A DNA stretch of 63,012 bases. Origin: Alphaproteobacteria bacterium. Lineage in GTDB: Bacteria; Pseudomonadota; Alphaproteobacteria; Rs-D84. The notes under the pieces were generated by a model that saw only the letters and a program-made list of their open reading frames with translations, ran no database searches and was not told where the DNA came from. Numbering within the stretch: position 1 is the first letter of the stretch; each line of letters begins with the position of its first letter. The DNA is taken from the NCBI GenBank assembly GCA_017618175.1, contig JAFZUT010000006.1:1-63012 (forward strand), read 5' to 3'. Below, in pieces: positions 1-63,012 of this stretch. The translations under genes and the position numbers were made by a program.

Positions 1-55
1 CGATTTGGCAATGGCGCGGATATGCCGGTTTTTGTATTCAAACTGGTCAAAAAAA

Positions 56-147
56 GGTACCTTTTTGTCCACCACTTTTTTTAGAAAATGTGATTCAGTA
101 AAATCAATGACTTACGAAATCTTGCGGGGTGGTCAAAAAAAGGTACC
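56..147. promoter_or_regulatory. Putative invertible promoter segment, type A (locus 1)
   Basis: GGTACC palindromic cores with A/T tracts at 56-61 and 142-147, 86 bp apart. The internal sequence recurs at 6092-6183, 25230-25321 and 41115-41206. IHF-consensus AATCAATGACTTA at 102-114; TGT-TACACT -10-like box at 152-160. Confidence 0.75.
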
Positions 148-188
148 TTTTTGTTACACTGTAATGCGAGGAATAAAGGGGAAATATT

Positions 189-710
189 ATGAAACAAGCA
201 TTATTCATCGGTGCAATTGCATCCGTTTTATCAATCAATGCATTTGCAGAAACAACAACATCAACCGTAACGTCCAAAAATTATGTCGATGCCCAAGACG
301 CATTGAAACAAAATAAAATACCTGCGGCGGGAACAAACGCATCAACCCCCGGTGAAACCGTTGTTACATATACAACAACCGGTAACGGTGTAATCGGTGA
401 ACGTGGAATTTTTAATTATGATACGGACTATGATTGGGACAATCACTCGGTGGAAACGGGACACGAAGGTGACTTGGTCACCGCCGGCGATGTTATGCCA
501 CAACTGGATTATTTATCCGGTGTTTACCAGGTTGATAAATATTGCACAGAATGGTCCGGAACACCGTATACGGATGAAAACTGTTTATTATGGTATATCG
601 GGGATAATATTATGGGCCCCTACAATCTGTGCCAAACTGACTCAGATTGCGATGGATGTGATGGTTGTATTAACGGCCTTTGTAAAGACGATGGAAGATG
701 TGATACGTAA
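189..710 (+). CDS. Secreted Cys-rich protein, dispersed family member 1 (MKQALF-type signal peptide)
   Basis: Signal peptide, conserved TVTSKNYVDAQDALKQ block, CxEW..CLLW motif and Cys-rich tail; AAGGGG RBS upstream. Confidence 0.85.
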   Translation: MKQALFIGAIASVLSINAFAETTTSTVTSKNYVDAQDALKQNKIPAAGTNASTPGETVVTYTTTGNGVIGERGIFNYDTDYDWDNHSVETGHEGDLVTAGDVMPQLDYLSGVYQVDKYCTEWSGTPYTDENCLLWYIGDNIMGPYNLCQTDSDCDGCDGCINGLCKDDGRCDT

Positions 711-742
711 AAAAACATGGGTGCGAATTCGCGCCCAACTTT

Positions 743-2122
743 TTAATCTTTCTTATCTTCTTCCTTTTTAACCGGTTCTGCCATTTTAGACATTGCGATA
801 ACCATTTCCATACCGCGTTGTAATTGGTAATCGCGCGCGTCTTTTTCCGCATCGGTTAAATCTTTCTCGTCATCTTCATCATCTTTTTTACCGGATTTTT
901 CTTTGGCTTTTGCTTTCTTTTCCGCCGCATCGTTCTTTAATGAATTGCGGAAAGACGCCTCGGAATACGCGCTTTCGCGCTTTTCAATTGGTTCGACTTT
1001 GGATTGCAAAACTTCAACATCCGGGGTAATCCCAGTGTTTTGAATAGATGTACCACTGGGCGTATAATACCGTGCAATTGTTATATGAATTGCCGTTCCG
1101 TCCCCAAGTGGCTTTTGTTGTTGCACACTGCCCTTGCCAAAACTTTGTGAACCCATAATAATTCCGCGCTTATTATCTTGGATTGCGCCGGCAACAATTT
1201 CCGATGCCGATGCAGACCCATGATTGATAAGCACAACCAACGGTTTCCCATTTGTTAAATCACCGGGTTTGGCAAAACTTCTGTCTATATCGGTTTTATT
1301 TTTTCCGCGGGTTGATACAATTTCCCCGCCATCCAAGAAAGCATCGGATACATCAATTGCCGCGGTTAAATATCCCCCCGGATTGTTTCGCACATCCAAC
1401 ACATAGCCTATCACTTTCTTTTTTTCCAAAGATTTAATTGCTTCACGCAAATCTTTTGCGGTTGTTGCCCCAAAGTCAGATATACGAATGTAGCCAATTT
1501 TGGGCGCATCGGTGTCCGCATCCGCCAATTGTTTTTCTTCAAACTTTATCGATTTAACCTTGATAATTGCACGTTTAAGTGTGATTGTTTTCGGTTCATT
1601 ATCACCAGAAATAACGGTCAGTTTTACTTTCGTTCCGGGTTTGCCCTTCATTTTCTTGACTGCCTGATTCAATGTCAAATCAAACACCGGTTCATCATCA
1701 ATATGTGTAATATAATCGCCGGCCTTGATTCCCGCATTATCCGCCGGTGTATCATCAATCGGTGAAATAACGCGCACCGCCCCACGGTCAGATGTAATTT
1801 GAATGCCCAGTCCGCCAAATTCACCGGTGGATTTATCATTAAAATCTTTGAAATCGTCTTTGTTCAAATACGAAGAATGCGGGTCCAGCGCCGACAGCAT
1901 CCCGTTCATTGCGGCCTCAAGCATCTTGCGTTCATCGGCTTCTTCGACAAAGTTTTCACGCGACACTTCGAACACCAGTGCCAATTTTTTCAATTCATCA
2001 TAAATCTGTTCATCGGTCAGGTGCTCAATCGGTTCTTCTTTTTTATTCTTATCGGCCGCCGCCGCAACATTCACCACCACCGGCAAACACATTACACACA
2101 AAACCAGAATTTTTTTCAACAT
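743..2122 (-). CDS. ctpA: Carboxyl-terminal processing protease, S41 family
   Basis: LDPHS motif, PDZ domain (GLGIQI), DVRNNPGG, SASASEI and FGKGSVQ motifs. Confidence 0.92.
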   Translation of the reverse strand: MLKKILVLCVMCLPVVVNVAAAADKNKKEEPIEHLTDEQIYDELKKLALVFEVSRENFVEEADERKMLEAAMNGMLSALDPHSSYLNKDDFKDFNDKSTGEFGGLGIQITSDRGAVRVISPIDDTPADNAGIKAGDYITHIDDEPVFDLTLNQAVKKMKGKPGTKVKLTVISGDNEPKTITLKRAIIKVKSIKFEEKQLADADTDAPKIGYIRISDFGATTAKDLREAIKSLEKKKVIGYVLDVRNNPGGYLTAAIDVSDAFLDGGEIVSTRGKNKTDIDRSFAKPGDLTNGKPLVVLINHGSASASEIVAGAIQDNKRGIIMGSQSFGKGSVQQQKPLGDGTAIHITIARYYTPSGTSIQNTGITPDVEVLQSKVEPIEKRESAYSEASFRNSLKNDAAEKKAKAKEKSGKKDDEDDEKDLTDAEKDARDYQLQRGMEMVIAMSKMAEPVKKEEDKKD

Positions 2123-2207
2123 ACCGCTTTCCTTTTTTTATTATTTATAACGGCAGTCTAGAATAAAAAAGTCGCATTCGCAACCTATAAATCAGGGATT
2201 AACCCAA

Positions 2208-3110
2208 TCAAAAAGCACGTGCGTATTTATGCAGCATATTGATTTGCTGTTTCAATCGATTCAGCATTTTGGCACGCTCATTTTTACCCAAATATTGAAC
2301 GTCCGTGACTTCTTCGTTCATTTGTTCCAATACATTGGCCACATTATGATATTGGGCAATTTGTTTCCAACGCGCATCATCAACAAAGTCCGCCGGTAAA
2401 TAACGCGCATCACGATAATTCAAATATCGCGCACGCACCGCATCCGCCACACCCAAATCATACGAATAAGATCGCAACATATCATAATGCAGGAAAGATG
2501 TCCCGACATCGGTAAAATCAATCACATTAAACTTTTTTGCCTTAAAATCATACAGAACATTATCTTCGAACAAATCGCCATGCACCCAAACAATACGCGT
2601 TTCGTACGAAGTATTTATAATATGCTGATATACTTTATCTATAAATTTTATTTCATCCCGGACAGATTTAATTTCTTTTTTTGAAAAATATTGGTCAACA
2701 TCTTCAAGAAAATCTTCCAAGTATTTAACATCCAACCCACATTCCATTTTATATTCTATTGGGTTTGGAATAACATCTATGGAATGCATATCCGCGTAAA
2801 ATTGCGCCAAAGAATCTATTACTTTTTCACGTGCATGGTCATCCAGGCCTCGAAACAACAACGGCGTCAACGGCACACCGGAAACACGTTCTTCCAACAC
2901 GCAGAAACGTTTGGAATCAATGGATTTAATGTGTGGCACGCCGTATGCATTATTACCAATATCGTGTAATTTTTGAATCGTGTCGGCGGCCCTTTGCTGA
3001 CGCGCCAACCATTCACGTTTTTGTGATATACTGCGCCCCGGCAAAGGTTCTTTGGAAACAAATTTGCCGTCCGCAATTTTTACCAAACTTTCGCGACCGT
3101 GTTTAATCAT
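2208..3110 (-). CDS. Aminoglycoside phosphotransferase/choline kinase-like protein
   Basis: HGDLxxxNV and IDF kinase motifs. Confidence 0.7.
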   Translation of the reverse strand: MIKHGRESLVKIADGKFVSKEPLPGRSISQKREWLARQQRAADTIQKLHDIGNNAYGVPHIKSIDSKRFCVLEERVSGVPLTPLLFRGLDDHAREKVIDSLAQFYADMHSIDVIPNPIEYKMECGLDVKYLEDFLEDVDQYFSKKEIKSVRDEIKFIDKVYQHIINTSYETRIVWVHGDLFEDNVLYDFKAKKFNVIDFTDVGTSFLHYDMLRSYSYDLGVADAVRARYLNYRDARYLPADFVDDARWKQIAQYHNVANVLEQMNEEVTDVQYLGKNERAKMLNRLKQQINMLHKYARAF

Positions 3111-3152
3111 ACTTTATTATATAATACAAAAATCATATTTTGTCAAACAAAA

Positions 3153-4229
3153 TCAGTTTTCTTTGAACAGTCTTGCCGGGTCAATTGCTTTATCGCCACG
3201 CCGCACCTCAAGATACATTTCCGGCTTGTTCGGGTTCATACGCCCAACGGGTTCACCCCCCAAAACTTCTTGGCCCACAACGACATCTATATCACCAAGG
3301 TTGGTCATAACGGTATTATAACCGTTTTTATGCGATATAATTATTACACGACCAAATCCCTTGAAACTGTCGGCAAATTTGACAACGCCATCGGCGGGCG
3401 CGGTCACCAACGCATCGGCATTTGTTCGTATACGCCACCCATCAGATTTCAACCCCAGCGCGGTCTTTTCGCCAAAGCGCACCACAACGCGTCCGCGCAC
3501 AGGTTGGTTTAACTTGCGAATTGAAAAACGCGAATCTGATGACATTTGCGAACTCCCTACGCCGGCGGACAATTCCGATATGCTTTTTGCGCGCGCCGAC
3601 AATTCGCGCAATTTTTGCTGTGTTGCCATTTGTTCGCTGCGCAGTTTTTCATTTTGCGCCGAACGCCGCCGCAACAATTTATCCAACAAATCTTTTTCAT
3701 CGCTGTATTTTTTTGCGGTCCGGTCTAATTTTTCTTTTTCAACCGCGCGCGCATCACGAATTTTATCTAACTCTGCGATTTTTTGACCGGCATCGATAAT
3801 CTGTTCATCAAACCCGTCGGCCATTCCGGCCAAGACCGCATTGGTCAATACAAATTCATGCATATTTTCTGCATCAAAACTTGGGTTCGCCGCAATAAAC
3901 ACCATACCCGCCGCCGCATCCGCCACACGCGCCTGGTTTTTTTCCAATTCCGCAACAAGCACCGCCCGCCGCGCATCCAATTCCGCAATTTTCTTGGCGA
4001 TATTGGCACGCAATTCTTCCAACGAAGAAACCTTGCCCGCCGCAGTCACCAATTGTTTTTTCGTTTTGGCCACATCACGGTCGGATGTTTTAACCTGTTG
4101 TTCCAATTGCTTATTTTTCTGTTCGGTCTGTTTAATCTGCGTTTGAATTTTGTCCAGTTCACTTGGCACGGCAAAAACCGAATTTGCCCCCCCCAACAAA
4201 ATCGCCAAAGTCAAAATAAATCGCAACAT
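3153..4229 (-). CDS. envC: EnvC-like murein hydrolase activator (coiled coil plus degenerate M23 domain)
   Basis: Signal peptide, long coiled coil, C-terminal LytM-like domain lacking Zn ligands (DGWRI, YLEVR); lies near ctpA. Confidence 0.75.
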   Translation of the reverse strand: MLRFILTLAILLGGANSVFAVPSELDKIQTQIKQTEQKNKQLEQQVKTSDRDVAKTKKQLVTAAGKVSSLEELRANIAKKIAELDARRAVLVAELEKNQARVADAAAGMVFIAANPSFDAENMHEFVLTNAVLAGMADGFDEQIIDAGQKIAELDKIRDARAVEKEKLDRTAKKYSDEKDLLDKLLRRRSAQNEKLRSEQMATQQKLRELSARAKSISELSAGVGSSQMSSDSRFSIRKLNQPVRGRVVVRFGEKTALGLKSDGWRIRTNADALVTAPADGVVKFADSFKGFGRVIIISHKNGYNTVMTNLGDIDVVVGQEVLGGEPVGRMNPNKPEMYLEVRRGDKAIDPARLFKEN

Positions 4230-5440
4230 TATTTTACAATTACCCGCAGAAAAGTTTTTTTACCACGTTGAACCATTATCTCTGGACGGGGTGCAATGGT
4301 CGTGTGCCAATCCGTAATTTTTTCACCGTTGATTTGAATACCGCCCTGTTCAACCATACGGCGTGCATCAGATTTAGATGCAAACATCCCAATTGCGACC
4401 AAGAAATCAACAATTCCCATCGGCGCGGCCATTTTAATTTCAACGCTTGGCGCATTATCGGCATTTCCGCCACTAAACAACGCCGCCGCCGCGCGCTCTG
4501 CGTTCTCTGCCGCATCGGCACCATGGGCAATTGTTGTTGCCGCGTTTGCCAAAATCCGCTTTGCCTCGTTCAGTTCTGCACCACGCAATTTCGCCAATTT
4601 GTTGATTTCATTGATTGGAATTTCCGTAAATATTTTCAAGAATTTTTCAACCAATTCATCCGGCGTATTGCGGAAATATTGCCAATATTCATACGGTGAC
4701 AATTTGTCTTCATTTACCCAAACGGCATTTCCGGCCGACTTTCCAATTTTATTTCCCGCCGCATCTGTAATTAGCGAAGTGGACAAAACAAACGCTTCCT
4801 TGCCCAATTTTTTGCGGATAAGTTCAATACCCATAACCGCGTTGCCCCATTGATCTGCACCACACAGTTGCAACACACAACCATATTTTTTATACAGTGT
4901 CAAAAAGTCAACCGCCTGGAACGTCATATAGTTAAATTCCAAAAATGTCATACCATTTTCCAACCGGCGTTTCACACTTTCCATAGACAACATACGCGGC
5001 ACGGTGAAATCAGTTCCAAATTCCGCCAAGAAATCAATATGCCCATAATTTTTCATCCAATCGTAATTATCAACAATAATTGCATCCGATTTGCCACGCC
5101 CAAACTTCAAAAATTTTGAATAAGATTTTTTTAACCCCGCAATATTTTTGGACAAAATTTCTTCGGTCATCATTGGCCGGCCCGTATCGCGTCCCGATGG
5201 GTCACCAATGCGCCCGGTTGCACCACCAACCAACATTAATGGCCGATGCCCAAATTTCTGCAACCAACGCATCATCATCACCGGGACAAGATGTCCCACG
5301 TGCAACGAATCCGCCGTTGGATCCGACCCCAAATACGCAGTAATATTTCCGTTATTTAATGCATCGGTCAAACCGTCCATATTTGAACATTGATTGATAA
5401 AACCACGCGCTTCCAATTCATGCAATAAATCATTTTTCAT
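4229..5440 (-). CDS. tyrS: Tyrosine--tRNA ligase
   Basis: DPTADSLHVGH (HIGH), GADQWGN, KIGKS (KMSKS-like) and C-terminal S4 domain. Confidence 0.97.
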   Translation of the reverse strand: MKNDLLHELEARGFINQCSNMDGLTDALNNGNITAYLGSDPTADSLHVGHLVPVMMMRWLQKFGHRPLMLVGGATGRIGDPSGRDTGRPMMTEEILSKNIAGLKKSYSKFLKFGRGKSDAIIVDNYDWMKNYGHIDFLAEFGTDFTVPRMLSMESVKRRLENGMTFLEFNYMTFQAVDFLTLYKKYGCVLQLCGADQWGNAVMGIELIRKKLGKEAFVLSTSLITDAAGNKIGKSAGNAVWVNEDKLSPYEYWQYFRNTPDELVEKFLKIFTEIPINEINKLAKLRGAELNEAKRILANAATTIAHGADAAENAERAAAALFSGGNADNAPSVEIKMAAPMGIVDFLVAIGMFASKSDARRMVEQGGIQINGEKITDWHTTIAPRPEIMVQRGKKTFLRVIVK

Positions 5441-5537
5441 CAAAATCGCCCTTTTTATATTAGTATAATTTTACCAAAATCCGCACGATATTCAATGAAA
5501 AAGTAGCAAAACAAAAATCCGCCCATCAGGGCGGATC

Positions 5538-6041
5538 TTACATCATACAACCCGGTCCGTTAAAACATACCCCATTATTGCCAGAACAACAATAACCACT
5601 CGGACAATCTCGGGCTGAATTGCATGATTGACCAATAACACGTTTTTCAGCCAATTCCCACAAAATACAACTGCTATCAACATGTATCTCACTGTTCCAT
5701 TCTACACAGGTTTTATATGTAACCGTCGTTTCTGGCAGGTTTGTTGCACTTTGTAACAAATCCCGTGTCACCAAGAAATTATCATTACAATCTCCATCAC
5801 CATCCGCATCAGCATCACAAATTCCACGTTCACCCAATACACCCGCTTCATCGGTGTATGTAACAACCGTTTCTCCAACACCGTTTTCCTCGTAATTGAC
5901 CCATGCTTCTGGTATCGTATTTTGTTTCAATGCGTCTTGGGCATCGACATAGTCCCGTGATGTGACGGTGGATGATGTTGCGTATGCATTTAACGCCAAA
6001 ACCGATGCAATTGCACCGATGCTAAGAATTGAAATCCTCAT
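5538..6041 (-). CDS. Secreted Cys-rich protein, family member 2 (MRISIL-type signal peptide)
   Basis: Same conserved N-terminus; body closely similar to 57583-58092. Confidence 0.85.
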   Translation of the reverse strand: MRISILSIGAIASVLALNAYATSSTVTSRDYVDAQDALKQNTIPEAWVNYEENGVGETVVTYTDEAGVLGERGICDADADGDGDCNDNFLVTRDLLQSATNLPETTVTYKTCVEWNSEIHVDSSCILWELAEKRVIGQSCNSARDCPSGYCCSGNNGVCFNGPGCMM

Positions 6042-6091
6042 ATTCCCTTCCTTTGTTATGCTTGTTTGGTATGTTTATATGGTAACAAAAA

Positions 6092-6183
6092 GGTACCTTT
6101 TTGTCCACCATTTTTTTTAGAAAATGTGATTCAGTAAAATCAATGACTTACGAAATCTTGCAGGGTGGTCAAAAAAAGGTACC
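6092..6183. promoter_or_regulatory. Putative invertible promoter segment, type A, flipped relative to its gene (locus 2; predicted ON)
   Basis: GGTACC at 6092-6097 and 6178-6183. On the minus strand it reads TGGACA (6107-6102), 17 bp, TACCAT (6084-6079). Confidence 0.75.
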
Positions 6184-6251
6184 TTTTTGTGACCAGCTAC
6201 CCCACCGCGTCCCGCGGTCCCCCCCTTCACGAAACGTGAAGGGGATTTATA

Positions 6252-6290
6252 AAAAACCGGCGGATTCCCGCCGGTTTTCACTAACCACTA
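6252..6290 (-). repeat. TAGTGGTTAGTGAAAACCGGCGG-N4-CCGCCGGTTTTT hairpin repeat / terminator
   Basis: Reverse-complement copy of the elements at 36055-36093 and 57390-57428. Confidence 0.75.
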
Positions 6291-6307
6291 TCCACTTACA
6301 CTAACCA

Positions 6308-7171
6308 CTAATACAACCCGAACTTGGTTATATAGTTAAATGAAATGCCGATTATAAAATTGCTGCCGTAATGTTCGGCGTCACGCGCCTTGGCACGGCG
6401 ATATTGAACATACGGTCCCATTGTAAAATCACCCCACAGGTTCGTATCCATACGCGCAACTACGCTTAAATCCCGTTCCAAATCTGTGCCAACATATTGG
6501 GAATAGTCCAGATACTCACGATAGTACCCATTTGTTGATAATTTTACCCCATCGCGAACACCGTATTCCAAACGCCAACCGATTTCGGCGGCCAGTTTGC
6601 TGACCTGGTCATGGCCGTATGTGAAATCATATTCATAAACGCCCGCGATATATAATTCTTTGATAATCGGCGAATCAAACACCGAAAAACCGGCCATACC
6701 GCGCAGCACCTTTAACCGGTTGTCCGAATCGTTTGCCGGCACGAATTCCGTTTCATACGCCGCACGCACCATTGGCCCCAATTTGAAAGAATCAAAATCC
6801 CAACACGCATAGTTCAAATTACTGGTCGCCAAGATTTTATCTGCGCTTTCGTTGACCAATGTTTCACCATCATACGGCTTTATCTTTGTCCGACCGTATT
6901 CCATAAACAAAGAATTATCCCAATTGAAACGGTCATGTTTATATTCCAAGGCCGTATCAAAAACACCTTTGATAAATTCTTGATCATCGGCACTTAATGC
7001 AGAAATCGGCGAACCTTGGTATTCCCCCGAATGGCGAACCGTGGTTTTCGACAAATCCAACCCTATTCGGCGAATATTCAAAATCAATTCTTTGCCCGCC
7101 AAATCGACATCGTCTGCATATGCCACGAATGGCAACAACGCCGCACACATAAATACAGAAAATTTTTTCAT
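6308..7171 (-). CDS. Predicted outer-membrane beta-barrel protein (DUF3078/DUF481-like)
   Basis: Signal peptide, amphipathic beta-strands, aromatic C-terminus. Confidence 0.6.
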   Translation of the reverse strand: MKKFSVFMCAALLPFVAYADDVDLAGKELILNIRRIGLDLSKTTVRHSGEYQGSPISALSADDQEFIKGVFDTALEYKHDRFNWDNSLFMEYGRTKIKPYDGETLVNESADKILATSNLNYACWDFDSFKLGPMVRAAYETEFVPANDSDNRLKVLRGMAGFSVFDSPIIKELYIAGVYEYDFTYGHDQVSKLAAEIGWRLEYGVRDGVKLSTNGYYREYLDYSQYVGTDLERDLSVVARMDTNLWGDFTMGPYVQYRRAKARDAEHYGSNFIIGISFNYITKFGLY

Positions 7172-7189
7172 AATCGCCCCCATATTAAA

Positions 7190-7807
7190 TTATTTGGAAA
7201 TATACAAAACACCGTCACGATCTTGGTAATGCCACCCGGCATCACGCAATGCAATGGTCAACGCCCCACGTCGCGCCGCCGGCACCCGAAAAGTCATTTG
7301 ATTTCCATCTATGGTTTTTGTATTCAAATCAATGCCATTATCCGCCGCGATTCTGCGCACGCGCGACCAATCAGTCAATTTATTATTCAACGACACAACA
7401 ACCCACGATTCGTGTCCGGCATCATCACCATCGCCCAACCAATTTTGAACACCGTTCGACACCAACCAATTCCGCGCCGCGTTGCGGTCAACCGTCATTG
7501 TTATATTTGCAGAATATGTCGTATCAGATTGTTTTTCGCCACTTATTCCTGAACTTTCAATAAGTGTTGTTAAAACGGCGGACTTTTCATTTTTAACCGC
7601 GGCACGCAACGCGGTTGAATCCGCATATGGCGATAATGCGTCAACAATAACCTGACGCCGGGCCTCATCCATTGCCATATTTTTTGCCGTTGCGGCGGTA
7701 TCACTGGTCACATTAACATGCGCGGTCGCGGTCAACGGTGCACCAAATGCGCCACCGGCCACCAACATAACCGCACCAAACACCAAGAATCTTATTATCG
7801 TTCCCAT
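7190..7807 (-). CDS. Secreted hypothetical protein
   Basis: Signal peptide; 205-aa ORF co-oriented with its neighbours. Confidence 0.7.
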   Translation of the reverse strand: MGTIIRFLVFGAVMLVAGGAFGAPLTATAHVNVTSDTAATAKNMAMDEARRQVIVDALSPYADSTALRAAVKNEKSAVLTTLIESSGISGEKQSDTTYSANITMTVDRNAARNWLVSNGVQNWLGDGDDAGHESWVVVSLNNKLTDWSRVRRIAADNGIDLNTKTIDGNQMTFRVPAARRGALTIALRDAGWHYQDRDGVLYISK

Positions 7808-7822
7808 ACGTCAACCACCGAT

Positions 7823-9361
7823 TTAGAATTTTGCCTGGACCCCGATACGGATGCCCATAGATTTATAAACCGATTCGATTTCATTGTCAACTTTGCACAC
7901 CCAACCCGGACATTCGTTTTTAATTTTTACAATGTTCTGGGCGGTTGGATCATTTGCCAACATATCGGATTCAGTATATCCTGCATCAATCCACGCCTGC
8001 AACAGTTCATTATAAATGCCGTTATAATACCCACTGTTCAGATAAGTGTTCGCCTCGCCACCCGACATAGTGTAATAATCGAACGTGAATCCAACGGTCA
8101 ATGCAACGGTATCGGTTAATGCCGTCATATAATTTGCACCCAAGCCAATATGCCACGCATCACCAAATCCGCCCTTGTCTTCCACGCTTTTTGGATGTTG
8201 CCAATCAGACCGATACGGTTGATCACCGGTCGCGGTATAAAGCGGCAATCCAAATTCAAGACGTGCATTCACCAAATTATACCTGTCAATTTCATAATCT
8301 AAATCCAATGCCAAATATGGCCCCATCCATGTTGTTTCGTACGAATGGCTAACCCCCGGTAATTTGAACATATATGTTCCACCGGTGTTCACGCCATCGG
8401 CCCCGGCACCAATCACCCAGAAACCATTGGCATCAACCGCCGGATTCCACAAAACTTGTTGAGTGTCATTGTTATAATGTATCAAAACAATCGGGTCACA
8501 TTGAATTTCATCGCCACCCGCAGATGTCCCAGAACAATACCCGGTATCAACGGTTAAACCATAATCTTGTTTTGTTTCCAATTTTGTCCGCAAATAACGG
8601 AACCCAATCGACGGTGTCAAACGCGCAGACCCCAACTTCATAAAATCACTTAACCCAAATCCAATGTTAAATCCCATCATATCGCCACTAGTACTGTTGC
8701 CAATGGAAAGCGAATGACCAATCTGCTGACCAATATATTCATCAACATTCGGGTCATATTGTTGGTTACCGTTCACATCGTCCCACCATTCGGTCACCAG
8801 ATAACCACCATTTGTAATATCGTCATCAATCATTGGTGAATCGCCAAATTGCATACCATAACGGAATCCGGCATCAATCTGCATTTTTGTATTTCCACCA
8901 AAACGATACCCCGCCGTAATATCCAACACGTTCCAACGCAGGTTGTCATAGTGCAACTTACTGCCCGCGTCTTTCATTTCAAAGTTCCAATTTGCAAATT
9001 CGTGCGATAGTCCGCCACCCAGCCAGAATCCATCACCCTTTTGAATATTTGTGCCGTTTGCACCCGATGTTTTGGTTGTTTGCGTCCGTGTTTGCTGTTC
9101 TGTGCCAACCACACGTGTATATCCGTTATATGGTTGCCCGATATACGCATTATCATTTGGCGTAACGGTCCGCGTACGGGTGTATGTGGTATCTTGACTG
9201 TAATTAGTGGTTTTTGCGCGATTGGCATAACCACTGGTCGAATAATTTCTTTGTGGCGAATTATAATTTCCCGTGTAATAGGTCCCCGCCGCGGCCGCAA
9301 TTCCCGGCATCAATGCAAACAAAGAGCAATTCAAAACAAATGAACAAAGTCTTTTTCCCAT
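7823..9361 (-). CDS. Predicted outer-membrane beta-barrel protein (omptin-like pattern)
   Basis: Signal peptide, Thr-rich N-region, beta-strands, terminal IRIGVQAKF with C-terminal Phe. Confidence 0.6.
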   Translation of the reverse strand: MGKRLCSFVLNCSLFALMPGIAAAAGTYYTGNYNSPQRNYSTSGYANRAKTTNYSQDTTYTRTRTVTPNDNAYIGQPYNGYTRVVGTEQQTRTQTTKTSGANGTNIQKGDGFWLGGGLSHEFANWNFEMKDAGSKLHYDNLRWNVLDITAGYRFGGNTKMQIDAGFRYGMQFGDSPMIDDDITNGGYLVTEWWDDVNGNQQYDPNVDEYIGQQIGHSLSIGNSTSGDMMGFNIGFGLSDFMKLGSARLTPSIGFRYLRTKLETKQDYGLTVDTGYCSGTSAGGDEIQCDPIVLIHYNNDTQQVLWNPAVDANGFWVIGAGADGVNTGGTYMFKLPGVSHSYETTWMGPYLALDLDYEIDRYNLVNARLEFGLPLYTATGDQPYRSDWQHPKSVEDKGGFGDAWHIGLGANYMTALTDTVALTVGFTFDYYTMSGGEANTYLNSGYYNGIYNELLQAWIDAGYTESDMLANDPTAQNIVKIKNECPGWVCKVDNEIESVYKSMGIRIGVQAKF

Positions 9362-9459
9362 CTTTCACTCCATACTATTATCAAACCTATTTTATCATAA
9401 AAATATTGAAAAAAAAACAGGATTATGTAAAATGCCATCGGTTTTTTATCAAACCATGT

Positions 9460-9544
9460 GCGGATATGGCGGAATTGGTAGACGCTCAGCACTAAGGATG
9501 CTGTGGAGAAATCCGTGGGGGTTCAAGTCCCCCTATCCGCACCA
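9460..9544 (+). tRNA. tRNA-Leu, anticodon AAG
   Basis: Acceptor stem GCGGATA/TATCCGC, anticodon stem CAGCA/TGCTG with loop CT-AAG-GA, long variable arm, GGTTCAAGTCC T-arm, encoded CCA. Confidence 0.92.
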
Positions 9545-9616
9545 AGAATTATCACATTTGGCGCATTTTCTGCTTGCCCGAAAAATCAAAATTTTGCTAA
9601 CCTGTATGCGAAAGGG

Positions 9617-12430
9617 ATGAAGAATCTTAGACTGCTTTTTGGTGTATGCCTTGGCGTGCTTGCCCTGCGTGGCGCGCATGGCGCGGATTACGATGAAATT
9701 GCGCGCGCCGCATCACGCACGACCGCAACAAATGTTTCAACATCTGCCCCATCGCGCGGTGCAAACACAATAACCCAATCACAAAAATCATCCGCCACGG
9801 CAACAACGCGTTCGGGTGCAACAAATGCGCGTACGGCAATCGCACCTGTGGCGGCCGAACCGCGCAGTGCAACAAAAAACGTCGCCGCACGCACCACAAC
9901 CACAACAACCGTTGCACCACGCGTAACCACCGCCACACGTTCAACCGACACATCGGTAACGGCGCGCACCACCCGGCCAACCACGACGGCACGCAGTGCG
10001 ACAAAATCACGCAACGCAACACCCGTTGCGCGGTCTGGGGCGCGCACATCATCCGCACGCGCGGCGCGCACGGTGTCACGTGCGGCCACGAACGAATCGC
10101 CGGTATTGAACACGAACTATACCCGTTGCCGTGAAATTTATTACGAATGTATGGATGAATTCTGCGCAAACAAGGACGCAAATCTGCGCCGCTGTGCATG
10201 CTCGTCCCGGGCGAACGAATTTGAAAACACGAAAAAAAATCTTTCCAATTTTGAAGACAAAATGTTGGAATTTAACCAACGATTATTACTGGTGAATTTA
10301 GATGCCGAAGATGTCGATGCCATAAACCAATCGACCGCGGGCGAAGATGCGTTCTATGCAACCAAAGACAAAACCAAATCTAAACAGGCGTTGGACGACA
10401 TCGCCAAGAAATTGAACACAACATTTGGCGACGACGGTTTTGGGACATCACTTGCGCCGATATCGTTGTCGTTGAACATAGATTCTGCATTTGACACGGT
10501 CGATTCGTTTATGGGTTCGGACACGACGGCCAAATCTGGCACGGCATTGTATAATGCGGCAATTCCAATTTGCCGTGAAACCGCACTGGAGGTTTGTACC
10601 GAAGACGAATTATCTTTGGCAATCGGCGGATATTTAATGTTAATGGAACAAGATTGCAACACCGTGCAAAAGGCATACCAGGCCCAGGCCGATGCCGCCC
10701 GCACCAAAGTATTCGAATCGGGCGCACTGCTTGATATGTCGCGCCTTGACGCGTATCAAACCCGCAACGCAGACGATATTTTGACATGCAAACGCAAAAT
10801 GATGGAAATGTTAACCAACACCACGGTTTGCGGCGCAAATATGGAAAAGTGCCTTGATATGACGGGCAAATATATCGACCCAACAACCGGCGCGGCTTTC
10901 TTGACCGCGAACCTTTCGGATTTGGGTTCGCTGATTACCCGGCCCGATGCAAATCAGTCTTGGACATCGGCAAACGGCGCCGGCAAATTTATAACATATT
11001 TGAAAAATAAAAAGCAATTCTTGGCGCCGGCTATGGAAAATTGCCAAGACATCGCAGACACGGTTTGGGACGCGTTTATCGAAGACGCATTGGCGCAAAT
11101 CAAATTGGCCCAAGATGCCAAATTGGAAGAAATACGCCAGGCATGCACCACATTAACGACCGAATGTTTAACATCGGCCAACGATTCGATTGGGGAATTT
11201 GATTCGCGTGCATTATCGGTATTTGGGGTGGCGGCGAATCGCACCGTTAACGCAATGTGCGCCGATGTCCGCAATTCTTGCACGGCGTTGATGGGCGCGA
11301 CCGGCGACACGTCTTGGGAATCCGGTGTATCTGCAATTGCCACCGCCACCACGTATGACAGTATTATAACCAGTTGCACCCAGGTTGGCCGCAATTGCAT
11401 CATACAATCTTGCCGGTCGATTTCCGGGAACTTTGATTTGTGCGATGACCCGATTTTCTCGCCAAATCGGCACGCGATATTGGAACGCACGGCATGCTGG
11501 CCCGAAGTGTTGTCCTGTGTCGCGGCGGCCGGGAATGATGCAGTGTTGGCGATTATGGAATCTTTGGGTAAAGATCCGGATGACACTTTCTATCGTGATT
11601 TATACGGCAATAATGCGACACCAATTCACGATATATGCGCCAACAATTATTGCACAACCGATGCAGAATGCGCCACATGCCGCATTGCCGAACGCATCTG
11701 GGGCAATTGCGAGGCCGCACCCACCGACACCATTGGCGGCACCGGCAATGGCCACAATCGTGTATGGATGCCGCGCACAAAAAACGATACATTATTGTCT
11801 TGGTTTGCGATAAACACCGGCACCGCCGCATCCAATGGCACATCCAGTGATGACCGCAGTTGTGTCAACACCCGTTGCACATCGGACGCGTATTATCCGG
11901 GCTATATTGGCCCAGAGCCAGAAAATCAAATCTGTATCCCGGACGGCGACCAAAGCGGTAATATAACCGACGACGGCCTGTATTGCCCGATTGATCCCGG
12001 CAACCAAATGCGAATAATGAATGGCCTGACCAATTGTTGTTATAATCGGTCGGACAACGGTTGGGGGCACACACCGCTGAGTGAAAACGCATGCTGTGAA
12101 ACCGGCAACGTCATTGATGGCATCTGTATGCCAGAAGATGAAACAAAATACAAAAAAACGGCTCAAAGGGGCAACGACGGACCAATCATCGTATGCATCG
12201 GCAACGAAACTGTTAGTGGTTCAAACAACCCATTAAAGGTTAATTGTTCTGGTACATTTATACAAATCGACCCGGACAACAAATACACCGAACATCAAAA
12301 GACCGGTACCGGCCAAAGCGGCCCCCAATATACCCCTCGTATGGTTTATTATCTGATTGGCGACGACGCCCACAACGAGCCACAAACCACAACCGGAACC
12401 GATGCATGGTTTATACGATATGACGAGTAG
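9617..12430 (+). CDS. Large secreted protein with Thr/Arg/Ala-rich N-region and Cys-rich domains
   Basis: Start moved to ATG 9617 (after AAGGG RBS, clear of the tRNA); signal peptide; many Cys residues. Confidence 0.75.
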   Translation: MKNLRLLFGVCLGVLALRGAHGADYDEIARAASRTTATNVSTSAPSRGANTITQSQKSSATATTRSGATNARTAIAPVAAEPRSATKNVAARTTTTTTVAPRVTTATRSTDTSVTARTTRPTTTARSATKSRNATPVARSGARTSSARAARTVSRAATNESPVLNTNYTRCREIYYECMDEFCANKDANLRRCACSSRANEFENTKKNLSNFEDKMLEFNQRLLLVNLDAEDVDAINQSTAGEDAFYATKDKTKSKQALDDIAKKLNTTFGDDGFGTSLAPISLSLNIDSAFDTVDSFMGSDTTAKSGTALYNAAIPICRETALEVCTEDELSLAIGGYLMLMEQDCNTVQKAYQAQADAARTKVFESGALLDMSRLDAYQTRNADDILTCKRKMMEMLTNTTVCGANMEKCLDMTGKYIDPTTGAAFLTANLSDLGSLITRPDANQSWTSANGAGKFITYLKNKKQFLAPAMENCQDIADTVWDAFIEDALAQIKLAQDAKLEEIRQACTTLTTECLTSANDSIGEFDSRALSVFGVAANRTVNAMCADVRNSCTALMGATGDTSWESGVSAIATATTYDSIITSCTQVGRNCIIQSCRSISGNFDLCDDPIFSPNRHAILERTACWPEVLSCVAAAGNDAVLAIMESLGKDPDDTFYRDLYGNNATPIHDICANNYCTTDAECATCRIAERIWGNCEAAPTDTIGGTGNGHNRVWMPRTKNDTLLSWFAINTGTAASNGTSSDDRSCVNTRCTSDAYYPGYIGPEPENQICIPDGDQSGNITDDGLYCPIDPGNQMRIMNGLTNCCYNRSDNGWGHTPLSENACCETGNVIDGICMPEDETKYKKTAQRGNDGPIIVCIGNETVSGSNNPLKVNCSGTFIQIDPDNKYTEHQKTGTGQSGPQYTPRMVYYLIGDDAHNEPQTTTGTDAWFIRYDE

Positions 12431-12504
12431 TCCCGGCGCAAGACCTTGACAAAACAATATTTTTTACTATAATGTACTTGAACAGAACAAAAGGGGGGCA
12501 ACCC

Positions 12505-12951
12505 ATGAAATTCAAACATAAATACAATATTGGCAAAACATTGTCATTGGCGGGTCTAATGATGCTGGCAACCGCATGCAATAAAGAGCGTGATGTTATA
12601 ATTGATTGGGAATGGGGGTCGGGACTTGACGCGACCACACAAAAGGAAATTATAAGAAAAGAAATTAATAAAAAAAATGTTAATATGATATTTCTGGATT
12701 TTGGTGAACAAAATTTAACAGATTGGTATCCGGCCGCTTTTCACAGGGCTCGTGATACCTTACAAACATGCCTTGATATGGCTCCGGGTCGAATTCACGG
12801 TATGGGAACGATATACGTAAGCTCGCAAGATGGCGCGCACCTGCCAGATGTCACCGCAAGATTTCCATGTGGCATGGGATTGGAAGACAGCCTTTGGTAC
12901 ACCGCAAACGGTTGGAAAGTCCAACGTCTTCATCCAGAATGGATAAAATAA
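12505..12951 (+). CDS. Putative lipoprotein
   Basis: Lipobox LATAC; AAGGGGG RBS; TTGACA-17-TACTAT/TATAAT promoter-like sequence upstream. Confidence 0.65.
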   Translation: MKFKHKYNIGKTLSLAGLMMLATACNKERDVIIDWEWGSGLDATTQKEIIRKEINKKNVNMIFLDFGEQNLTDWYPAAFHRARDTLQTCLDMAPGRIHGMGTIYVSSQDGAHLPDVTARFPCGMGLEDSLWYTANGWKVQRLHPEWIK

Positions 12952-13025
12952 AAAATTTATCATAAAGGGCGTTCTAACGCCTTTTATTATTGAAACAAAA
13001 ATTTTTATATGATAACTTTGAAACT

Positions 13026-14000
13026 ATGAGAATGTTTCTACTTTTTATATTATTGCTTTGTCCTATAGCGACCAATGCTGTGGTAACGCCGGAGTACTGT
13101 GCCGATTTTACATATACTCCTGATACATGCAAAAATACGGCTGGTTGTCGCTATAACGATACTCTAAGAGAATGCACACAATGCCCTGAGGGTACATACT
13201 GTCCCAATAACCATAACAATCAACCACAGAATTGCCCCCAACCATCATTTTCCCAATCCGATAAAGGTTCAACATCTCCGGAAGAATGTTTTCAAAGCCC
13301 GATAACCTGCAAAAAAGCCGATGATTCTAATGACACCCAATGTCGCCACTATAACAACACCACCGACCCGTACAGATGCGGTGATAACCACGATATTTCC
13401 GCACATATGGAAGGTACACAGTGTTATTATAACACACGAAACTGTGACAAATTTGGTACACCAAGTGGGTGCAACGGTGGCACCGTTACCGGCCAGGCCC
13501 TGTGGGCGACAGAAGATGAAGAATGGTACATTAACGGAAATATATATTATTGTCAATGCGAACAAGGAAACGTGGAATATCCAACCGCTTCCTGTACTGC
13601 AACCGTCGTAAAAAGACCAACATCGGGCAACCCGACATCTGCAAACGCATCCATCACATATGGTAACGTATCATCATATTACTGTACACAATGTCCACCG
13701 GGTTATTATGTCCACATTGAAAATGGTTTTTTGCCGACAACAAATTGTACCGGTGGCAATACCGTGTGTGTATGTGATATCGCTAACCCAGGTCATTACA
13801 GCACCGGCTGCGGACCATTTAGTAACAACATAACAAACCATGCCTTTTGTCCATATCAAGACTGTCCATTTGGACAAACAAGCCCAGAGGGCGCAACCGC
13901 GATAACAGATTGTAATTATGCATCACAAACACAATTCTGTGATGCCAAGGGATGTTTTACCTTGGGCACCGATGCCACAAATTGGCGTGCATTATATTAA
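13026..14000 (+). CDS. Secreted Cys-rich repeat protein
   Basis: Signal peptide; repeated CTQCPxGxY and CPxGQTSxxGA-like motifs. Confidence 0.7.
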   Translation: MRMFLLFILLLCPIATNAVVTPEYCADFTYTPDTCKNTAGCRYNDTLRECTQCPEGTYCPNNHNNQPQNCPQPSFSQSDKGSTSPEECFQSPITCKKADDSNDTQCRHYNNTTDPYRCGDNHDISAHMEGTQCYYNTRNCDKFGTPSGCNGGTVTGQALWATEDEEWYINGNIYYCQCEQGNVEYPTASCTATVVKRPTSGNPTSANASITYGNVSSYYCTQCPPGYYVHIENGFLPTTNCTGGNTVCVCDIANPGHYSTGCGPFSNNITNHAFCPYQDCPFGQTSPEGATAITDCNYASQTQFCDAKGCFTLGTDATNWRALY

Positions 14001-14521
14001 CCCACCAATTTTATTTCATCTAATGTTTTTTCTATTGTTGACATTTGGTCATCGGTGAAACGGCCCAAAACCCAATCCGCCGCATCAATCGGCAACCCCA
14101 GATTCCGTGGGTGGTCAATTCCAATCCGTATGCGTGTATATTCCGCGCCAACATTTGCATCGATGGACTTTATTCCGTTGTGACCGGCACTGCCGCCGCC
14201 GACCTTGGTGCGCATATCGCCCAATTTCAAATCCATATCGTCATGAATTACAAATAAATTTTCAATTGGAATCTTGTAAAAATCCATTATTGCGCGCACT
14301 GCGCGGCCACTGTCGTTCATAAATGTTTGTGGCATCGCAAATATCACGCGCCGCCCGTCCACATTTGTGGCAAATGTTTTTGCAAACAATTCCCCGCGCC
14401 AATGCGCATCGACCCCCGCCAAATGTTTTACCGCCATAAATCCAACATTATGACGTGTGCGTTCGTATTCGGTCCCGGGATTCCCCAGGCCAACAATTAA
14501 AATCGGTTTATTTTCTTGCAT
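13997..14521 (-). CDS. pth: Peptidyl-tRNA hydrolase
   Basis: VGLGNPG, TRHNVGF, HDDMD and GHNGIKS motifs. Confidence 0.96.
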   Translation of the reverse strand: MQENKPILIVGLGNPGTEYERTRHNVGFMAVKHLAGVDAHWRGELFAKTFATNVDGRRVIFAMPQTFMNDSGRAVRAIMDFYKIPIENLFVIHDDMDLKLGDMRTKVGGGSAGHNGIKSIDANVGAEYTRIRIGIDHPRNLGLPIDAADWVLGRFTDDQMSTIEKTLDEIKLVG

Positions 14522-14567
14522 ATGTTTTTCTCTTTTTTTATTATATTATCATACAAAGGAGCAAAAG

Positions 14568-15107
14568 ATGAAGTTAAAAACATCAATTATTTTATGTGCC
14601 GCCGCAATGACCACAACTGTGCCCGCATTCGCAAACCCGGTTTGGGATTTATATGTTGGTGCAACAATTGGCGCCGGCGCAGAAACTGTATTTGCCGATG
14701 ATAAAAATGAAACCAATGCCGCGCAGTCTTTTGGCGGAATGTTCGGGGTTGACCTGCCGGCGTTTCGGGTCGAGGCCGAATATAATTACCTTAGCGAGAC
14801 AGATTTGCACGCGCACCTTGGGATGTTAAATGCGTATTTCAAAATGCCGTCCACGGTTATTAAACCGTACCTGGGGCTGGGTGTGGGGTTGATGTTTGGG
14901 GGCGAAAACGAAAAGGCCCATGTCGATTTCGATACAACCGCCGCATACCAAGGTATGTTGGGTGTGACCTTTGACCCGACCGCATTACCGTTCAAATTTG
15001 ATATCGAAGGTCGCGCAATCTATATGCCGGATGTGTACAAGGTCGCCGATATTCAACCGGACATTTTGCATTACGAAGCGCGCATCAAAATCCGCTATAT
15101 ATTCTAA
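14568..15107 (+). CDS. Small outer-membrane beta-barrel protein (OmpA-TM/opacity-like)
   Basis: Signal peptide, RVEAEY, KPYLGLGVG, terminal RYIF. Confidence 0.75.
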   Translation: MKLKTSIILCAAAMTTTVPAFANPVWDLYVGATIGAGAETVFADDKNETNAAQSFGGMFGVDLPAFRVEAEYNYLSETDLHAHLGMLNAYFKMPSTVIKPYLGLGVGLMFGGENEKAHVDFDTTAAYQGMLGVTFDPTALPFKFDIEGRAIYMPDVYKVADIQPDILHYEARIKIRYIF

Positions 15108-15151
15108 ATTAAACGGGGCGGCAACGCCCCAAAATGTTTAATGGGGGCAAT

Positions 15152-17920
15152 ATGCTGACACTGATTGACGGGAATTCAATTTTATTTCGCGCATATTATG
15201 GCGTACACAGCCGCCTAAGCCGAACCGATGGAACGCCGACCGGTGCGGTCTATGCATTTTTGAATATGATGTTGCCGGTGTTCGCCGCCGCCCGCCCCGA
15301 TGACATTTTTGTTTGCGTGTTTGACGCGTCACGGAAAACTTTCCGCCAAGATATTTATCCCGAATACAAAGCGAATCGTGACGAAACGCCCGCCGATTTG
15401 ATTTCTCAATCTGTTATGGTCAGGCGCGGCCTGACCGAAATGGGCGTGCCGGTTCTGTGCATTCCCGGGGTCGAAGCGGATGATGTTATCGCAACATTGG
15501 CCACGCGCGAATGCCGGGTTGCGGACAAGACACGAATTATGACGGGCGACAAAGACCTTATGCAATTGGTGTCTGATTGCATATTCCTGTATGACGGGAT
15601 GAAGCAAAAAACAATCAATCGTGCCGAAGTCATTGAAAAATTTGGCGTACCGCCCGAACGCGTTGTCGATGTGCAATCGTTGATGGGCGATTCATCCGAC
15701 AATGTTCCCGGTGTGCGTGGCATTGGGCCCAAAAAGGCCGCCGAATTGATAAATGAATTCGGGTCACTGGATAACCTGTACGCGCATATTGACGATATTA
15801 AAAACGAACGCACGCGCAATATGTTATTGCTGTCGCGAGAATTGGCGTATATCTCGCGCGATTTAGTGACGTTAAAGCGCGATGTTGATTTGTCGGGATT
15901 AAAACTTTTGCCGTTTCGGTTTAATCGCGCGGCGGCATTGGAATTTGTACGCAATGAATTGGAAAGTAATTCTTTGGTCGAAAAAATATTGCGCACTTTC
16001 CCAGATGCACCCGAAACACCAAAACAACCCGCGTTTAACTTTCCGGGGTCACAATGTCCGGTTGATACGGCGCCACTTGATAATGCGCCCCGCCCCGCCC
16101 CAAAAATGACTTTTGAAAAAATAACAAACGTCAAAGAATTGGAAAAATTTCTGGCAACGATTAAAGACGTTATCGCATTGGACACTGAAACAACGGGTCT
16201 GAATCAAATGACCGACAAAATGGTCGGTATGTCTTTGGCGGTGGACGCGACGCACGGCGTCTATATTCCACTGCGCCATCGCACCGCGGGCGGTGATTTG
16301 TTCGGTGGAACCGAATTGGCACCAAACCAAATTTCTGTGGCGGATTTGTATAAAAAAATCTGGCCGATACTGACCAACAAAAAAATCACCAAGGTCGGTC
16401 ACAATATTAAATTTGACCTGCATATTATGGCAAACGAAGGTTGGGATATTACCAAGATTTCGCCAATCGATGACACAATGCTAATTTCATACGCGTTGCA
16501 TGGAACACTGCATTCACATGGCATGGACGAATTGGCGGTAAAATATTTGAATCATCAAAATATAACCTTTGCTTCATTGTTTCCACCAAAAACACGTGAC
16601 GCAGATATGCACTTTGATGCGTTGCCAATTGATACCGCATATCCGTACGCCGCCGAAGACGCCGCCGTCACAATGGCATTGTACAAACACATGCGGCCAG
16701 AGTTGGATGCAAACGAAAAATTGGCGCGGCTTTATGAAAATTGCGACCGACCTTTGATTATGGTTTTAACCATAATGGAACGTGATGGCGTTTTGGTTGA
16801 CCGCGCAAAGTTGAATAAACTGTCGGGTGTGTTTCACGAACAATTGACCAAAATCAGTAACGAAATATTCGAACTTGCCGGACACGAATTTAATGTGGCC
16901 AGTCCCAAGCAATTGGCAACCGTTCTGTTCGATGAAATGCATATGCCAGAAAACAAACGCCGTTCCACGGACGCAGACGCATTAAACGATTTGATTGACC
17001 ATCACCCAATTATTGAAAAGATTTTGAATTGGCGTTCGATTGCGAAATTGGCGGGCACATATGCGGATGCATTGCCACATCAAATTGGTACCGATGGGCG
17101 CATTCACACAACATATTTGCAAACCAGTACGAATACAGGCCGCCTTTCTTCGCGCGACCCGAACCTGCAAAACATTCCGGTCAAAACCGAATTGGGCGAA
17201 GAAATTCGCAAATGCTTTGTCGCGCCCGCGGGCCGTGTACTGATTGCGGCGGATTATTCGCAAATTCAACTTCGTTTGCTTGCGGATGTGGCGGACATTA
17301 AAACATTCAAAGATACTTTTAATGCGGGCGCGGACATTCACGAACAAACTGCGCGTAAAATTTTCAACATTCCGGCATCAACCATTGTTCCACGTGACCT
17401 GCGCCGCGCCGCAAAAACCGTGAACTTTTCAATTATATACGGAATATCTTCGTTCGGTTTGGCGGCACAATTAAATGTACCGCGCAATCGTGCCCAGGAG
17501 ATAATAAATTCATATATGGCGGGATTACCCGAAATAAAAACCTATATTGATGGCGTCAAAAAATTTGCAATCGAAAATGCGTGCGTTTATACCCCATGGG
17601 GCCGCCGCATAGAATTGCCCGAGGCCAAAAATCCCCGTATGCGCGCATACGCAATGCGTGCCGCAATCAACGCACCGATTCAGGGATTCGAAGCCGACCT
17701 TATGCGGTTTGCAATGATAAAAACATTTAATGAAATCGTCACGCCGAATCGCGACAAAATCAAACTGATTATGCAGGTTCACGATGAAATGGTGTTCGAA
17801 TGTGATGAAAAATTGGCCACAAAATTCGCCGAACAAATAAAATCCATTATGGAAAACGTGACGCGGATATCTGTGCCATTGCGTGCAGACTATGTAATCG
17901 CGCCATTTTGGGGTAAATAA
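15152..17920 (+). CDS. polA: DNA polymerase I
   Basis: 5'-3' exonuclease (LIDGNS), 3'-5' exonuclease (LDTETTG), polymerase motifs (ADYSQ, QVHDE). Confidence 0.97.
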   Translation: MLTLIDGNSILFRAYYGVHSRLSRTDGTPTGAVYAFLNMMLPVFAAARPDDIFVCVFDASRKTFRQDIYPEYKANRDETPADLISQSVMVRRGLTEMGVPVLCIPGVEADDVIATLATRECRVADKTRIMTGDKDLMQLVSDCIFLYDGMKQKTINRAEVIEKFGVPPERVVDVQSLMGDSSDNVPGVRGIGPKKAAELINEFGSLDNLYAHIDDIKNERTRNMLLLSRELAYISRDLVTLKRDVDLSGLKLLPFRFNRAAALEFVRNELESNSLVEKILRTFPDAPETPKQPAFNFPGSQCPVDTAPLDNAPRPAPKMTFEKITNVKELEKFLATIKDVIALDTETTGLNQMTDKMVGMSLAVDATHGVYIPLRHRTAGGDLFGGTELAPNQISVADLYKKIWPILTNKKITKVGHNIKFDLHIMANEGWDITKISPIDDTMLISYALHGTLHSHGMDELAVKYLNHQNITFASLFPPKTRDADMHFDALPIDTAYPYAAEDAAVTMALYKHMRPELDANEKLARLYENCDRPLIMVLTIMERDGVLVDRAKLNKLSGVFHEQLTKISNEIFELAGHEFNVASPKQLATVLFDEMHMPENKRRSTDADALNDLIDHHPIIEKILNWRSIAKLAGTYADALPHQIGTDGRIHTTYLQTSTNTGRLSSRDPNLQNIPVKTELGEEIRKCFVAPAGRVLIAADYSQIQLRLLADVADIKTFKDTFNAGADIHEQTARKIFNIPASTIVPRDLRRAAKTVNFSIIYGISSFGLAAQLNVPRNRAQEIINSYMAGLPEIKTYIDGVKKFAIENACVYTPWGRRIELPEAKNPRMRAYAMRAAINAPIQGFEADLMRFAMIKTFNEIVTPNRDKIKLIMQVHDEMVFECDEKLATKFAEQIKSIMENVTRISVPLRADYVIAPFWGK

Positions 17921-17930
17921 AATTCAATAA

Positions 17931-19196
17931 TTACATTTGGATAAATGAACCCGGCTTGTCGACCATTTGCTCGATGGCTTGGTCCAAGATTTTGCGATAT
18001 TCCAAGAACTTCTTTTTGTTTTCCGCATCCAAATTGTTTATCGCCGGCAATTTAACCGTCATAGGATTCACGTGCTTGCCGTCCTTGATAATTTCATAAT
18101 GCAAATGCGGACCGGTGGAAAGTCCCGTTGAGCCAGAATAACCGATAATCTGGCCCTGCTTTACGGTCGTACCGACCTTTACATTTTTAGCGAATTTAGA
18201 CATATGCGCATACAGTGTTTCGAACGAACCATTATGACGAATTCTTATGAAATTACCATGTCCGCGGTTAAATCCACGCGCAACCACACGCCCCGCACCG
18301 GCGGACGGAATTGGCGTTCCGGTTGGTGCACGGAAATCGACACCTTTGTGTGCGCGGGTAAATCCCAAAACGGGATGTTTACGCCGGGTTGAAAAACTGC
18401 TGGTCACTTTGGCGTTATTGATTGGTGTACGCTTCAAAGATTTAATGGCGCCATTTCCATTCGGGTCGTAATAACCAACTGTCTTGTCCGATTTCCGGAA
18501 ACGATACATTTTAACATTTCCGCGCAACGCATCAAAAGAAACCACGACCACAGAGCCATTATCAACCTTTTCCCCATCGCGATAGTTTTCTTCATAAACC
18601 ACCGAAAATTTTTGACCGGCGCGCACGTCACGTTCAAAGTCCATTTCAAACGCCAACAAATCATAAACCTCGGCCAAGATTCCGGCGGGAATATCCGCGC
18701 GCATCCCGGCCAGATAAAAACTGTCCCCATCCAAAATTTCCCCTTGGCGATAAACCAGGCGCGTATCGCGTTCAATATCAACCGCATTGCATTGCCATTT
18801 GCCACCATCGTCACAGGTTAATTCCACACGGCGCCACGGTCCCGGAATAACGGTAATTTTTGACACGGCGGAATTTTCCCCATCACGCACAAATTCAATT
18901 TTATCACGATCCGCCCGCAGGCCGTTTATTCCCGCATCGGTTTTCAACACATTTGCAATTGCGTTTATATCGTTATGGCCCAGACCTTGCTCGCTTAACA
19001 ACTTTGACAAAGTATCACCCGGTGCGACACTGACAACGACGGGTTTGTTGGCCGCCGCAACCACCGTTTTACCGTTATCCATCCGGCGTCCAAAGACCAA
19101 CAATGTCACCACCGCGGCAACGGCCAAAACACCGGCAATCCACAAAACCGCACGGACAAATTTACCAGAGGTAAGAATATTTTTTGCTTTTTCCAT
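17931..19196 (-). CDS. M23 family murein DD-endopeptidase (MepM-like)
   Basis: N-terminal TM helix; HKGVDF and GPHLHYE Zn motifs. Confidence 0.9.
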   Translation of the reverse strand: MEKAKNILTSGKFVRAVLWIAGVLAVAAVVTLLVFGRRMDNGKTVVAAANKPVVVSVAPGDTLSKLLSEQGLGHNDINAIANVLKTDAGINGLRADRDKIEFVRDGENSAVSKITVIPGPWRRVELTCDDGGKWQCNAVDIERDTRLVYRQGEILDGDSFYLAGMRADIPAGILAEVYDLLAFEMDFERDVRAGQKFSVVYEENYRDGEKVDNGSVVVVSFDALRGNVKMYRFRKSDKTVGYYDPNGNGAIKSLKRTPINNAKVTSSFSTRRKHPVLGFTRAHKGVDFRAPTGTPIPSAGAGRVVARGFNRGHGNFIRIRHNGSFETLYAHMSKFAKNVKVGTTVKQGQIIGYSGSTGLSTGPHLHYEIIKDGKHVNPMTVKLPAINNLDAENKKKFLEYRKILDQAIEQMVDKPGSFIQM

Positions 19197-19217
19197 GGGG
19201 CACATTATAATGGTTTT

Positions 19218-19982
19218 ATGACAATAAATCAAGTTTTTGAAATCTTAAAAGATGCCGGTGGCATTCGCGCCGCCCGAATTATCACAGACAATATTAAAAA
19301 TCCATCACGACTGCGCGTTTGGATTATGGCACGCGCCCTGCGCCGCGGCACACCGGTTGCCAAGATTATTCATCAAAAATGGTTCTATGGATTAAAATTT
19401 TATACAAATAAATATACACTGGACCCGCGGCCGGACACCGAAACATTGGTCGCCGCGGTTATTGCGGACAACCCGGCCGCCCCAAAAATTTTGGACATCG
19501 GGACCGGGACAGGATGCATAATAATATCTTTGGTAAAAAATATTTACGGCGCATACGGTGTCGGCGTTGATATCTCACGCAGTGCAATTCGCGTTGCACG
19601 CCGAAATTTGCAAGATTTGGGCGTGGCCGATAAAATAAAAATATGTCGCGCTTCGTTCAACAATCCAAATATGGTGCATGAAAAATTTGATATAATTGTT
19701 TCCAATCCACCATATATTGCACGTGGCGATACGCGTGTTGACACCGGGGCAAAACACGACCCACGTATTGCGCTTTACGCAGACCGGGGCGGCACCGCGA
19801 CATACGAACAAATCGCAAAGAACGCAAAAAATTGGATTAAACCGAACGGCAAAATATATCTTGAAATCGGTGCGGGGCAAATGGCGGCCGTCAAAAAGAT
19901 ATTTGAATCCGCCGGTTGGAAATTCATCCGCGCCGAACACGACCTTGGCAACATAATTCGTGTTTTGGTATTTAATATTTGA
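19218..19982 (+). CDS. prmC: Release factor glutamine methyltransferase
   Basis: PRPDTE, LDIGTGTG and SNPPY motifs. Confidence 0.9.
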   Translation: MTINQVFEILKDAGGIRAARIITDNIKNPSRLRVWIMARALRRGTPVAKIIHQKWFYGLKFYTNKYTLDPRPDTETLVAAVIADNPAAPKILDIGTGTGCIIISLVKNIYGAYGVGVDISRSAIRVARRNLQDLGVADKIKICRASFNNPNMVHEKFDIIVSNPPYIARGDTRVDTGAKHDPRIALYADRGGTATYEQIAKNAKNWIKPNGKIYLEIGAGQMAAVKKIFESAGWKFIRAEHDLGNIIRVLVFNI

Positions 19983-20610
19983 AGAACGGATGATTTTGTT
20001 TTAGAAAGCCAATCATAGAATCTTCCCCGTGGCCGTGGACAACGTATGTATCATCGGGCAGGTTCAGTTTTTTCAGTTTTGCAATGGATTCTTGTAATCG
20101 CATCGCATCACCCCCCGGCAGGTCTGTACGCCCCACCCCGTCACGGAAAATGGTATCGCCGGTCAGTAAAATTTTATATTCCGGAAAGTAAAACATTACA
20201 CCACCCAACGAATGACCGGGCGACGCAATTATTTCCATTTCTATATCATTCAAAATTTTTGTTTTTCCCGCGTGCAAGTCGTGTGGCGCCACAAAATCAT
20301 CCGGAATGCGTGGTAATTCCCAAAAATCCAAAATTTGATTTCCCCACAGTATCAACGGCACATCGCGTGAATTCAAAAACCATGGCGCATCGTAATGCGC
20401 CGCCAAGCCGGGTGCCGCCGAAATATGGTCGCTGTGCCCATGTGTTGCATAAATCGCACGCAATTTTAATCCACGCGAATCCAATAATTTTATCCAATCA
20501 TCCGCCCTTCCCCACGCATCAAAAATAACACATTCGTCACCATTTGACACCAATATTGAATTGGTGAACTTTGGTTCCATTTGCAAGATTTCAAATTTAT
20601 TTTTTTGCAA
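19972..20610 (-). CDS. MBL-fold metallo-hydrolase (glyoxalase II/YcbL-like)
   Basis: THGHSDH, PGHS, TGD and HGH motifs; start uncertain (TTG 20610 or ATG 20580). Confidence 0.85.
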   Translation of the reverse strand: MQKNKFEILQMEPKFTNSILVSNGDECVIFDAWGRADDWIKLLDSRGLKLRAIYATHGHSDHISAAPGLAAHYDAPWFLNSRDVPLILWGNQILDFWELPRIPDDFVAPHDLHAGKTKILNDIEMEIIASPGHSLGGVMFYFPEYKILLTGDTIFRDGVGRTDLPGGDAMRLQESIAKLKKLNLPDDTYVVHGHGEDSMIGFLKQNHPFFKY

Positions 20611-22462
20611 CCTTGGCCTTTTTGACTTTTGGTTTGGCGGGCGATTTTTTACCGACAATTTCCAAGATTTCTTCACCGGTTAATGTTTCGCGCCGCAACA
20701 ATTCTTCGGCCAATTTTTTGACGGTCGCCTTGTTCTTTGTTAAAATTTTGACCGCGTCACGGTATGCATCCGCCAACCAAGATTTAATTTCGCCGTCAAC
20801 CAATTCTGCGGTTTTTTCGGACGCATTTTCCAACGGCACGCGCGCGCCAAAGGTTTGTGCTTGGTTGATTGCAACCAACCCGATTTTATTGGACAAACCG
20901 GCGGTTGTAATCGAACGCCGCGCCAAACGCGTTGCCATATCGATATCAGATTCCGCCCCGGTCGTAATTTTATTTGCACCAAAGAATATTTCTTCGGCGG
21001 CACGCCCCGCCAACGCAATGGCCAGGTTCGCGCGAATTTCGGCCAAAGACATTGACACTTTGTCATCAATCGGCAAATGTTGCACCATCCCCAATGCCCG
21101 TCCACGCGGAATAATTGTCGCCTTGTGAATTGGGTCGGTGACATCGGCATAGGCGGTACTAACGAACGCATGTCCGGCCTCGTGATACGCGGTCAATTTG
21201 ATATCTTCGGGCCGCATTTTACGAATTTTGCGCGGGCCCATCAGCAATTTATCGCGCGCTTCTTCTATATCATCGGGTGCAACCAATTTGTGACCTGCGC
21301 GCACCGCATGCAACGCCGATTCATTCAACAGGTTTTCCAAATCCGCACCCGAACATCCCGTTGTTCCGCGCGCCAATTCACCCAAATCCACATTGGGTTC
21401 CATTTTGATTTTCTTCGCGTGCAATTCCAAAATCGCCCGCCGCCCCGCCATATCGGGCAAATCGATATGAACCTGCCTATCGAATCGGCCGGGTCGCAAC
21501 AATGCCGGGTCCAACATATCCGGACGATTTGTCGCACCAATTACAATAATGCCGGTTTCATTAGAAAACCCATCCATTTCAATCAGCAATTGATTCAAAG
21601 TCTGTTCACGGTCTTGGTCATTAAAAGAATTCTGGCTGCGCCGTTGACCGATTGCATCGATTTCATCAATAAATAACAAACACGGTGCGTTGCGTTTTGC
21701 CATTTCAAAAATCTCTTTAATCTTTGCAACCCCCAGGCCGACAATTATGCCGGAAAAATCACTGCCCGATGCGGCAAAGAACGGAACATTTGCTTCGCCT
21801 GCAATTGCACGCGCCAAAAGTGTTTTACCCGTTCCCGGTTCGCCCGCCAACAATATTCCGCGCGGCACACGCGCGCCAACGGCGGCGAACTTTGATTTAT
21901 CGCGCAGGAAATCCACAACCTCACTCAATTCTTGTTTTTCCGAATCGATTCCGGCAACATCTTTGAATGTAGTTTTCGGTTTTCCGGTAACGATTTTCGT
22001 TGGGTTTTGCCCAAGCAATGTACGCGAAAGGCCACCCGCCCCACCGCGCAACCCACGGAAAATCCACCATATAAAAAACAATCCCATCAAAATCGGCACC
22101 CATGTCCCAAGGTAATCAACCCAACCCTTGGACGCATCAATTGAAACGACCGTTCCACCATTAGACAATTTTTCCAATAATTCCGGATTATATGTAATAA
22201 CCGCGCTGTATTTTGTACCGTCTTGTAATTGTCCGGTTGCAACATTATCGCGAATCTTCATAGTTTTTATTTCACCCGACCTGCGCAATACATCGGAAAA
22301 AGTCATCTCTATCGGTTCGGCCACAACGACATCGCCCAATTGGTTCACCCCCCCGCGCGACATAAATGCGCCACCAACCAACCCGGCAAATAAAATCGCA
22401 AACAAAATTAAAAACAAAGTGGAATTATTGCGTTTCTTATTTTTTAACATATTTTTTTCCAT
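20597..22462 (-). CDS. ftsH: ATP-dependent zinc metalloprotease FtsH
   Basis: Two TM helices, GEPGTGKT Walker A, SRH motif, HEAGH. Confidence 0.97.
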   Translation of the reverse strand: MEKNMLKNKKRNNSTLFLILFAILFAGLVGGAFMSRGGVNQLGDVVVAEPIEMTFSDVLRRSGEIKTMKIRDNVATGQLQDGTKYSAVITYNPELLEKLSNGGTVVSIDASKGWVDYLGTWVPILMGLFFIWWIFRGLRGGAGGLSRTLLGQNPTKIVTGKPKTTFKDVAGIDSEKQELSEVVDFLRDKSKFAAVGARVPRGILLAGEPGTGKTLLARAIAGEANVPFFAASGSDFSGIIVGLGVAKIKEIFEMAKRNAPCLLFIDEIDAIGQRRSQNSFNDQDREQTLNQLLIEMDGFSNETGIIVIGATNRPDMLDPALLRPGRFDRQVHIDLPDMAGRRAILELHAKKIKMEPNVDLGELARGTTGCSGADLENLLNESALHAVRAGHKLVAPDDIEEARDKLLMGPRKIRKMRPEDIKLTAYHEAGHAFVSTAYADVTDPIHKATIIPRGRALGMVQHLPIDDKVSMSLAEIRANLAIALAGRAAEEIFFGANKITTGAESDIDMATRLARRSITTAGLSNKIGLVAINQAQTFGARVPLENASEKTAELVDGEIKSWLADAYRDAVKILTKNKATVKKLAEELLRRETLTGEEILEIVGKKSPAKPKVKKAKVAKK

Positions 22463-23423
22463 GATATTTTTTCCTGATTCTAAAACTTGTCTTTTGACCC
22501 TCGGGGACAATTAAAATCTTGTCACGCAACCGGCGCACGGTGCAATGTCCAATTGTAAATTTGCAATCGGCACGCAATTTGTCCAATGCACCGATAAGCG
22601 AATTCAGTCGCGGTTGATACCTGTCCCCCCCAACCGTTTGAATAACCGTTCCAAGAAACTTTAGCCTAATATCGGGGCTCTGGTCAAATAGAAAAGATTC
22701 ACCAAACATCGCGCGATCATTCAACATAACGCGTCCAACCAATTTCGATACATAATCTTCCAAACTTTCGCGCACGCGCCCCATATTTTGAATTGCCAAT
22801 AAAACACGTTCATCCGTAATTCCCAACGCGTCCCCAACCAAGTGACGATTTTGCCGAATCTTCACACGGGTATAGTGCGGGTCGTCATTCATTTCGTCTG
22901 CAAAATATTTAATGCCGCGCGTATCACAGTATTCTTGCAATTCACGCCGAAAAACATTTAATAGTGGCCGCACAATTTTGATACCGTTCATTTCGCCAAC
23001 CCCGCGCATGGCGGCCAAACCATAAACCCCACTGCCCCGCCCCAGGTTCATCCAAAAAGTTTCAATCTGGTCATCGGCCTGGTGCGCGGTCAAAATAATT
23101 TTAATATGATTTTTATGGCAAAAATCCGTCATCAATTTATATCGTGCGCGGCGCGCCGCATCTTCCAATCCGGTTTCCGGTTTTTCGCCATCCCAAGAAA
23201 ACACATGGCATTCCACGCCTAATTTTTCACACAAGTCTTGGACATATTGGGCCTCGGTCGCCGCCGCATCACGCAAATTATGGTTCACATGCAGGCATAC
23301 CACATCTGCGCCAATTTCCACCAACCAGTGCAAAAGTGCGACCGAATCGACACCGCCACTGACCCCAACGGCCATTTTTTGGCCGAGATATTTTTGCATA
23401 AAATCCAAAAATTTTTTGTTCAT
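22437..23423 (-). CDS. tilS: tRNA(Ile)-lysidine synthase
   Basis: SGGVDS, HQADDQIET and RPLL motifs; conserved tilS-ftsH order. Confidence 0.94.
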   Translation of the reverse strand: MNKKFLDFMQKYLGQKMAVGVSGGVDSVALLHWLVEIGADVVCLHVNHNLRDAAATEAQYVQDLCEKLGVECHVFSWDGEKPETGLEDAARRARYKLMTDFCHKNHIKIILTAHQADDQIETFWMNLGRGSGVYGLAAMRGVGEMNGIKIVRPLLNVFRRELQEYCDTRGIKYFADEMNDDPHYTRVKIRQNRHLVGDALGITDERVLLAIQNMGRVRESLEDYVSKLVGRVMLNDRAMFGESFLFDQSPDIRLKFLGTVIQTVGGDRYQPRLNSLIGALDKLRADCKFTIGHCTVRRLRDKILIVPEGQKTSFRIRKKYHGKKYVKK

Positions 23424-23469
23424 AACCTTGGTATTCTATGCTATAATTCCGGAAAATAAAGGAAAAAGT

Positions 23470-24024
23470 ATGCAAAAATTAAATTCTTTGGCGGTTTATT
23501 GTGGTCACAGTTTTGGCACAGACCCGCAATTTGAACGCGATGCGGCACGTGTTGGTGAATTATTGGCACGGAATAAAATTCGTATGATTTTTGGCGGGGG
23601 TAATGTCGGCCTTATGGGAACAACGGCAACGGCGGCAATAAATAATGGTGGTGTGGTATTGGGCGTAACGACACATAATGTTGTCGCCAAACAAGAACCC
23701 GCCCACGAAGAAATAGATGTTGAAGTGGTCGATGGTGTAAACGAACGCAAACAACGTATGTACGAAATGTCCGATGGTTTCATCATTTTGCCGGGTGGAA
23801 TCGGCACGCTGAACGAATTTACAGATATTTTAACTATGCAGCAAATTGGCGAATCGGTAAAACCAATATTCTTTATGAACACGGCAAAGTTCTGGGAATC
23901 TTTTTCCCAAATGTTCTTGGTTATGCAGGACAGTGGATTTATTGAAAATGTTCACGACTATAATGTCCATGTTGCGGACACACCGGACGAATTGTTCAAA
24001 CAGATATTAAATTACGACAAATAA
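23470..24024 (+). CDS. LOG family nucleotide phosphoribohydrolase (TIGR00730-like)
   Basis: GGGNVGLMG, ERKQRM and LPGGIGTLNE motifs. Confidence 0.9.
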   Translation: MQKLNSLAVYCGHSFGTDPQFERDAARVGELLARNKIRMIFGGGNVGLMGTTATAAINNGGVVLGVTTHNVVAKQEPAHEEIDVEVVDGVNERKQRMYEMSDGFIILPGGIGTLNEFTDILTMQQIGESVKPIFFMNTAKFWESFSQMFLVMQDSGFIENVHDYNVHVADTPDELFKQILNYDK

Positions 24025-24026
24025 AG

Positions 24027-24248
24027 TTATTCTGGAATTTCGATAATTTTATCGCGCGCGGCACATCCGCGCACGATTTTTATTTGTGATTTTGGCAAAT
24101 CGAAATATTCCGCCAACAATTTTATGACTGCATCATTCGCCGCACCATCAACGGGCGCGGCGGTTATATGCACGCGTATGCGACCGTCTTCGGCGGTGAC
24201 TTTATTTTGTTTTGCACGCGGAATCACACGCAGGTTTATTCGCCGCAT
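24027..24248 (-). CDS. DUF167/YggU family protein
   Basis: VIPRAK, APVDGAAN and IVRGxxxRDK motifs. Confidence 0.85.
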   Translation of the reverse strand: MRRINLRVIPRAKQNKVTAEDGRIRVHITAAPVDGAANDAVIKLLAEYFDLPKSQIKIVRGCAARDKIIEIPE

Positions 24249-24622
24249 AACATACTCCGCATAATTTCTAAACACGCCGGCGTTTTGTCCCCGGCAATAA
24301 GGTGCATATGAAAATGAAACACGCTTTGATTAAACAACGGCGCGGCCAATCCCGCGTTTGCGAAAACATTAAATTCCGCCTTGATGCCTAATTTATCGGC
24401 GGTTTTGACAAAGCAATCCCAAAAACCGGCCTGTTCGGCGGCCGATGCACGCCGTGCAAAGTCCAAAATATTTTCATATTCGCCCTTTGGCACAACCAAC
24501 ACGTGCGTTTTGCACATTGGGTTCACATCATAGAAAGATATGGCATATTCATTTTCTACGACTTTTTTTGACGGAATTTCACCACGAATAATTTTTGCAA
24601 ACACATTATCTTTGTCGTACAT
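24236..24622 (-). CDS. HIT family nucleotide-binding protein
   Basis: NVFAKIIRGEIP and QSVFHFHMH motifs. Confidence 0.9.
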   Translation of the reverse strand: MYDKDNVFAKIIRGEIPSKKVVENEYAISFYDVNPMCKTHVLVVPKGEYENILDFARRASAAEQAGFWDCFVKTADKLGIKAEFNVFANAGLAAPLFNQSVFHFHMHLIAGDKTPACLEIMRSMLCGE

Positions 24623-24682
24623 AAAAATCCCCTTTGTTATCCCGATAAAATATAATACGCCTACAAAAATAAATCAAGCGGG

Positions 24683-25189
24683 TTAGCAGAACTGGTCTGT
24701 GCAAAAACCATTTACACATGCCCCACCACAAGAAAAACCATGACCGGCGCAATCGTTATCCGTATCACAGGACACCACGTCCCTTCCGTTCCACGGATCG
24801 TTACAATCATACGATGGTTCGCCCACGGCCATCAATAAACAGTTATTATTCGAATCATATTCCGAGCAATATACATTTGGCATTGCGTTATATACACATT
24901 CTGTTGCACGTGCTGCAACATCCGCCGTCACCAATTTATTCGCATCTGTATTCTCGTTATACCTGTTTCCGGCATATATTCCGCGTTCACCGATTGTGCC
25001 GGCGGTAGATGTATATGTGACAACGGTATCACCCGGCGTAGCACTGTTCGTGCCGGTGACGGGTATTTTATCTTGTTTCAATGCATCTTGGACATCGACA
25101 TAGTCCCGTGATGTGACGGTTGAACTTGTTGCGTATGCGTTGAACGCTAAAACTGATGCAATTGCACCAATGAATAATGCTTGTTTCAT
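24683..25189 (-). CDS. Secreted Cys-rich protein, family member 3 (MKQALF type)
   Basis: Likely start at 25189 after the shared RBS; body closely similar to 62490-63008. Confidence 0.85.
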   Translation of the reverse strand: MKQALFIGAIASVLAFNAYATSSTVTSRDYVDVQDALKQDKIPVTGTNSATPGDTVVTYTSTAGTIGERGIYAGNRYNENTDANKLVTADVAARATECVYNAMPNVYCSEYDSNNNCLLMAVGEPSYDCNDPWNGRDVVSCDTDNDCAGHGFSCGGACVNGFCTDQFC

Positions 25190-25229
25190 AATATTCCCCT
25201 TTATTCCTCGCTGTACAGTGTAACAAAAA

Positions 25230-25406
25230 GGTACCTTTTTTTGACCACCCCGCGAGATTTCGTAAGTCATTGATTTTACTGAATCGTATTTTCTAAAAAA
25301 AGTGGTGGACAAAAAGGTACCTTTTTGTCCACCATTTTTTTCAAAAAATTTTCTCAGTAATTTCAATGGTCCAATTTTTGACCGAGGTGGTGGTCATAAA
25401 GGTACC
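25230..25406. promoter_or_regulatory. Double switch: segments A and B back to back with three GGTACC sites, between divergent family genes (locus 3)
   Basis: GGTACC at 25230, 25316 and 25401; perfect 32-bp palindrome at 25303-25334. Confidence 0.75.
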
Positions 25407-25456
25407 TTTTTGTTACCATATAAACATACCAAACAAGCATAACAAAGGAAGGGAAT

Positions 25457-25912
25457 ATGAGGATTTCAATTCTTAGTATCGGTGCAATCGCATCCGTTTT
25501 AGCATTAAATGCATTTGCAACAACATCAACCGTCACATCACGGGATTATGTGGACACCCAAGATGCATTGAAACAGGATTTAATTGAGACAGATGATACC
25601 TATTGGGATGGTTATTTTGGTGTGACTGATACATTGGTAAGTAATGATGCGGAAGATGGCGATGGTATACAAGGCTATAAGTATGGGATATTTACAGATT
25701 CGTATGATATCAATAATATGGGGGGAGTTAGGTGGATTCTTTATAATGAAGACGCTTATCTGATTGGTAAAACCATACCAACCACTGCTGCCACCGCGGA
25801 CCTTATAAGAAATGCGACAAAAATGACATGCGTAGAGTATATAGGTGGACAGCAAAATGGTGTTCCGGAAGATTGCCTTCTTTGGCGAATGCCGGATAAC
25901 GCGGTTTGGTAG
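25457..25912 (+). CDS. Secreted protein, family member 4 (MRISIL type)
   Basis: Conserved N-terminus, TCVEY..CLLW motif, no Cys-rich tail. Confidence 0.85.
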   Translation: MRISILSIGAIASVLALNAFATTSTVTSRDYVDTQDALKQDLIETDDTYWDGYFGVTDTLVSNDAEDGDGIQGYKYGIFTDSYDINNMGGVRWILYNEDAYLIGKTIPTTAATADLIRNATKMTCVEYIGGQQNGVPEDCLLWRMPDNAVW

Positions 25913-25953
25913 TTAAAAACAGCCGCGTTTTCAAATGCTTTTGTTGGTTTTCA

Positions 25954-28299
25954 TTACTTCACGACACTAAAATTCACAACCGTTGTGGTGCCGGTGGTGT
26001 CGGTCGCACGCAGTGTGTGGTCGCCCATTGGAACATTGTATTCCAATGTTTCACCACTTTTGGTTGAACCCAATGTTTTGTCGTCCAAGAACCAGAATAT
26101 TTTATCGTCCGGATTTGTCGCCAAACCCATAAATCCAATTGGTTCAAAATCGTGCGCGGATGTTATAACCACCTTGGTATCGGGTGTTGGAAATACAACA
26201 ATCGGGGCGGTGCCATCATCCGGAATTTCGTTTATATCGCATCCCGGCATAAATGCCGGTGGGGTTTTGCGTTTGATTCCCGCGCGACGAAACATATCCA
26301 AATATTCCGCATCCCAAAATTCATAAATTTCCATATGTGTGGTCTTTGGGGCGGGCGAACACGCGCGCAGGCCCGTTTTGTTATCGATGGCAATTTGACG
26401 GTGAATGCGGTTGCGCGCAATTGGCGATTTGCCCGGAATAAAATAAGACAGTGTTTTTTGTGGGCAAAATTCGCCTGCAATATCGCCACCGATTTCGCAC
26501 ATTTCTATTTCGATTATATTCATATCGTCACGCAAAAATTTATTGTTCTGAATCGGTTTACCAACCCCGTTGTAGTATTCATTGGTTGCGTTTACCAATG
26601 CAAAATATATTGGTGCGGCGGCGCGCGCGCCACTGAACGCGTTGTTGGGTGTGCCGTCAAAATTACCCACCCAAACAATTAAAACAAAATCTCCAAATAT
26701 GCCCGCCGTCCACGCATCGCGATATGACGAAGATGTACCGGTTTTCCAATAGTGTTGAATCGTTTGACGCCCGGTTTTTGTAAACGGAACTTTCTTTGTC
26801 GGTACCGATTGATGCGACAACATATCAAGTGTAAGGAAAAATGCCTCGGGCGATAAAATGTGGTTAATAACTTCGTCCGGCGCATCGATTTGTGTGCGCA
26901 TCCGCCGATTGGTGCCAAGGTTCGCCATTGTTGCATAAATATGCGCCAATTCAAACATTGAAACTTCGGCCCCGCCCAGTGCGATTGATATTCCATAATG
27001 TTCGGGTGATTTAAGTCGCGCAACCCCCGCATCATTTAATAATTTATGGAAATTTTTGACACCGATTTCGCGCACCAAATTTATTGCCGGAATATTTCGC
27101 GAATGGGTCAATGCATCACGCGCCAGGACCGGACCGTAAAATTCGCTGTCCGAATTTTCGGGTGCATAAACACCAAAGTTTACACGCGCATCGCGCAACA
27201 AACTCATTTCGTGTATCAAACCCATATCCACCGCAGATGCATAAATCAACGGTTTTAATGTTGAACCCGGGCTGCGCCGTGCGCGCACGCCATCATTTTC
27301 ACCGTATATGTCGCGGTTAAAGTAATCCGCCGAACCGATATATGCCAATGTTTCCATCGTTTTATAATTTATTAAAATTGCCGCCGCGTTCGTGACACCG
27401 ATATTACGGCGTGCGTTTATTTCCGCGCTTAACGCGCGTTCTAATTTCTGTTGCAATTTCAAATCGATGGTCGTTTGAATTATTGATTTGTTGGTTTTCG
27501 TTTTGTTCATAAAATCTGTAAAGTGTGGCGCAAGAAACGGCAGGTCCGATACATTTTTCACCGCCAACGGCATCGCCGCGAAAGTTCGCAATTCTGTGTC
27601 GTTCGGGTATTCGGCAATCCATCGTTCAACCAAATTCGCGCGCATATTTTCGATGTTTTTAATTCCGCGTTCGGTGTTTAATCCGCGCTTGGTCGGGTTT
27701 TGTGGAACGGTCGCCAAAGTGATTGATTCTATTTTGGTTATGTCGCATGCGGGTCGACCAAAGTATATTGTGGATGCGGCCGCCACGCCTTCGATGTTTC
27801 CACCGTACGGGGCCAGGTTCAAATACGCTTCGATGATTTCATCTTTGGAATGAAACATGTCGATATAAATTGCCGCCGCAATCTGCATCATTTTCCCGCC
27901 GAATGTTTTACTGTTCAAATCGTATTTTATGCGTGCCAATTGCATAGTGATTGTTGATGCGCCAACGGGGTGTGGGATACCTGAAATATACTGGCGCGCC
28001 GCGCGCAGCATTGATATTGGGTTGATACCGGGATGACGGTAAAAATGTTTGTCTTCGTAAAGTACGACCGCATTGACTATATGCGGACTGATTTCATTTA
28101 GTGGTGTGTATATGCGATATTTGTCATCTGCAGACAATGTCAATCGCAACAGATTGCCGTTCCGGTCGTAATATGCATGCGAAAAAGACACGTTTGATAA
28201 AAGTGGTGCGGTAAAAAATATCCGTATAACCAACCAAGTGACGAAAATCGCGCCGAAAATAATTCCAATTTTTTTAGAAAATCTTTTAATCTTTGGCAT
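25954..28299 (-). CDS. pbpC: Penicillin-binding protein 1C
   Basis: EDKHFYRHPG, GASTITMQ, STLK, SRN and KTG motifs; directly follows the alpha-2-macroglobulin gene. Confidence 0.93.
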   Translation of the reverse strand: MPKIKRFSKKIGIIFGAIFVTWLVIRIFFTAPLLSNVSFSHAYYDRNGNLLRLTLSADDKYRIYTPLNEISPHIVNAVVLYEDKHFYRHPGINPISMLRAARQYISGIPHPVGASTITMQLARIKYDLNSKTFGGKMMQIAAAIYIDMFHSKDEIIEAYLNLAPYGGNIEGVAAASTIYFGRPACDITKIESITLATVPQNPTKRGLNTERGIKNIENMRANLVERWIAEYPNDTELRTFAAMPLAVKNVSDLPFLAPHFTDFMNKTKTNKSIIQTTIDLKLQQKLERALSAEINARRNIGVTNAAAILINYKTMETLAYIGSADYFNRDIYGENDGVRARRSPGSTLKPLIYASAVDMGLIHEMSLLRDARVNFGVYAPENSDSEFYGPVLARDALTHSRNIPAINLVREIGVKNFHKLLNDAGVARLKSPEHYGISIALGGAEVSMFELAHIYATMANLGTNRRMRTQIDAPDEVINHILSPEAFFLTLDMLSHQSVPTKKVPFTKTGRQTIQHYWKTGTSSSYRDAWTAGIFGDFVLIVWVGNFDGTPNNAFSGARAAAPIYFALVNATNEYYNGVGKPIQNNKFLRDDMNIIEIEMCEIGGDIAGEFCPQKTLSYFIPGKSPIARNRIHRQIAIDNKTGLRACSPAPKTTHMEIYEFWDAEYLDMFRRAGIKRKTPPAFMPGCDINEIPDDGTAPIVVFPTPDTKVVITSAHDFEPIGFMGLATNPDDKIFWFLDDKTLGSTKSGETLEYNVPMGDHTLRATDTTGTTTVVNFSVVK

Positions 28300-31200
28300 T
28301 TGAAACAGTGAACTTTTCGGTGTCCGTTGTTGCGCGAATTTCCGAATTATACATATCCATTGCCGCGACCGGTGGAACCGTGAATTCACCCGCCACAGAT
28401 AATTGAACGCGATATGTAAATGTTGTCGGGGTGCGCGAAAGCGGTGCATATATCAACACGCGATCTTCGCGAATTTCGTTGTGGGTCATATCGCCGGACG
28501 CAGAATCTGATATTGGAATAAATCCACCCGGTAATAAATCAGTTATGACCGCATTTCCAATATGATTTGTGCCACCGCGTGTACGTGCCGTGATTTTCAC
28601 ATCCAAAATGTCGCCGATTTCTGCGGAGTGAACCTTTTCACCGTCTGCATTATAATAATCGCGTGAAATATCAATGCCGTTTGATTCGGAACGTGCGATC
28701 CGTGGAAATCCCATAGTGACGATTGTATAAAATGCGGTGTTCTTGGATTTGCATATTTCACAATTTATACGTAATTTATCGGTGCCACGTGGAATATCAA
28801 CGATTACGGTTCCGGCATTTGATACCCGGTCCAGTTTTTTGTCGCCGGCCAAAACCGATATTTTGTCGCCGTCTAATGCGTCTGGGCCGGGGGCGTTCGC
28901 GGTCCCCATAAATATTGCCGCCGCAGTGAATGAATCATAATCACCACGGTTTATATAGTTTTGAATGTTCCGGGTCGCACGTTCGGGAACCATATCAAAG
29001 TAATTGCGCGCAATAAATGTGTACATTGCATCGGCCGCAACCGCGCCACCAAATTGCCCATCATAAACATCATCACCCGATTTATATTTTGATATTAAAT
29101 TGAATGCTTTGTCCGTTTGTTTTAACATTTTATAAGACGCCGCAATGTATGCACCGATAACAGTGTCCGACCAATTCTTGAAGTTTTCGGACATATATTC
29201 TTCCAATGAATCAATATAACTTGTTGTGACATAGTCATTCAAACTTAACGTATATATTGTGAACGCCTTGGCGTGGGCATCCGCCATCGATGTGGTTCGC
29301 ATTCCCGCATATGAACGCAGAAAATCAATGCCACGTGCGAACATAGATTGTGGAACATTGAACCCGCCGCGCCGTGCGATGGTCAAAAAGTTCATCGTGT
29401 ACGCGGTTAAATATGCCGTTGTTGGGTCGGTTTCATTATTTGGGGATGTGCCGGTGTCCGTCCACATTCCAAAAGAACCGTCGCCGTTTTGACGATTTGC
29501 CAAGGTTTGAATCGCCTTGTTAACTATGGCGGTGGAATCGGCACGGTTTGTTCCCAACAATTTATCTTCGGGTGATATCGCGTATGGCAATGCGCGCGAA
29601 ACCAATTGTTCAGTGCAATCAAATTCATAATGCGCAAGATACATAAACATTGGTCGCGACAAAATCGATAAAGACTTTGATATGTACAGTATGTTTGAAT
29701 ATTCCGCATCATACATATTGTTGTCGGTTATTCTTAGGTTGGTTTTTCCGGAATCCAAAACACCGGTTTTTATGTCTGTGCGGAACAGTGTCGCGGGTCG
29801 AACAGACATTTCGTGCGTTGTGCGGCGTGCCGCAATTGGATGATTTTTATCGTCAAACAATGTTGATGATACATCCAATGTGCCCGTCCCGGGTGTGTCC
29901 GCCGCGGTCACATTAAATGTCCATAATTTTTCCGTGTTTTCCGGCAAATTTAACAAACCCGAAGACTTTTCAATTGGCATCAATTTGCCACCTGCGATTA
30001 CATCATTTCGTGCCGTTGCGGCATTACCGGATTCCCCAGCAAGGTTTGATATTACCGTGTTCACGGTGAATTTATCGTTTGGCGCAACAACCAATGGCGC
30101 AGACACAGATATAATTACCGGCGATTGCACGCGGACATCTGTGTCGGCGGACCCGACACGCCCGGGTGCGGCGGCAACGGCATAAACACTTACACCCCCA
30201 TTGAAATATTCGGGAATATCAAAGGTTATTGTTTTGGGTGTGTTTGCGGTTGTATTGATTATTCCGGAGTAAAATGCAACTGGTGGCAAAGTTTTGCGCC
30301 CAAATGGATTGGTAAGTGGCGTGTCAATTCCACCAAATTCGCCTTCAAAATCGCTGCCCCCGATTTTTGCAACTTCGCGCAGGACGTTATATTCAGGCAA
30401 CAACAGTGACAATATTTGGTATGTTTCAACCTGAAGTGCGGCCTTTTGGAAAAAGTGCCGTAATGGGTTTGGAATAGAATAATTTGCAACCTGTAAAATC
30501 CCGGTGTTGACGGCAAACAGCATTACGCGCGCATCGGTGTCGGTTGTAATTTCTATTGGCAATTTGTTGTCGCGAACGGTTTTTGGCGTTTCTAATTTTA
30601 CGTTGATTTTATGCTTGTCGATACTGGTCGAAAACGGCGCAACCGCGTAAGTGTACGGTGTCGTGAAAATATCGCGACTGTTGATATCACGGACAAATGA
30701 AACATTTACATAACCGGTGCCTTCAAAATCCGTGGGCAAAGTGATTTTCTGGGTCGATGCGGTTGTGTCGGCACTGAACCATTTGTGGGCGTACACCCGG
30801 TCGCGTTCAATGGTGATAAGACCCGTTCCGGCATAGGGCGCAATGACGCCAATATTTATTGTGTCACCCGGTTTATATGCAGACGCGTCCAATTTGATTT
30901 GCAATTCTGCGCGTGAATCTTCGCGCAGTTCTGTATTTTCATTTGACGCAACGAAATATTCTATGTTTGCCAAAATATTTTCATTTGAATCCAATAATTG
31001 AACGTAATAGGTTCCACCGTTCAATGTGTTCAATTTTATTTCTGAACCGCTTTTCGACACAGAAACCTGGGATTGCGCAATAATCACATCATGTGATGTT
31101 GTTTGGTATTTATAATGATTATCATAGTCTTTTAATAAACTGGTCAGGTTTTCACGTTTTATCAATTTCATAGTGATATCATCCGCGTCAACTGCGTCAC

Positions 31201-34009
31201 CGGATGCATCCAATACAATCAGTTTGATTGTTGATGCGGAATTGCGGGGAATGTAATTCAGGTCTGATTCAGATTTATAACCAATCAATTTGTTCAGGTT
31301 TGATACACGTGAATTCAAAATTGTCTGGATGCTTTTGCCATCGCCGGCTTCAAATCCATTTATGGCCAAATTCAATATGTATGTGCCAATTGGAATTTCG
31401 CGGTCAAATTTTACATCAACCGTGGCATTGCCGTTTTCATCCGTACGAACGTCCATTGGGTCAACGGTAAACGTTTGAACCGCACGTGCCGCACCACCGG
31501 ACATTCCCGTTTTGGAATTAAAGTTTGATGTGAATTTATAATCGCGATAATCATCAAATGTGAAATCAACGGGGCGCAATATCGCGTGCGCAGAAATACG
31601 GCGGTCGGTCGCGGGTGTCCCGTACAAATTATTCAGTGACACATTTGCCGTCAAATTGTCCGGTGAAACCCATCCGGATTCAGATGAATTATTAATTGCG
31701 GCGATAATTTTCATTGTGTCGGGAACAAATTCTTGGACATTAAAATTACCGGTACCGATTGTGTCTTGGATATGTCCGCGGCCGTTCAGGGTATAAATTG
31801 CGACTTCGTAACGCCCCAATGGTGCATCGGTTGTCAATTTATGCGTGATATCAATCATACCGTCACCCGTCAAAGATACCTTTTTATCCAAAATCGTGCG
31901 GCCACGTGGATCGGTAATTTCCAATTTGACCGGAATATCGGCCATTGGTGAAAAAGTTTTGTTTTCAATAATTGCGCCGATTGTCAATGTTTCGCCCGGA
32001 CGGTAAATACCACGGTCTGAAAATATGAACGATTTTAATGGTGTGTCCATCATTGCATATGTGCCACCTACATCAAATTTGGAATATTCGGCGGATTCGG
32101 CCATGTCGGCATAGTACGGAATAAAAGAAACATCGGCATCGCGTCGGGCAACAATCGCAACGGGTTCTTTTTCATTTCGGTATTCATCACTTGAAAATCT
32201 TGGGATTTCGGCACGCCCATCGGCATCGGTGACCCCCGCCCATATTGGATAACCGTTGCGCCCCAATACCGTTACATCAATTTCCGCCGCGGGTTTCCCA
32301 TTTGACAGGTTTGATACAAACACAACAGACGACCCATCAAGGTTTATCTTGCGAATAATGCCAAGGTTGGTCAGCAATATTAAACGCGCATCGCCATATT
32401 CGGCGGCATTTTTTGTCGCACCGGTTTTGATAATGAATATGCCGGTTTTATCGGTATATGTTCTGTCCAGGTACTCGCCAAGGTTTAATGCAGCATAATT
32501 TACGCGATTTTTTGCCGTGTCAGAAAACGGAATTTTCTTTTGAAATACGCTGGACATATCATAGGCATCGAAAATCCATGGTGCGCGAAATTCCAAATCA
32601 GAAAACAAGTTGTACGTTTGCGTAATAAGGTGGTTGATTGCGTTTGATTCAATCTTGTATAAATTTATATATGCCGCATCAACACCGCCACGTGCGACAA
32701 TTGCCAATTTTTTATCGCCCGCCAAAGACAACAATGCCCCGCCACCCATAATTTTGACACTGCATTCTGGATATGCCACAGGAATTACGCGGTTGATGCC
32801 ATTTTGGGTCGTAAATCCGTTTGCCGAATGTATATCGGGTTTGATTGTCACATACAAATACCTTGGCACCGTGTCGGAAACATCATAAGAAAACGCGTAT
32901 TGATATGTTCCCGCCGGATTCACAAAATGTGCACGTGTTAATTTTATTTTTTGGGATTTATTTATAACATCCGCCGTAATTTCATCGTTTGCCCAGGCGT
33001 GGGATTCATCGGTATTTTCATCGCTAACGGTATTGCGCGGCAAAAGGTACGCATCAATATATTTATCCCAATTTGTGCTTTCCGCCGCGGCCGCGGTCAT
33101 ATCTATTAAAATCAATTGTTGCGGGGTGCCGTATTTATCATCTGCGGTAATTGTCGATAAATTTGATATTTTGAAAAAATTGTCCGCAGAATCAATTATC
33201 GTATGTGCAGTGATTTTTTTGGTACGTGACAGACCGTCCGCATCATATATCCGGTTCAGTTTGAATCGCAGTGTGCGCGATTTATCGGTTATTTCAATTG
33301 GGTCGGTGCGAATAATTGCGGTGCGCATATATCGGTCTATTTTGACCTCAAAGTTTAATCGTTGCCCGCCAAGTCGCATTGAAACCTTGTCCGCAAAGTC
33401 ACGGGTTTGTATTGGATAATCAAAAGATATTACCGCAACACCAATAACCGCGCGATCACCACCCGGGGCCGGGTATATGTTAAAAAGATCGATTTTTGCG
33501 GTAATGGGCGCCGTTTTGAAAGATATGTGTCGTGTGTTGGGACGCACATCACGCGGGAATAATTTTTCACCAATCTTTACATTGAATTTTGTTTCGGCCG
33601 GCCAATCGGCATCGGGCGTGAACGCAATTTCGTACGGATTCACAAAAGACCATTTCCCGCGAATGGCGGGTGAAATCTTGATGTTTTGTGCCAATTCAGA
33701 TCGTGACATATTCGTGTTGAACGCGGGGGCGCCCGGTCCAGATACATAATCATATGAAATACGCAATGAATCCGCCGGTGCAATGTCGCGATTGTTATTC
33801 GTGTCCGGTGTATCATTTAATAAAACCGTTGACTTATCGTCTGTAAAGTGTGCCGCAATTGGTGCATTGACCGAAACATCCACCCGGGTAATTTGTGCAT
33901 TGTGTGATGAAATCCAATAGAAACCAAGGCCAAAGAAGACCGCGGCGGCGACAATAATCCCCAAAATTCGTATTATGCGGGACGTCCAAATGCCTGTTTT
34001 CTGCAACAT
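28286..34009 (-). CDS. Bacterial alpha-2-macroglobulin (YfhM-like)
   Basis: 1907 aa; SDRGIYRPGE motif, thioester CTEQ, QNGDGSFGMW and EIREDRV motifs. Confidence 0.92.
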   Translation of the reverse strand: MLQKTGIWTSRIIRILGIIVAAAVFFGLGFYWISSHNAQITRVDVSVNAPIAAHFTDDKSTVLLNDTPDTNNNRDIAPADSLRISYDYVSGPGAPAFNTNMSRSELAQNIKISPAIRGKWSFVNPYEIAFTPDADWPAETKFNVKIGEKLFPRDVRPNTRHISFKTAPITAKIDLFNIYPAPGGDRAVIGVAVISFDYPIQTRDFADKVSMRLGGQRLNFEVKIDRYMRTAIIRTDPIEITDKSRTLRFKLNRIYDADGLSRTKKITAHTIIDSADNFFKISNLSTITADDKYGTPQQLILIDMTAAAAESTNWDKYIDAYLLPRNTVSDENTDESHAWANDEITADVINKSQKIKLTRAHFVNPAGTYQYAFSYDVSDTVPRYLYVTIKPDIHSANGFTTQNGINRVIPVAYPECSVKIMGGGALLSLAGDKKLAIVARGGVDAAYINLYKIESNAINHLITQTYNLFSDLEFRAPWIFDAYDMSSVFQKKIPFSDTAKNRVNYAALNLGEYLDRTYTDKTGIFIIKTGATKNAAEYGDARLILLTNLGIIRKINLDGSSVVFVSNLSNGKPAAEIDVTVLGRNGYPIWAGVTDADGRAEIPRFSSDEYRNEKEPVAIVARRDADVSFIPYYADMAESAEYSKFDVGGTYAMMDTPLKSFIFSDRGIYRPGETLTIGAIIENKTFSPMADIPVKLEITDPRGRTILDKKVSLTGDGMIDITHKLTTDAPLGRYEVAIYTLNGRGHIQDTIGTGNFNVQEFVPDTMKIIAAINNSSESGWVSPDNLTANVSLNNLYGTPATDRRISAHAILRPVDFTFDDYRDYKFTSNFNSKTGMSGGAARAVQTFTVDPMDVRTDENGNATVDVKFDREIPIGTYILNLAINGFEAGDGKSIQTILNSRVSNLNKLIGYKSESDLNYIPRNSASTIKLIVLDASGDAVDADDITMKLIKRENLTSLLKDYDNHYKYQTTSHDVIIAQSQVSVSKSGSEIKLNTLNGGTYYVQLLDSNENILANIEYFVASNENTELREDSRAELQIKLDASAYKPGDTINIGVIAPYAGTGLITIERDRVYAHKWFSADTTASTQKITLPTDFEGTGYVNVSFVRDINSRDIFTTPYTYAVAPFSTSIDKHKINVKLETPKTVRDNKLPIEITTDTDARVMLFAVNTGILQVANYSIPNPLRHFFQKAALQVETYQILSLLLPEYNVLREVAKIGGSDFEGEFGGIDTPLTNPFGRKTLPPVAFYSGIINTTANTPKTITFDIPEYFNGGVSVYAVAAAPGRVGSADTDVRVQSPVIISVSAPLVVAPNDKFTVNTVISNLAGESGNAATARNDVIAGGKLMPIEKSSGLLNLPENTEKLWTFNVTAADTPGTGTLDVSSTLFDDKNHPIAARRTTHEMSVRPATLFRTDIKTGVLDSGKTNLRITDNNMYDAEYSNILYISKSLSILSRPMFMYLAHYEFDCTEQLVSRALPYAISPEDKLLGTNRADSTAIVNKAIQTLANRQNGDGSFGMWTDTGTSPNNETDPTTAYLTAYTMNFLTIARRGGFNVPQSMFARGIDFLRSYAGMRTTSMADAHAKAFTIYTLSLNDYVTTSYIDSLEEYMSENFKNWSDTVIGAYIAASYKMLKQTDKAFNLISKYKSGDDVYDGQFGGAVAADAMYTFIARNYFDMVPERATRNIQNYINRGDYDSFTAAAIFMGTANAPGPDALDGDKISVLAGDKKLDRVSNAGTVIVDIPRGTDKLRINCEICKSKNTAFYTIVTMGFPRIARSESNGIDISRDYYNADGEKVHSAEIGDILDVKITARTRGGTNHIGNAVITDLLPGGFIPISDSASGDMTHNEIREDRVLIYAPLSRTPTTFTYRVQLSVAGEFTVPPVAAMDMYNSEIRATTDTEKFTVSNAKD

Positions 34010-34257
34010 AGATAAATTCTCCGTTCCTGATGCTTTTTTTATATTAGAGTATAAATATTAAAACACAAGTTTTTTGTTTGGAAAAATGTCGTAACAAAAT
34101 GTTAAAAATCACTTGCTTTTTTTAATTTTTTGTCATATTATGCGGGCACGTGCCGAATGGTGCGAAGAACACAACCATCGTGGGAATTTCTGTCCGGGCG
34201 ACCGGTTTTATGCATCCCCAGATGGCGAGGATAACAACAGAAATAAAAGGATTTACT

Positions 34258-35115
34258 ATGGCATTGCCAACTTTTACTATGCAACAATTGATGGAGGCCG
34301 GCGTTCATTTTGGACACCACACCCGTCGTTGGAACCCGTTGATGACACCCTATGTTTATGGCGTCAAAGATAAAATTCATATTATCAATTTGAACAAAAC
34401 TGCACCGCTGCTGCATCGTGCATTGGTTGCGTTGGAGGCGATTGCCGCCGCCGGTGGCAAGGTTTTGTTTGTCGCAACCAAGCACCAGGCCAAAGATATC
34501 GTCAAAGATGCGGCCGAACGTTGTGGTCAATTCTATGTGAACAATCGTTGGTTGGGTGGTATGTTGACCAATTGGACAACCGTTTCACAATCTATTCGCC
34601 GTCTGAAAAAGATGGAGGCGGATATTGAAAATGCCAATAAATTGGGTCTGACCAAGAAAGAAGTCGGTGTTATGACCAAAGAAGTTGCGAAATTGCGCGA
34701 TATTTTCGGCGGTATTTTGGATATGCACGGTGTGCCCCAGGTTATGATTGTTATTGATGTTCCGCGTGAAATGAACGCGGTACGCGAAGCGAAAAACCTG
34801 GACATTCCAACAATTGCAATTTGTGATACGAATGCGAATCCGGAAATGGTTGATTATCCGGTTCCGGGTAATGATGACGCGGCGCGTGCAACACAACTGT
34901 ATTGCGATTTGTTCGTAGATGCGATTTTGTCCGGTATTGAAAAACGCCTGGGCGGCGCGGCCGGCAAGAAAGTCGAATCGAATATGATTGATGAACACGA
35001 TGCATTGGAAGAAGAAATGAAAGATAAAGAAGCCAAACAAAAATCCAAGGCTTCGGCGTCACGTGCCGAACGTCGTGAAAAATTGGCGGACAAGACAGAA
35101 AAAGCCGATAAATAA
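34258..35115 (+). CDS. rpsB: 30S ribosomal protein S2
   Basis: EAGVHFGH, RWLGGMLTN and PGNDDA motifs. Confidence 0.97.
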   Translation: MALPTFTMQQLMEAGVHFGHHTRRWNPLMTPYVYGVKDKIHIINLNKTAPLLHRALVALEAIAAAGGKVLFVATKHQAKDIVKDAAERCGQFYVNNRWLGGMLTNWTTVSQSIRRLKKMEADIENANKLGLTKKEVGVMTKEVAKLRDIFGGILDMHGVPQVMIVIDVPREMNAVREAKNLDIPTIAICDTNANPEMVDYPVPGNDDAARATQLYCDLFVDAILSGIEKRLGGAAGKKVESNMIDEHDALEEEMKDKEAKQKSKASASRAERREKLADKTEKADK

Positions 35116-35180
35116 TCTGTAATATAAATATGTGGGCGCGGTGGCGCGTCCACACAACAAATTTAGCAAAGGGGGAAATT

Positions 35181-36050
35181 ATGGCAGAAGTCACAGCGAA
35201 ATTGATTCAAGAACTGCGCGAAAAAACATCCGCAGGTATGATGGATTGCAAAAAGGCATTGATTGAAAATAATGGTGATATCCAGGCGGCGGCCGATTGG
35301 TTGCGCCAAAAAGGTATTGTCAAGGCGGCGTCCAAGGCCGGCCGCGTGGCGGCATCGGGTTTGGTGACCGTCGTAAAATGCGATAATATGGGTTGTGTCG
35401 TTGAATTGAACGCCGAAACAGACTTTGTTGCGAAAAACGACAAATTCCAAAAATTGGTTGCCGATGTTGCGAACAAGGCTTTGGAATTGTCCGGTGATTT
35501 TGACGCAACACTGGCCGCGGTCAAAGACGATATTGCATCCACAATCGCGACAATTGGTGAAAATATGAATCTGCGCCGTATTGCAAAAGTTTCAGGCCAA
35601 CATATTTTCAGTTATATTCACAATGCATTGGTTCCGGGCATGGGGCAAATTGGTGTTGCGGTCGCAATTGATGGTGATTCGGATAAAATTGCCGAAATCG
35701 GTCCAAAAATCGCGATGCACATTGCGGCGAACAAACCGGAATTTATGACCATTGCCGATGTTGATCCGGCGGCGGTTGAACGCGAGAAAAAAGTGTTCAT
35801 CGAATCTGGGGCAACGGCGGGCAAACCGGAAAACATCGTTGAAAAAATGGTGAACGGTCGTTTGCAGAAATACTATGCGGAATCGGTTTTGGAAGAACAA
35901 CCATTCGTTATGGACCCGTCCAAGACCGTTAAACAGGTTTTGAACGAAGCCGGCGGTAAATTGGCAGGATTTGCTTACTTTGTGTTGGGTGAAGGCATTG
36001 AAAAACGCAATGATAACCTGGCGGATGAAGTTGCAAATATGTTAAAGTAA
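35181..36050 (+). CDS. tsf: Elongation factor Ts
   Basis: AGMMDCKKAL and ETDFVA motifs; follows rpsB. Confidence 0.97.
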   Translation: MAEVTAKLIQELREKTSAGMMDCKKALIENNGDIQAAADWLRQKGIVKAASKAGRVAASGLVTVVKCDNMGCVVELNAETDFVAKNDKFQKLVADVANKALELSGDFDATLAAVKDDIASTIATIGENMNLRRIAKVSGQHIFSYIHNALVPGMGQIGVAVAIDGDSDKIAEIGPKIAMHIAANKPEFMTIADVDPAAVEREKKVFIESGATAGKPENIVEKMVNGRLQKYYAESVLEEQPFVMDPSKTVKQVLNEAGGKLAGFAYFVLGEGIEKRNDNLADEVANMLK

Positions 36051-36054
36051 GTGT

Positions 36055-36093
36055 TAGTGGTTAGTGAAAACCGGCGGGAAACCGCCGGTTTTT
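36055..36093 (+). terminator. Repeat-type hairpin terminator after tsf
   Basis: AAAACCGGCGG-GAAA-CCGCCGGTTTTT with the shared TAGTGGTTAGTG 5' extension. Confidence 0.8.
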
Positions 36094-36113
36094 ATTGCTT
36101 TTCATACAGTGCA

Positions 36114-36141
36114 CTTGAAATCACCTTTTTTATGACTATAT
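36114..36141 (+). promoter_or_regulatory. Possible RpoH (sigma-32) promoter of groESL
   Basis: CTTGAA...CTATAT resembles the alphaproteobacterial RpoH consensus; no CIRCE seen. Confidence 0.45.
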
Positions 36142-36182
36142 TTTTGACAACGACATAGTATATGTATATAAAAGGAGTTATT

Positions 36183-36470
36183 ATGTTAAAACCATTAAAT
36201 AACTATGTTTTAATCCAACGAATTGAAGAAGAAAATAAAACCGCCGGCGGAATTATCATTCCCGACACGGCACGCGAAAAACCATCACGCGGTCGCGTTA
36301 TTGCGGTTGGTGATGGCGTATTTGAAAACGGCAATCGTGTCCCAATGACTGTAAAAGTCGGCAATACTGTACTGTTCGCAAAATGGGCATCGTCTGCAAA
36401 CGATGTCAAAATTGATGGTGCGGATTATGTTCTTATCAAAGAATCCGATATATTGGGTATTTTAGAATAA
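36183..36470 (+). CDS. groES: Co-chaperonin GroES
   Basis: KPL..KTAGGIIIPDTAREKP motif. Confidence 0.96.
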   Translation: MLKPLNNYVLIQRIEEENKTAGGIIIPDTAREKPSRGRVIAVGDGVFENGNRVPMTVKVGNTVLFAKWASSANDVKIDGADYVLIKESDILGILE

Positions 36471-36482
36471 AAGGAAAGAATT

Positions 36483-38102
36483 ATGGCAAAAGAGATTATT
36501 TTCGATACAGATAAATTGGCGGCCGGTGTTGATAAACTGGCCAATGCGGTAAAAATCACTATGGGACCCAAGGGTCGTACGGTTGTAATCGATAAATCAT
36601 ATGGCGCGCCGGTCGCAACCAAAGACGGTGTCACGGTGGCCAAGGCCGTGTCTTTAAAGGACCCAACGGAAAACATTGGCGCCCGCATGATTCAAGAAGT
36701 TGCGAAAAAGGCCGGTGATGATGCCGGTGACGGCACAACAACCGCGACCGTTTTGGCGCAAAAGATTTTCCGTGAAGGTCGTCGTGTTATTGCCGCGGGT
36801 ATGAACCCAATGGATGTTAAGCGCGGAATCGACATTGCAACATCTGCGGTTGTGGCCGATATCGAATCGCACGCCCGCCCGGTTAAAAACAGTTCTGAAA
36901 TTGCCCAGGTCGCAACTATTTCGGCAAATGGCGACAGTGACATCGGTAAAAAAATCGCAGACGCAATGGAAAAGGTGGGCAAAGAAGGTGTCATCACCGT
37001 TGAAGAAGCCAAAGGTTTGGAAACAGAAATCGATGTTGTTGAAGGTATGCAATTTGACCAAGGCTTTATGTCACCATATTTTGTCAGCAACAGCGAAAAA
37101 ATGCTGGCGGAATTGGATGGTGCGGCGGTCTTGGTTTCCGAAAAGAAAATCACGGGGCTCCAGGCATTATTGCCAATTTTGGAACCCGTTGCTCAACAAG
37201 GTCGCCCATTGTTAATTATCGCCGAAGACGTTGAATCCGAAGCATTGGCGACATTGGTTTTGAACCGTCTGCGCGGTGGATTAAAGGTATGCGCGGTCAA
37301 AGCCCCGGGTTTTGGCGATCGTCGCAAGGCAATGTTGCAAGACATCGCGATTGTGACCGGCGCAACCGTTATATCGGACGATATGGGTATGACATTTGAT
37401 AATATCACGCCGGCGGTTTTGGGTTCGGCCAAACGCGTTGTGGTTGACAAATCCACTACATTAATTGTTGGCGGCGCCGGCGACAAAGGCGCAATTGCCG
37501 CACGTGCCGATGAAATTCGTAAACAAATCAAAGAAACAACCAGTGACTATGACCGCGAAAAATTGGCGGAACGTTTGGCCAAATTAGTCGGCGGTGTCGC
37601 GGTTATCCATGTCGGCGGTATGACCGAAGTTGAAGTCAAAGAAAAGAAAGATCGCGTAGATGATGCATTGGCGGCAACCCGCGCCGCGGTCGCGGACGGA
37701 ATTGTTGCCGGCGGCGGTGTCGCATTGGTCCGCGCGGTTGCCGCATTGGCCAAGGCCAAGGGCGAAAACACCGACCAAAATGTTGGTATCGATATTGTCC
37801 GTCGCGCAATTGTCGCACCGTGCGCGCAAATTGCCGAAAACGCGGGCACATCTGGCGAAATTGTCGTGGGCAAAGTTTCTGAATCCAAAGATTACAATTT
37901 TGGATACGATGCCCAAACAGACGAATATGTTGATATGATGAAGGCCGGAATTATCGACCCGGCCAAGGTGGTTAAAACCGCAATTATGGCGGCGGCATCA
38001 ACCGCGGGCGTGTTGCTAACCACCGGTGCGGTTATGACGGAAATTCCCGAAGAAAAATCAACCGCCCCACAAATGCCGGGTGGTATGCCGGGAATGATGT
38101 AA
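36483..38102 (+). CDS. groEL: Chaperonin GroEL
   Basis: TKDGVTVA and GDGTTTA motifs, GGM tail. Confidence 0.98.
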
Positions 38103-38115
38103 AATATCTGTTATT

Positions 38116-38143
38116 AAAAAACGCCCCGTCCGGGGCGTTTTTT
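38116..38143. terminator. Bidirectional intrinsic terminator
   Basis: AAAAAACGCCCCG-TC-CGGGGCGTTTTTT between convergent genes. Confidence 0.8.
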
Positions 38144-38864
38144 AATTAAAATCTATATCCAAATTTTCAAAGTCAGTATGACCCGCACCGGGAATTTCAA
38201 CAATTTGGTCGGTTGGCCAAAATTTGCGTGATAATTCCGGCGGCACCACGCGGTCGCGCGCGCCGACATAATGAATCGCCGGCACATCGGGTAATTCTTC
38301 TAAATCCAAAGATTTGGTCAATGGGCTGTCGCCAAAATGTTTTGTCCACGCCGTATGATTCGGTACACCGGCAATCGTCACCCATTTTTTTACCTGAATT
38401 TCCGGATGACGATTTATAATCAGGCCCGAAATCAATCCGCCACCCGAATACCCAATCAATATAACCGGCCGCCGACCGGCAATACCTTTAATCGCCGCCG
38501 CCATTGAATCAACAACGCGCGCAGAAAAACGTCCATCGGTCCAATCGGATTCACTGCACGCCGGTGACATTATAAACTGGCACGGGCGCGCAACATATGC
38601 CACATTTGCCCACAAATCCCGCACCGCCAATTTACGCATCATTTTTCCGCGTGGCGTTGGGTCACGGGTTGGCGTCCCATATGCATTGAACGCATGGCCA
38701 TCACCTTCGATATAAATATGAACCGGCGCATTTTTGTCAGTTATTTTTTGATATGTCGCAATTTCATATTCGCCCGCCGCAACGCCCCGACACTCAAAAT
38801 CATCTGGCGACACCCACGCACCGGTACACCCCACCAACAATAAAAACACCAATAATAAGCGCAT
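38142..38864 (-). CDS. Alpha/beta hydrolase lipoprotein
   Basis: Lipobox LVGC, YIEGDG, GYSGG nucleophile elbow, D and H of a catalytic triad. Confidence 0.85.
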   Translation of the reverse strand: MRLLLVFLLLVGCTGAWVSPDDFECRGVAAGEYEIATYQKITDKNAPVHIYIEGDGHAFNAYGTPTRDPTPRGKMMRKLAVRDLWANVAYVARPCQFIMSPACSESDWTDGRFSARVVDSMAAAIKGIAGRRPVILIGYSGGGLISGLIINRHPEIQVKKWVTIAGVPNHTAWTKHFGDSPLTKSLDLEELPDVPAIHYVGARDRVVPPELSRKFWPTDQIVEIPGAGHTDFENLDIDFN

Positions 38865-38967
38865 ACGTATATCTTACACCAAATTCAAAATTAAAAAAAT
38901 GATAAAAATATTTGACAAATGCTTTTTTTAGGCTATATTTAAGAACAAACAACCAAAAGGGTAGAGT

Positions 38968-39771
38968 ATGTTTGATAAATTAAGAATGAAATTTGCCGCA
39001 AAACGTATGCAACGCGAATCGGATTATGCGTGGATTGCCAAGAATGTTATCGCGCGCGAAAACCCATTTATGACCGTGATTTCATGGCCTTTCCGTATGA
39101 TTGGTCGTGCATTCCGTTGGATTTTTGATTGCATAACGGCAATTTTATCATGGATTTGGGATTTATTGGTATGGGTATTGCGCACCATTTGGGTATGGTT
39201 GTGCGGTATCAATTTGATTGGGTTGATAAACCTGGCTTTGCTGATTGCGATAATTGTTTTGTGTGCAATGTTGGTCATCAGCATGGTGAACTGCAAAAAA
39301 CCGATTGTTGTCAACACCGCATCTGCAAACAAAGTTACGGTCGAGGCAACACAAAAAGTCGAAAGCGCCGATACGACGGACAACAAAAATATTCCGTTGC
39401 CGATTCGCCGTGATGCGCGTGGTGATATGCAAAAGCCAATAAACGTTGTCCCGGCAAAACCATGCGACAATCCTGCGCTGCGTCCCCAAGGTGATGGCCG
39501 CATCTATGGCGACGTTATCATCGAATCGCGCGGCGAAAGAATTATGTTGCGTAACGGTACGCGCATTCGTGGGAATTTATACCTGCAACGTATGCACAAA
39601 TATGTTTTGCCGTGCAATGTTGTTGTCGAAGGGAATGTGTTCTTGCGTGATGTAAATTTGTTACAATTCTGCGGACCATTTACCGTCACCGGAAATATTT
39701 ACGTCAGCCCGCGTTCGTCATTTGGTCCAATTCCATATAACGCGCGTTTGGGTGGCCAGATAATTTTATAA
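38968..39771 (+). CDS. Hypothetical membrane protein with C-terminal G[ND]-x-Y/F beta-helix-like repeats
   Basis: TM helices; IYGDVI/IRGNLY/VEGNVF/VTGNIY repeats. Confidence 0.65.
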   Translation: MFDKLRMKFAAKRMQRESDYAWIAKNVIARENPFMTVISWPFRMIGRAFRWIFDCITAILSWIWDLLVWVLRTIWVWLCGINLIGLINLALLIAIIVLCAMLVISMVNCKKPIVVNTASANKVTVEATQKVESADTTDNKNIPLPIRRDARGDMQKPINVVPAKPCDNPALRPQGDGRIYGDVIIESRGERIMLRNGTRIRGNLYLQRMHKYVLPCNVVVEGNVFLRDVNLLQFCGPFTVTGNIYVSPRSSFGPIPYNARLGGQIIL

Positions 39772-39877
39772 ATCTATAAAATATCCAAAAAAACGAATCG
39801 CCAGACACCTGGCGATTTGTTTTTACATTTATAACTATTTATGATATAATAGACGCATAAAACAAAAGGAATGAAAT

Positions 39878-40093
39878 ATGAAAACACTTGAAAAAATTTT
39901 ATCTGTATTGGCGAAAAATTTGGGTTATACGGTCGTATTGGTTTTGGCAATCATACTGTTTGCGATGTTCTCGGACGGGTTAATCAGTGGTATTATCACC
40001 GCAATATCTGCACTGTTGGGATACGCATGCATTATGGCATTGTATAACGAATTCAAAAAAGAACCCGCCAAGAAAACAACCAAAAAGAAATAA
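39878..40093 (+). CDS. Small membrane protein
   Basis: AAGGA RBS, two TM helices, basic tail. Confidence 0.65.
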   Translation: MKTLEKILSVLAKNLGYTVVLVLAIILFAMFSDGLISGIITAISALLGYACIMALYNEFKKEPAKKTTKKK

Positions 40094-40120
40094 ACAAAAA
40101 TCCGCCAAATGGCGGATTTT

Positions 40121-41062
40121 TTAATTCTTGTTCCACAACCAACAATTTGCATCGGTGTGAGTTGCATCATATGTTGTTGTACCATCCGGCCACCCGGCAC
40201 AGGTCATTTTCGCCTGGGCATATGTGGTGACACCGGCCATTGTTGGTATTTTCGCGGAATCATTTGTCGCATTGTACGCCGCCGCACCGGTATATGTCGC
40301 AACCGAACCACCAACCACACCATTTGAATTATATGTGACAACATTACCCGCCGTCCCGGTCGGCAGTGTCACCTGGTTATTACTAATCGCCGCCATAACC
40401 GCACCCATTGTGGGAATGGAAATTTTTTGAATTGCCTTTTGATTGGCCGTTAAATTTGATGCTTGGTAATTTGGTACATCACTTTCCTCGATTATCTTAC
40501 GTTCACCAACAACATTGTCCATACCCGTTCGAGTAGCGATACCTGTTCCTTTGACACGAATATTCAAATAGTCAAACGTGCTCCCCCCGGATCCTTCCGT
40601 ATAAGCATTTGTAACTCCAGAACCATTAATTTCTCCATAACCAGATTTTGGAATCCTATTTTGCAAATAATTATTCATATTGTCCCAAATTAATCGTGTT
40701 TCGTTTGCCACGGCACGAACCGTCGGTATCATTTTATCTGTGATTGTGGTACTCAATACTTCTACGCTATCGCTAAAACCCCACAACCCATCACCGTCAC
40801 TTACGATACCAGCAATTTCATTGTTCACAATACCGTATTCATCCCCAACCAATCCATTTGTTGTGTCGTATGAAACAACGGTGGGGATTTCAAAATCATC
40901 TCCATAGGCACTAAATTCCATAGTGTCCGCATTGATTAAATCTTGTTTCAATGCATCTTGGGCATCAACGTAACCCCGTGAAGTCACGGTTGATGATGTT
41001 GCGTATGCATTGATTGATAAAACGGATGCAATTGCACCGATGCTAAGAATTGAAATCCTCAT
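40121..41062 (-). CDS. Secreted protein, family member 5 (long form, MRISIL type)
   Basis: Likely start at 41062; conserved N-terminus; ends in TCAGW..CWLW. Confidence 0.85.
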   Translation of the reverse strand: MRISILSIGAIASVLSINAYATSSTVTSRGYVDAQDALKQDLINADTMEFSAYGDDFEIPTVVSYDTTNGLVGDEYGIVNNEIAGIVSDGDGLWGFSDSVEVLSTTITDKMIPTVRAVANETRLIWDNMNNYLQNRIPKSGYGEINGSGVTNAYTEGSGGSTFDYLNIRVKGTGIATRTGMDNVVGERKIIEESDVPNYQASNLTANQKAIQKISIPTMGAVMAAISNNQVTLPTGTAGNVVTYNSNGVVGGSVATYTGAAAYNATNDSAKIPTMAGVTTYAQAKMTCAGWPDGTTTYDATHTDANCWLWNKN

Positions 41063-41114
41063 ATTGTCCCTTCCTTTGTTATGCTTGTTTGGTATGTTTA
41101 TATGGTAACAAAAA

Positions 41115-41206
41115 GGTACCTTTTTTTGACCACCCTGCAAGATTTTGTAAGTCATTGATTTTACTGAATCGCACTTTCTAAAAAAAGTGATGGACAAAAA
41201 GGTACC
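41115..41206. promoter_or_regulatory. Putative invertible promoter segment, type A (locus 4; predicted OFF)
   Basis: GGTACC at 41115 and 41201. The interior is the reverse complement of 6098-6177 while the gene-proximal leader is nearly identical. Confidence 0.75.
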
Positions 41207-41229
41207 TTTTTTTTGACCAGTTTGTACAC

Positions 41230-41257
41230 AAAAACCGGCGGAAATCCGCCGGTTTTT
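41230..41257 (-). terminator. Intrinsic terminator after clpB, upstream of the switch
   Basis: AAAAACCGGCGG-AAAT-CCGCCGGTTTTT. Confidence 0.75.
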
Positions 41258-41272
41258 AATAATCGCCAATCA

Positions 41273-43330
41273 CTATTTCACCGTCAATTCTTTACCATGC
41301 GTATCAACATAGACGGTTCCGCCCTCGCCCACGGTGTCGGCCAAAATCAAATCTGCAATTTTATCTTCAACCGCCGACGTAATAAGGCGTTTCAACGGTC
41401 GTGCGCCGAACACCGGGTCGTATCCGTTTTCACCCAACCATTTAATCGCCGAATCGGTCACGTTCAATTCTATACGCCGCGCCGCAAGGCGATTACGCAG
41501 GTTCCGCAACTGAATTTCCACGATGCCGGCCATAACGTCTTTGCCCAATTGGTTAAAGAACACAATTTCATCAATACGATTTATGAATTCCGGACGGAAT
41601 TGCTTTTTGACGGCATTCATATCCGGCAAATTACTGGTCATAATTATAATCGTGTTCGTAAAGTTCACAATGTGACCTTGGCCATCGGTCAAACGACCAT
41701 CGTCCAATATCTGCAAGAACACATTGAACACATCCGGATGTGCCTTCTCGATTTCATCGAACAATAACACTTGGTACGGACGGCGACGCACAGATTCGGT
41801 TAAAACACCACCCGCATCATATCCAACATACCCCGGGGGCGCACCAATCAAACGCGCAACCGAATGCGGTTCCATATATTCACTCATATCGATACGCGTC
41901 ATCGCGGTATCGTCATTGAACAGGTATTCCGCCAAGGCTTTTGCAACCTCGGTTTTCCCAACGCCGGTCGGGCCCAAGAACATAAAACTGCCCGATGGAC
42001 GCCGCGGATCGGAAAGGCCCGCCCGCGAACGACGAATCGCACGCGCAACCACCGCCAATGCCGCATCTTGACCCACAACACGTTTGCGTAATTCTTCTTC
42101 AATGTTCAACAATTTCGATTGTTCGGTGGCACTCAACTTATCGGCCGGCACACCGGTCCATTTGCTGACCACCGCCGCAATATGTTCTGGCAACACGGTT
42201 TTATATTCGCGCGATTCAGAATTCATCTTTTTAATTTTTTCTTCCAATTCTGGAATCTTGCCATACTGCAACGCAGACGCTTTTTCATAATCGCCGGCGC
42301 GCATTGCACTGGCAACCTCGGCCTTGGCGGCATCCAACGCGGCCATCGCATCGGACAGCCCACGCATCTTTTCTTGTTCTGCGCGCCAATCGGCGGTCAT
42401 TTTTTTAGATTTTGCCTCGGTTTCCGCAATCAATTTTTCCAAATCACCCAGACGTTTTTTTGATTCTTCGTCTTTTTCTTTCTTTAATGCCTGTTGCTCG
42501 ATTTTTAATTGCATCAAATGCCGGTCAACTTCATCCAAATCTTCGGGTTTAGACGCAACCTCGATACGGACACGGGCGGCGGCTTCGTCCACCAAATCAA
42601 TCGCTTTGTCCGGCAAGAATCGGTCGGTTATATAACGGTTGGAAAGCCGCACCGCCGCAACCAACGCACTATCCGCGATGCGCACACCATGGTGACCTTC
42701 ATATTTTTCTTTCAATCCGCGCAGAATTGAAATGGTGTCATCAACGGTCGGCTCGTCAATATAGACCGGTTGGAAACGGCGCGCCAATGCCGGGTCTTTT
42801 TCAATATATTGGCGATATTCATCCAAGGTCGTTGCGCCCAGACAGTGCAATTCACCACGTGCCAACATCGGTTTAATAAGGTTCCCGGCATCCATACTGC
42901 CTTCGCCTTTGCCGGCACCGACCAAAGTATGCAATTCATCAATAAACAAAATAATTTCACCGTTGGAATCTTTGACGGCTTTCAGTACGGCTTTGAATCT
43001 GTCTTCAAATTGACCACGGAACATTGCGCCCGCCATCAATGCCCCCATATCCAACGACAGCAATTTTTTATTCTGCAAATTTTCCGGTATATCACGTGAA
43101 ACGATACGTTCGGCCAAACCTTCGACAATCGCAGTTTTACCCACCCCCGGGTTTCCAATCAAAACCGGGTTATTCTTGGTACGGCGGGACAGAACCTGGA
43201 TAGTGCGGCGAATTTCTTCATCGCGTCCAATGACCGGGTCCAATTTTCCATCGGCCGCCAATTTGGTAAAATCGGTAGTATATTTTTCAATGGCCTTGGC
43301 CGGTGTTTCTTGCATTTCTTCTGGATTCAT
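41273..43330 (-). CDS. clpB: Chaperone ClpB lacking the N-terminal domain
   Basis: LDPVIGR, two Walker A motifs (GVGKT), coiled-coil middle domain, GARPLKR. Confidence 0.92.
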
Positions 43331-43495
43331 ACGCGACTCCTTTTTTTATCAGTAATATATATAGTGCGCTTTTTCGAAATTCAAGGATATGGGAACAAAA
43401 CCCGCCACCGAACAATTATACGAAAAATACAAAACAATACTTGACTTTTCGGGATTTTTATTATAAATTATGCCGCAGTGATTAAAGGATATGAT

Positions 43496-43864
43496 ATGCC
43501 ACGTGTATGTAAAGTAACAGGTAAAAAAACAGAAGTCGGTATGAATGTTTCCCATTCGGAACGCCATACTAAGCGTACGTTCTTGCCGAATCTGCATGTA
43601 TTAAAGTTTCACAGTGATATTTTGGGTCGCGATTTTTCATTGCGCCTTTCGGCCGCGGGTCTGCGCACATTGACCAAGCACGGCGGTCTGGACGCGTATG
43701 TTATGTCAAAACCCGTTTCACGTTTGACACCGGAAATGGCGGCAATCAAGAAAGCCATCGAAAAGAAAAATGGCAAATCTGAAAAGCCGGCCAAAAAACC
43801 AACGCACAAGGCGAACCGCAGTGCGCGTTTGGTAAAAAAAGTTGAAGCAAAGAAGGCAAAATAG
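43496..43864 (+). CDS. rpmB: 50S ribosomal protein L28 with Lys-rich tail
   Basis: PRVCKVTGK..NVSHS..TKRTFLPNL motif. Confidence 0.93.
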   Translation: MPRVCKVTGKKTEVGMNVSHSERHTKRTFLPNLHVLKFHSDILGRDFSLRLSAAGLRTLTKHGGLDAYVMSKPVSRLTPEMAAIKKAIEKKNGKSEKPAKKPTHKANRSARLVKKVEAKKAK

Positions 43865-43878
43865 TTTCTTTGCAAAAT

Positions 43879-43963
43879 GGCCCTGTGGTGGAATTGGTAG
43901 ACGCGCTTGACTCAAAATCAAGTTCCGCAAGGAGTGTCGGTTCAAGTCCGACCAGGGCCACCA
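43879..43963 (+). tRNA. tRNA-Leu, anticodon CAA
   Basis: Acceptor stem GGCCCTG/CAGGGCC, anticodon arm CTTGA-CTCAAAA-TCAAG, encoded CCA. Confidence 0.95.
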
Positions 43964-44161
43964 CGAAATTTTGTTAGCCCGCACCAAAAGTGCGGGCTTA
44001 AAAAATTTCAGTGTCGCGGCGTAGCGCCAGCGAAGACGGACAGTGTCCCGCCGTAGCATTGCCCAAGAATAAGAAACACCGGTTCACGACTAGCGGCGAA
44101 GGCGGACCTATCAACTTTAAACACCCGTTGGGTGTTTTTTATTTTTGTCCCGTCGCTGGAC

Positions 44162-44237
44162 CGTCATCCCGGCGAAAGCCGGGACCTCTTCGGTTTCGTC
44201 GTGAATTAAAAAGATCCCGGCCTACGCCGGGATGACG
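44162..44237. repeat. REP/RPE-like double-hairpin inverted repeat
   Basis: CGTCATCCCGGCGAAAGCCGGGA ... TCCCGGCCTACGCCGGGATGACG. Confidence 0.65.
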
Positions 44238-44305
44238 AAATGTACGGGGGGGGCGCCCAAACTAACCACTTGCCCCGGCACCAACAACCCGTTATACTTT
44301 CCACT

Positions 44306-44962
44306 ATGAAATTGGAATCGGTTGGAATTTTAATTGCCCTGCGCCCGTTCGATGAAAAAAATGCCATTGCCCAGATATTTTCGCGTGAATTTGGCGTTAT
44401 GTCGGGTATGATGCGCGGCGCGGTTGTTGCACGCACAAATCGTCCATTGGTGGGTCAAATTGGTGCCGTCTCTTGGAACGCACGATTGGATTCCGCACTG
44501 GGTGTGTTTCATTGGGATGCGGAAAAAAATCTGGCCGCGCCAATTATGCAGAACGCAAATTTGTTGCCATTTATGAATTCCGCCTTTGATTTAATTGCAA
44601 CAATGTTGCCCGAACGCGAATCGTACGAACATTTATATGATGAAACTGTGGAATTGTTAAGCACCCTGCCCGCATCACACGCGCCGGCGGACGATTATTT
44701 GAAATGGGAAATAAATTTATTGCGCGAATTGGGGTATGCATTGGACCTTGCCCACTGTTCGGGTTGTGGCACAACGGAAAACCTGAATTACCTGTCGCCC
44801 AAGACCGGTCGCGCGGTTTGCGATAAATGCGCCGCACCATATATAAATAAATTGTATAAATTGCCAGTGACATTGAATACCACTCTGCGATTTTTGGAAA
44901 ACATTTGCGCAACGCTTGGCGCGACCGTGCCACAATTTCGCACAATGTTGAAAAAAAATTAA
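44306..44962 (+). CDS. recO: DNA repair protein RecO
   Basis: OB-fold N-terminus, ELGYALDL..CSGCG..YLSPKTGRAVC. Confidence 0.88.
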   Translation: MKLESVGILIALRPFDEKNAIAQIFSREFGVMSGMMRGAVVARTNRPLVGQIGAVSWNARLDSALGVFHWDAEKNLAAPIMQNANLLPFMNSAFDLIATMLPERESYEHLYDETVELLSTLPASHAPADDYLKWEINLLRELGYALDLAHCSGCGTTENLNYLSPKTGRAVCDKCAAPYINKLYKLPVTLNTTLRFLENICATLGATVPQFRTMLKKN

Positions 44963-45040
44963 AAATTTATTTTTATTTATTTGTTGCACATTGCAAAAAA
45001 AGTTTCTAAGATTATGTCGTTCAACAAAAGGAGAAAAAAT

Positions 45041-45865
45041 ATGTTTTGGACAATCATCATCTTGATTGTTGGCATCACGCTGTTCTTGTTTGGCGGCATG
45101 CTCGTTAAACACGATGGCAAGAAACCGACAACCGCTTCCATAATCGTTAAAAAAATAATCAAATTGATTTCTATCTTTTTGATTGCGGGTTGCGTGTGCC
45201 GTTTGTACACACCAATCTACCTGACGCATACCAATCCTATGATATTACAGGAAATGGTCACCGCGATGCAGGAACAACAAAACGCCGAAAAGAACAAGGC
45301 GATTCGTTCATACATTCGTTCCAACATGGGCGAAATGATTGCGGATGCACCTGTTTGGGGCCCGGAAGATGCGAAAAAAACAATTTTCTTGTGGTCTGAT
45401 TATTCATGCCCATATTGCCGCCGTGTTCACAGCGAATTGGCGCGCGTTATGGCAGACCGCGATGATGTCCGCGTTGTGTTGAAAAACTTCTCGATCCACG
45501 GCGATTTGTCTGATGCCCCGGCCAAGGCGGTTATCGCGGCAAAATTGCAAAGCAACGAAAAAGCGGCGGCTTTGGATAGAAAGTTGATGGAAAAAGAATA
45601 TTACACCCAAGACGATATGAAAGATCGTTCAAAGTTGGGCGAAAAGGTCCAGAAAAACGTTATGGCGTTGGCGACCGAAGTTGGTTTGGATGCCGAACAA
45701 TTGGAACGTGATATGCGTGGCCCGGTTGTTGCACGTGAATTGAAGAATGTTCGCGATTTGGCGCAACAGTTTGAAATCAGCGGCACACCGTACCTGATTA
45801 TCGGTGAAAAGGCATTCCCGGGTGCGATTCCCTATGACCAAATCATCGAAGCATTGGATAAATAA
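45041..45865 (+). CDS. DsbA/Com1-like thiol-disulfide oxidoreductase
   Basis: DYSCPYC, ISGTP and FPGAI motifs; N-terminal TM helices. Confidence 0.88.
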   Translation: MFWTIIILIVGITLFLFGGMLVKHDGKKPTTASIIVKKIIKLISIFLIAGCVCRLYTPIYLTHTNPMILQEMVTAMQEQQNAEKNKAIRSYIRSNMGEMIADAPVWGPEDAKKTIFLWSDYSCPYCRRVHSELARVMADRDDVRVVLKNFSIHGDLSDAPAKAVIAAKLQSNEKAAALDRKLMEKEYYTQDDMKDRSKLGEKVQKNVMALATEVGLDAEQLERDMRGPVVARELKNVRDLAQQFEISGTPYLIIGEKAFPGAIPYDQIIEALDK

Positions 45866-46058
45866 TTTTATTGCTTGTTAGGTAATCCCCGCCGAATGGT
45901 GGGGATTTTTCGTGCATCAAAACAGATTGACTTTTTTGCCGTTTTTTGGTATAATACCAAACACAGATGACGACATTGTGTCGCCATTTTATTTTGCCCG
46001 AACATAACCCGTTCGGGCCATTTTTATTTAATATATTAAATCAAAAAAGGATAAAAAT

Positions 46059-46886
46059 ATGGAATATTACAATAACATGATTGGGGACGGAACGACCAAG
46101 ACTTTTTATTTTACGTTCCCGTTCTTTGGTGTAAATGATGTGCAAGTCACAATTGACGGGGTTGCCCAAACAACGGATGAATATATTATGACACCAACAC
46201 TAACACCAAATGATGCCGACACCCAATACACCGGTGGCAGCATAGAATTTTTAACCGCCCCCGCGAACGGCGCAATCGTCACAATATATCGTGAAATAGA
46301 TTTGGTACGGCATATTGATTACCAACCAACCGAAAAACCGTTGTCATATCAATTAAACCAAGAATTTAACCAGTGCATTGGGGCACTGCGCGAAATCAAG
46401 ATAAAAATACAAAACATACTGAATTTGGCAACATTGCCGACATTGGTAAATTTATTGACAACCGTGACAGACATCCAAGAAAGCCTTCCCGATTTCTTGA
46501 CCGCCGATGATTTGACCGATATTAATACCGCCATCGCCACATTACCGAACAAGGCCGACATAGATATGGATAACCTAAGTTCAACCGGTAAATCCACCAT
46601 CACAAATCTTGGTATGCCCGATTATGCCAACGGAACCCAATTGTCGGTCAGTGCGGGTCAATCTGTTCAAATTGAACAGGATTGCTGTCTTTACCTGTAC
46701 GCCAGTAATAATGGTGGCATACAAATCAGACAGACAAACGCCAACGGCATAATATTGGCTCAATTAACCCAAAATTCATCTATTGAAACATCGTGTATGA
46801 TTTACGTCCCGGCCGGAATAACGATTTACATAAAAACAAAAACCGGAAATTCTGGTATCACGAAATATCCACTGCGCGGGCAATAA
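46059..46886 (+). CDS. Phage tail-fibre-like protein (isolated)
   Basis: N-terminal GDGTTKTF.FTFPF...DVQV resembles podophage tail-fibre anchor domains; KADIDMDNLS and MPDY segments. Confidence 0.55.
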   Translation: MEYYNNMIGDGTTKTFYFTFPFFGVNDVQVTIDGVAQTTDEYIMTPTLTPNDADTQYTGGSIEFLTAPANGAIVTIYREIDLVRHIDYQPTEKPLSYQLNQEFNQCIGALREIKIKIQNILNLATLPTLVNLLTTVTDIQESLPDFLTADDLTDINTAIATLPNKADIDMDNLSSTGKSTITNLGMPDYANGTQLSVSAGQSVQIEQDCCLYLYASNNGGIQIRQTNANGIILAQLTQNSSIETSCMIYVPAGITIYIKTKTGNSGITKYPLRGQ

Positions 46887-46900
46887 TAAAACCCGTTCAT

Positions 46901-47935
46901 TTATTGAACGGGTTTATCATATACAAACTTTTTTGGTTGGCCAAACAATATTCGCATTAATTTATTTTTGGGTTTTGCATCTATGGATTCAACCAAAAAT
47001 TGCTTAAAGTTTCTGTTCATATTTGGATATGTTCCAAAACCCAATCTTTTCGCAGAATCGATATCTTGGGCAAACAAATTATCCCACCAATCCAAATACA
47101 ATTTATGGTCCCACCTATACTTTTCTTCTTGGTCGGCGGTCATAACCGGTTCTGACAACATTTTGCAGTATAAATCATCATTTGAATCCAATTGTTTTAT
47201 TTTTTCCAATACCTCATCCAAACTCATTTCGTTTGCATTTATAAAACGTTTTGGATTGAATGAATCCGCAACCGATGGATCACCCCAATAAATTGGAATA
47301 GTATATGCCTGCAAGGCGGTCAATAACTTTTCACTGGTATAACCGCGATAGGTCGCGTTTTCCGATGCGATTGTAAATTTGTAATTTCTTTTTACCCGTT
47401 CATCCACAAATTTTTCGGCCGATTCAACATTCCGCAGATGTGTTCCCAACGCATCAACCGGTTTATATTGCGAAATCGCATAAAACAATCTGTCCCGCAT
47501 TGGATGCGCATTTGGGTTTGTGTAAATAAAATTACAGAATTTTGTTTTACGTTTCAATTCGTCGTGCGCATCTGTACATTTTATCCAAAAATCCGGTGTA
47601 AGGCGCTTATGGAAAAAATCTATCGTTGGCATACGAATAATTCTGTCATCACATTTTAAATTCCGGTCAAAACTAATCGCATAATCAAACCAATTCAAGT
47701 CGGGCGCCATGGCTTCGCCACCATAAAAAATATTTATCGTACGATTATTCGACAATTTCAAAAATTGTTTATATAAATTTACATCTTTATAAATCCATTC
47801 GCTTACTATTAAATAATCTGGGTTGGTATCATCCCAAATTAAATTATACTTTTCGCGTGGAATCAGCAGATGTTCATACAAAAAACTGATATCATTATAT
47901 AAAGGATGCAAAAAATAAATTCTTATATTTTTCAT
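46901..47935 (-). CDS. Alpha-1,3-fucosyltransferase, GT10 family
   Basis: FCNFIYTN, YKFTIASEN..GYTSEK and IPIYWG motifs. Confidence 0.88.
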   Translation of the reverse strand: MKNIRIYFLHPLYNDISFLYEHLLIPREKYNLIWDDTNPDYLIVSEWIYKDVNLYKQFLKLSNNRTINIFYGGEAMAPDLNWFDYAISFDRNLKCDDRIIRMPTIDFFHKRLTPDFWIKCTDAHDELKRKTKFCNFIYTNPNAHPMRDRLFYAISQYKPVDALGTHLRNVESAEKFVDERVKRNYKFTIASENATYRGYTSEKLLTALQAYTIPIYWGDPSVADSFNPKRFINANEMSLDEVLEKIKQLDSNDDLYCKMLSEPVMTADQEEKYRWDHKLYLDWWDNLFAQDIDSAKRLGFGTYPNMNRNFKQFLVESIDAKPKNKLMRILFGQPKKFVYDKPVQ

Positions 47936-47938
47936 TTA

Positions 47939-48904
47939 TTATTCCTTTGGCAATTTCAACAAATCCCCCAACCTTCTGTCCCATTCTTGGGGTTCAAATT
48001 TTTCCATACCATTAAAATGATAAAATGTTATTTCACCAAAATACAACGCGTCGCCCACAATATAGAAATCGACCCGACAATGAACAAATTTTTCCGCCAA
48101 TATGCGTGCGATATTTAACATTTCGTCAAATTGTTTTGGTTTTTTTATAATATTATTCGAATTCTCATAATGTTGCTTAAAGGGCAATTTTTGAAAGTCC
48201 AAGTCATAAAAATTAAATCTTAAATCCTTACCTCTATCAATTGCCACAAACAAGAAATTGGGTTCACCATTATTACAAAATATTTTATAATCCAACAGAT
48301 TCCCATCCATTTGTTCAATATACTTTTCCGCGATAATTTTTGGTTTAATATCCTTATAACACCATTCAAAAGACATAAAATAATGATTGCTTTCTGGGCG
48401 CATCCATTTTGCCAATTGGCGACGCGTTTCACGTATATTTAATTTGGATTTATCTTTTACAATAATATTTTGTCCACTGCCCCAATTGACCTTTAAAACA
48501 AATTTATCGGGCAATTTATCAAAATCTATATCATCGGGATTGTCCCATACACCAATGCACGGAATCAAATATTTTTCACCAATTTTCTGTTTGATATATT
48601 CGCGTACCGCAACCTTGTCCGCACATTTTGTCATTAACGGATTACGATAATAAAATTTTAACCATTGCAATTTTTCATTAAATGTTTTCGGGTTGTCTAA
48701 ATTCAGTGGATACCCAACACTGCGCATAAATTGTTGTTCAAGACAATAACGTATTTCTTCCGGGCTCAAACCATCAAAACGTCTTGCGTATATTTCATCG
48801 TACTTAGACAGTTTCCGTTTTTTGCTATAACTAAAAATCTTTATACCACAAAAATAGATATGCCGGCGTCCATTTGGATAACGTTCTTTTCTAAAAATCT
48901 GCAT
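47939..48904 (-). CDS. TupA-like ATP-grasp protein
   Basis: PKTFNEKLQWLK, ADKVAVREY, DYKIFC and YFGEITF motifs. Confidence 0.88.
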   Translation of the reverse strand: MQIFRKERYPNGRRHIYFCGIKIFSYSKKRKLSKYDEIYARRFDGLSPEEIRYCLEQQFMRSVGYPLNLDNPKTFNEKLQWLKFYYRNPLMTKCADKVAVREYIKQKIGEKYLIPCIGVWDNPDDIDFDKLPDKFVLKVNWGSGQNIIVKDKSKLNIRETRRQLAKWMRPESNHYFMSFEWCYKDIKPKIIAEKYIEQMDGNLLDYKIFCNNGEPNFLFVAIDRGKDLRFNFYDLDFQKLPFKQHYENSNNIIKKPKQFDEMLNIARILAEKFVHCRVDFYIVGDALYFGEITFYHFNGMEKFEPQEWDRRLGDLLKLPKE

Positions 48905-49847
48905 TTTTATTACTCCAATCAATAAACTTTTTTATTCCATCGGTAAAAGTTGTTTTCGGGGTATAGCCCAACAATTTATGCGCCTTGGACCAATCGCACA
49001 CCGTTTTGTCCACATCCCCGGGTTGCATAGATTGTTGATGAATTATAGCCTTTTTACCGATTGTTTTTTCTATTGTTTCTATCATACGACTTAACGTTAT
49101 CGGTTCGCCACCCCCAAGGTTTATTATCTCGTACCCTGTTTTATTATAATCTATTGCGGTGCAAATACCATCGACTATATCATCTATATATGTGTAATCG
49201 CGTTTTGTCGTTCCATCCCCATACATTTGGATGGGTTCACCCGCATTAATTTTATGGGCGAATTTACGAATTGCCAAATCTGGACGCTGGCGCGGACCAT
49301 AAACCGTAAAAAATCGCAACGCAACCACACTTATTCCATACAAATGGTGCCAAGTAAACAACAATTGTTCGCACGCAGATTTCGTGGCGGCATATGGTGA
49401 TATGGGTTCTGTCACTTTCAAATCTTCGCTGAATTCGGTTGCGGAACAATTACCATAAACCGATGAAGACGAAGCAAACACCATTTTCTTCACACCATAT
49501 TGACGCATACATTCAAGTATATTTACCGTACCAAATATATTCGTTTTTACATAATCCATCGACCGTTCCAAACTTGGGCGAACACCGGCACGCGCCGCCA
49601 AGTGAATTACCGCATCAAATTTATGTTCTGCAAAAATTTTTGCGATTTCGTCCTTATTTTCAATATCTGCACGATACAAAACATAATTTGGATTTGATAA
49701 ATTTGGACGAACATTTTTCTCTTTGATATTCACATCATAATAATCGTTAAAATTATCAACGACGACAACGTTATGACCTTTGGCCAATAACCTGTCCGCC
49801 AAATTAGAACCTATGAAACCTGCCCCGCCCGTTATCAAATACTTCAT
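48891..49847 (-). CDS. NAD-dependent epimerase (UDP-glucuronate 4-epimerase-like)
   Basis: TGGAGFIG, HLAARAGVR, YAATK, RFFTVYGPRQRPD and QPGDV motifs. Confidence 0.9.
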   Translation of the reverse strand: MKYLITGGAGFIGSNLADRLLAKGHNVVVVDNFNDYYDVNIKEKNVRPNLSNPNYVLYRADIENKDEIAKIFAEHKFDAVIHLAARAGVRPSLERSMDYVKTNIFGTVNILECMRQYGVKKMVFASSSSVYGNCSATEFSEDLKVTEPISPYAATKSACEQLLFTWHHLYGISVVALRFFTVYGPRQRPDLAIRKFAHKINAGEPIQMYGDGTTKRDYTYIDDIVDGICTAIDYNKTGYEIINLGGGEPITLSRMIETIEKTIGKKAIIHQQSMQPGDVDKTVCDWSKAHKLLGYTPKTTFTDGIKKFIDWSNKNADF

Positions 49848-51581
49848 TTATACCTCGCTTGCAAAAATTTTTTTACCCGGGTTTTTCTTTTTATGTCCAC
49901 AGAATTCGAAATTCACCGTATCAATCCTGTAATTGACATCTGACAAATATGGAATTTTCAATTTATTTTTCCATAAAACATAAAACAACCCCAATTGATC
50001 CCGTTTAGAATATTTCTGTAAAACATCCCACCAATCCGTCATTACCTTTATGCACTTCTTATCATGATGCCTGCGCCAAATAACATTATTTTCACCCAAA
50101 CCATAATGCGCCGGGAATTTTTCTTTGCCCAAGAACGCCTTGTATCGCCGCAAATTTTCATCTGTATCCAATTCGTAATGCGCGACCGCATCTATTTCTT
50201 CGTAAATACAATCCCTTTTATAATGTTTTGGCACAGACAAAACCGCACCGTCCGGAATTTTATCTATATCATCAAATAATTTTGCGGTTTTAACATTGAT
50301 ATTGGCATCGATATAAATGCTGGTTTGATAATCCGGAAACAAAATATGCGGATGAAATTTATGCCAACGATTTATTTCGGCAAGACCACCCTTATTGAAT
50401 GCCAATGGCCTAACCTTCCACACCCCGACATTTTTCTTTTTTATATATTTCGCGTTATCTGTGAACAAAATATAATCATAGTTTTTGTTTATACAACTTG
50501 GTTGTATAAGGTCATCATAATCGCCCGTAATACAGGTATATATAACCCCATCATTTTTGCCGCCTGTTTTTTTCGGGATAATAATATTGGGACATAAATG
50601 TGGTTTTTTATACCAACTTAAAATTTTTATTCCCATAAAATATATATGTTGGCGTCCAAATGTCTTGCCGTCACGCGAAAACAGTGTCCGTCGACGTTCT
50701 TTTTTCAAATAGTCATTATATTGATCTATTATTGATTGAACCTGGCTTATATGTCCTGGGGCACTTAAAACATCGTGCCATTTATTATTAAATTTAATGG
50801 CATTTTGGGCGCACAAATCCCGGGTCTGCATTATCTTGTCCCCATAACTGACTGTTTCAAAATGCAGAATGCGCGATTGAAAAACATTAACAACCCTTAG
50901 CCCCAATTTACGAATTTTGAAGCACAAATCTGTGTCTTCATAATATGCCGGATTAAATATGGGGTCAAAACCACCGACCCGATCCCACAATTTCTTGTCC
51001 AAGACAAGGCAACAACCGCTTTTATAATCAAAATCTACATTTAATTTTTTTAATCGGGAACGATATTTGCAATCGCGCCCTATGCGCACAACCACATTAT
51101 CGCCCGAAATGACACCGCCCAATTCGCTGACCGTGCCATTTGGTGCAATCAATGTCGCGCCTGCCGCACCGACGCTTTTATCTTTTTCCAAAGTTTGAAT
51201 TATTGGCGCCAACCAATTTTTATAAAACAACATATCATTATTCAAAAACGCAATATATTTACCACAGGCATATTTTACGGCATTTGTACAATTCCTGCCA
51301 AATCCAGAATTCGTTTCCGTGCGAATATGCCGGATGCCACCTATCTTTTTTGATATGTCCACCGTTTCATCCGTTGAACAATCGTCCGCAATGATAACCT
51401 CATACGGGACACCCGTTGTATGTTTCAATATAGAATACAGGCATTCCCGGGTCATTTGGAATTTGTTATATACCGGTATAATCAAAGACACAGTCGGTTT
51501 TTTCACGACCGGGAAATCAAAAGTTTCCGGCGCATCATAATTTCCATACGTCTTTAACAATAATTTTCTAAGACTGTCCAT
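49848..51581 (-). CDS. GT2 glycosyltransferase fused to a DUF616-like domain
   Basis: IIPVYN, DDCSTD, YYEDTD; C-terminal YTCITGDYD, YIDAN and RDQL. Confidence 0.82.
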   Translation of the reverse strand: MDSLRKLLLKTYGNYDAPETFDFPVVKKPTVSLIIPVYNKFQMTRECLYSILKHTTGVPYEVIIADDCSTDETVDISKKIGGIRHIRTETNSGFGRNCTNAVKYACGKYIAFLNNDMLFYKNWLAPIIQTLEKDKSVGAAGATLIAPNGTVSELGGVISGDNVVVRIGRDCKYRSRLKKLNVDFDYKSGCCLVLDKKLWDRVGGFDPIFNPAYYEDTDLCFKIRKLGLRVVNVFQSRILHFETVSYGDKIMQTRDLCAQNAIKFNNKWHDVLSAPGHISQVQSIIDQYNDYLKKERRRTLFSRDGKTFGRQHIYFMGIKILSWYKKPHLCPNIIIPKKTGGKNDGVIYTCITGDYDDLIQPSCINKNYDYILFTDNAKYIKKKNVGVWKVRPLAFNKGGLAEINRWHKFHPHILFPDYQTSIYIDANINVKTAKLFDDIDKIPDGAVLSVPKHYKRDCIYEEIDAVAHYELDTDENLRRYKAFLGKEKFPAHYGLGENNVIWRRHHDKKCIKVMTDWWDVLQKYSKRDQLGLFYVLWKNKLKIPYLSDVNYRIDTVNFEFCGHKKKNPGKKIFASEV

Positions 51582-51679
51582 TTTCGTCCTTTCCAAATAT
51601 TATAAATTTGCCGAATAAAATCCTAATGCACTTATAATCATACCATCCGCAGAAAAATAAAGCAAACCAGAAAAATATA

Positions 51680-52942
51680 TTATTCCGCATTGCCCAAAAT
51701 CGTATTAATAATCAAATCTGCGGTTTTATCCCAAGAAAATTGCTTTGCACGCGCCAATCCGCGCGCACGCATATCTTCACGCAATTTCGGGTTATTATAG
51801 TAATTTTCATATGCCGCAATATGTTGATCATCACTGTCCCAATCTATCATTATGCCGGCATCACCTACGACCTCTGGCAAAGACGAATTATTTGATGTAA
51901 TGACCGGACATCCACATTGCATTGCCTCTAACGGTGGCAAACCAAAACCTTCATATTGCGAAGTATAAACAAACCATTCCGCACCACTGTAAAGTGCGGC
52001 CAGGTCCGCATCATCAATATATCCGGCACGAATAATTTTATCTTTGTAATTGCCTAACCCATCTATCTGGGCCTCTAACTTGCCAATAAATTCATCCCAA
52101 TGACCACCACCAAGCACAAATACAATATCATCCACCTAGTTCTTTTTTATAAATTCAATAAACGTTTTCACCGCACGAATTAAATTTTTACGTGGTTCCA
52201 AAGTGCACAATGAAAACACATACTTTTTATCGGTGGGAATATTATATTTTGCACGCGCGGCGGCAATTTGTTTATCGTCTGTCACGTGGTAAAAATTATC
52301 ATTTGCCGCCAATGGAACCATTTTGATATCATTTGAATTTACATTAAATAATTGCACAAAATCATTCTTGGTTGCCGCAGAATTTGCAAAGTATTTACAC
52401 GTATTCTTGGCGTTCCGTACATATTGAACCAACCCATCAAACCAATAATGATTTTTTGAACGCGCGTTACTGTAATAATCGGGAAACAACACAGGAATTG
52501 TATCATGTAAAAATATATATTTTTCCTTGGCCTTGATTTTTTTGGGAAACACATAAATGGGCGAAAAAGCAACATCAAAATTCGGTATTCTAATATGGTA
52601 TCCCGAAAACTTTAAAGGTTTGCGCACGAACACATTTAATAACAATTTTGTGATATTGTGTTTTGATGCGCGCAACCTTTTATCCAATTGAACCATTTTA
52701 GATAAAAACTTTGTATATCTGTTGTCATAATAAACGCGTACACTGCCAAAATTTTGTTTTACAAAATCGTCAAATCTATCATCAAAATAACTGCTGTATA
52801 ATGACACATCAAATTTCTTTTGTGCCATCAAGTTTTTCAGTATATTATATGTCGCAAAATAAATTCCCGAACGCCCACGTCCATTATTAAGATTTTCTGC
52901 GATGACCGATGCATCGAAAATCAATGTTCGCTTGTTTTCCAT
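51680..52942 (-). pseudogene. GT4 glycosyltransferase interrupted by an in-frame TAG
   Basis: The TLEPRKN half and the [12 protein letters not shown] half are in one frame, separated only by TAG at 52138-52136. Confidence 0.8.
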
Positions 52943-52952
52943 TTTGATTGTC

Positions 52953-54023
52953 CTATTTCTCAAATTCGCTTTCACGCGGGAATTTCGTCTCAAAAAATTC
53001 CCGATTATGGTCAAAATTTGCGTTCGAATTGCACCAACTGTCATTTATGCACATTATCTTGGCCCTGCATTTTAATGCCCCTGATTCAAATGCATCAGTA
53101 CAATAGAATGCAGAATCACGCACAGATTTATAATGAACCAAATTATACATAAAATCCAATATGATATTATGCCCAATGTGTCGTGAATGCGCGCGAATTA
53201 TCCGTGAACGCCCCTTGACAACATCATACAAATTGAATACCAAACGGTGGACATCCGTTTCATCACGAAAACGATTATATCGTGTGGCATTTATAATCGG
53301 GTTCAACACCGGATGCGCCAAACAATCAATCATTGAAGATTTGATATATGGGTCCATACCATGCGACGCCTTGTAATTATAAAGCCGAACGCCAAATGCG
53401 CGTTCTATCGCCTCCGCCGCATTTATCAAATGCAATAAATAAACACTGTTCTTATCACGGGCAATATGACCGTTTTTGCGGTAAATTGCGCGGAATTTCG
53501 CCCTGCCCTGGGGGTCAAAGAAATAATCCGGCGATGTAGGCGCATTAAAAAACATATCATCGTTGGCCAATATGAAATGTTCCGCCAATCCCGGAATATT
53601 CGCCAAAGACGCCTCAATCGCGCACGAATTAAAAATCGGTGACGCATCGGCCGGCAATATAGATTCTTGGGGAATAACGGTCACGCGTGGATTGTCCGTA
53701 TTCAACCATTTTGGAACCTGGCCAAAACCGGTCACAATATAAATGTGATTTATCCAAGGCGCGTTTTTTTCCACAGACCGCATTGAATACTTTAATTCAT
53801 CATTGTCACGATAAATTTGTTCTTTGTTATCATCAACATATTTGCTGTCGTCTTTACCGGCCGCGCGCAGGTATTTTGCCTTGGTCTTTCTAAAATCCGG
53901 ACTGCTGCCATCAATCCAAAGATACACCAAATCTATGGGGAACGGAAATTTTCTATCAAACGAATGTTTATCTCTTTTCCTAATCATGTGAAAAATTCTG
54001 GCATAAAACATACCCAAAGTCAA
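52953..54023 (-). CDS. Stealth family hexose-1-phosphate transferase
   Basis: IDLVYLWIDG, ELKYSMRS..APWI, FNSCAIE, NDDMF and CIND motifs (CR1-CR4). Confidence 0.9.
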   Translation of the reverse strand: MTLGMFYARIFHMIRKRDKHSFDRKFPFPIDLVYLWIDGSSPDFRKTKAKYLRAAGKDDSKYVDDNKEQIYRDNDELKYSMRSVEKNAPWINHIYIVTGFGQVPKWLNTDNPRVTVIPQESILPADASPIFNSCAIEASLANIPGLAEHFILANDDMFFNAPTSPDYFFDPQGRAKFRAIYRKNGHIARDKNSVYLLHLINAAEAIERAFGVRLYNYKASHGMDPYIKSSMIDCLAHPVLNPIINATRYNRFRDETDVHRLVFNLYDVVKGRSRIIRAHSRHIGHNIILDFMYNLVHYKSVRDSAFYCTDAFESGALKCRAKIMCINDSWCNSNANFDHNREFFETKFPRESEFEK

Positions 54024-54099
54024 ATATCAATATATTTTTCAAATAAAAACTTACCCCGGCATTAACCGGGGTAAAAAAGCAAGAATATTTTGCGACAAA

Positions 54100-54693
54100 T
54101 TATTCCGCAACTTCCGTTGTGGCCTCTGGTGCCGCGGCCACATCTGCCGTTTTTTCTTCGGCCGGCGCTTCTTCTGTGGCTTCTTCTTCAACCTTTTTGG
54201 TTCCAAATGTCAAAACCTTGCCTGCGACCAACGCTTCGATTTCATCATTGGTACGTGCAACATAGACTTTGATTGGAACAATAACATCCGGATGCAGTGC
54301 GATTTTTGTATCGAACGCACCAACCGATTTAATCGGCGCACCCAACATAACCTGGGCCGAAGAAACATCAACATTTGCAATTTCTTTCAAAGTGCGTGCG
54401 ATATCGCGACTGGACACAGAACCATACAATTGACCTGTATCACCGGCCTGGCGAATCATATACATCTTGGCATTCTTGACCGCATCAACCTTGGATTCGG
54501 CCGCCTTCTTGGCGTTTTCATGACGCGCCTGCAATTCCGCCTTTTGCGCTTCAAACAATGCGACATTTTCACGTGACCAACGCAACGCCTTGTTATTAGG
54601 CAACAAGAAATTGCGTGCATAACCCGTTTTAACTTCGACTGTATCGCCAATATTACCCAAACGTGTAATTTTTTCTGTTAAAATAACTTTCAT
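54100..54693 (-). CDS. rplI: 50S ribosomal protein L9
   Basis: VKTGYARNFLLP and LYGSV motifs. Confidence 0.96.
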   Translation of the reverse strand: MKVILTEKITRLGNIGDTVEVKTGYARNFLLPNNKALRWSRENVALFEAQKAELQARHENAKKAAESKVDAVKNAKMYMIRQAGDTGQLYGSVSSRDIARTLKEIANVDVSSAQVMLGAPIKSVGAFDTKIALHPDVIVPIKVYVARTNDEIEALVAGKVLTFGTKKVEEEATEEAPAEEKTADVAAAPEATTEVAE

Positions 54694-54738
54694 TTTATCT
54701 GTCCTTATTTTGTTAAGTTAGGGAAATTCCCAAATAGT

Positions 54739-54966
54739 TTAACCAATGTTGTTACGTACGAACGGCAAAAGTCCCAAATGACGTGCACGTTTGATTGCAC
54801 GTGTCAATAAACGCTGATCTTTTTGGGAAACGCCACTTATACGGCTTGGCACGATTTTACCACGTTCGGTAATATAGTGTCCCAACATTTTAACATCTTT
54901 GTAATCAATAACCTTGCCCTTTAACGGGTTAGATTTTTTACGATAAATTGCTGCACGAACTGCCAT
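54739..54966 (-). CDS. rpsR: 30S ribosomal protein S18 (no Zn ligands)
   Basis: [17 protein letters not shown] and AIKRAR motifs. Confidence 0.96.
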
Positions 54967-55304
54967 TATTCTGCCTCCTCGGTATTCTTTTTCATCATAA
55001 TCGACGGACCATCTGCCAATTTTTCGACACGCACGTTCAGATAACGAATAACGTCTTCATCGATACGGCAACGGCGTTCCAATTCTGCAACCGCGGTCCC
55101 CGGCAATTCAATGTTCATCATAACATAGTGTGCCTTGCGATTTTTGCGAATTATATAGGCCAAGTTTTTCAATCCCCAAAATTCGGTAGATTTCACATCG
55201 CCATTTAATTCTTTGATAATACCTGCATATTTTTCCGCTTTTTCTTTGACCTGCGGTTCGGTCAAGTCCTGGCGAAAAACCAGAACACTTTCATAGTAAG
55301 CCAT
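54966..55304 (-). CDS. rpsF: 30S ribosomal protein S6
   Basis: [12 protein letters not shown] motif; rpsF-rpsR-rplI gene order. Confidence 0.95.
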
Positions 55305-55487
55305 TTTATTTCCTTTGGTTTAGTTTAGCCGTTATCACCATTAATAACGGCAGGAACGAACGCAATTATTACAATTTTTTACAAAAAATCAAGTGGTTTT
55401 ATAATTTTTCCCATTTATTTAGAATAATCCCTGTTGACACGATGTCCAAAATTTTTCTAAGATAGCAATATAACGAGAGAAAGTACC

Positions 55488-56255
55488 ATGAATAATTTTC
55501 ACAGAAACCTTAATCGTATGGCGTTTTTCACGGCATTCGTACTGTGCGCTATCATATTGTTTTATCGAACATTTTTTGCGATTGCAATTGCAAATATATA
55601 CCTGAACGGAATCATTATTGGGACCACCCTGTTCGGTATAATTCTGTGTTTTATTAAGGTGTTTGCGTTATTGCCTGAATATCGGTGGTTGAACGCGTAC
55701 ACACGCGGTGCGCGCGGTGCAAAAATGCCGCCACGGTTGTTGCATTCGGTCGCGGTAATGCTGCGCACACGGCCCAAAAAATTGACCGAGGGCGGTCTGC
55801 GCGGAATTTTGGACACGATTTTGGTACGATTGGAAGACGACCGCGAACCGTTGCGTTATGTGACAAACACGTTGGTGTTTTTGGGGTTACTGGGCACATT
55901 TTGGGGGTTAATTTTGACAATCGGTGGCTTTGCCGAATTGATTGGGAATTTGAATTTTAATGATGAAACGGTCCTTGAAACTATGCAGGTTGGCCTTTCG
56001 CGGCCACTGGGCGGAATGGCCACCGCATTCACCAGTTCGCTGCTTGGCCTTGGCGGAAGTTTGGTTGTTGGCTTTTTATCACTCCAGGTTCAATTGGCCC
56101 AAGGCGCGGTTTTCCATAAATTGGAAGATTTCTTGGCGGCGCGCACCAATGTATCACACGTGGAAACAGGTGCATGGCCGAAAATAGAATCTACGCTTGA
56201 TAAAATCGGCACCGCCGTTCGCAGTATAGACCGCAAAACCATACCGCAACAATAA
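55488..56255 (+). CDS. MotA/TolQ/ExbB-like membrane protein
   Basis: LGLLGTFWGL and GMATAFTSSLLGL motifs. Confidence 0.8.
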   Translation: MNNFHRNLNRMAFFTAFVLCAIILFYRTFFAIAIANIYLNGIIIGTTLFGIILCFIKVFALLPEYRWLNAYTRGARGAKMPPRLLHSVAVMLRTRPKKLTEGGLRGILDTILVRLEDDREPLRYVTNTLVFLGLLGTFWGLILTIGGFAELIGNLNFNDETVLETMQVGLSRPLGGMATAFTSSLLGLGGSLVVGFLSLQVQLAQGAVFHKLEDFLAARTNVSHVETGAWPKIESTLDKIGTAVRSIDRKTIPQQ

Positions 56256-56278
56256 AGACGAAATAAAGAGAGAGAAAA

Positions 56279-57385
56279 ATGCTGAACAGAACATTTAACA
56301 CCAACAAAACCAACACTTGGCCGGCGTTCGTAGATTTATTTTCGAACCTGGTTATCATATTGATATTTCTGCTGATTGTGTTTGTGTTTTTGTGGACCAC
56401 AACAAGCGTATTTAACAAAAGAACCGGTGTCAAAACAATCGCAGAATTAAAACAAACCAATGCGGAACAAAGTGAAAAAATCCGCCAAATGACCGCCGAT
56501 GAACAAGAGGCTATGCGTTTGTTGGTCCAGGCGCGCGCCAATTTGGAATCGGCACAAAGTGATTTGGACAACAAAGATTTATCCATCATTGACCTTATCA
56601 CCGCATATGAAAACCAGGTTAATAAACTTCAGGCCGAAGATGACGCGACCAAAGCGCAACTGGTTGAACTGCGTGAACAATTGAACGCCGCATTGGTTGC
56701 CAAAGAACAATTGGCGGAATTGGAACAACAACGGCGCGAACTCCAGGCGCAGATGTCTGAACAAATGGCGAATAAGACCGCCGAATACCAAGAAGAGTTG
56801 AAAAAGTTAAACGATGCATTGGCGGCGGCCGAAGAATCTGCGCGCGAACAAGAGGTTAAATATGTCGAAATGTCAACACGGTTGAACCGCGCGTTGGCTG
56901 ACAAGGTTGCAGAATTAAATGAAATGAAGCAATATCAATCTGAATTCTATCGCGCCGTGAAAATGGCATTGGGCGACCGCACCACGGTCCACACAGACGG
57001 CGACCGATTCATTGTATCCAGTGATATTTTATTTCCAACCGGTTCGTATAAATTGTCGGCCGAAGGCAAAAACCAATTGCGTCTTATATCCAACGTTATC
57101 AAAGATTTCGAATCCAAGATTCCATCTGATGTAAATTGGATTATCCGTGTTGACGGCCACACAGATAAAACACCGGTGGTTCCCGGCAACCGTGCATACC
57201 GCGACAATATGCAATTATCATTGTTGCGCGCAACGGCGGTGGCAAACGAATTGGCCGCGGATGGCGTTTCCCCACGCCGTTTGGTCCCAAGTGGCTTTGG
57301 CGACCTGCACCCGGTGGAATTAGGCACAGACAAAGACAGTATGCAGAAAAATCGCCGCATAGAATTACAATTGACGAATAAATAG
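56279..57385 (+). CDS. MotB/OmpA-like peptidoglycan-binding protein with coiled coil
   Basis: WPAFVD, VDGHTD, LSLLRA and NRRIE motifs. Confidence 0.85.
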   Translation: MLNRTFNTNKTNTWPAFVDLFSNLVIILIFLLIVFVFLWTTTSVFNKRTGVKTIAELKQTNAEQSEKIRQMTADEQEAMRLLVQARANLESAQSDLDNKDLSIIDLITAYENQVNKLQAEDDATKAQLVELREQLNAALVAKEQLAELEQQRRELQAQMSEQMANKTAEYQEELKKLNDALAAAEESAREQEVKYVEMSTRLNRALADKVAELNEMKQYQSEFYRAVKMALGDRTTVHTDGDRFIVSSDILFPTGSYKLSAEGKNQLRLISNVIKDFESKIPSDVNWIIRVDGHTDKTPVVPGNRAYRDNMQLSLLRATAVANELAADGVSPRRLVPSGFGDLHPVELGTDKDSMQKNRRIELQLTNK

Positions 57386-57389
57386 AGGA

Positions 57390-57428
57390 TAGTGGTTAGT
57401 GAAAACCGGCGGTTCCCCGCCGGTTTTT
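57390..57428 (+). terminator. Repeat-type hairpin terminator upstream of switch locus 5
   Basis: TAGTGGTTAGTGAAAACCGGCGG-TTCC-CCGCCGGTTTTT. Confidence 0.75.
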
Positions 57429-57450
57429 GTTTTCAAACTGGTCAAAAAAA

Positions 57451-57541
57451 GGTACCTTTTTGTCCACCATTTTTTTCAAAAAAATTTTTCAGTAATTTCA
57501 ATGGTCCAATTTTTGACCGAAGTGGTGGTCATAAAGGTACC
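57451..57541. promoter_or_regulatory. Putative invertible promoter segment, type B (locus 5)
   Basis: GGTACC at 57451 and 57536; interior nearly identical to 25322-25400; flanks match locus 1. Confidence 0.75.
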
Positions 57542-57582
57542 TTTTTGTTACACTGTAATGCGAGGAATAAAGGGGAAATATT

Positions 57583-58092
57583 ATGAAACAAGCATTATTC
57601 ATTGGTGCAATCGCATCTGTTTTATCGATCAACGCATACGCAACTTCATCCACGGTTACATCCAAAGATTACGTAGATGCCCAAGACGCATTGAAACAAG
57701 ACACTATACCCGAGGCGGGTGTCAATGCCGATGAAAACGGTGGCGGAGAATCGGTTGTTACATATACTGATGCAGAGGGCGTACTTGGTGAACGAGGAAT
57801 TTGTGATTCGAATGCAAATGCCGATGGTGGTTGTGATGATAATTTCTTAGTTACGCGGGATTTATTGCGAAATGTGGAAAATCTGCCAACACGCACGGTG
57901 ACATATAAAACGTGTTATGAATGGTCTGGAACCCCGCATACAGATGCAAATTGTATATTATGGAACTTATCGGATAGGAAGGTAAAAGGTTGCATTGAAA
58001 GCGGTATAACCGGTGAAAACGTATGTCAAAACGATGCGCAATGCTGTAGCAGAATGTGCGTCGATGGTTATTGCATGGAACCACAATATTAG
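57583..58092 (+). CDS. Secreted Cys-rich protein, family member 6 (MKQALF type)
   Basis: Conserved N-terminus; body similar to 5538-6041. Confidence 0.85.
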   Translation: MKQALFIGAIASVLSINAYATSSTVTSKDYVDAQDALKQDTIPEAGVNADENGGGESVVTYTDAEGVLGERGICDSNANADGGCDDNFLVTRDLLRNVENLPTRTVTYKTCYEWSGTPHTDANCILWNLSDRKVKGCIESGITGENVCQNDAQCCSRMCVDGYCMEPQY

Positions 58093-58103
58093 AATTTACA
58101 TAT

Positions 58104-58127
58104 AAAAACGGGGCATCGCCCCGTTTT
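58104..58127. terminator. Bidirectional intrinsic terminator
   Basis: AAAACGGGGC-ATC-GCCCCGTTTT. Confidence 0.75.
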
Positions 58128-58138
58128 AATTTGAACGA

Positions 58139-58642
58139 TTAGTTACCCCGTGCGCGGGCATTGCGTATGCGATAAATTTGTTTCAAACTGTTTTTATATT
58201 CGTTATAGTTTATCTTAAACTTATACTCTTTGCTGGCGCCATTTCTAACGCTGTCGCCGTATTCCCATTCGCCATTTTCATTGATAAAACTGCCGGGGCC
58301 GTATTCGTATGACAATGGGGCGTTTTGTATTTTTTGCCAAACCGCACCCGCACTGTGACATTCGCCGGCATAATCCAACACAATATCCGCATCGCGTTCC
58401 AACGCGGCGCGATATCTTATGGAATCGTGTTTGGCCTTCATCAACCAAACTTCGCCCGTGTAATCAAGGCCGGTATCATTGGCGGTTTCGGCCAATGCCT
58501 CGGTATTTGCCTTGTTCAACATCCATTCGGCAAATCCGCGCGTAATTTTTTGATTGCGTTTTTGTTCGGTTTCACATCCGGCCAACATCAACAATGCCAA
58601 CAAAGATCCAGAAACCCCAGTGGCCAACTTTTTGTTTTTCAT
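58139..58642 (-). CDS. Putative lipoprotein
   Basis: MKNKK...LLMLAGC lipobox; AAGGGG RBS. Confidence 0.7.
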   Translation of the reverse strand: MKNKKLATGVSGSLLALLMLAGCETEQKRNQKITRGFAEWMLNKANTEALAETANDTGLDYTGEVWLMKAKHDSIRYRAALERDADIVLDYAGECHSAGAVWQKIQNAPLSYEYGPGSFINENGEWEYGDSVRNGASKEYKFKINYNEYKNSLKQIYRIRNARARGN

Positions 58643-58752
58643 ATGTGCACCCCTTGGTTGCGTTATATTTTTAACACGTATAAATATAATACAAATTTTT
58701 ATAATGTCAATCCAAAAGGCGGCAAACAAGAAATCCGCCAAACGGCGGATTT

Positions 58753-59127
58753 TTATAATTTTTTAATTGCGGAAACGTCTATTTCCATCATCGACATCCC
58801 ATTTTTATCAACCTCGCCCCATACTTCAACCATATCGGTCGGTGACACGGTCAGCCCGCCCCAATCTTCTTCATCAATTTCCAAGTTGATTGTCCCGGTG
58901 GTATCTTGGAAAACATAGGAATTTTCACCATTTTGACGCAACAGGTATCCGCGCACTATGACCGGGGAATCATCCGGCATGGCCCGGACTTGTTCTACGG
59001 TGACGACCTCCATCATATTATTATTCATATTGTTGTTCATATTTTGGTTTGCCATACTGCCCGGGCCCGCGAACGCGGTCGCGGTCGCCATAACACCGAC
59101 AACCGCCAAGATTGATATTTTCTTCAT
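58753..59127 (-). CDS. YgiW/YdeI-like bacterial OB-fold stress protein
   Basis: Signal peptide, Y.FQD.TG.I..EID and GEVDK motifs. Confidence 0.85.
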   Translation of the reverse strand: MKKISILAVVGVMATATAFAGPGSMANQNMNNNMNNNMMEVVTVEQVRAMPDDSPVIVRGYLLRQNGENSYVFQDTTGTINLEIDEEDWGGLTVSPTDMVEVWGEVDKNGMSMMEIDVSAIKKL

Positions 59128-59272
59128 TGTTTTTTCCTTTGGTTAAATAATGATTTTGTGCTTTTGACACGGTTATATTATACCGCGAACACGCCAAAAA
59201 ATATTTAGGTATGGTTTCACTTGAACCGCACAAAAACATTGCTATATTTGTATTGAACCAAAAGGAAAAACG

Positions 59273-59515
59273 ATGGAAGACCACGGTATATCAACCGAAC
59301 CAAAATCACAAACCAAGACACTTTTTTCAATTCCAATACCGGGGTGTTTAATGGTAATTATACTTTCGGCGGTTGCGGGTATCATAATTAACGAATGCAA
59401 ACGTTCACAAATTCGCCTTGAAAACGACCGCCAAAAATATCAGCAAAACGATAATATAAAACCAAAGGTCGCACAAAACACCCTGTTTATTCGCGCATTG
59501 CCACGTTCACGTTAA
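59273..59515 (+). CDS. Small hypothetical membrane protein
   Basis: AAGGA RBS, one TM helix. Confidence 0.5.
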   Translation: MEDHGISTEPKSQTKTLFSIPIPGCLMVIILSAVAGIIINECKRSQIRLENDRQKYQQNDNIKPKVAQNTLFIRALPRSR

Positions 59516-60219
59516 AGAATTTGATGCAATCGCGCACCATTTGTGTTCAACCAACGCTTTGCACGTTCCACACCAAACCCATACAGTTCACGCACGGTCG
59601 CCCAAAATTCCGGCGAATGGTCCATGTGTTTTGTATGTGCCAATTCGTGCATCACAACATATCGCATAACGTCAAACGGCGCCAATCCCAATCGCCACGA
59701 AAAAGATATCGTCCCCGTGGTTGACCGTGAACCCCACCGCGAAGAAGTATCCCGCAAACAAATCCGCCGCGGCCAAAATTCGCGTGGTGTTTTGCGTATC
59801 AAATTTTTGATTTGTTTCAAAAGTTCCGCCTTGACGAACATACGCACGCGACTTTCAATCATTTTTTCATCACCACCAACAAACAGAGTATACGTTCCAT
59901 CATCGTTCAATACAAATTTATTCGCGCGAATATTCGCGTCGTAAACAACGTGCACGCGCAGATTCAAGAATTCAAACCAATCACCCGATTTAATATGGAC
60001 CCGCGTTGGCGCATTTTGAAAAAAACGTTCCAACCATCGCCGCTTTTGTTCTACGAACCGCAAAGCCGCCGTGTTCGATGCAATCCACGGTCGCGATATT
60101 TCGATACGCCGCACATCACCCGCACGTGGCCGCAAAGTTATATTGCGCAACCCACGCCGCACACTTATTATGATTGGGATTTTTTCACCCGCCGAAGTTA
60201 CAAATTCAAAATCTGCCAT
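59512..60219 (-). CDS. YgjP/DUF45-like zinc metallopeptidase
   Basis: RWGS and YVVMHELAH..HMDHSPEFW motifs. Confidence 0.88.
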   Translation of the reverse strand: MADFEFVTSAGEKIPIIISVRRGLRNITLRPRAGDVRRIEISRPWIASNTAALRFVEQKRRWLERFFQNAPTRVHIKSGDWFEFLNLRVHVVYDANIRANKFVLNDDGTYTLFVGGDEKMIESRVRMFVKAELLKQIKNLIRKTPREFWPRRICLRDTSSRWGSRSTTGTISFSWRLGLAPFDVMRYVVMHELAHTKHMDHSPEFWATVRELYGFGVERAKRWLNTNGARLHQIL

Positions 60220-61987
60220 ATTTCATCTTGGTACGTATTGCGTGGACAATTGCGTTCACATCAAATCCACACTCACGATACACCATATCACCCGGACCTG
60301 ACAAGCCAAAATCATCAATTCCGATAACATCATCGGCAAATTCGAACCAAGACGCAGTTGCACCTGCCTCTATTGCAATCACACGTCCGCGCAGGATATT
60401 CTGTTTATATTCATCGTCCATATCACGGAAATGGGAAACAGACGGTATACTGGCCACCTGGGTTCCACCAATGCATCGCGCAACGGCAATCGCCAATGGA
60501 ACTTCGGCCCCGGTGGCAATAATCGTTAAACGAATACGCTGGGCCTTGGGTTTATATATCAAATAACCGCCTGCATCAACATATCCCCAAACCGGCGCAC
60601 CCACACGCAGTATCTTTTGTCGCGACAAAACGATACACGAAGGACGGCTGGTTTCGGTCAATGCCGCACGCCAAGCCCACGCGACTTCGGTCATATTACA
60701 CGGGCGAAACACATTCATATTTGGAATCAAACGCAGGCCCGCCAATTGTTCAATCGGTTGATGTGTCGGTCCATCTGCACCAACGGCAATGCTGTCGTGC
60801 GTCAAAACATACACCACCGGCAAACCGGCCAACGCCGAAATTCGCATCGCCCCGCGCATATAATCACTGAATACCAAGAAAGTCGAACCAACCGTGCGCA
60901 ATCCCGAATACGCCATACCATTCATAATTGCCGCCATAGCGTGTTCGCGCACACCATAATTTATATAGTTTCCTGAAAAATCGTCCGCCGTAATATCGTG
61001 CATACCATCAACCAAGACATTTGTACTGCGCCCAAGGTCGGCACTGCCACAGATTATGCCTTGGGTTCTTTGAATAATTTTCGACAAATACATACCCGAC
61101 ATTTCCCGCGTAGAAATAAAGTGCGGAACATCCGGCAACAACGGGTTCGGTGCCGTCACATATTTGTGGTTACGCCCCCCAGAATGCGACCGCGCAATCA
61201 TACCCCACAATTCGCGACCGTGCACAGAATCCAAATTTTCTATCAACGCGGCAATTTCGGCATCCGGTGCATCAAACCCGTGTGCGCGCGATGTTCCGGC
61301 GGCACCAATCCCAAGGCCCAAAACGGTATTGCATTGAACAAATATGGGGGAATCAGCCGGCGCAGATATCGCATCGTATAATTCATCAAAGTTATGCCCA
61401 TTTGCCGTGCGCACATCCCAACCGGCGGCACGCATACGCATTGCAACATTTACATCCGTTTGGGCCGCACCATCTATGGATACGCCATTGTTATCCCACA
61501 ACAGTATAAGGTTATTCAATTTATACCGCCCGGCAAAGCCGATGGCTTCGTTCGCGACACCTTCCATCAAATCGCCATCACTGCACAGGCAATAAATTTT
61601 CCCTTTTGTTTCAAAGTGTTTTTCCGCAATTGCCATACCGACCGCGTTCGCCACGCCTTGCCCCAATGGCCCCGTGGTTGCGGCAACGCCATCAATGCCA
61701 AATTCTGGATGTCCCGGCAAACCATTCAATCGTCGCAAAGAATCCAAATCGCCAACACGATATCCCGCCAATTTTAATACAGAATACAGCAACGCCGAAC
61801 CATGCCCGGCCGACAAAACGAATCGGTCATATTCTGGATTCAAAAACACCGCATAAATCATCGTGATAATGTCGGCGGCACCAAGTGCGATTCCAATATG
61901 CCCGCTTTTTGCGTGACGCAACGCGCGCAGGGCCGTTGCCCGCACCGCATTGGACATTTCACCTAAATTCTTGGAATCTATTACCAT
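60206..61987 (-). CDS. tkt: Transketolase (compact form)
   Basis: DRFVLSAGH, TTGPLGQG, SDGDLMEG, YGVREH and DGPTHQP motifs. Confidence 0.92.
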   Translation of the reverse strand: MVIDSKNLGEMSNAVRATALRALRHAKSGHIGIALGAADIITMIYAVFLNPEYDRFVLSAGHGSALLYSVLKLAGYRVGDLDSLRRLNGLPGHPEFGIDGVAATTGPLGQGVANAVGMAIAEKHFETKGKIYCLCSDGDLMEGVANEAIGFAGRYKLNNLILLWDNNGVSIDGAAQTDVNVAMRMRAAGWDVRTANGHNFDELYDAISAPADSPIFVQCNTVLGLGIGAAGTSRAHGFDAPDAEIAALIENLDSVHGRELWGMIARSHSGGRNHKYVTAPNPLLPDVPHFISTREMSGMYLSKIIQRTQGIICGSADLGRSTNVLVDGMHDITADDFSGNYINYGVREHAMAAIMNGMAYSGLRTVGSTFLVFSDYMRGAMRISALAGLPVVYVLTHDSIAVGADGPTHQPIEQLAGLRLIPNMNVFRPCNMTEVAWAWRAALTETSRPSCIVLSRQKILRVGAPVWGYVDAGGYLIYKPKAQRIRLTIIATGAEVPLAIAVARCIGGTQVASIPSVSHFRDMDDEYKQNILRGRVIAIEAGATASWFEFADDVIGIDDFGLSGPGDMVYRECGFDVNAIVHAIRTKMKYGRF

Positions 61988-62024
61988 TTTGTGATATTAT
62001 ATCATAAAAAAGGTGGTAAATAAA

Positions 62025-62453
62025 ATGTTAAAAATCTGGACAGACGGCAGTTGCCTGGGCAACCCCGGCCCTGGCGGGTGGGCATTCGTTGCAACCGACG
62101 GAAAAAATATTGCACACCGCAGTGGTGGTGAAGCCAACACCACAAACAATCGTATGGAATTGATGGCGGTTATTCGCGCAATTACCGCGGCACATCGCCA
62201 CAGTGAAATAGAAATTCACACCGACAGCCAATATGTAAAAAACGGTATGCAAACATGGATAAAAAATTGGCGCAAGAATAATTGGCGCACTGCGGATAAA
62301 AAGCCGGTAAAAAACCAAGACCTGTGGCAGAAACTGGATGAATTGGCGGGTGCGATAAAAATTCATTGGGTTTGGGTACGTGGCCACAACGGCGAAGAAT
62401 TTAACGAAATGTGTGACACGCTTGCACGCACCGCCGCCGAGAAATTGAAATAA
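62025..62453 (+). CDS. rnhA: Ribonuclease HI
   Basis: TDGSCLGNPGPGGW, TTNNRMEL, TDSQY and WVRGH motifs. Confidence 0.96.
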   Translation: MLKIWTDGSCLGNPGPGGWAFVATDGKNIAHRSGGEANTTNNRMELMAVIRAITAAHRHSEIEIHTDSQYVKNGMQTWIKNWRKNNWRTADKKPVKNQDLWQKLDELAGAIKIHWVWVRGHNGEEFNEMCDTLARTAAEKLK

Positions 62454-62462
62454 ATTTTATAT

Positions 62463-62491
62463 AAAAATACCCGCATCTGCGGGTATTTTTT
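62463..62491. terminator. Bidirectional intrinsic terminator
   Basis: AAAAATACCCGCA-TC-TGCGGGTATTTTT. Confidence 0.75.
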
Positions 62492-63008
62492 AGCACTCAC
62501 CTATACCGCAAATGCCATTGTTACATACTTCGCTGTGGCATCCGTTATTTGGATCGTACCCTGGACAATCAGCATCCACCGTGCAACGTACCGTACCATA
62601 CCACGGTTCATCACAATTATATGATGGTTCACCAACCCCCATCAATAAACAGTTATTATTGGAATCATATTCCGTACAATATATATTTGGCATCGAATTA
62701 TACACACATTCTGTTGCACGATATGCAACATCCGCCGTCACCAATTTATCCGCATCGGTACTTGAATCATAACCATTTGTTCCATCAAAAATTCCACGTT
62801 CACCGATTGTGCCGGCGGTGGATGTATATGTTACAACGGTGTCGCCGGGTGTTGATGCATTCGTTCCGGTCGCCGGTATTTTATTTTGTTTCAATGCATC
62901 TTGGGCATCAACATAATCTTTGGATGTAACCGTGGATGAAGTTGCCAGAACTGAATTGATTGTAATAACCGATGCAATTGCACCGAATGCAAGAATTGAA
63001 ATTCTCAT
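62490..63008 (-). CDS. Secreted Cys-rich protein, family member 7 (MRISIL type)
   Basis: Conserved N-terminus; body similar to 24683-25189; upstream region lies beyond the window end. Confidence 0.85.
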   Translation of the reverse strand: MRISILAFGAIASVITINSVLATSSTVTSKDYVDAQDALKQNKIPATGTNASTPGDTVVTYTSTAGTIGERGIFDGTNGYDSSTDADKLVTADVAYRATECVYNSMPNIYCTEYDSNNNCLLMGVGEPSYNCDEPWYGTVRCTVDADCPGYDPNNGCHSEVCNNGICGIGEC

Positions 63009-63012
63009 ATTC

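Follow-up and report, generated by a model that had tools for sequence, protein, structure and literature searches.

Segments A and B, which occupy the same place between matching flanks in the DNA studied here, can be read, with a probability of roughly 70%, as two alternative forms of the part of a mini promoter switch that is inverted by an Mpi-family invertase. The window, as we call the whole stretch of DNA that was analysed, comprises 63,012 nucleotides of contig JAFZUT010000006.1 from an alphaproteobacterial genome of 0.89 Mb (G000). We observed the anatomy of the units, an invertase gene, units in both orientations, deletion of a segment and replacement between B and A at orthologous loci, and units at rearranged chromosomal junctions.

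Anatomy of the units and the loci of the window

The genome contains 29 complete units, which are putative mini invertible promoters. Each lies between two hix-like palindromes, has a conserved leader arm and precedes either a gene of a secreted-protein family (family gene) or a further unit. Each unit runs from an outer flank with a terminator hairpin through a distal site, a segment of ~54 bp, a proximal site and a leader to the gene. The site centre is symmetric (AAAAAGG-TA-CCTTTTT), and the palindrome core, AAAAAGGTACCTTTTT, occurred 11 times in the window with up to two mismatches, compared with 0.04 expected and with none of 100 shuffles reaching 11; the central dinucleotide was a symmetric TA in every core match. 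Because all units have this one symmetric core in common, any two sites would be compatible substrates. Site centres are 86 bp apart in 24 of the 29 units and 85 bp apart in the five B-like ones. Every A unit is bounded by inverted repeats with the arms GGTACCTTTTTGTCCACC and GGTGGTCAAAAAAAGGTACC, while segments A and B are similar in their distal halves and differ in their proximal halves and proximal arms (GGTGGTCAAAAAAAGGT versus GGTGGTCATAAAGGT). The P end points toward the leader or the next unit in 28 units, the only inverted one being at 6094–6180 of the window.

At locus 1, on the forward strand, the distal site (45–73) consists of the outer arm GGTCAAAAAAAGGT followed by the D arm ACCTTTTTGTCCACC, the interior of segment A (74–127) has its P end toward the gene and is read as OFF, and the proximal site (128–159) joins the P arm GGTGGTCAAAAAAAGGT to the leader arm ACCTTTTTGTTACAC, which holds a −10-like TACACT. 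The gene that follows (189–710, forward strand) has an MKQ start and encodes 173 aa with a signal peptide and a cysteine-rich tail, without a Pfam family. Locus 5, on the same strand, begins with an outer flank (57390–57439) made of the terminator-like hairpin AAAACCGGCGGTTCCCCGCCGGTTTTT plus GTTTTCAAACT, a module that recurs at other loci, and continues with the distal site (57440–57468; outer arm, then D arm), the interior of segment B (57469–57523) and a proximal site (57524–57553) in which the B-type P arm GGTGGTCATAAAGGT precedes the leader arm and TGGTCA lies 17 bp from TACACT; it serves an MKQ gene of 169 aa (57583–58092). An earlier note on this DNA had described these two loci as holding different segments between common flanks, and this was borne out. 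The outer flank CCGGTTTTTGT[A/T]TTCAAACTGGTCAAAAAAA was read directly at both locus 1 (26–207) and locus 5 (57420–57601), the leader TTTTTGTTACACTGTAATGCGAGGAATAAAGGGGAAATATTATGAAACAAGCATTATTC is common to both, with a repeat search matching 139–248 to 57533–57642 at 94% over 110 nt, and segment A lies in locus 1 (site centres 86 bp apart) and segment B in locus 5 (85 bp).

Locus 2 (6081–6194, reverse strand) carries segment A inverted relative to the MRIS gene that it serves (5538–6041, reverse strand), with the D arm adjoining the leader and the order TGGACA, 17 bp, TG, TACCAT. Locus 3 (25220–25418) has three sites, with cores at 25225, 25311 and 25396, and holds A and B back to back for its divergent left gene (MKQ; 24683–25189, reverse strand) and right gene (MRIS; 25457–25912, forward strand), respectively; its middle site, in which two D arms meet, forms a perfect palindrome of 30 bp. 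Locus 4 (41104–41218, reverse strand) has segment A in the common (OFF) orientation upstream of an MRIS gene of 313 aa (40121–41062, reverse strand), and a last MRIS gene (62490–63008, reverse strand) has its upstream unit cut by the contig end. All four pairings of segment and leader type are thereby present in the window, as the earlier note had claimed: A with MKQ at locus 1 and in the left half of locus 3, B with MKQ at locus 5, A with MRIS at locus 4 and, inverted, at locus 2, and B with MRIS in the right half of locus 3.

The served genes belong to a family of secreted, cysteine-rich proteins. Seven family proteins gave nothing above cut-off against Pfam, no usable match was obtained in the Protein Atlas, and a search of 40 relatives with a single family protein matched none of them; a profile search recovered 536 homologues. 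In Rfam, nothing reached the gathering score and only hairpin-type microRNA models scored, all below threshold. A large share of the 0.89-Mb genome appears to be devoted to variable secreted proteins, which number about 40 and of which 29 have their own flip switch.

A putative split promoter

The arrangement of the arms points to a switch in which a flip between the two site centres would swap the arm that adjoins the leader. From the sequence we infer a split promoter, in which the −35 element (TGGACA, with a spacer of 17 bp) would come with the flipped segment, and the −10 element with the leader arm, which stays in place. With the D arm at the leader, TGGACA would come to lie exactly 17 bp from a −10-like TAC[AC][CA]T, and the switch would be ON; with the A-type P arm at the leader, TGGTCA at 19 bp would leave it OFF. 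The B-type P arm would place TGGTCA at 17 bp, and for this reason B is probably a leakier allele than A. Read in this manner, one unit (6094–6180 of the window) would be in the ON state and 27 leader-adjacent units in the OFF state. TGGACA at 17 bp is present in one of the 28 leader-adjacent units and would arise on flipping in the other 27. A consensus scan reported TGGACA, 17 nt, TG and TACCAT across the site in the inverted locus 2 only, and not at loci 3 and 5; shuffles of the region yielded 0.6 consensus matches of this kind on average. The same logic also holds in genome G205, which has 133-bp segments and a −10 element of TACAAT or TATACT, and in two metagenome contigs.

Many leaders have a conserved TATAAT or TATAAA just downstream, which the split-promoter model leaves unexplained. 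Inspection of segment A by eye picked out an internal promoter, TTGATT-N18-TAAAAA, and the IHF-like AATCAATGACTTA in the same place, both of which are leads only. Genes resembling those for HU, IHF-alpha and IHF-beta are present, with scores under the equivalog cut-offs.

Units in both orientations

The inverted unit of the window (6094–6180) and a paralogue on another contig (C5:204–290) have the same flanks and opposite orientations, and it is precisely the stretch from one core to the other that differs. Nowhere else in the genome do the arm-core-arm words of the inverted unit occur, and they must therefore come from reads. In the sister species G067, the orthologue of the unit at C3:7351 is inverted, and the flank similarity of ~97% stops exactly at the core. 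In G205, the D arm adjoins the leader in five units and the outer flank in four examined units. The inverted state is therefore recurrent, being found in one unit of G000, in one unit of G067 at a different locus and in five units of G205. We also searched for one locus in two orientations within one sample, using Logan contigs from four (X1–X4) of 13 runs, all 13 without an RNA label, on 5700–25650 of the window, and found none among these contigs, the loose ends of which are attributable to paralogues; because they stop at repeats, they are uninformative on orientation or joints.

The candidate invertase

A gene for a 199-aa serine recombinase (C9:153–752) directly adjoins a B-like unit and a family gene on a contig other than the window's. 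The protein matched the Pfam Resolvase domain (PF00239) over residues 3–144 with an E value of 1.3e-32 and, weakly, HTH_23 and HTH_7 in its C-terminal part (165–196). Against NCBIfam NF009949 (‘master DNA invertase Mpi family’) it scored 270.4 bits (E 9.1e-81), which is 1.6 bits short of the cut-off of 272, in an alignment that was full length (residues 3–197 on profile positions 2–196 of 203). The best solved relatives were Gin invertases (E 7e-8), with GYIRVSS in the catalytic serine region aligning with GYVRVST of Gin. Among the recombinase matches of the genome, three serine and four tyrosine, this is the only small serine recombinase, and it likely acts on the sites of the units. For a synapse formed by a serine invertase, crossover points spaced at 86 bp are very close together.

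A scan for inverted repeats around invertase homologues in six relatives gave nothing clear. In relative L037, a hix-like site pair with central AA/TT was noticed by eye. A 3-kb gap in G067 between rpsB and a macroglobulin gene was considered as a place for the invertase gene and rejected, for it holds a 933-aa secreted protein instead.

Proposed exchange of modules between loci, and chromosome rearrangement

Module phylogenies were not congruent with duplication of whole loci, in agreement with the earlier note. Over 21 loci, outer flank and leader co-varied (Mantel r=0.40, p=0.0015), and the segment co-varied significantly with neither the outer flank (r=0.17) nor the leader (r=0.07). Linkage also falls off within the site-free coding region (leader–sp1 r=0.60, leader–sp2 0.30, leader–n1 0.08); every combination of start-peptide type and cleavage-region type is found, and no site separates the two. 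At orthologous loci of the sister species G067 (flanks 81–93% identical), one unit is inverted, one is B where G000 has A, and one lacks its segment and is left as a single-site locus. The left boundary of the difference between G067 and G000 lies exactly at the distal core, and in both orthologous replacements the right-hand boundary falls within the gene, off any site. Both this and the linkage decay in the coding region led us to ascribe much of the mosaic to homologous gene conversion. The proposal of the earlier note that recombination between loci exchanges modules finds partial support in the segments, which assort independently of their flanks, and is qualified by mosaicism inside genes that have no sites. 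A reciprocal site with two outer arms was not found among 61 candidate sites. A search of 40 relatives with A-unit DNA returned G000 and one weak match, and a metagenome search with a 23-mer returned only two short contigs, from a related organism.

Gene order was compared among metagenome assemblies, in which the orientation of blocks between inverted repeats may be mis-called; at all four internal loci of the window it differs from that in all five more distant relatives. Three close relatives have the same blocks in three different orders, with units at most of the changed junctions, and G179 independently has the tyrS block joined through a unit to the next block. The suggestion of the earlier note that the sites possibly also rearrange the chromosome is partly supported. 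The tsf-groES junction of G000 (36.05–36.09 kb), which differs from all five distant relatives and from G067, is rearranged in unique sequence without a unit, and locus 4, gene and unit together, is absent between the same flanks in G067 and represents a plain insertion. We also considered whether a single inversion of the order in G179 could have produced locus 3 and rejected this, as clear orthology is lacking between the G179 gene beside the PBP1c end and the gene on the right of locus 3.

In the course of evolution, loci may have traded segments, leaders and gene heads with one another, some segments may have been lost, and chromosome blocks that lie from one locus to the next may have been inverted or moved. 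Besides being compatible recombination substrates, the sites are short identical repeats. That the exchange between loci uses the sites rather than ordinary homologous recombination is a tentative proposal, to which we assign a little under even odds. A broader proposal is that the single Mpi-type invertase also joins sites of different loci, because every switch site has one symmetric TA centre, and would in this way swap strict (A) and leaky (B) segments between genes, fuse units into toggle switches of divergent genes, excise segments, and invert or move kilobase blocks; we regard this as rather unlikely.

Alternative explanations

The paired palindromes might instead be operators of a DNA-looping regulator, possibly with the recombinase homologue as a binder only, so that the inverted copy would be a rare accident without programmed inversion. 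The site pairs do overlap the promoter region, and their fixed spacing of 85–86 bp corresponds to about eight turns of the helix; 28 of the 29 units have one orientation, and flipping within a sample was not seen in the Logan contigs, which break at repeats. We nevertheless consider looping very improbable, since the inverted state recurs in three genomes, the recombinase aligns with Gin in its catalytic serine region and gives a full-length match to the Mpi-family model, and nearly all A units maintain a difference between their D and P arms for which a symmetric operator has no need. It is barely credible that the 118-bp unit is a self-inserting miniature inverted-repeat transposable element: its terminal palindromes, its multiple copies and its restriction to few species (the exact site was found in four of 257 genomes of the genus) would fit such an element, but each complete unit has a conserved leader arm and is followed by a family gene or by a further unit, the units have neither target duplications nor copies in other contexts, and presence/absence differences take the unit together with its gene. 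Metagenome assembly across repeats, through chimeric joins and arbitrary block orientations, could also have generated the mosaics and the rearrangements. Many G000 contigs end inside units, the first 50 nt of the window are identical to the outer flank of contig C14, and short reads cannot orient blocks flanked by inverted repeats. Such an origin is improbable, however, in the face of the unique sequence at the tsf-groES junction, the block order around tyrS that recurs in G179, the arm-core-arm words of the inverted unit that are unique in the genome, and a difference between A and B that spans ~30 nt, within one read length.

It is a serious contender, though somewhat short of an even chance, that the invertase runs the switches and never joins different loci, and that A/B interchange, leader swaps and block rearrangements come only from RecA-type homologous recombination or gene conversion among ~29 near-identical cassettes. 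Module linkage is lost at the same pace within the coding region as it is across the sites, start-peptide and cleavage-region types are fully mixed without an intervening site, the right boundary is inside the gene in both orthologous replacements, and one rearranged junction has no unit; moreover, the 110–190 nt that loci share at 90–96% identity suffice for homologous exchange. By contrast, three observations favour the sites: the left boundary between G067 and G000 is exactly at the distal core, the correlation between flank and leader persists across an uncorrelated segment, which fits site-bounded cassette exchange, and the perfect D–D middle sites of three-site loci are what one would expect if two units had crossed over at the symmetric core. 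On either account of the exchange, segments A and B would be the invertible parts of promoter switches.

Comparison with known inversion systems and significance

The closest parallels are found in the Mpi system of Bacteroides fragilis, where, as is proposed here, a single small serine invertase of this family acts on many dispersed promoter segments that are bounded by inverted repeats and precede genes for surface or secreted products, with most targets far from the invertase gene. Unlike that system, the present one has 29 units in a 0.89-Mb alphaproteobacterial genome and only 85–86 bp between crossover points, whereas Bacteroides invertible regions measure roughly 170–230 bp; its core forms a complete palindrome around a symmetric TA, apparently only the −35 element flips and the −10 element stays in the fixed arm, and its targets are single small protein genes rather than polysaccharide operons. 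With Hin, Gin, Cin and Pin it has in common a small serine recombinase with a helix-turn-helix tail and sites that are imperfect palindromes of ~26–30 bp with A-tract arms around a 2-bp centre, which is the hix layout. Those enzymes flip one segment of 1–4 kb, as opposed to 86-bp segments at many loci with a symmetric centre. Hin/Gin-type systems need a Fis-bound enhancer, and their asymmetric central dinucleotide, which the units do not have, fixes site polarity.

In the mpl (P35) lipoprotein family of Mycoplasma penetrans, each gene has its own invertible promoter, the ~135-bp element holds the whole promoter, and the recombinase is a tyrosine enzyme. A multigene surface-protein family in a small genome is common to both systems, as would be a short invertible promoter per gene and combinatorial on/off states; the two differ in phylum and in the kind of protein encoded. 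Shufflons (R64 Rci) and other systems with inversion at multiple sites are similar in having many compatible sites, so that one recombinase could exchange or reorder segments, and at the three-site loci described here an inversion across the outer sites would swap A and B between two divergent genes. Unlike shufflons, in which a tyrosine recombinase reshuffles coding ends at one locus, the present sites lie scattered along the chromosome, and it is the mosaics of the units that suggest exchange between loci. Our literature search returned nothing on Mpi-family invertases in Alphaproteobacteria or on split or hybrid promoter inversion of this kind.

The uncultured group to which the organism belongs is described as reduced-genome inhabitants of farm-animal guts (PMC12306168); that article makes no mention of inversion, phase variation, recombinase, cysteine or antigenic terms. 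About 40 variable secreted proteins with 29 switches point to strong pressure for surface variation, whether from host immunity, phages or partner cells. For site-specific recombination and recombinase logic, a switch that would move only the −35 box and change the spacer by 2 bp is of interest, as are an 86-bp serine invertase substrate and a fully symmetric crossover core. If the sites mediate exchange between loci, phase variation would be linked to chromosome rearrangement. If one invertase also joins different loci, this would amount to programmed genome plasticity in a 0.89-Mb genome and would explain why the gene orders of very close species differ precisely at the loci of the units.

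Switch units in the window and across the genome

The G000 genome comprises 891,628 bp in 29 contigs, and the window is the whole of one of them (C26). The earlier note had observed that loci 1 and 5 place different segments between matching flanks, and this was borne out by sequence reading and repeat comparison: the two loci have the common outer flank CCGGTTTTTGT[A/T]TTCAAACTGGTCAAAAAAA, and their leaders are identical as far as the first codons of the MKQ... gene, while direct reading showed that the segment in between differs. All four pairings of segment (A or B) and leader type (MKQ or MRIS) are present in the window. Against an expectation of 0.04, the window contains 11 occurrences of the core AAAAAGGTACCTTTTT, at 51 and 137 (locus 1), 6087 and 6173 (locus 2), 25225, 25311 and 25396 (locus 3, with three sites), 41110 and 41196 (locus 4), and 57446 and 57531 (locus 5); one more family gene is truncated by the contig end. 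Window bases 1-50 exactly match the outer flank of another unit (C14:418-470), and the locus 1 variant of segment A also occurs where contig C17 ends, preceded there by a different outer flank; these matches represent either duplicated flanks or sample molecules with different flank-to-gene joins.

Among 61 candidate sites in the genome, 55 lie in 29 complete units, three are truncated by contig ends and three are chance look-alikes, with the two site centres spaced by 86 bp in 24 units and by 85 bp in five (B-like). Every site consists of two arms flanking GGTACC, and four arm types were distinguished: the outer arm (CTGGTCA[C/A]AAAAAGGT), the distal inner arm D (GGTGGACAAAAAGGT), the proximal inner arm P (GGTGGTCAAAAAAAGGT) and the leader arm L (G[TG]GTAACAAAAAGGT). 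Segments A and B share homology over the distal half and differ in the proximal half and the P arm, which reads GGTGGTCATAAAGGT in B; a third variant, A', carries an outer-like P arm. The P end points toward the leader in 28 of the 29 units (toward the next unit in one tandem case), and D adjoins the leader only at window 6094-6180 (locus 2). The paralogue of this unit at C5:204-290 shares its leader and outer flank and carries the segment reversed, and the two sequences switch exactly between the two cores. An 11.4-kb contig (C21) is bounded on both sides by the same A' unit and leader, in inverted copies whose genes point outward; this block could occur in either orientation.

The outer flank usually contains a terminator-like hairpin, and transcription entering from upstream genes may also be stopped at distal sites that precede ACTTTTTTTAG. 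At locus 3, the middle site (window 25304-25333) forms a perfect palindrome of 30 bp with a run of seven T after it, and it scores as terminator-like on the minus strand in the consensus scan. Repeat comparison also revealed a terminator module (TAGTGGTTAGTG-type words plus a AAAACCGGCGG...CCGCCGGTTTT hairpin) after many genes, with or without a switch, including copies at window 36050-36092, 6241-6290, 41219-41260 and 57390-57431.

Genes downstream of the units encode a secreted-protein family with a signal peptide, a conserved TVTSKDYVD..KQ head, a C...NCLLW motif and, frequently, a cysteine-rich tail, to which no Pfam family matched. One member used as query found 43 places in the G000 genome and none in 40 other species (E<=1e-5), and a profile built from seven members retrieved 536 proteins, those named being hypothetical proteins of Alphaproteobacteria metagenome-assembled genomes. 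The neighbours of the loci are ordinary housekeeping genes.

A promoter apparently split by the proximal site

A consensus scan reported a promoter straddling the proximal site at locus 2, consisting of TGGACA in the D arm, a 17-nt spacer, TG and TACCAT in the leader arm, whereas loci 3 and 5 gave no such promoter. The argument rests on consensus matching, and shuffled sequence yields 0.6 matches per region. A script run over all units located a −10-like TAC[AC][CA]T at a fixed position in each of the 28 leader-adjacent units. One of these now has TGGACA 17 bp from it, and flipping would give the other 27 the same arrangement; in these, the common orientation instead gives TGGTCA at 19 bp in 19 standard A units (TGATCA in one), TGGTCA at 17 bp in three B units and GGGACA at 17 bp in the unit beside the candidate invertase. 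This spacing across units suggests that the flipping segment carries only the −35 box, with two additional A's in the P arm detuning the spacer, and B looks like a leakier version of the segment. The same −35/−10 design is found in two metagenome contigs and in G205, a relative with 133-bp segments and TACAAT or TATACT as −10. The split-promoter reading does not account for TATAAT or TATAAA conserved a few bases downstream.

Near the middle of segment A (window 74-127) lies AATCAATGACTTA, which agrees with the IHF core consensus and carries on its opposite strand a promoter-like TTGATT-N18-TAAAAA pair directed outward through the D arm. The genome encodes HU-, IHF-alpha- and IHF-beta-like genes.

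Evidence for flipping, segment loss and type change in relatives

The exact site occurs in four of 257 genomes of the genus, namely G000, its sister species G067, G205 and the close relative G179 (one decayed copy). Flanks in G067 are 81-93% identical to those in G000. In the G067 orthologue of C3:7351, the outer flank is ~97% identical up to the distal core, segment A then lies in the opposite orientation and is followed by a different leader, and similarity returns within the gene. C15:12915 holds A and its G067 orthologue B, with the gene ~93% identical from about codon 25 on, while the orthologue of C14:332 has one site and lacks the segment. Another G067 unit and its gene are missing in G000, where the flanks adjoin, and the flanks of a further unit lie 16 kb apart in G000. 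Within G205, D adjoins the leader in five of six pattern matches and the outer flank in four other examined units, and one unit sitting between two divergent leaders is a toggle. Thirteen sequencing runs, none on record as RNA, contain the sequence; their Logan contigs end at repeats and show neither flipping nor exchange within a population.

Exchange between loci: gene conversion and a possible role of the sites

The earlier note proposed that the sites also recombine between loci and thereby exchange modules. Module congruence was examined by Mantel tests on 21 loci: 22 of the 29 units entered and one was dropped for want of a recognisable start, the seven omitted having a leader or gene that is truncated, unique or missing. 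Outer flank and leader were correlated (r=0.40, p=0.0015), while the segment correlated significantly with neither outer flank (r=0.17) nor leader (r=0.07), as predicted by segment interchange between matching flanks. Two features favour the sites, namely the left boundary at the core in the C3:7351 comparison with G067, and the perfect D|D middle sites of three-site loci, which would be the expected product of a symmetric-centre crossover between two units. However, the reciprocal outer|outer site was not found among the 61 candidate sites. Moreover, linkage also falls along the gene, where no site intervenes (leader-sp1 0.60, leader-sp2 0.30, leader-n1 0.08), all combinations of start-peptide and cleavage-region types are present, and the right boundary lies inside the gene in both orthologous replacements between G067 and G000. 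These three observations indicate that homologous gene conversion operates here, irrespective of any contribution from the invertase. At a three-site locus, inversion over the outer two sites would alone exchange A and B between both genes, a route that follows from logic rather than observation.

Gene order at the loci

For the chromosome REARRANGEMENT, the window was compared with five more distant members of the genus (G003, G013, G002, G006 and G014), all compared genomes being metagenome assemblies. Gene order differs from the relatives at all four internal loci. Roughly six other breaks lack a unit (17919|17931, ~19.6|20.4 kb, 36.05|36.17 kb, 38.1|39.6 kb, 43.97|44.4 kb and 45.9|54.1 kb). 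By rough, hand-counted junctions, finding four of four unit junctions among ~10 breaks in ~54 junctions has a hypergeometric probability of ~7e-4. In four of the five species (not G006), an inverted block of 7-14 kb separates the tyrS block from the block that begins at 6.3 kb. In the three species compared by tblastx, the inverted block contains PBP1c, macroglobulin, an invertase homologue, rpsB and tsf; the PBP1c-to-tsf block lies at 25.95-36.05 kb in G000. In all five, groES (36.17 kb) directly adjoins the 24.6-kb sequence; the sequences on either side of locus 4 do not adjoin, nor do those of locus 5. In G000, tsf and groES are joined by unique sequence that contains no site, so this rearrangement, at least, is real and did not arise at a site. 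G067 has the ancestral order without units at the corresponding junctions, locus 4 being simply missing, and G179 shows a third order of the same blocks with a unit in each of the three changed junctions fetched and only a family gene in a fourth stretch. The units may cause breaks, or units and genes may settle at breaks. At window 46000-54100 lies a glycosyltransferase/Stealth/fucosyltransferase cluster that the compared relatives lack or have replaced; this variable surface-glycan region has a switch unit at neither border.

A candidate invertase and the nearest known system

Recombinase searches of the genome matched four tyrosine and three serine recombinases. One of the latter (199 aa, C9:153-752) is the immediate neighbour of a B-like unit and a family gene, and matches Pfam Resolvase (E 1.3e-32) and, over its full length, the NCBIfam 'master DNA invertase Mpi family' at 270.4 bits (cut-off 272), with Gin invertase structures as its most distant matches. 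Of 24 species sampled in the genus, 19 have a homologue (E<=1e-10); six of six in a second genus do as well, and none of ten other relatives does. In G003, G013 and G014 (L086-L088) a homologue of ~50% identity lies between the macroglobulin gene and rpsB, a gap of ~140 bp in G000, where the invertase is on C9 beside a unit. A small ORF of Cro/C1-like appearance (L005 1584-1838) follows the family gene beside the C9 invertase. Upstream of another homologue (69% identity) in G014 (L037, contig C16, ~1330-1480) is a hix-like palindrome, TTACACAAACG-AA-CGTTTGTGTAA, and a second site with central TT, ~130 bp away, adjoins a gene for a different secreted protein. Switches of a related kind, with asymmetric centres, seem to be present in other species.

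The nearest known system is the Mpi master invertase of Bacteroides fragilis, described in PMC4747536 as inverting 13 regions, seven of them polysaccharide promoters; this serine recombinase is presented in PMC10403206 as broadly conserved in Bacteroides. Compared with Mpi-type invertible promoters, the G000 units are miniaturised, with a symmetric core and an apparently split promoter. Our literature search found no account of such switches in these bacteria, and PMC12306168 does not mention inversion, phase variation, recombinases, cysteine or antigenic properties. Taken together, the observation behind the first interpretation is confirmed and the interpretation itself upheld in part. Judged from sequence, the G000 switches are apparently Mpi-type invertible promoters with a split promoter, A and B being two allelic forms of their invertible part.
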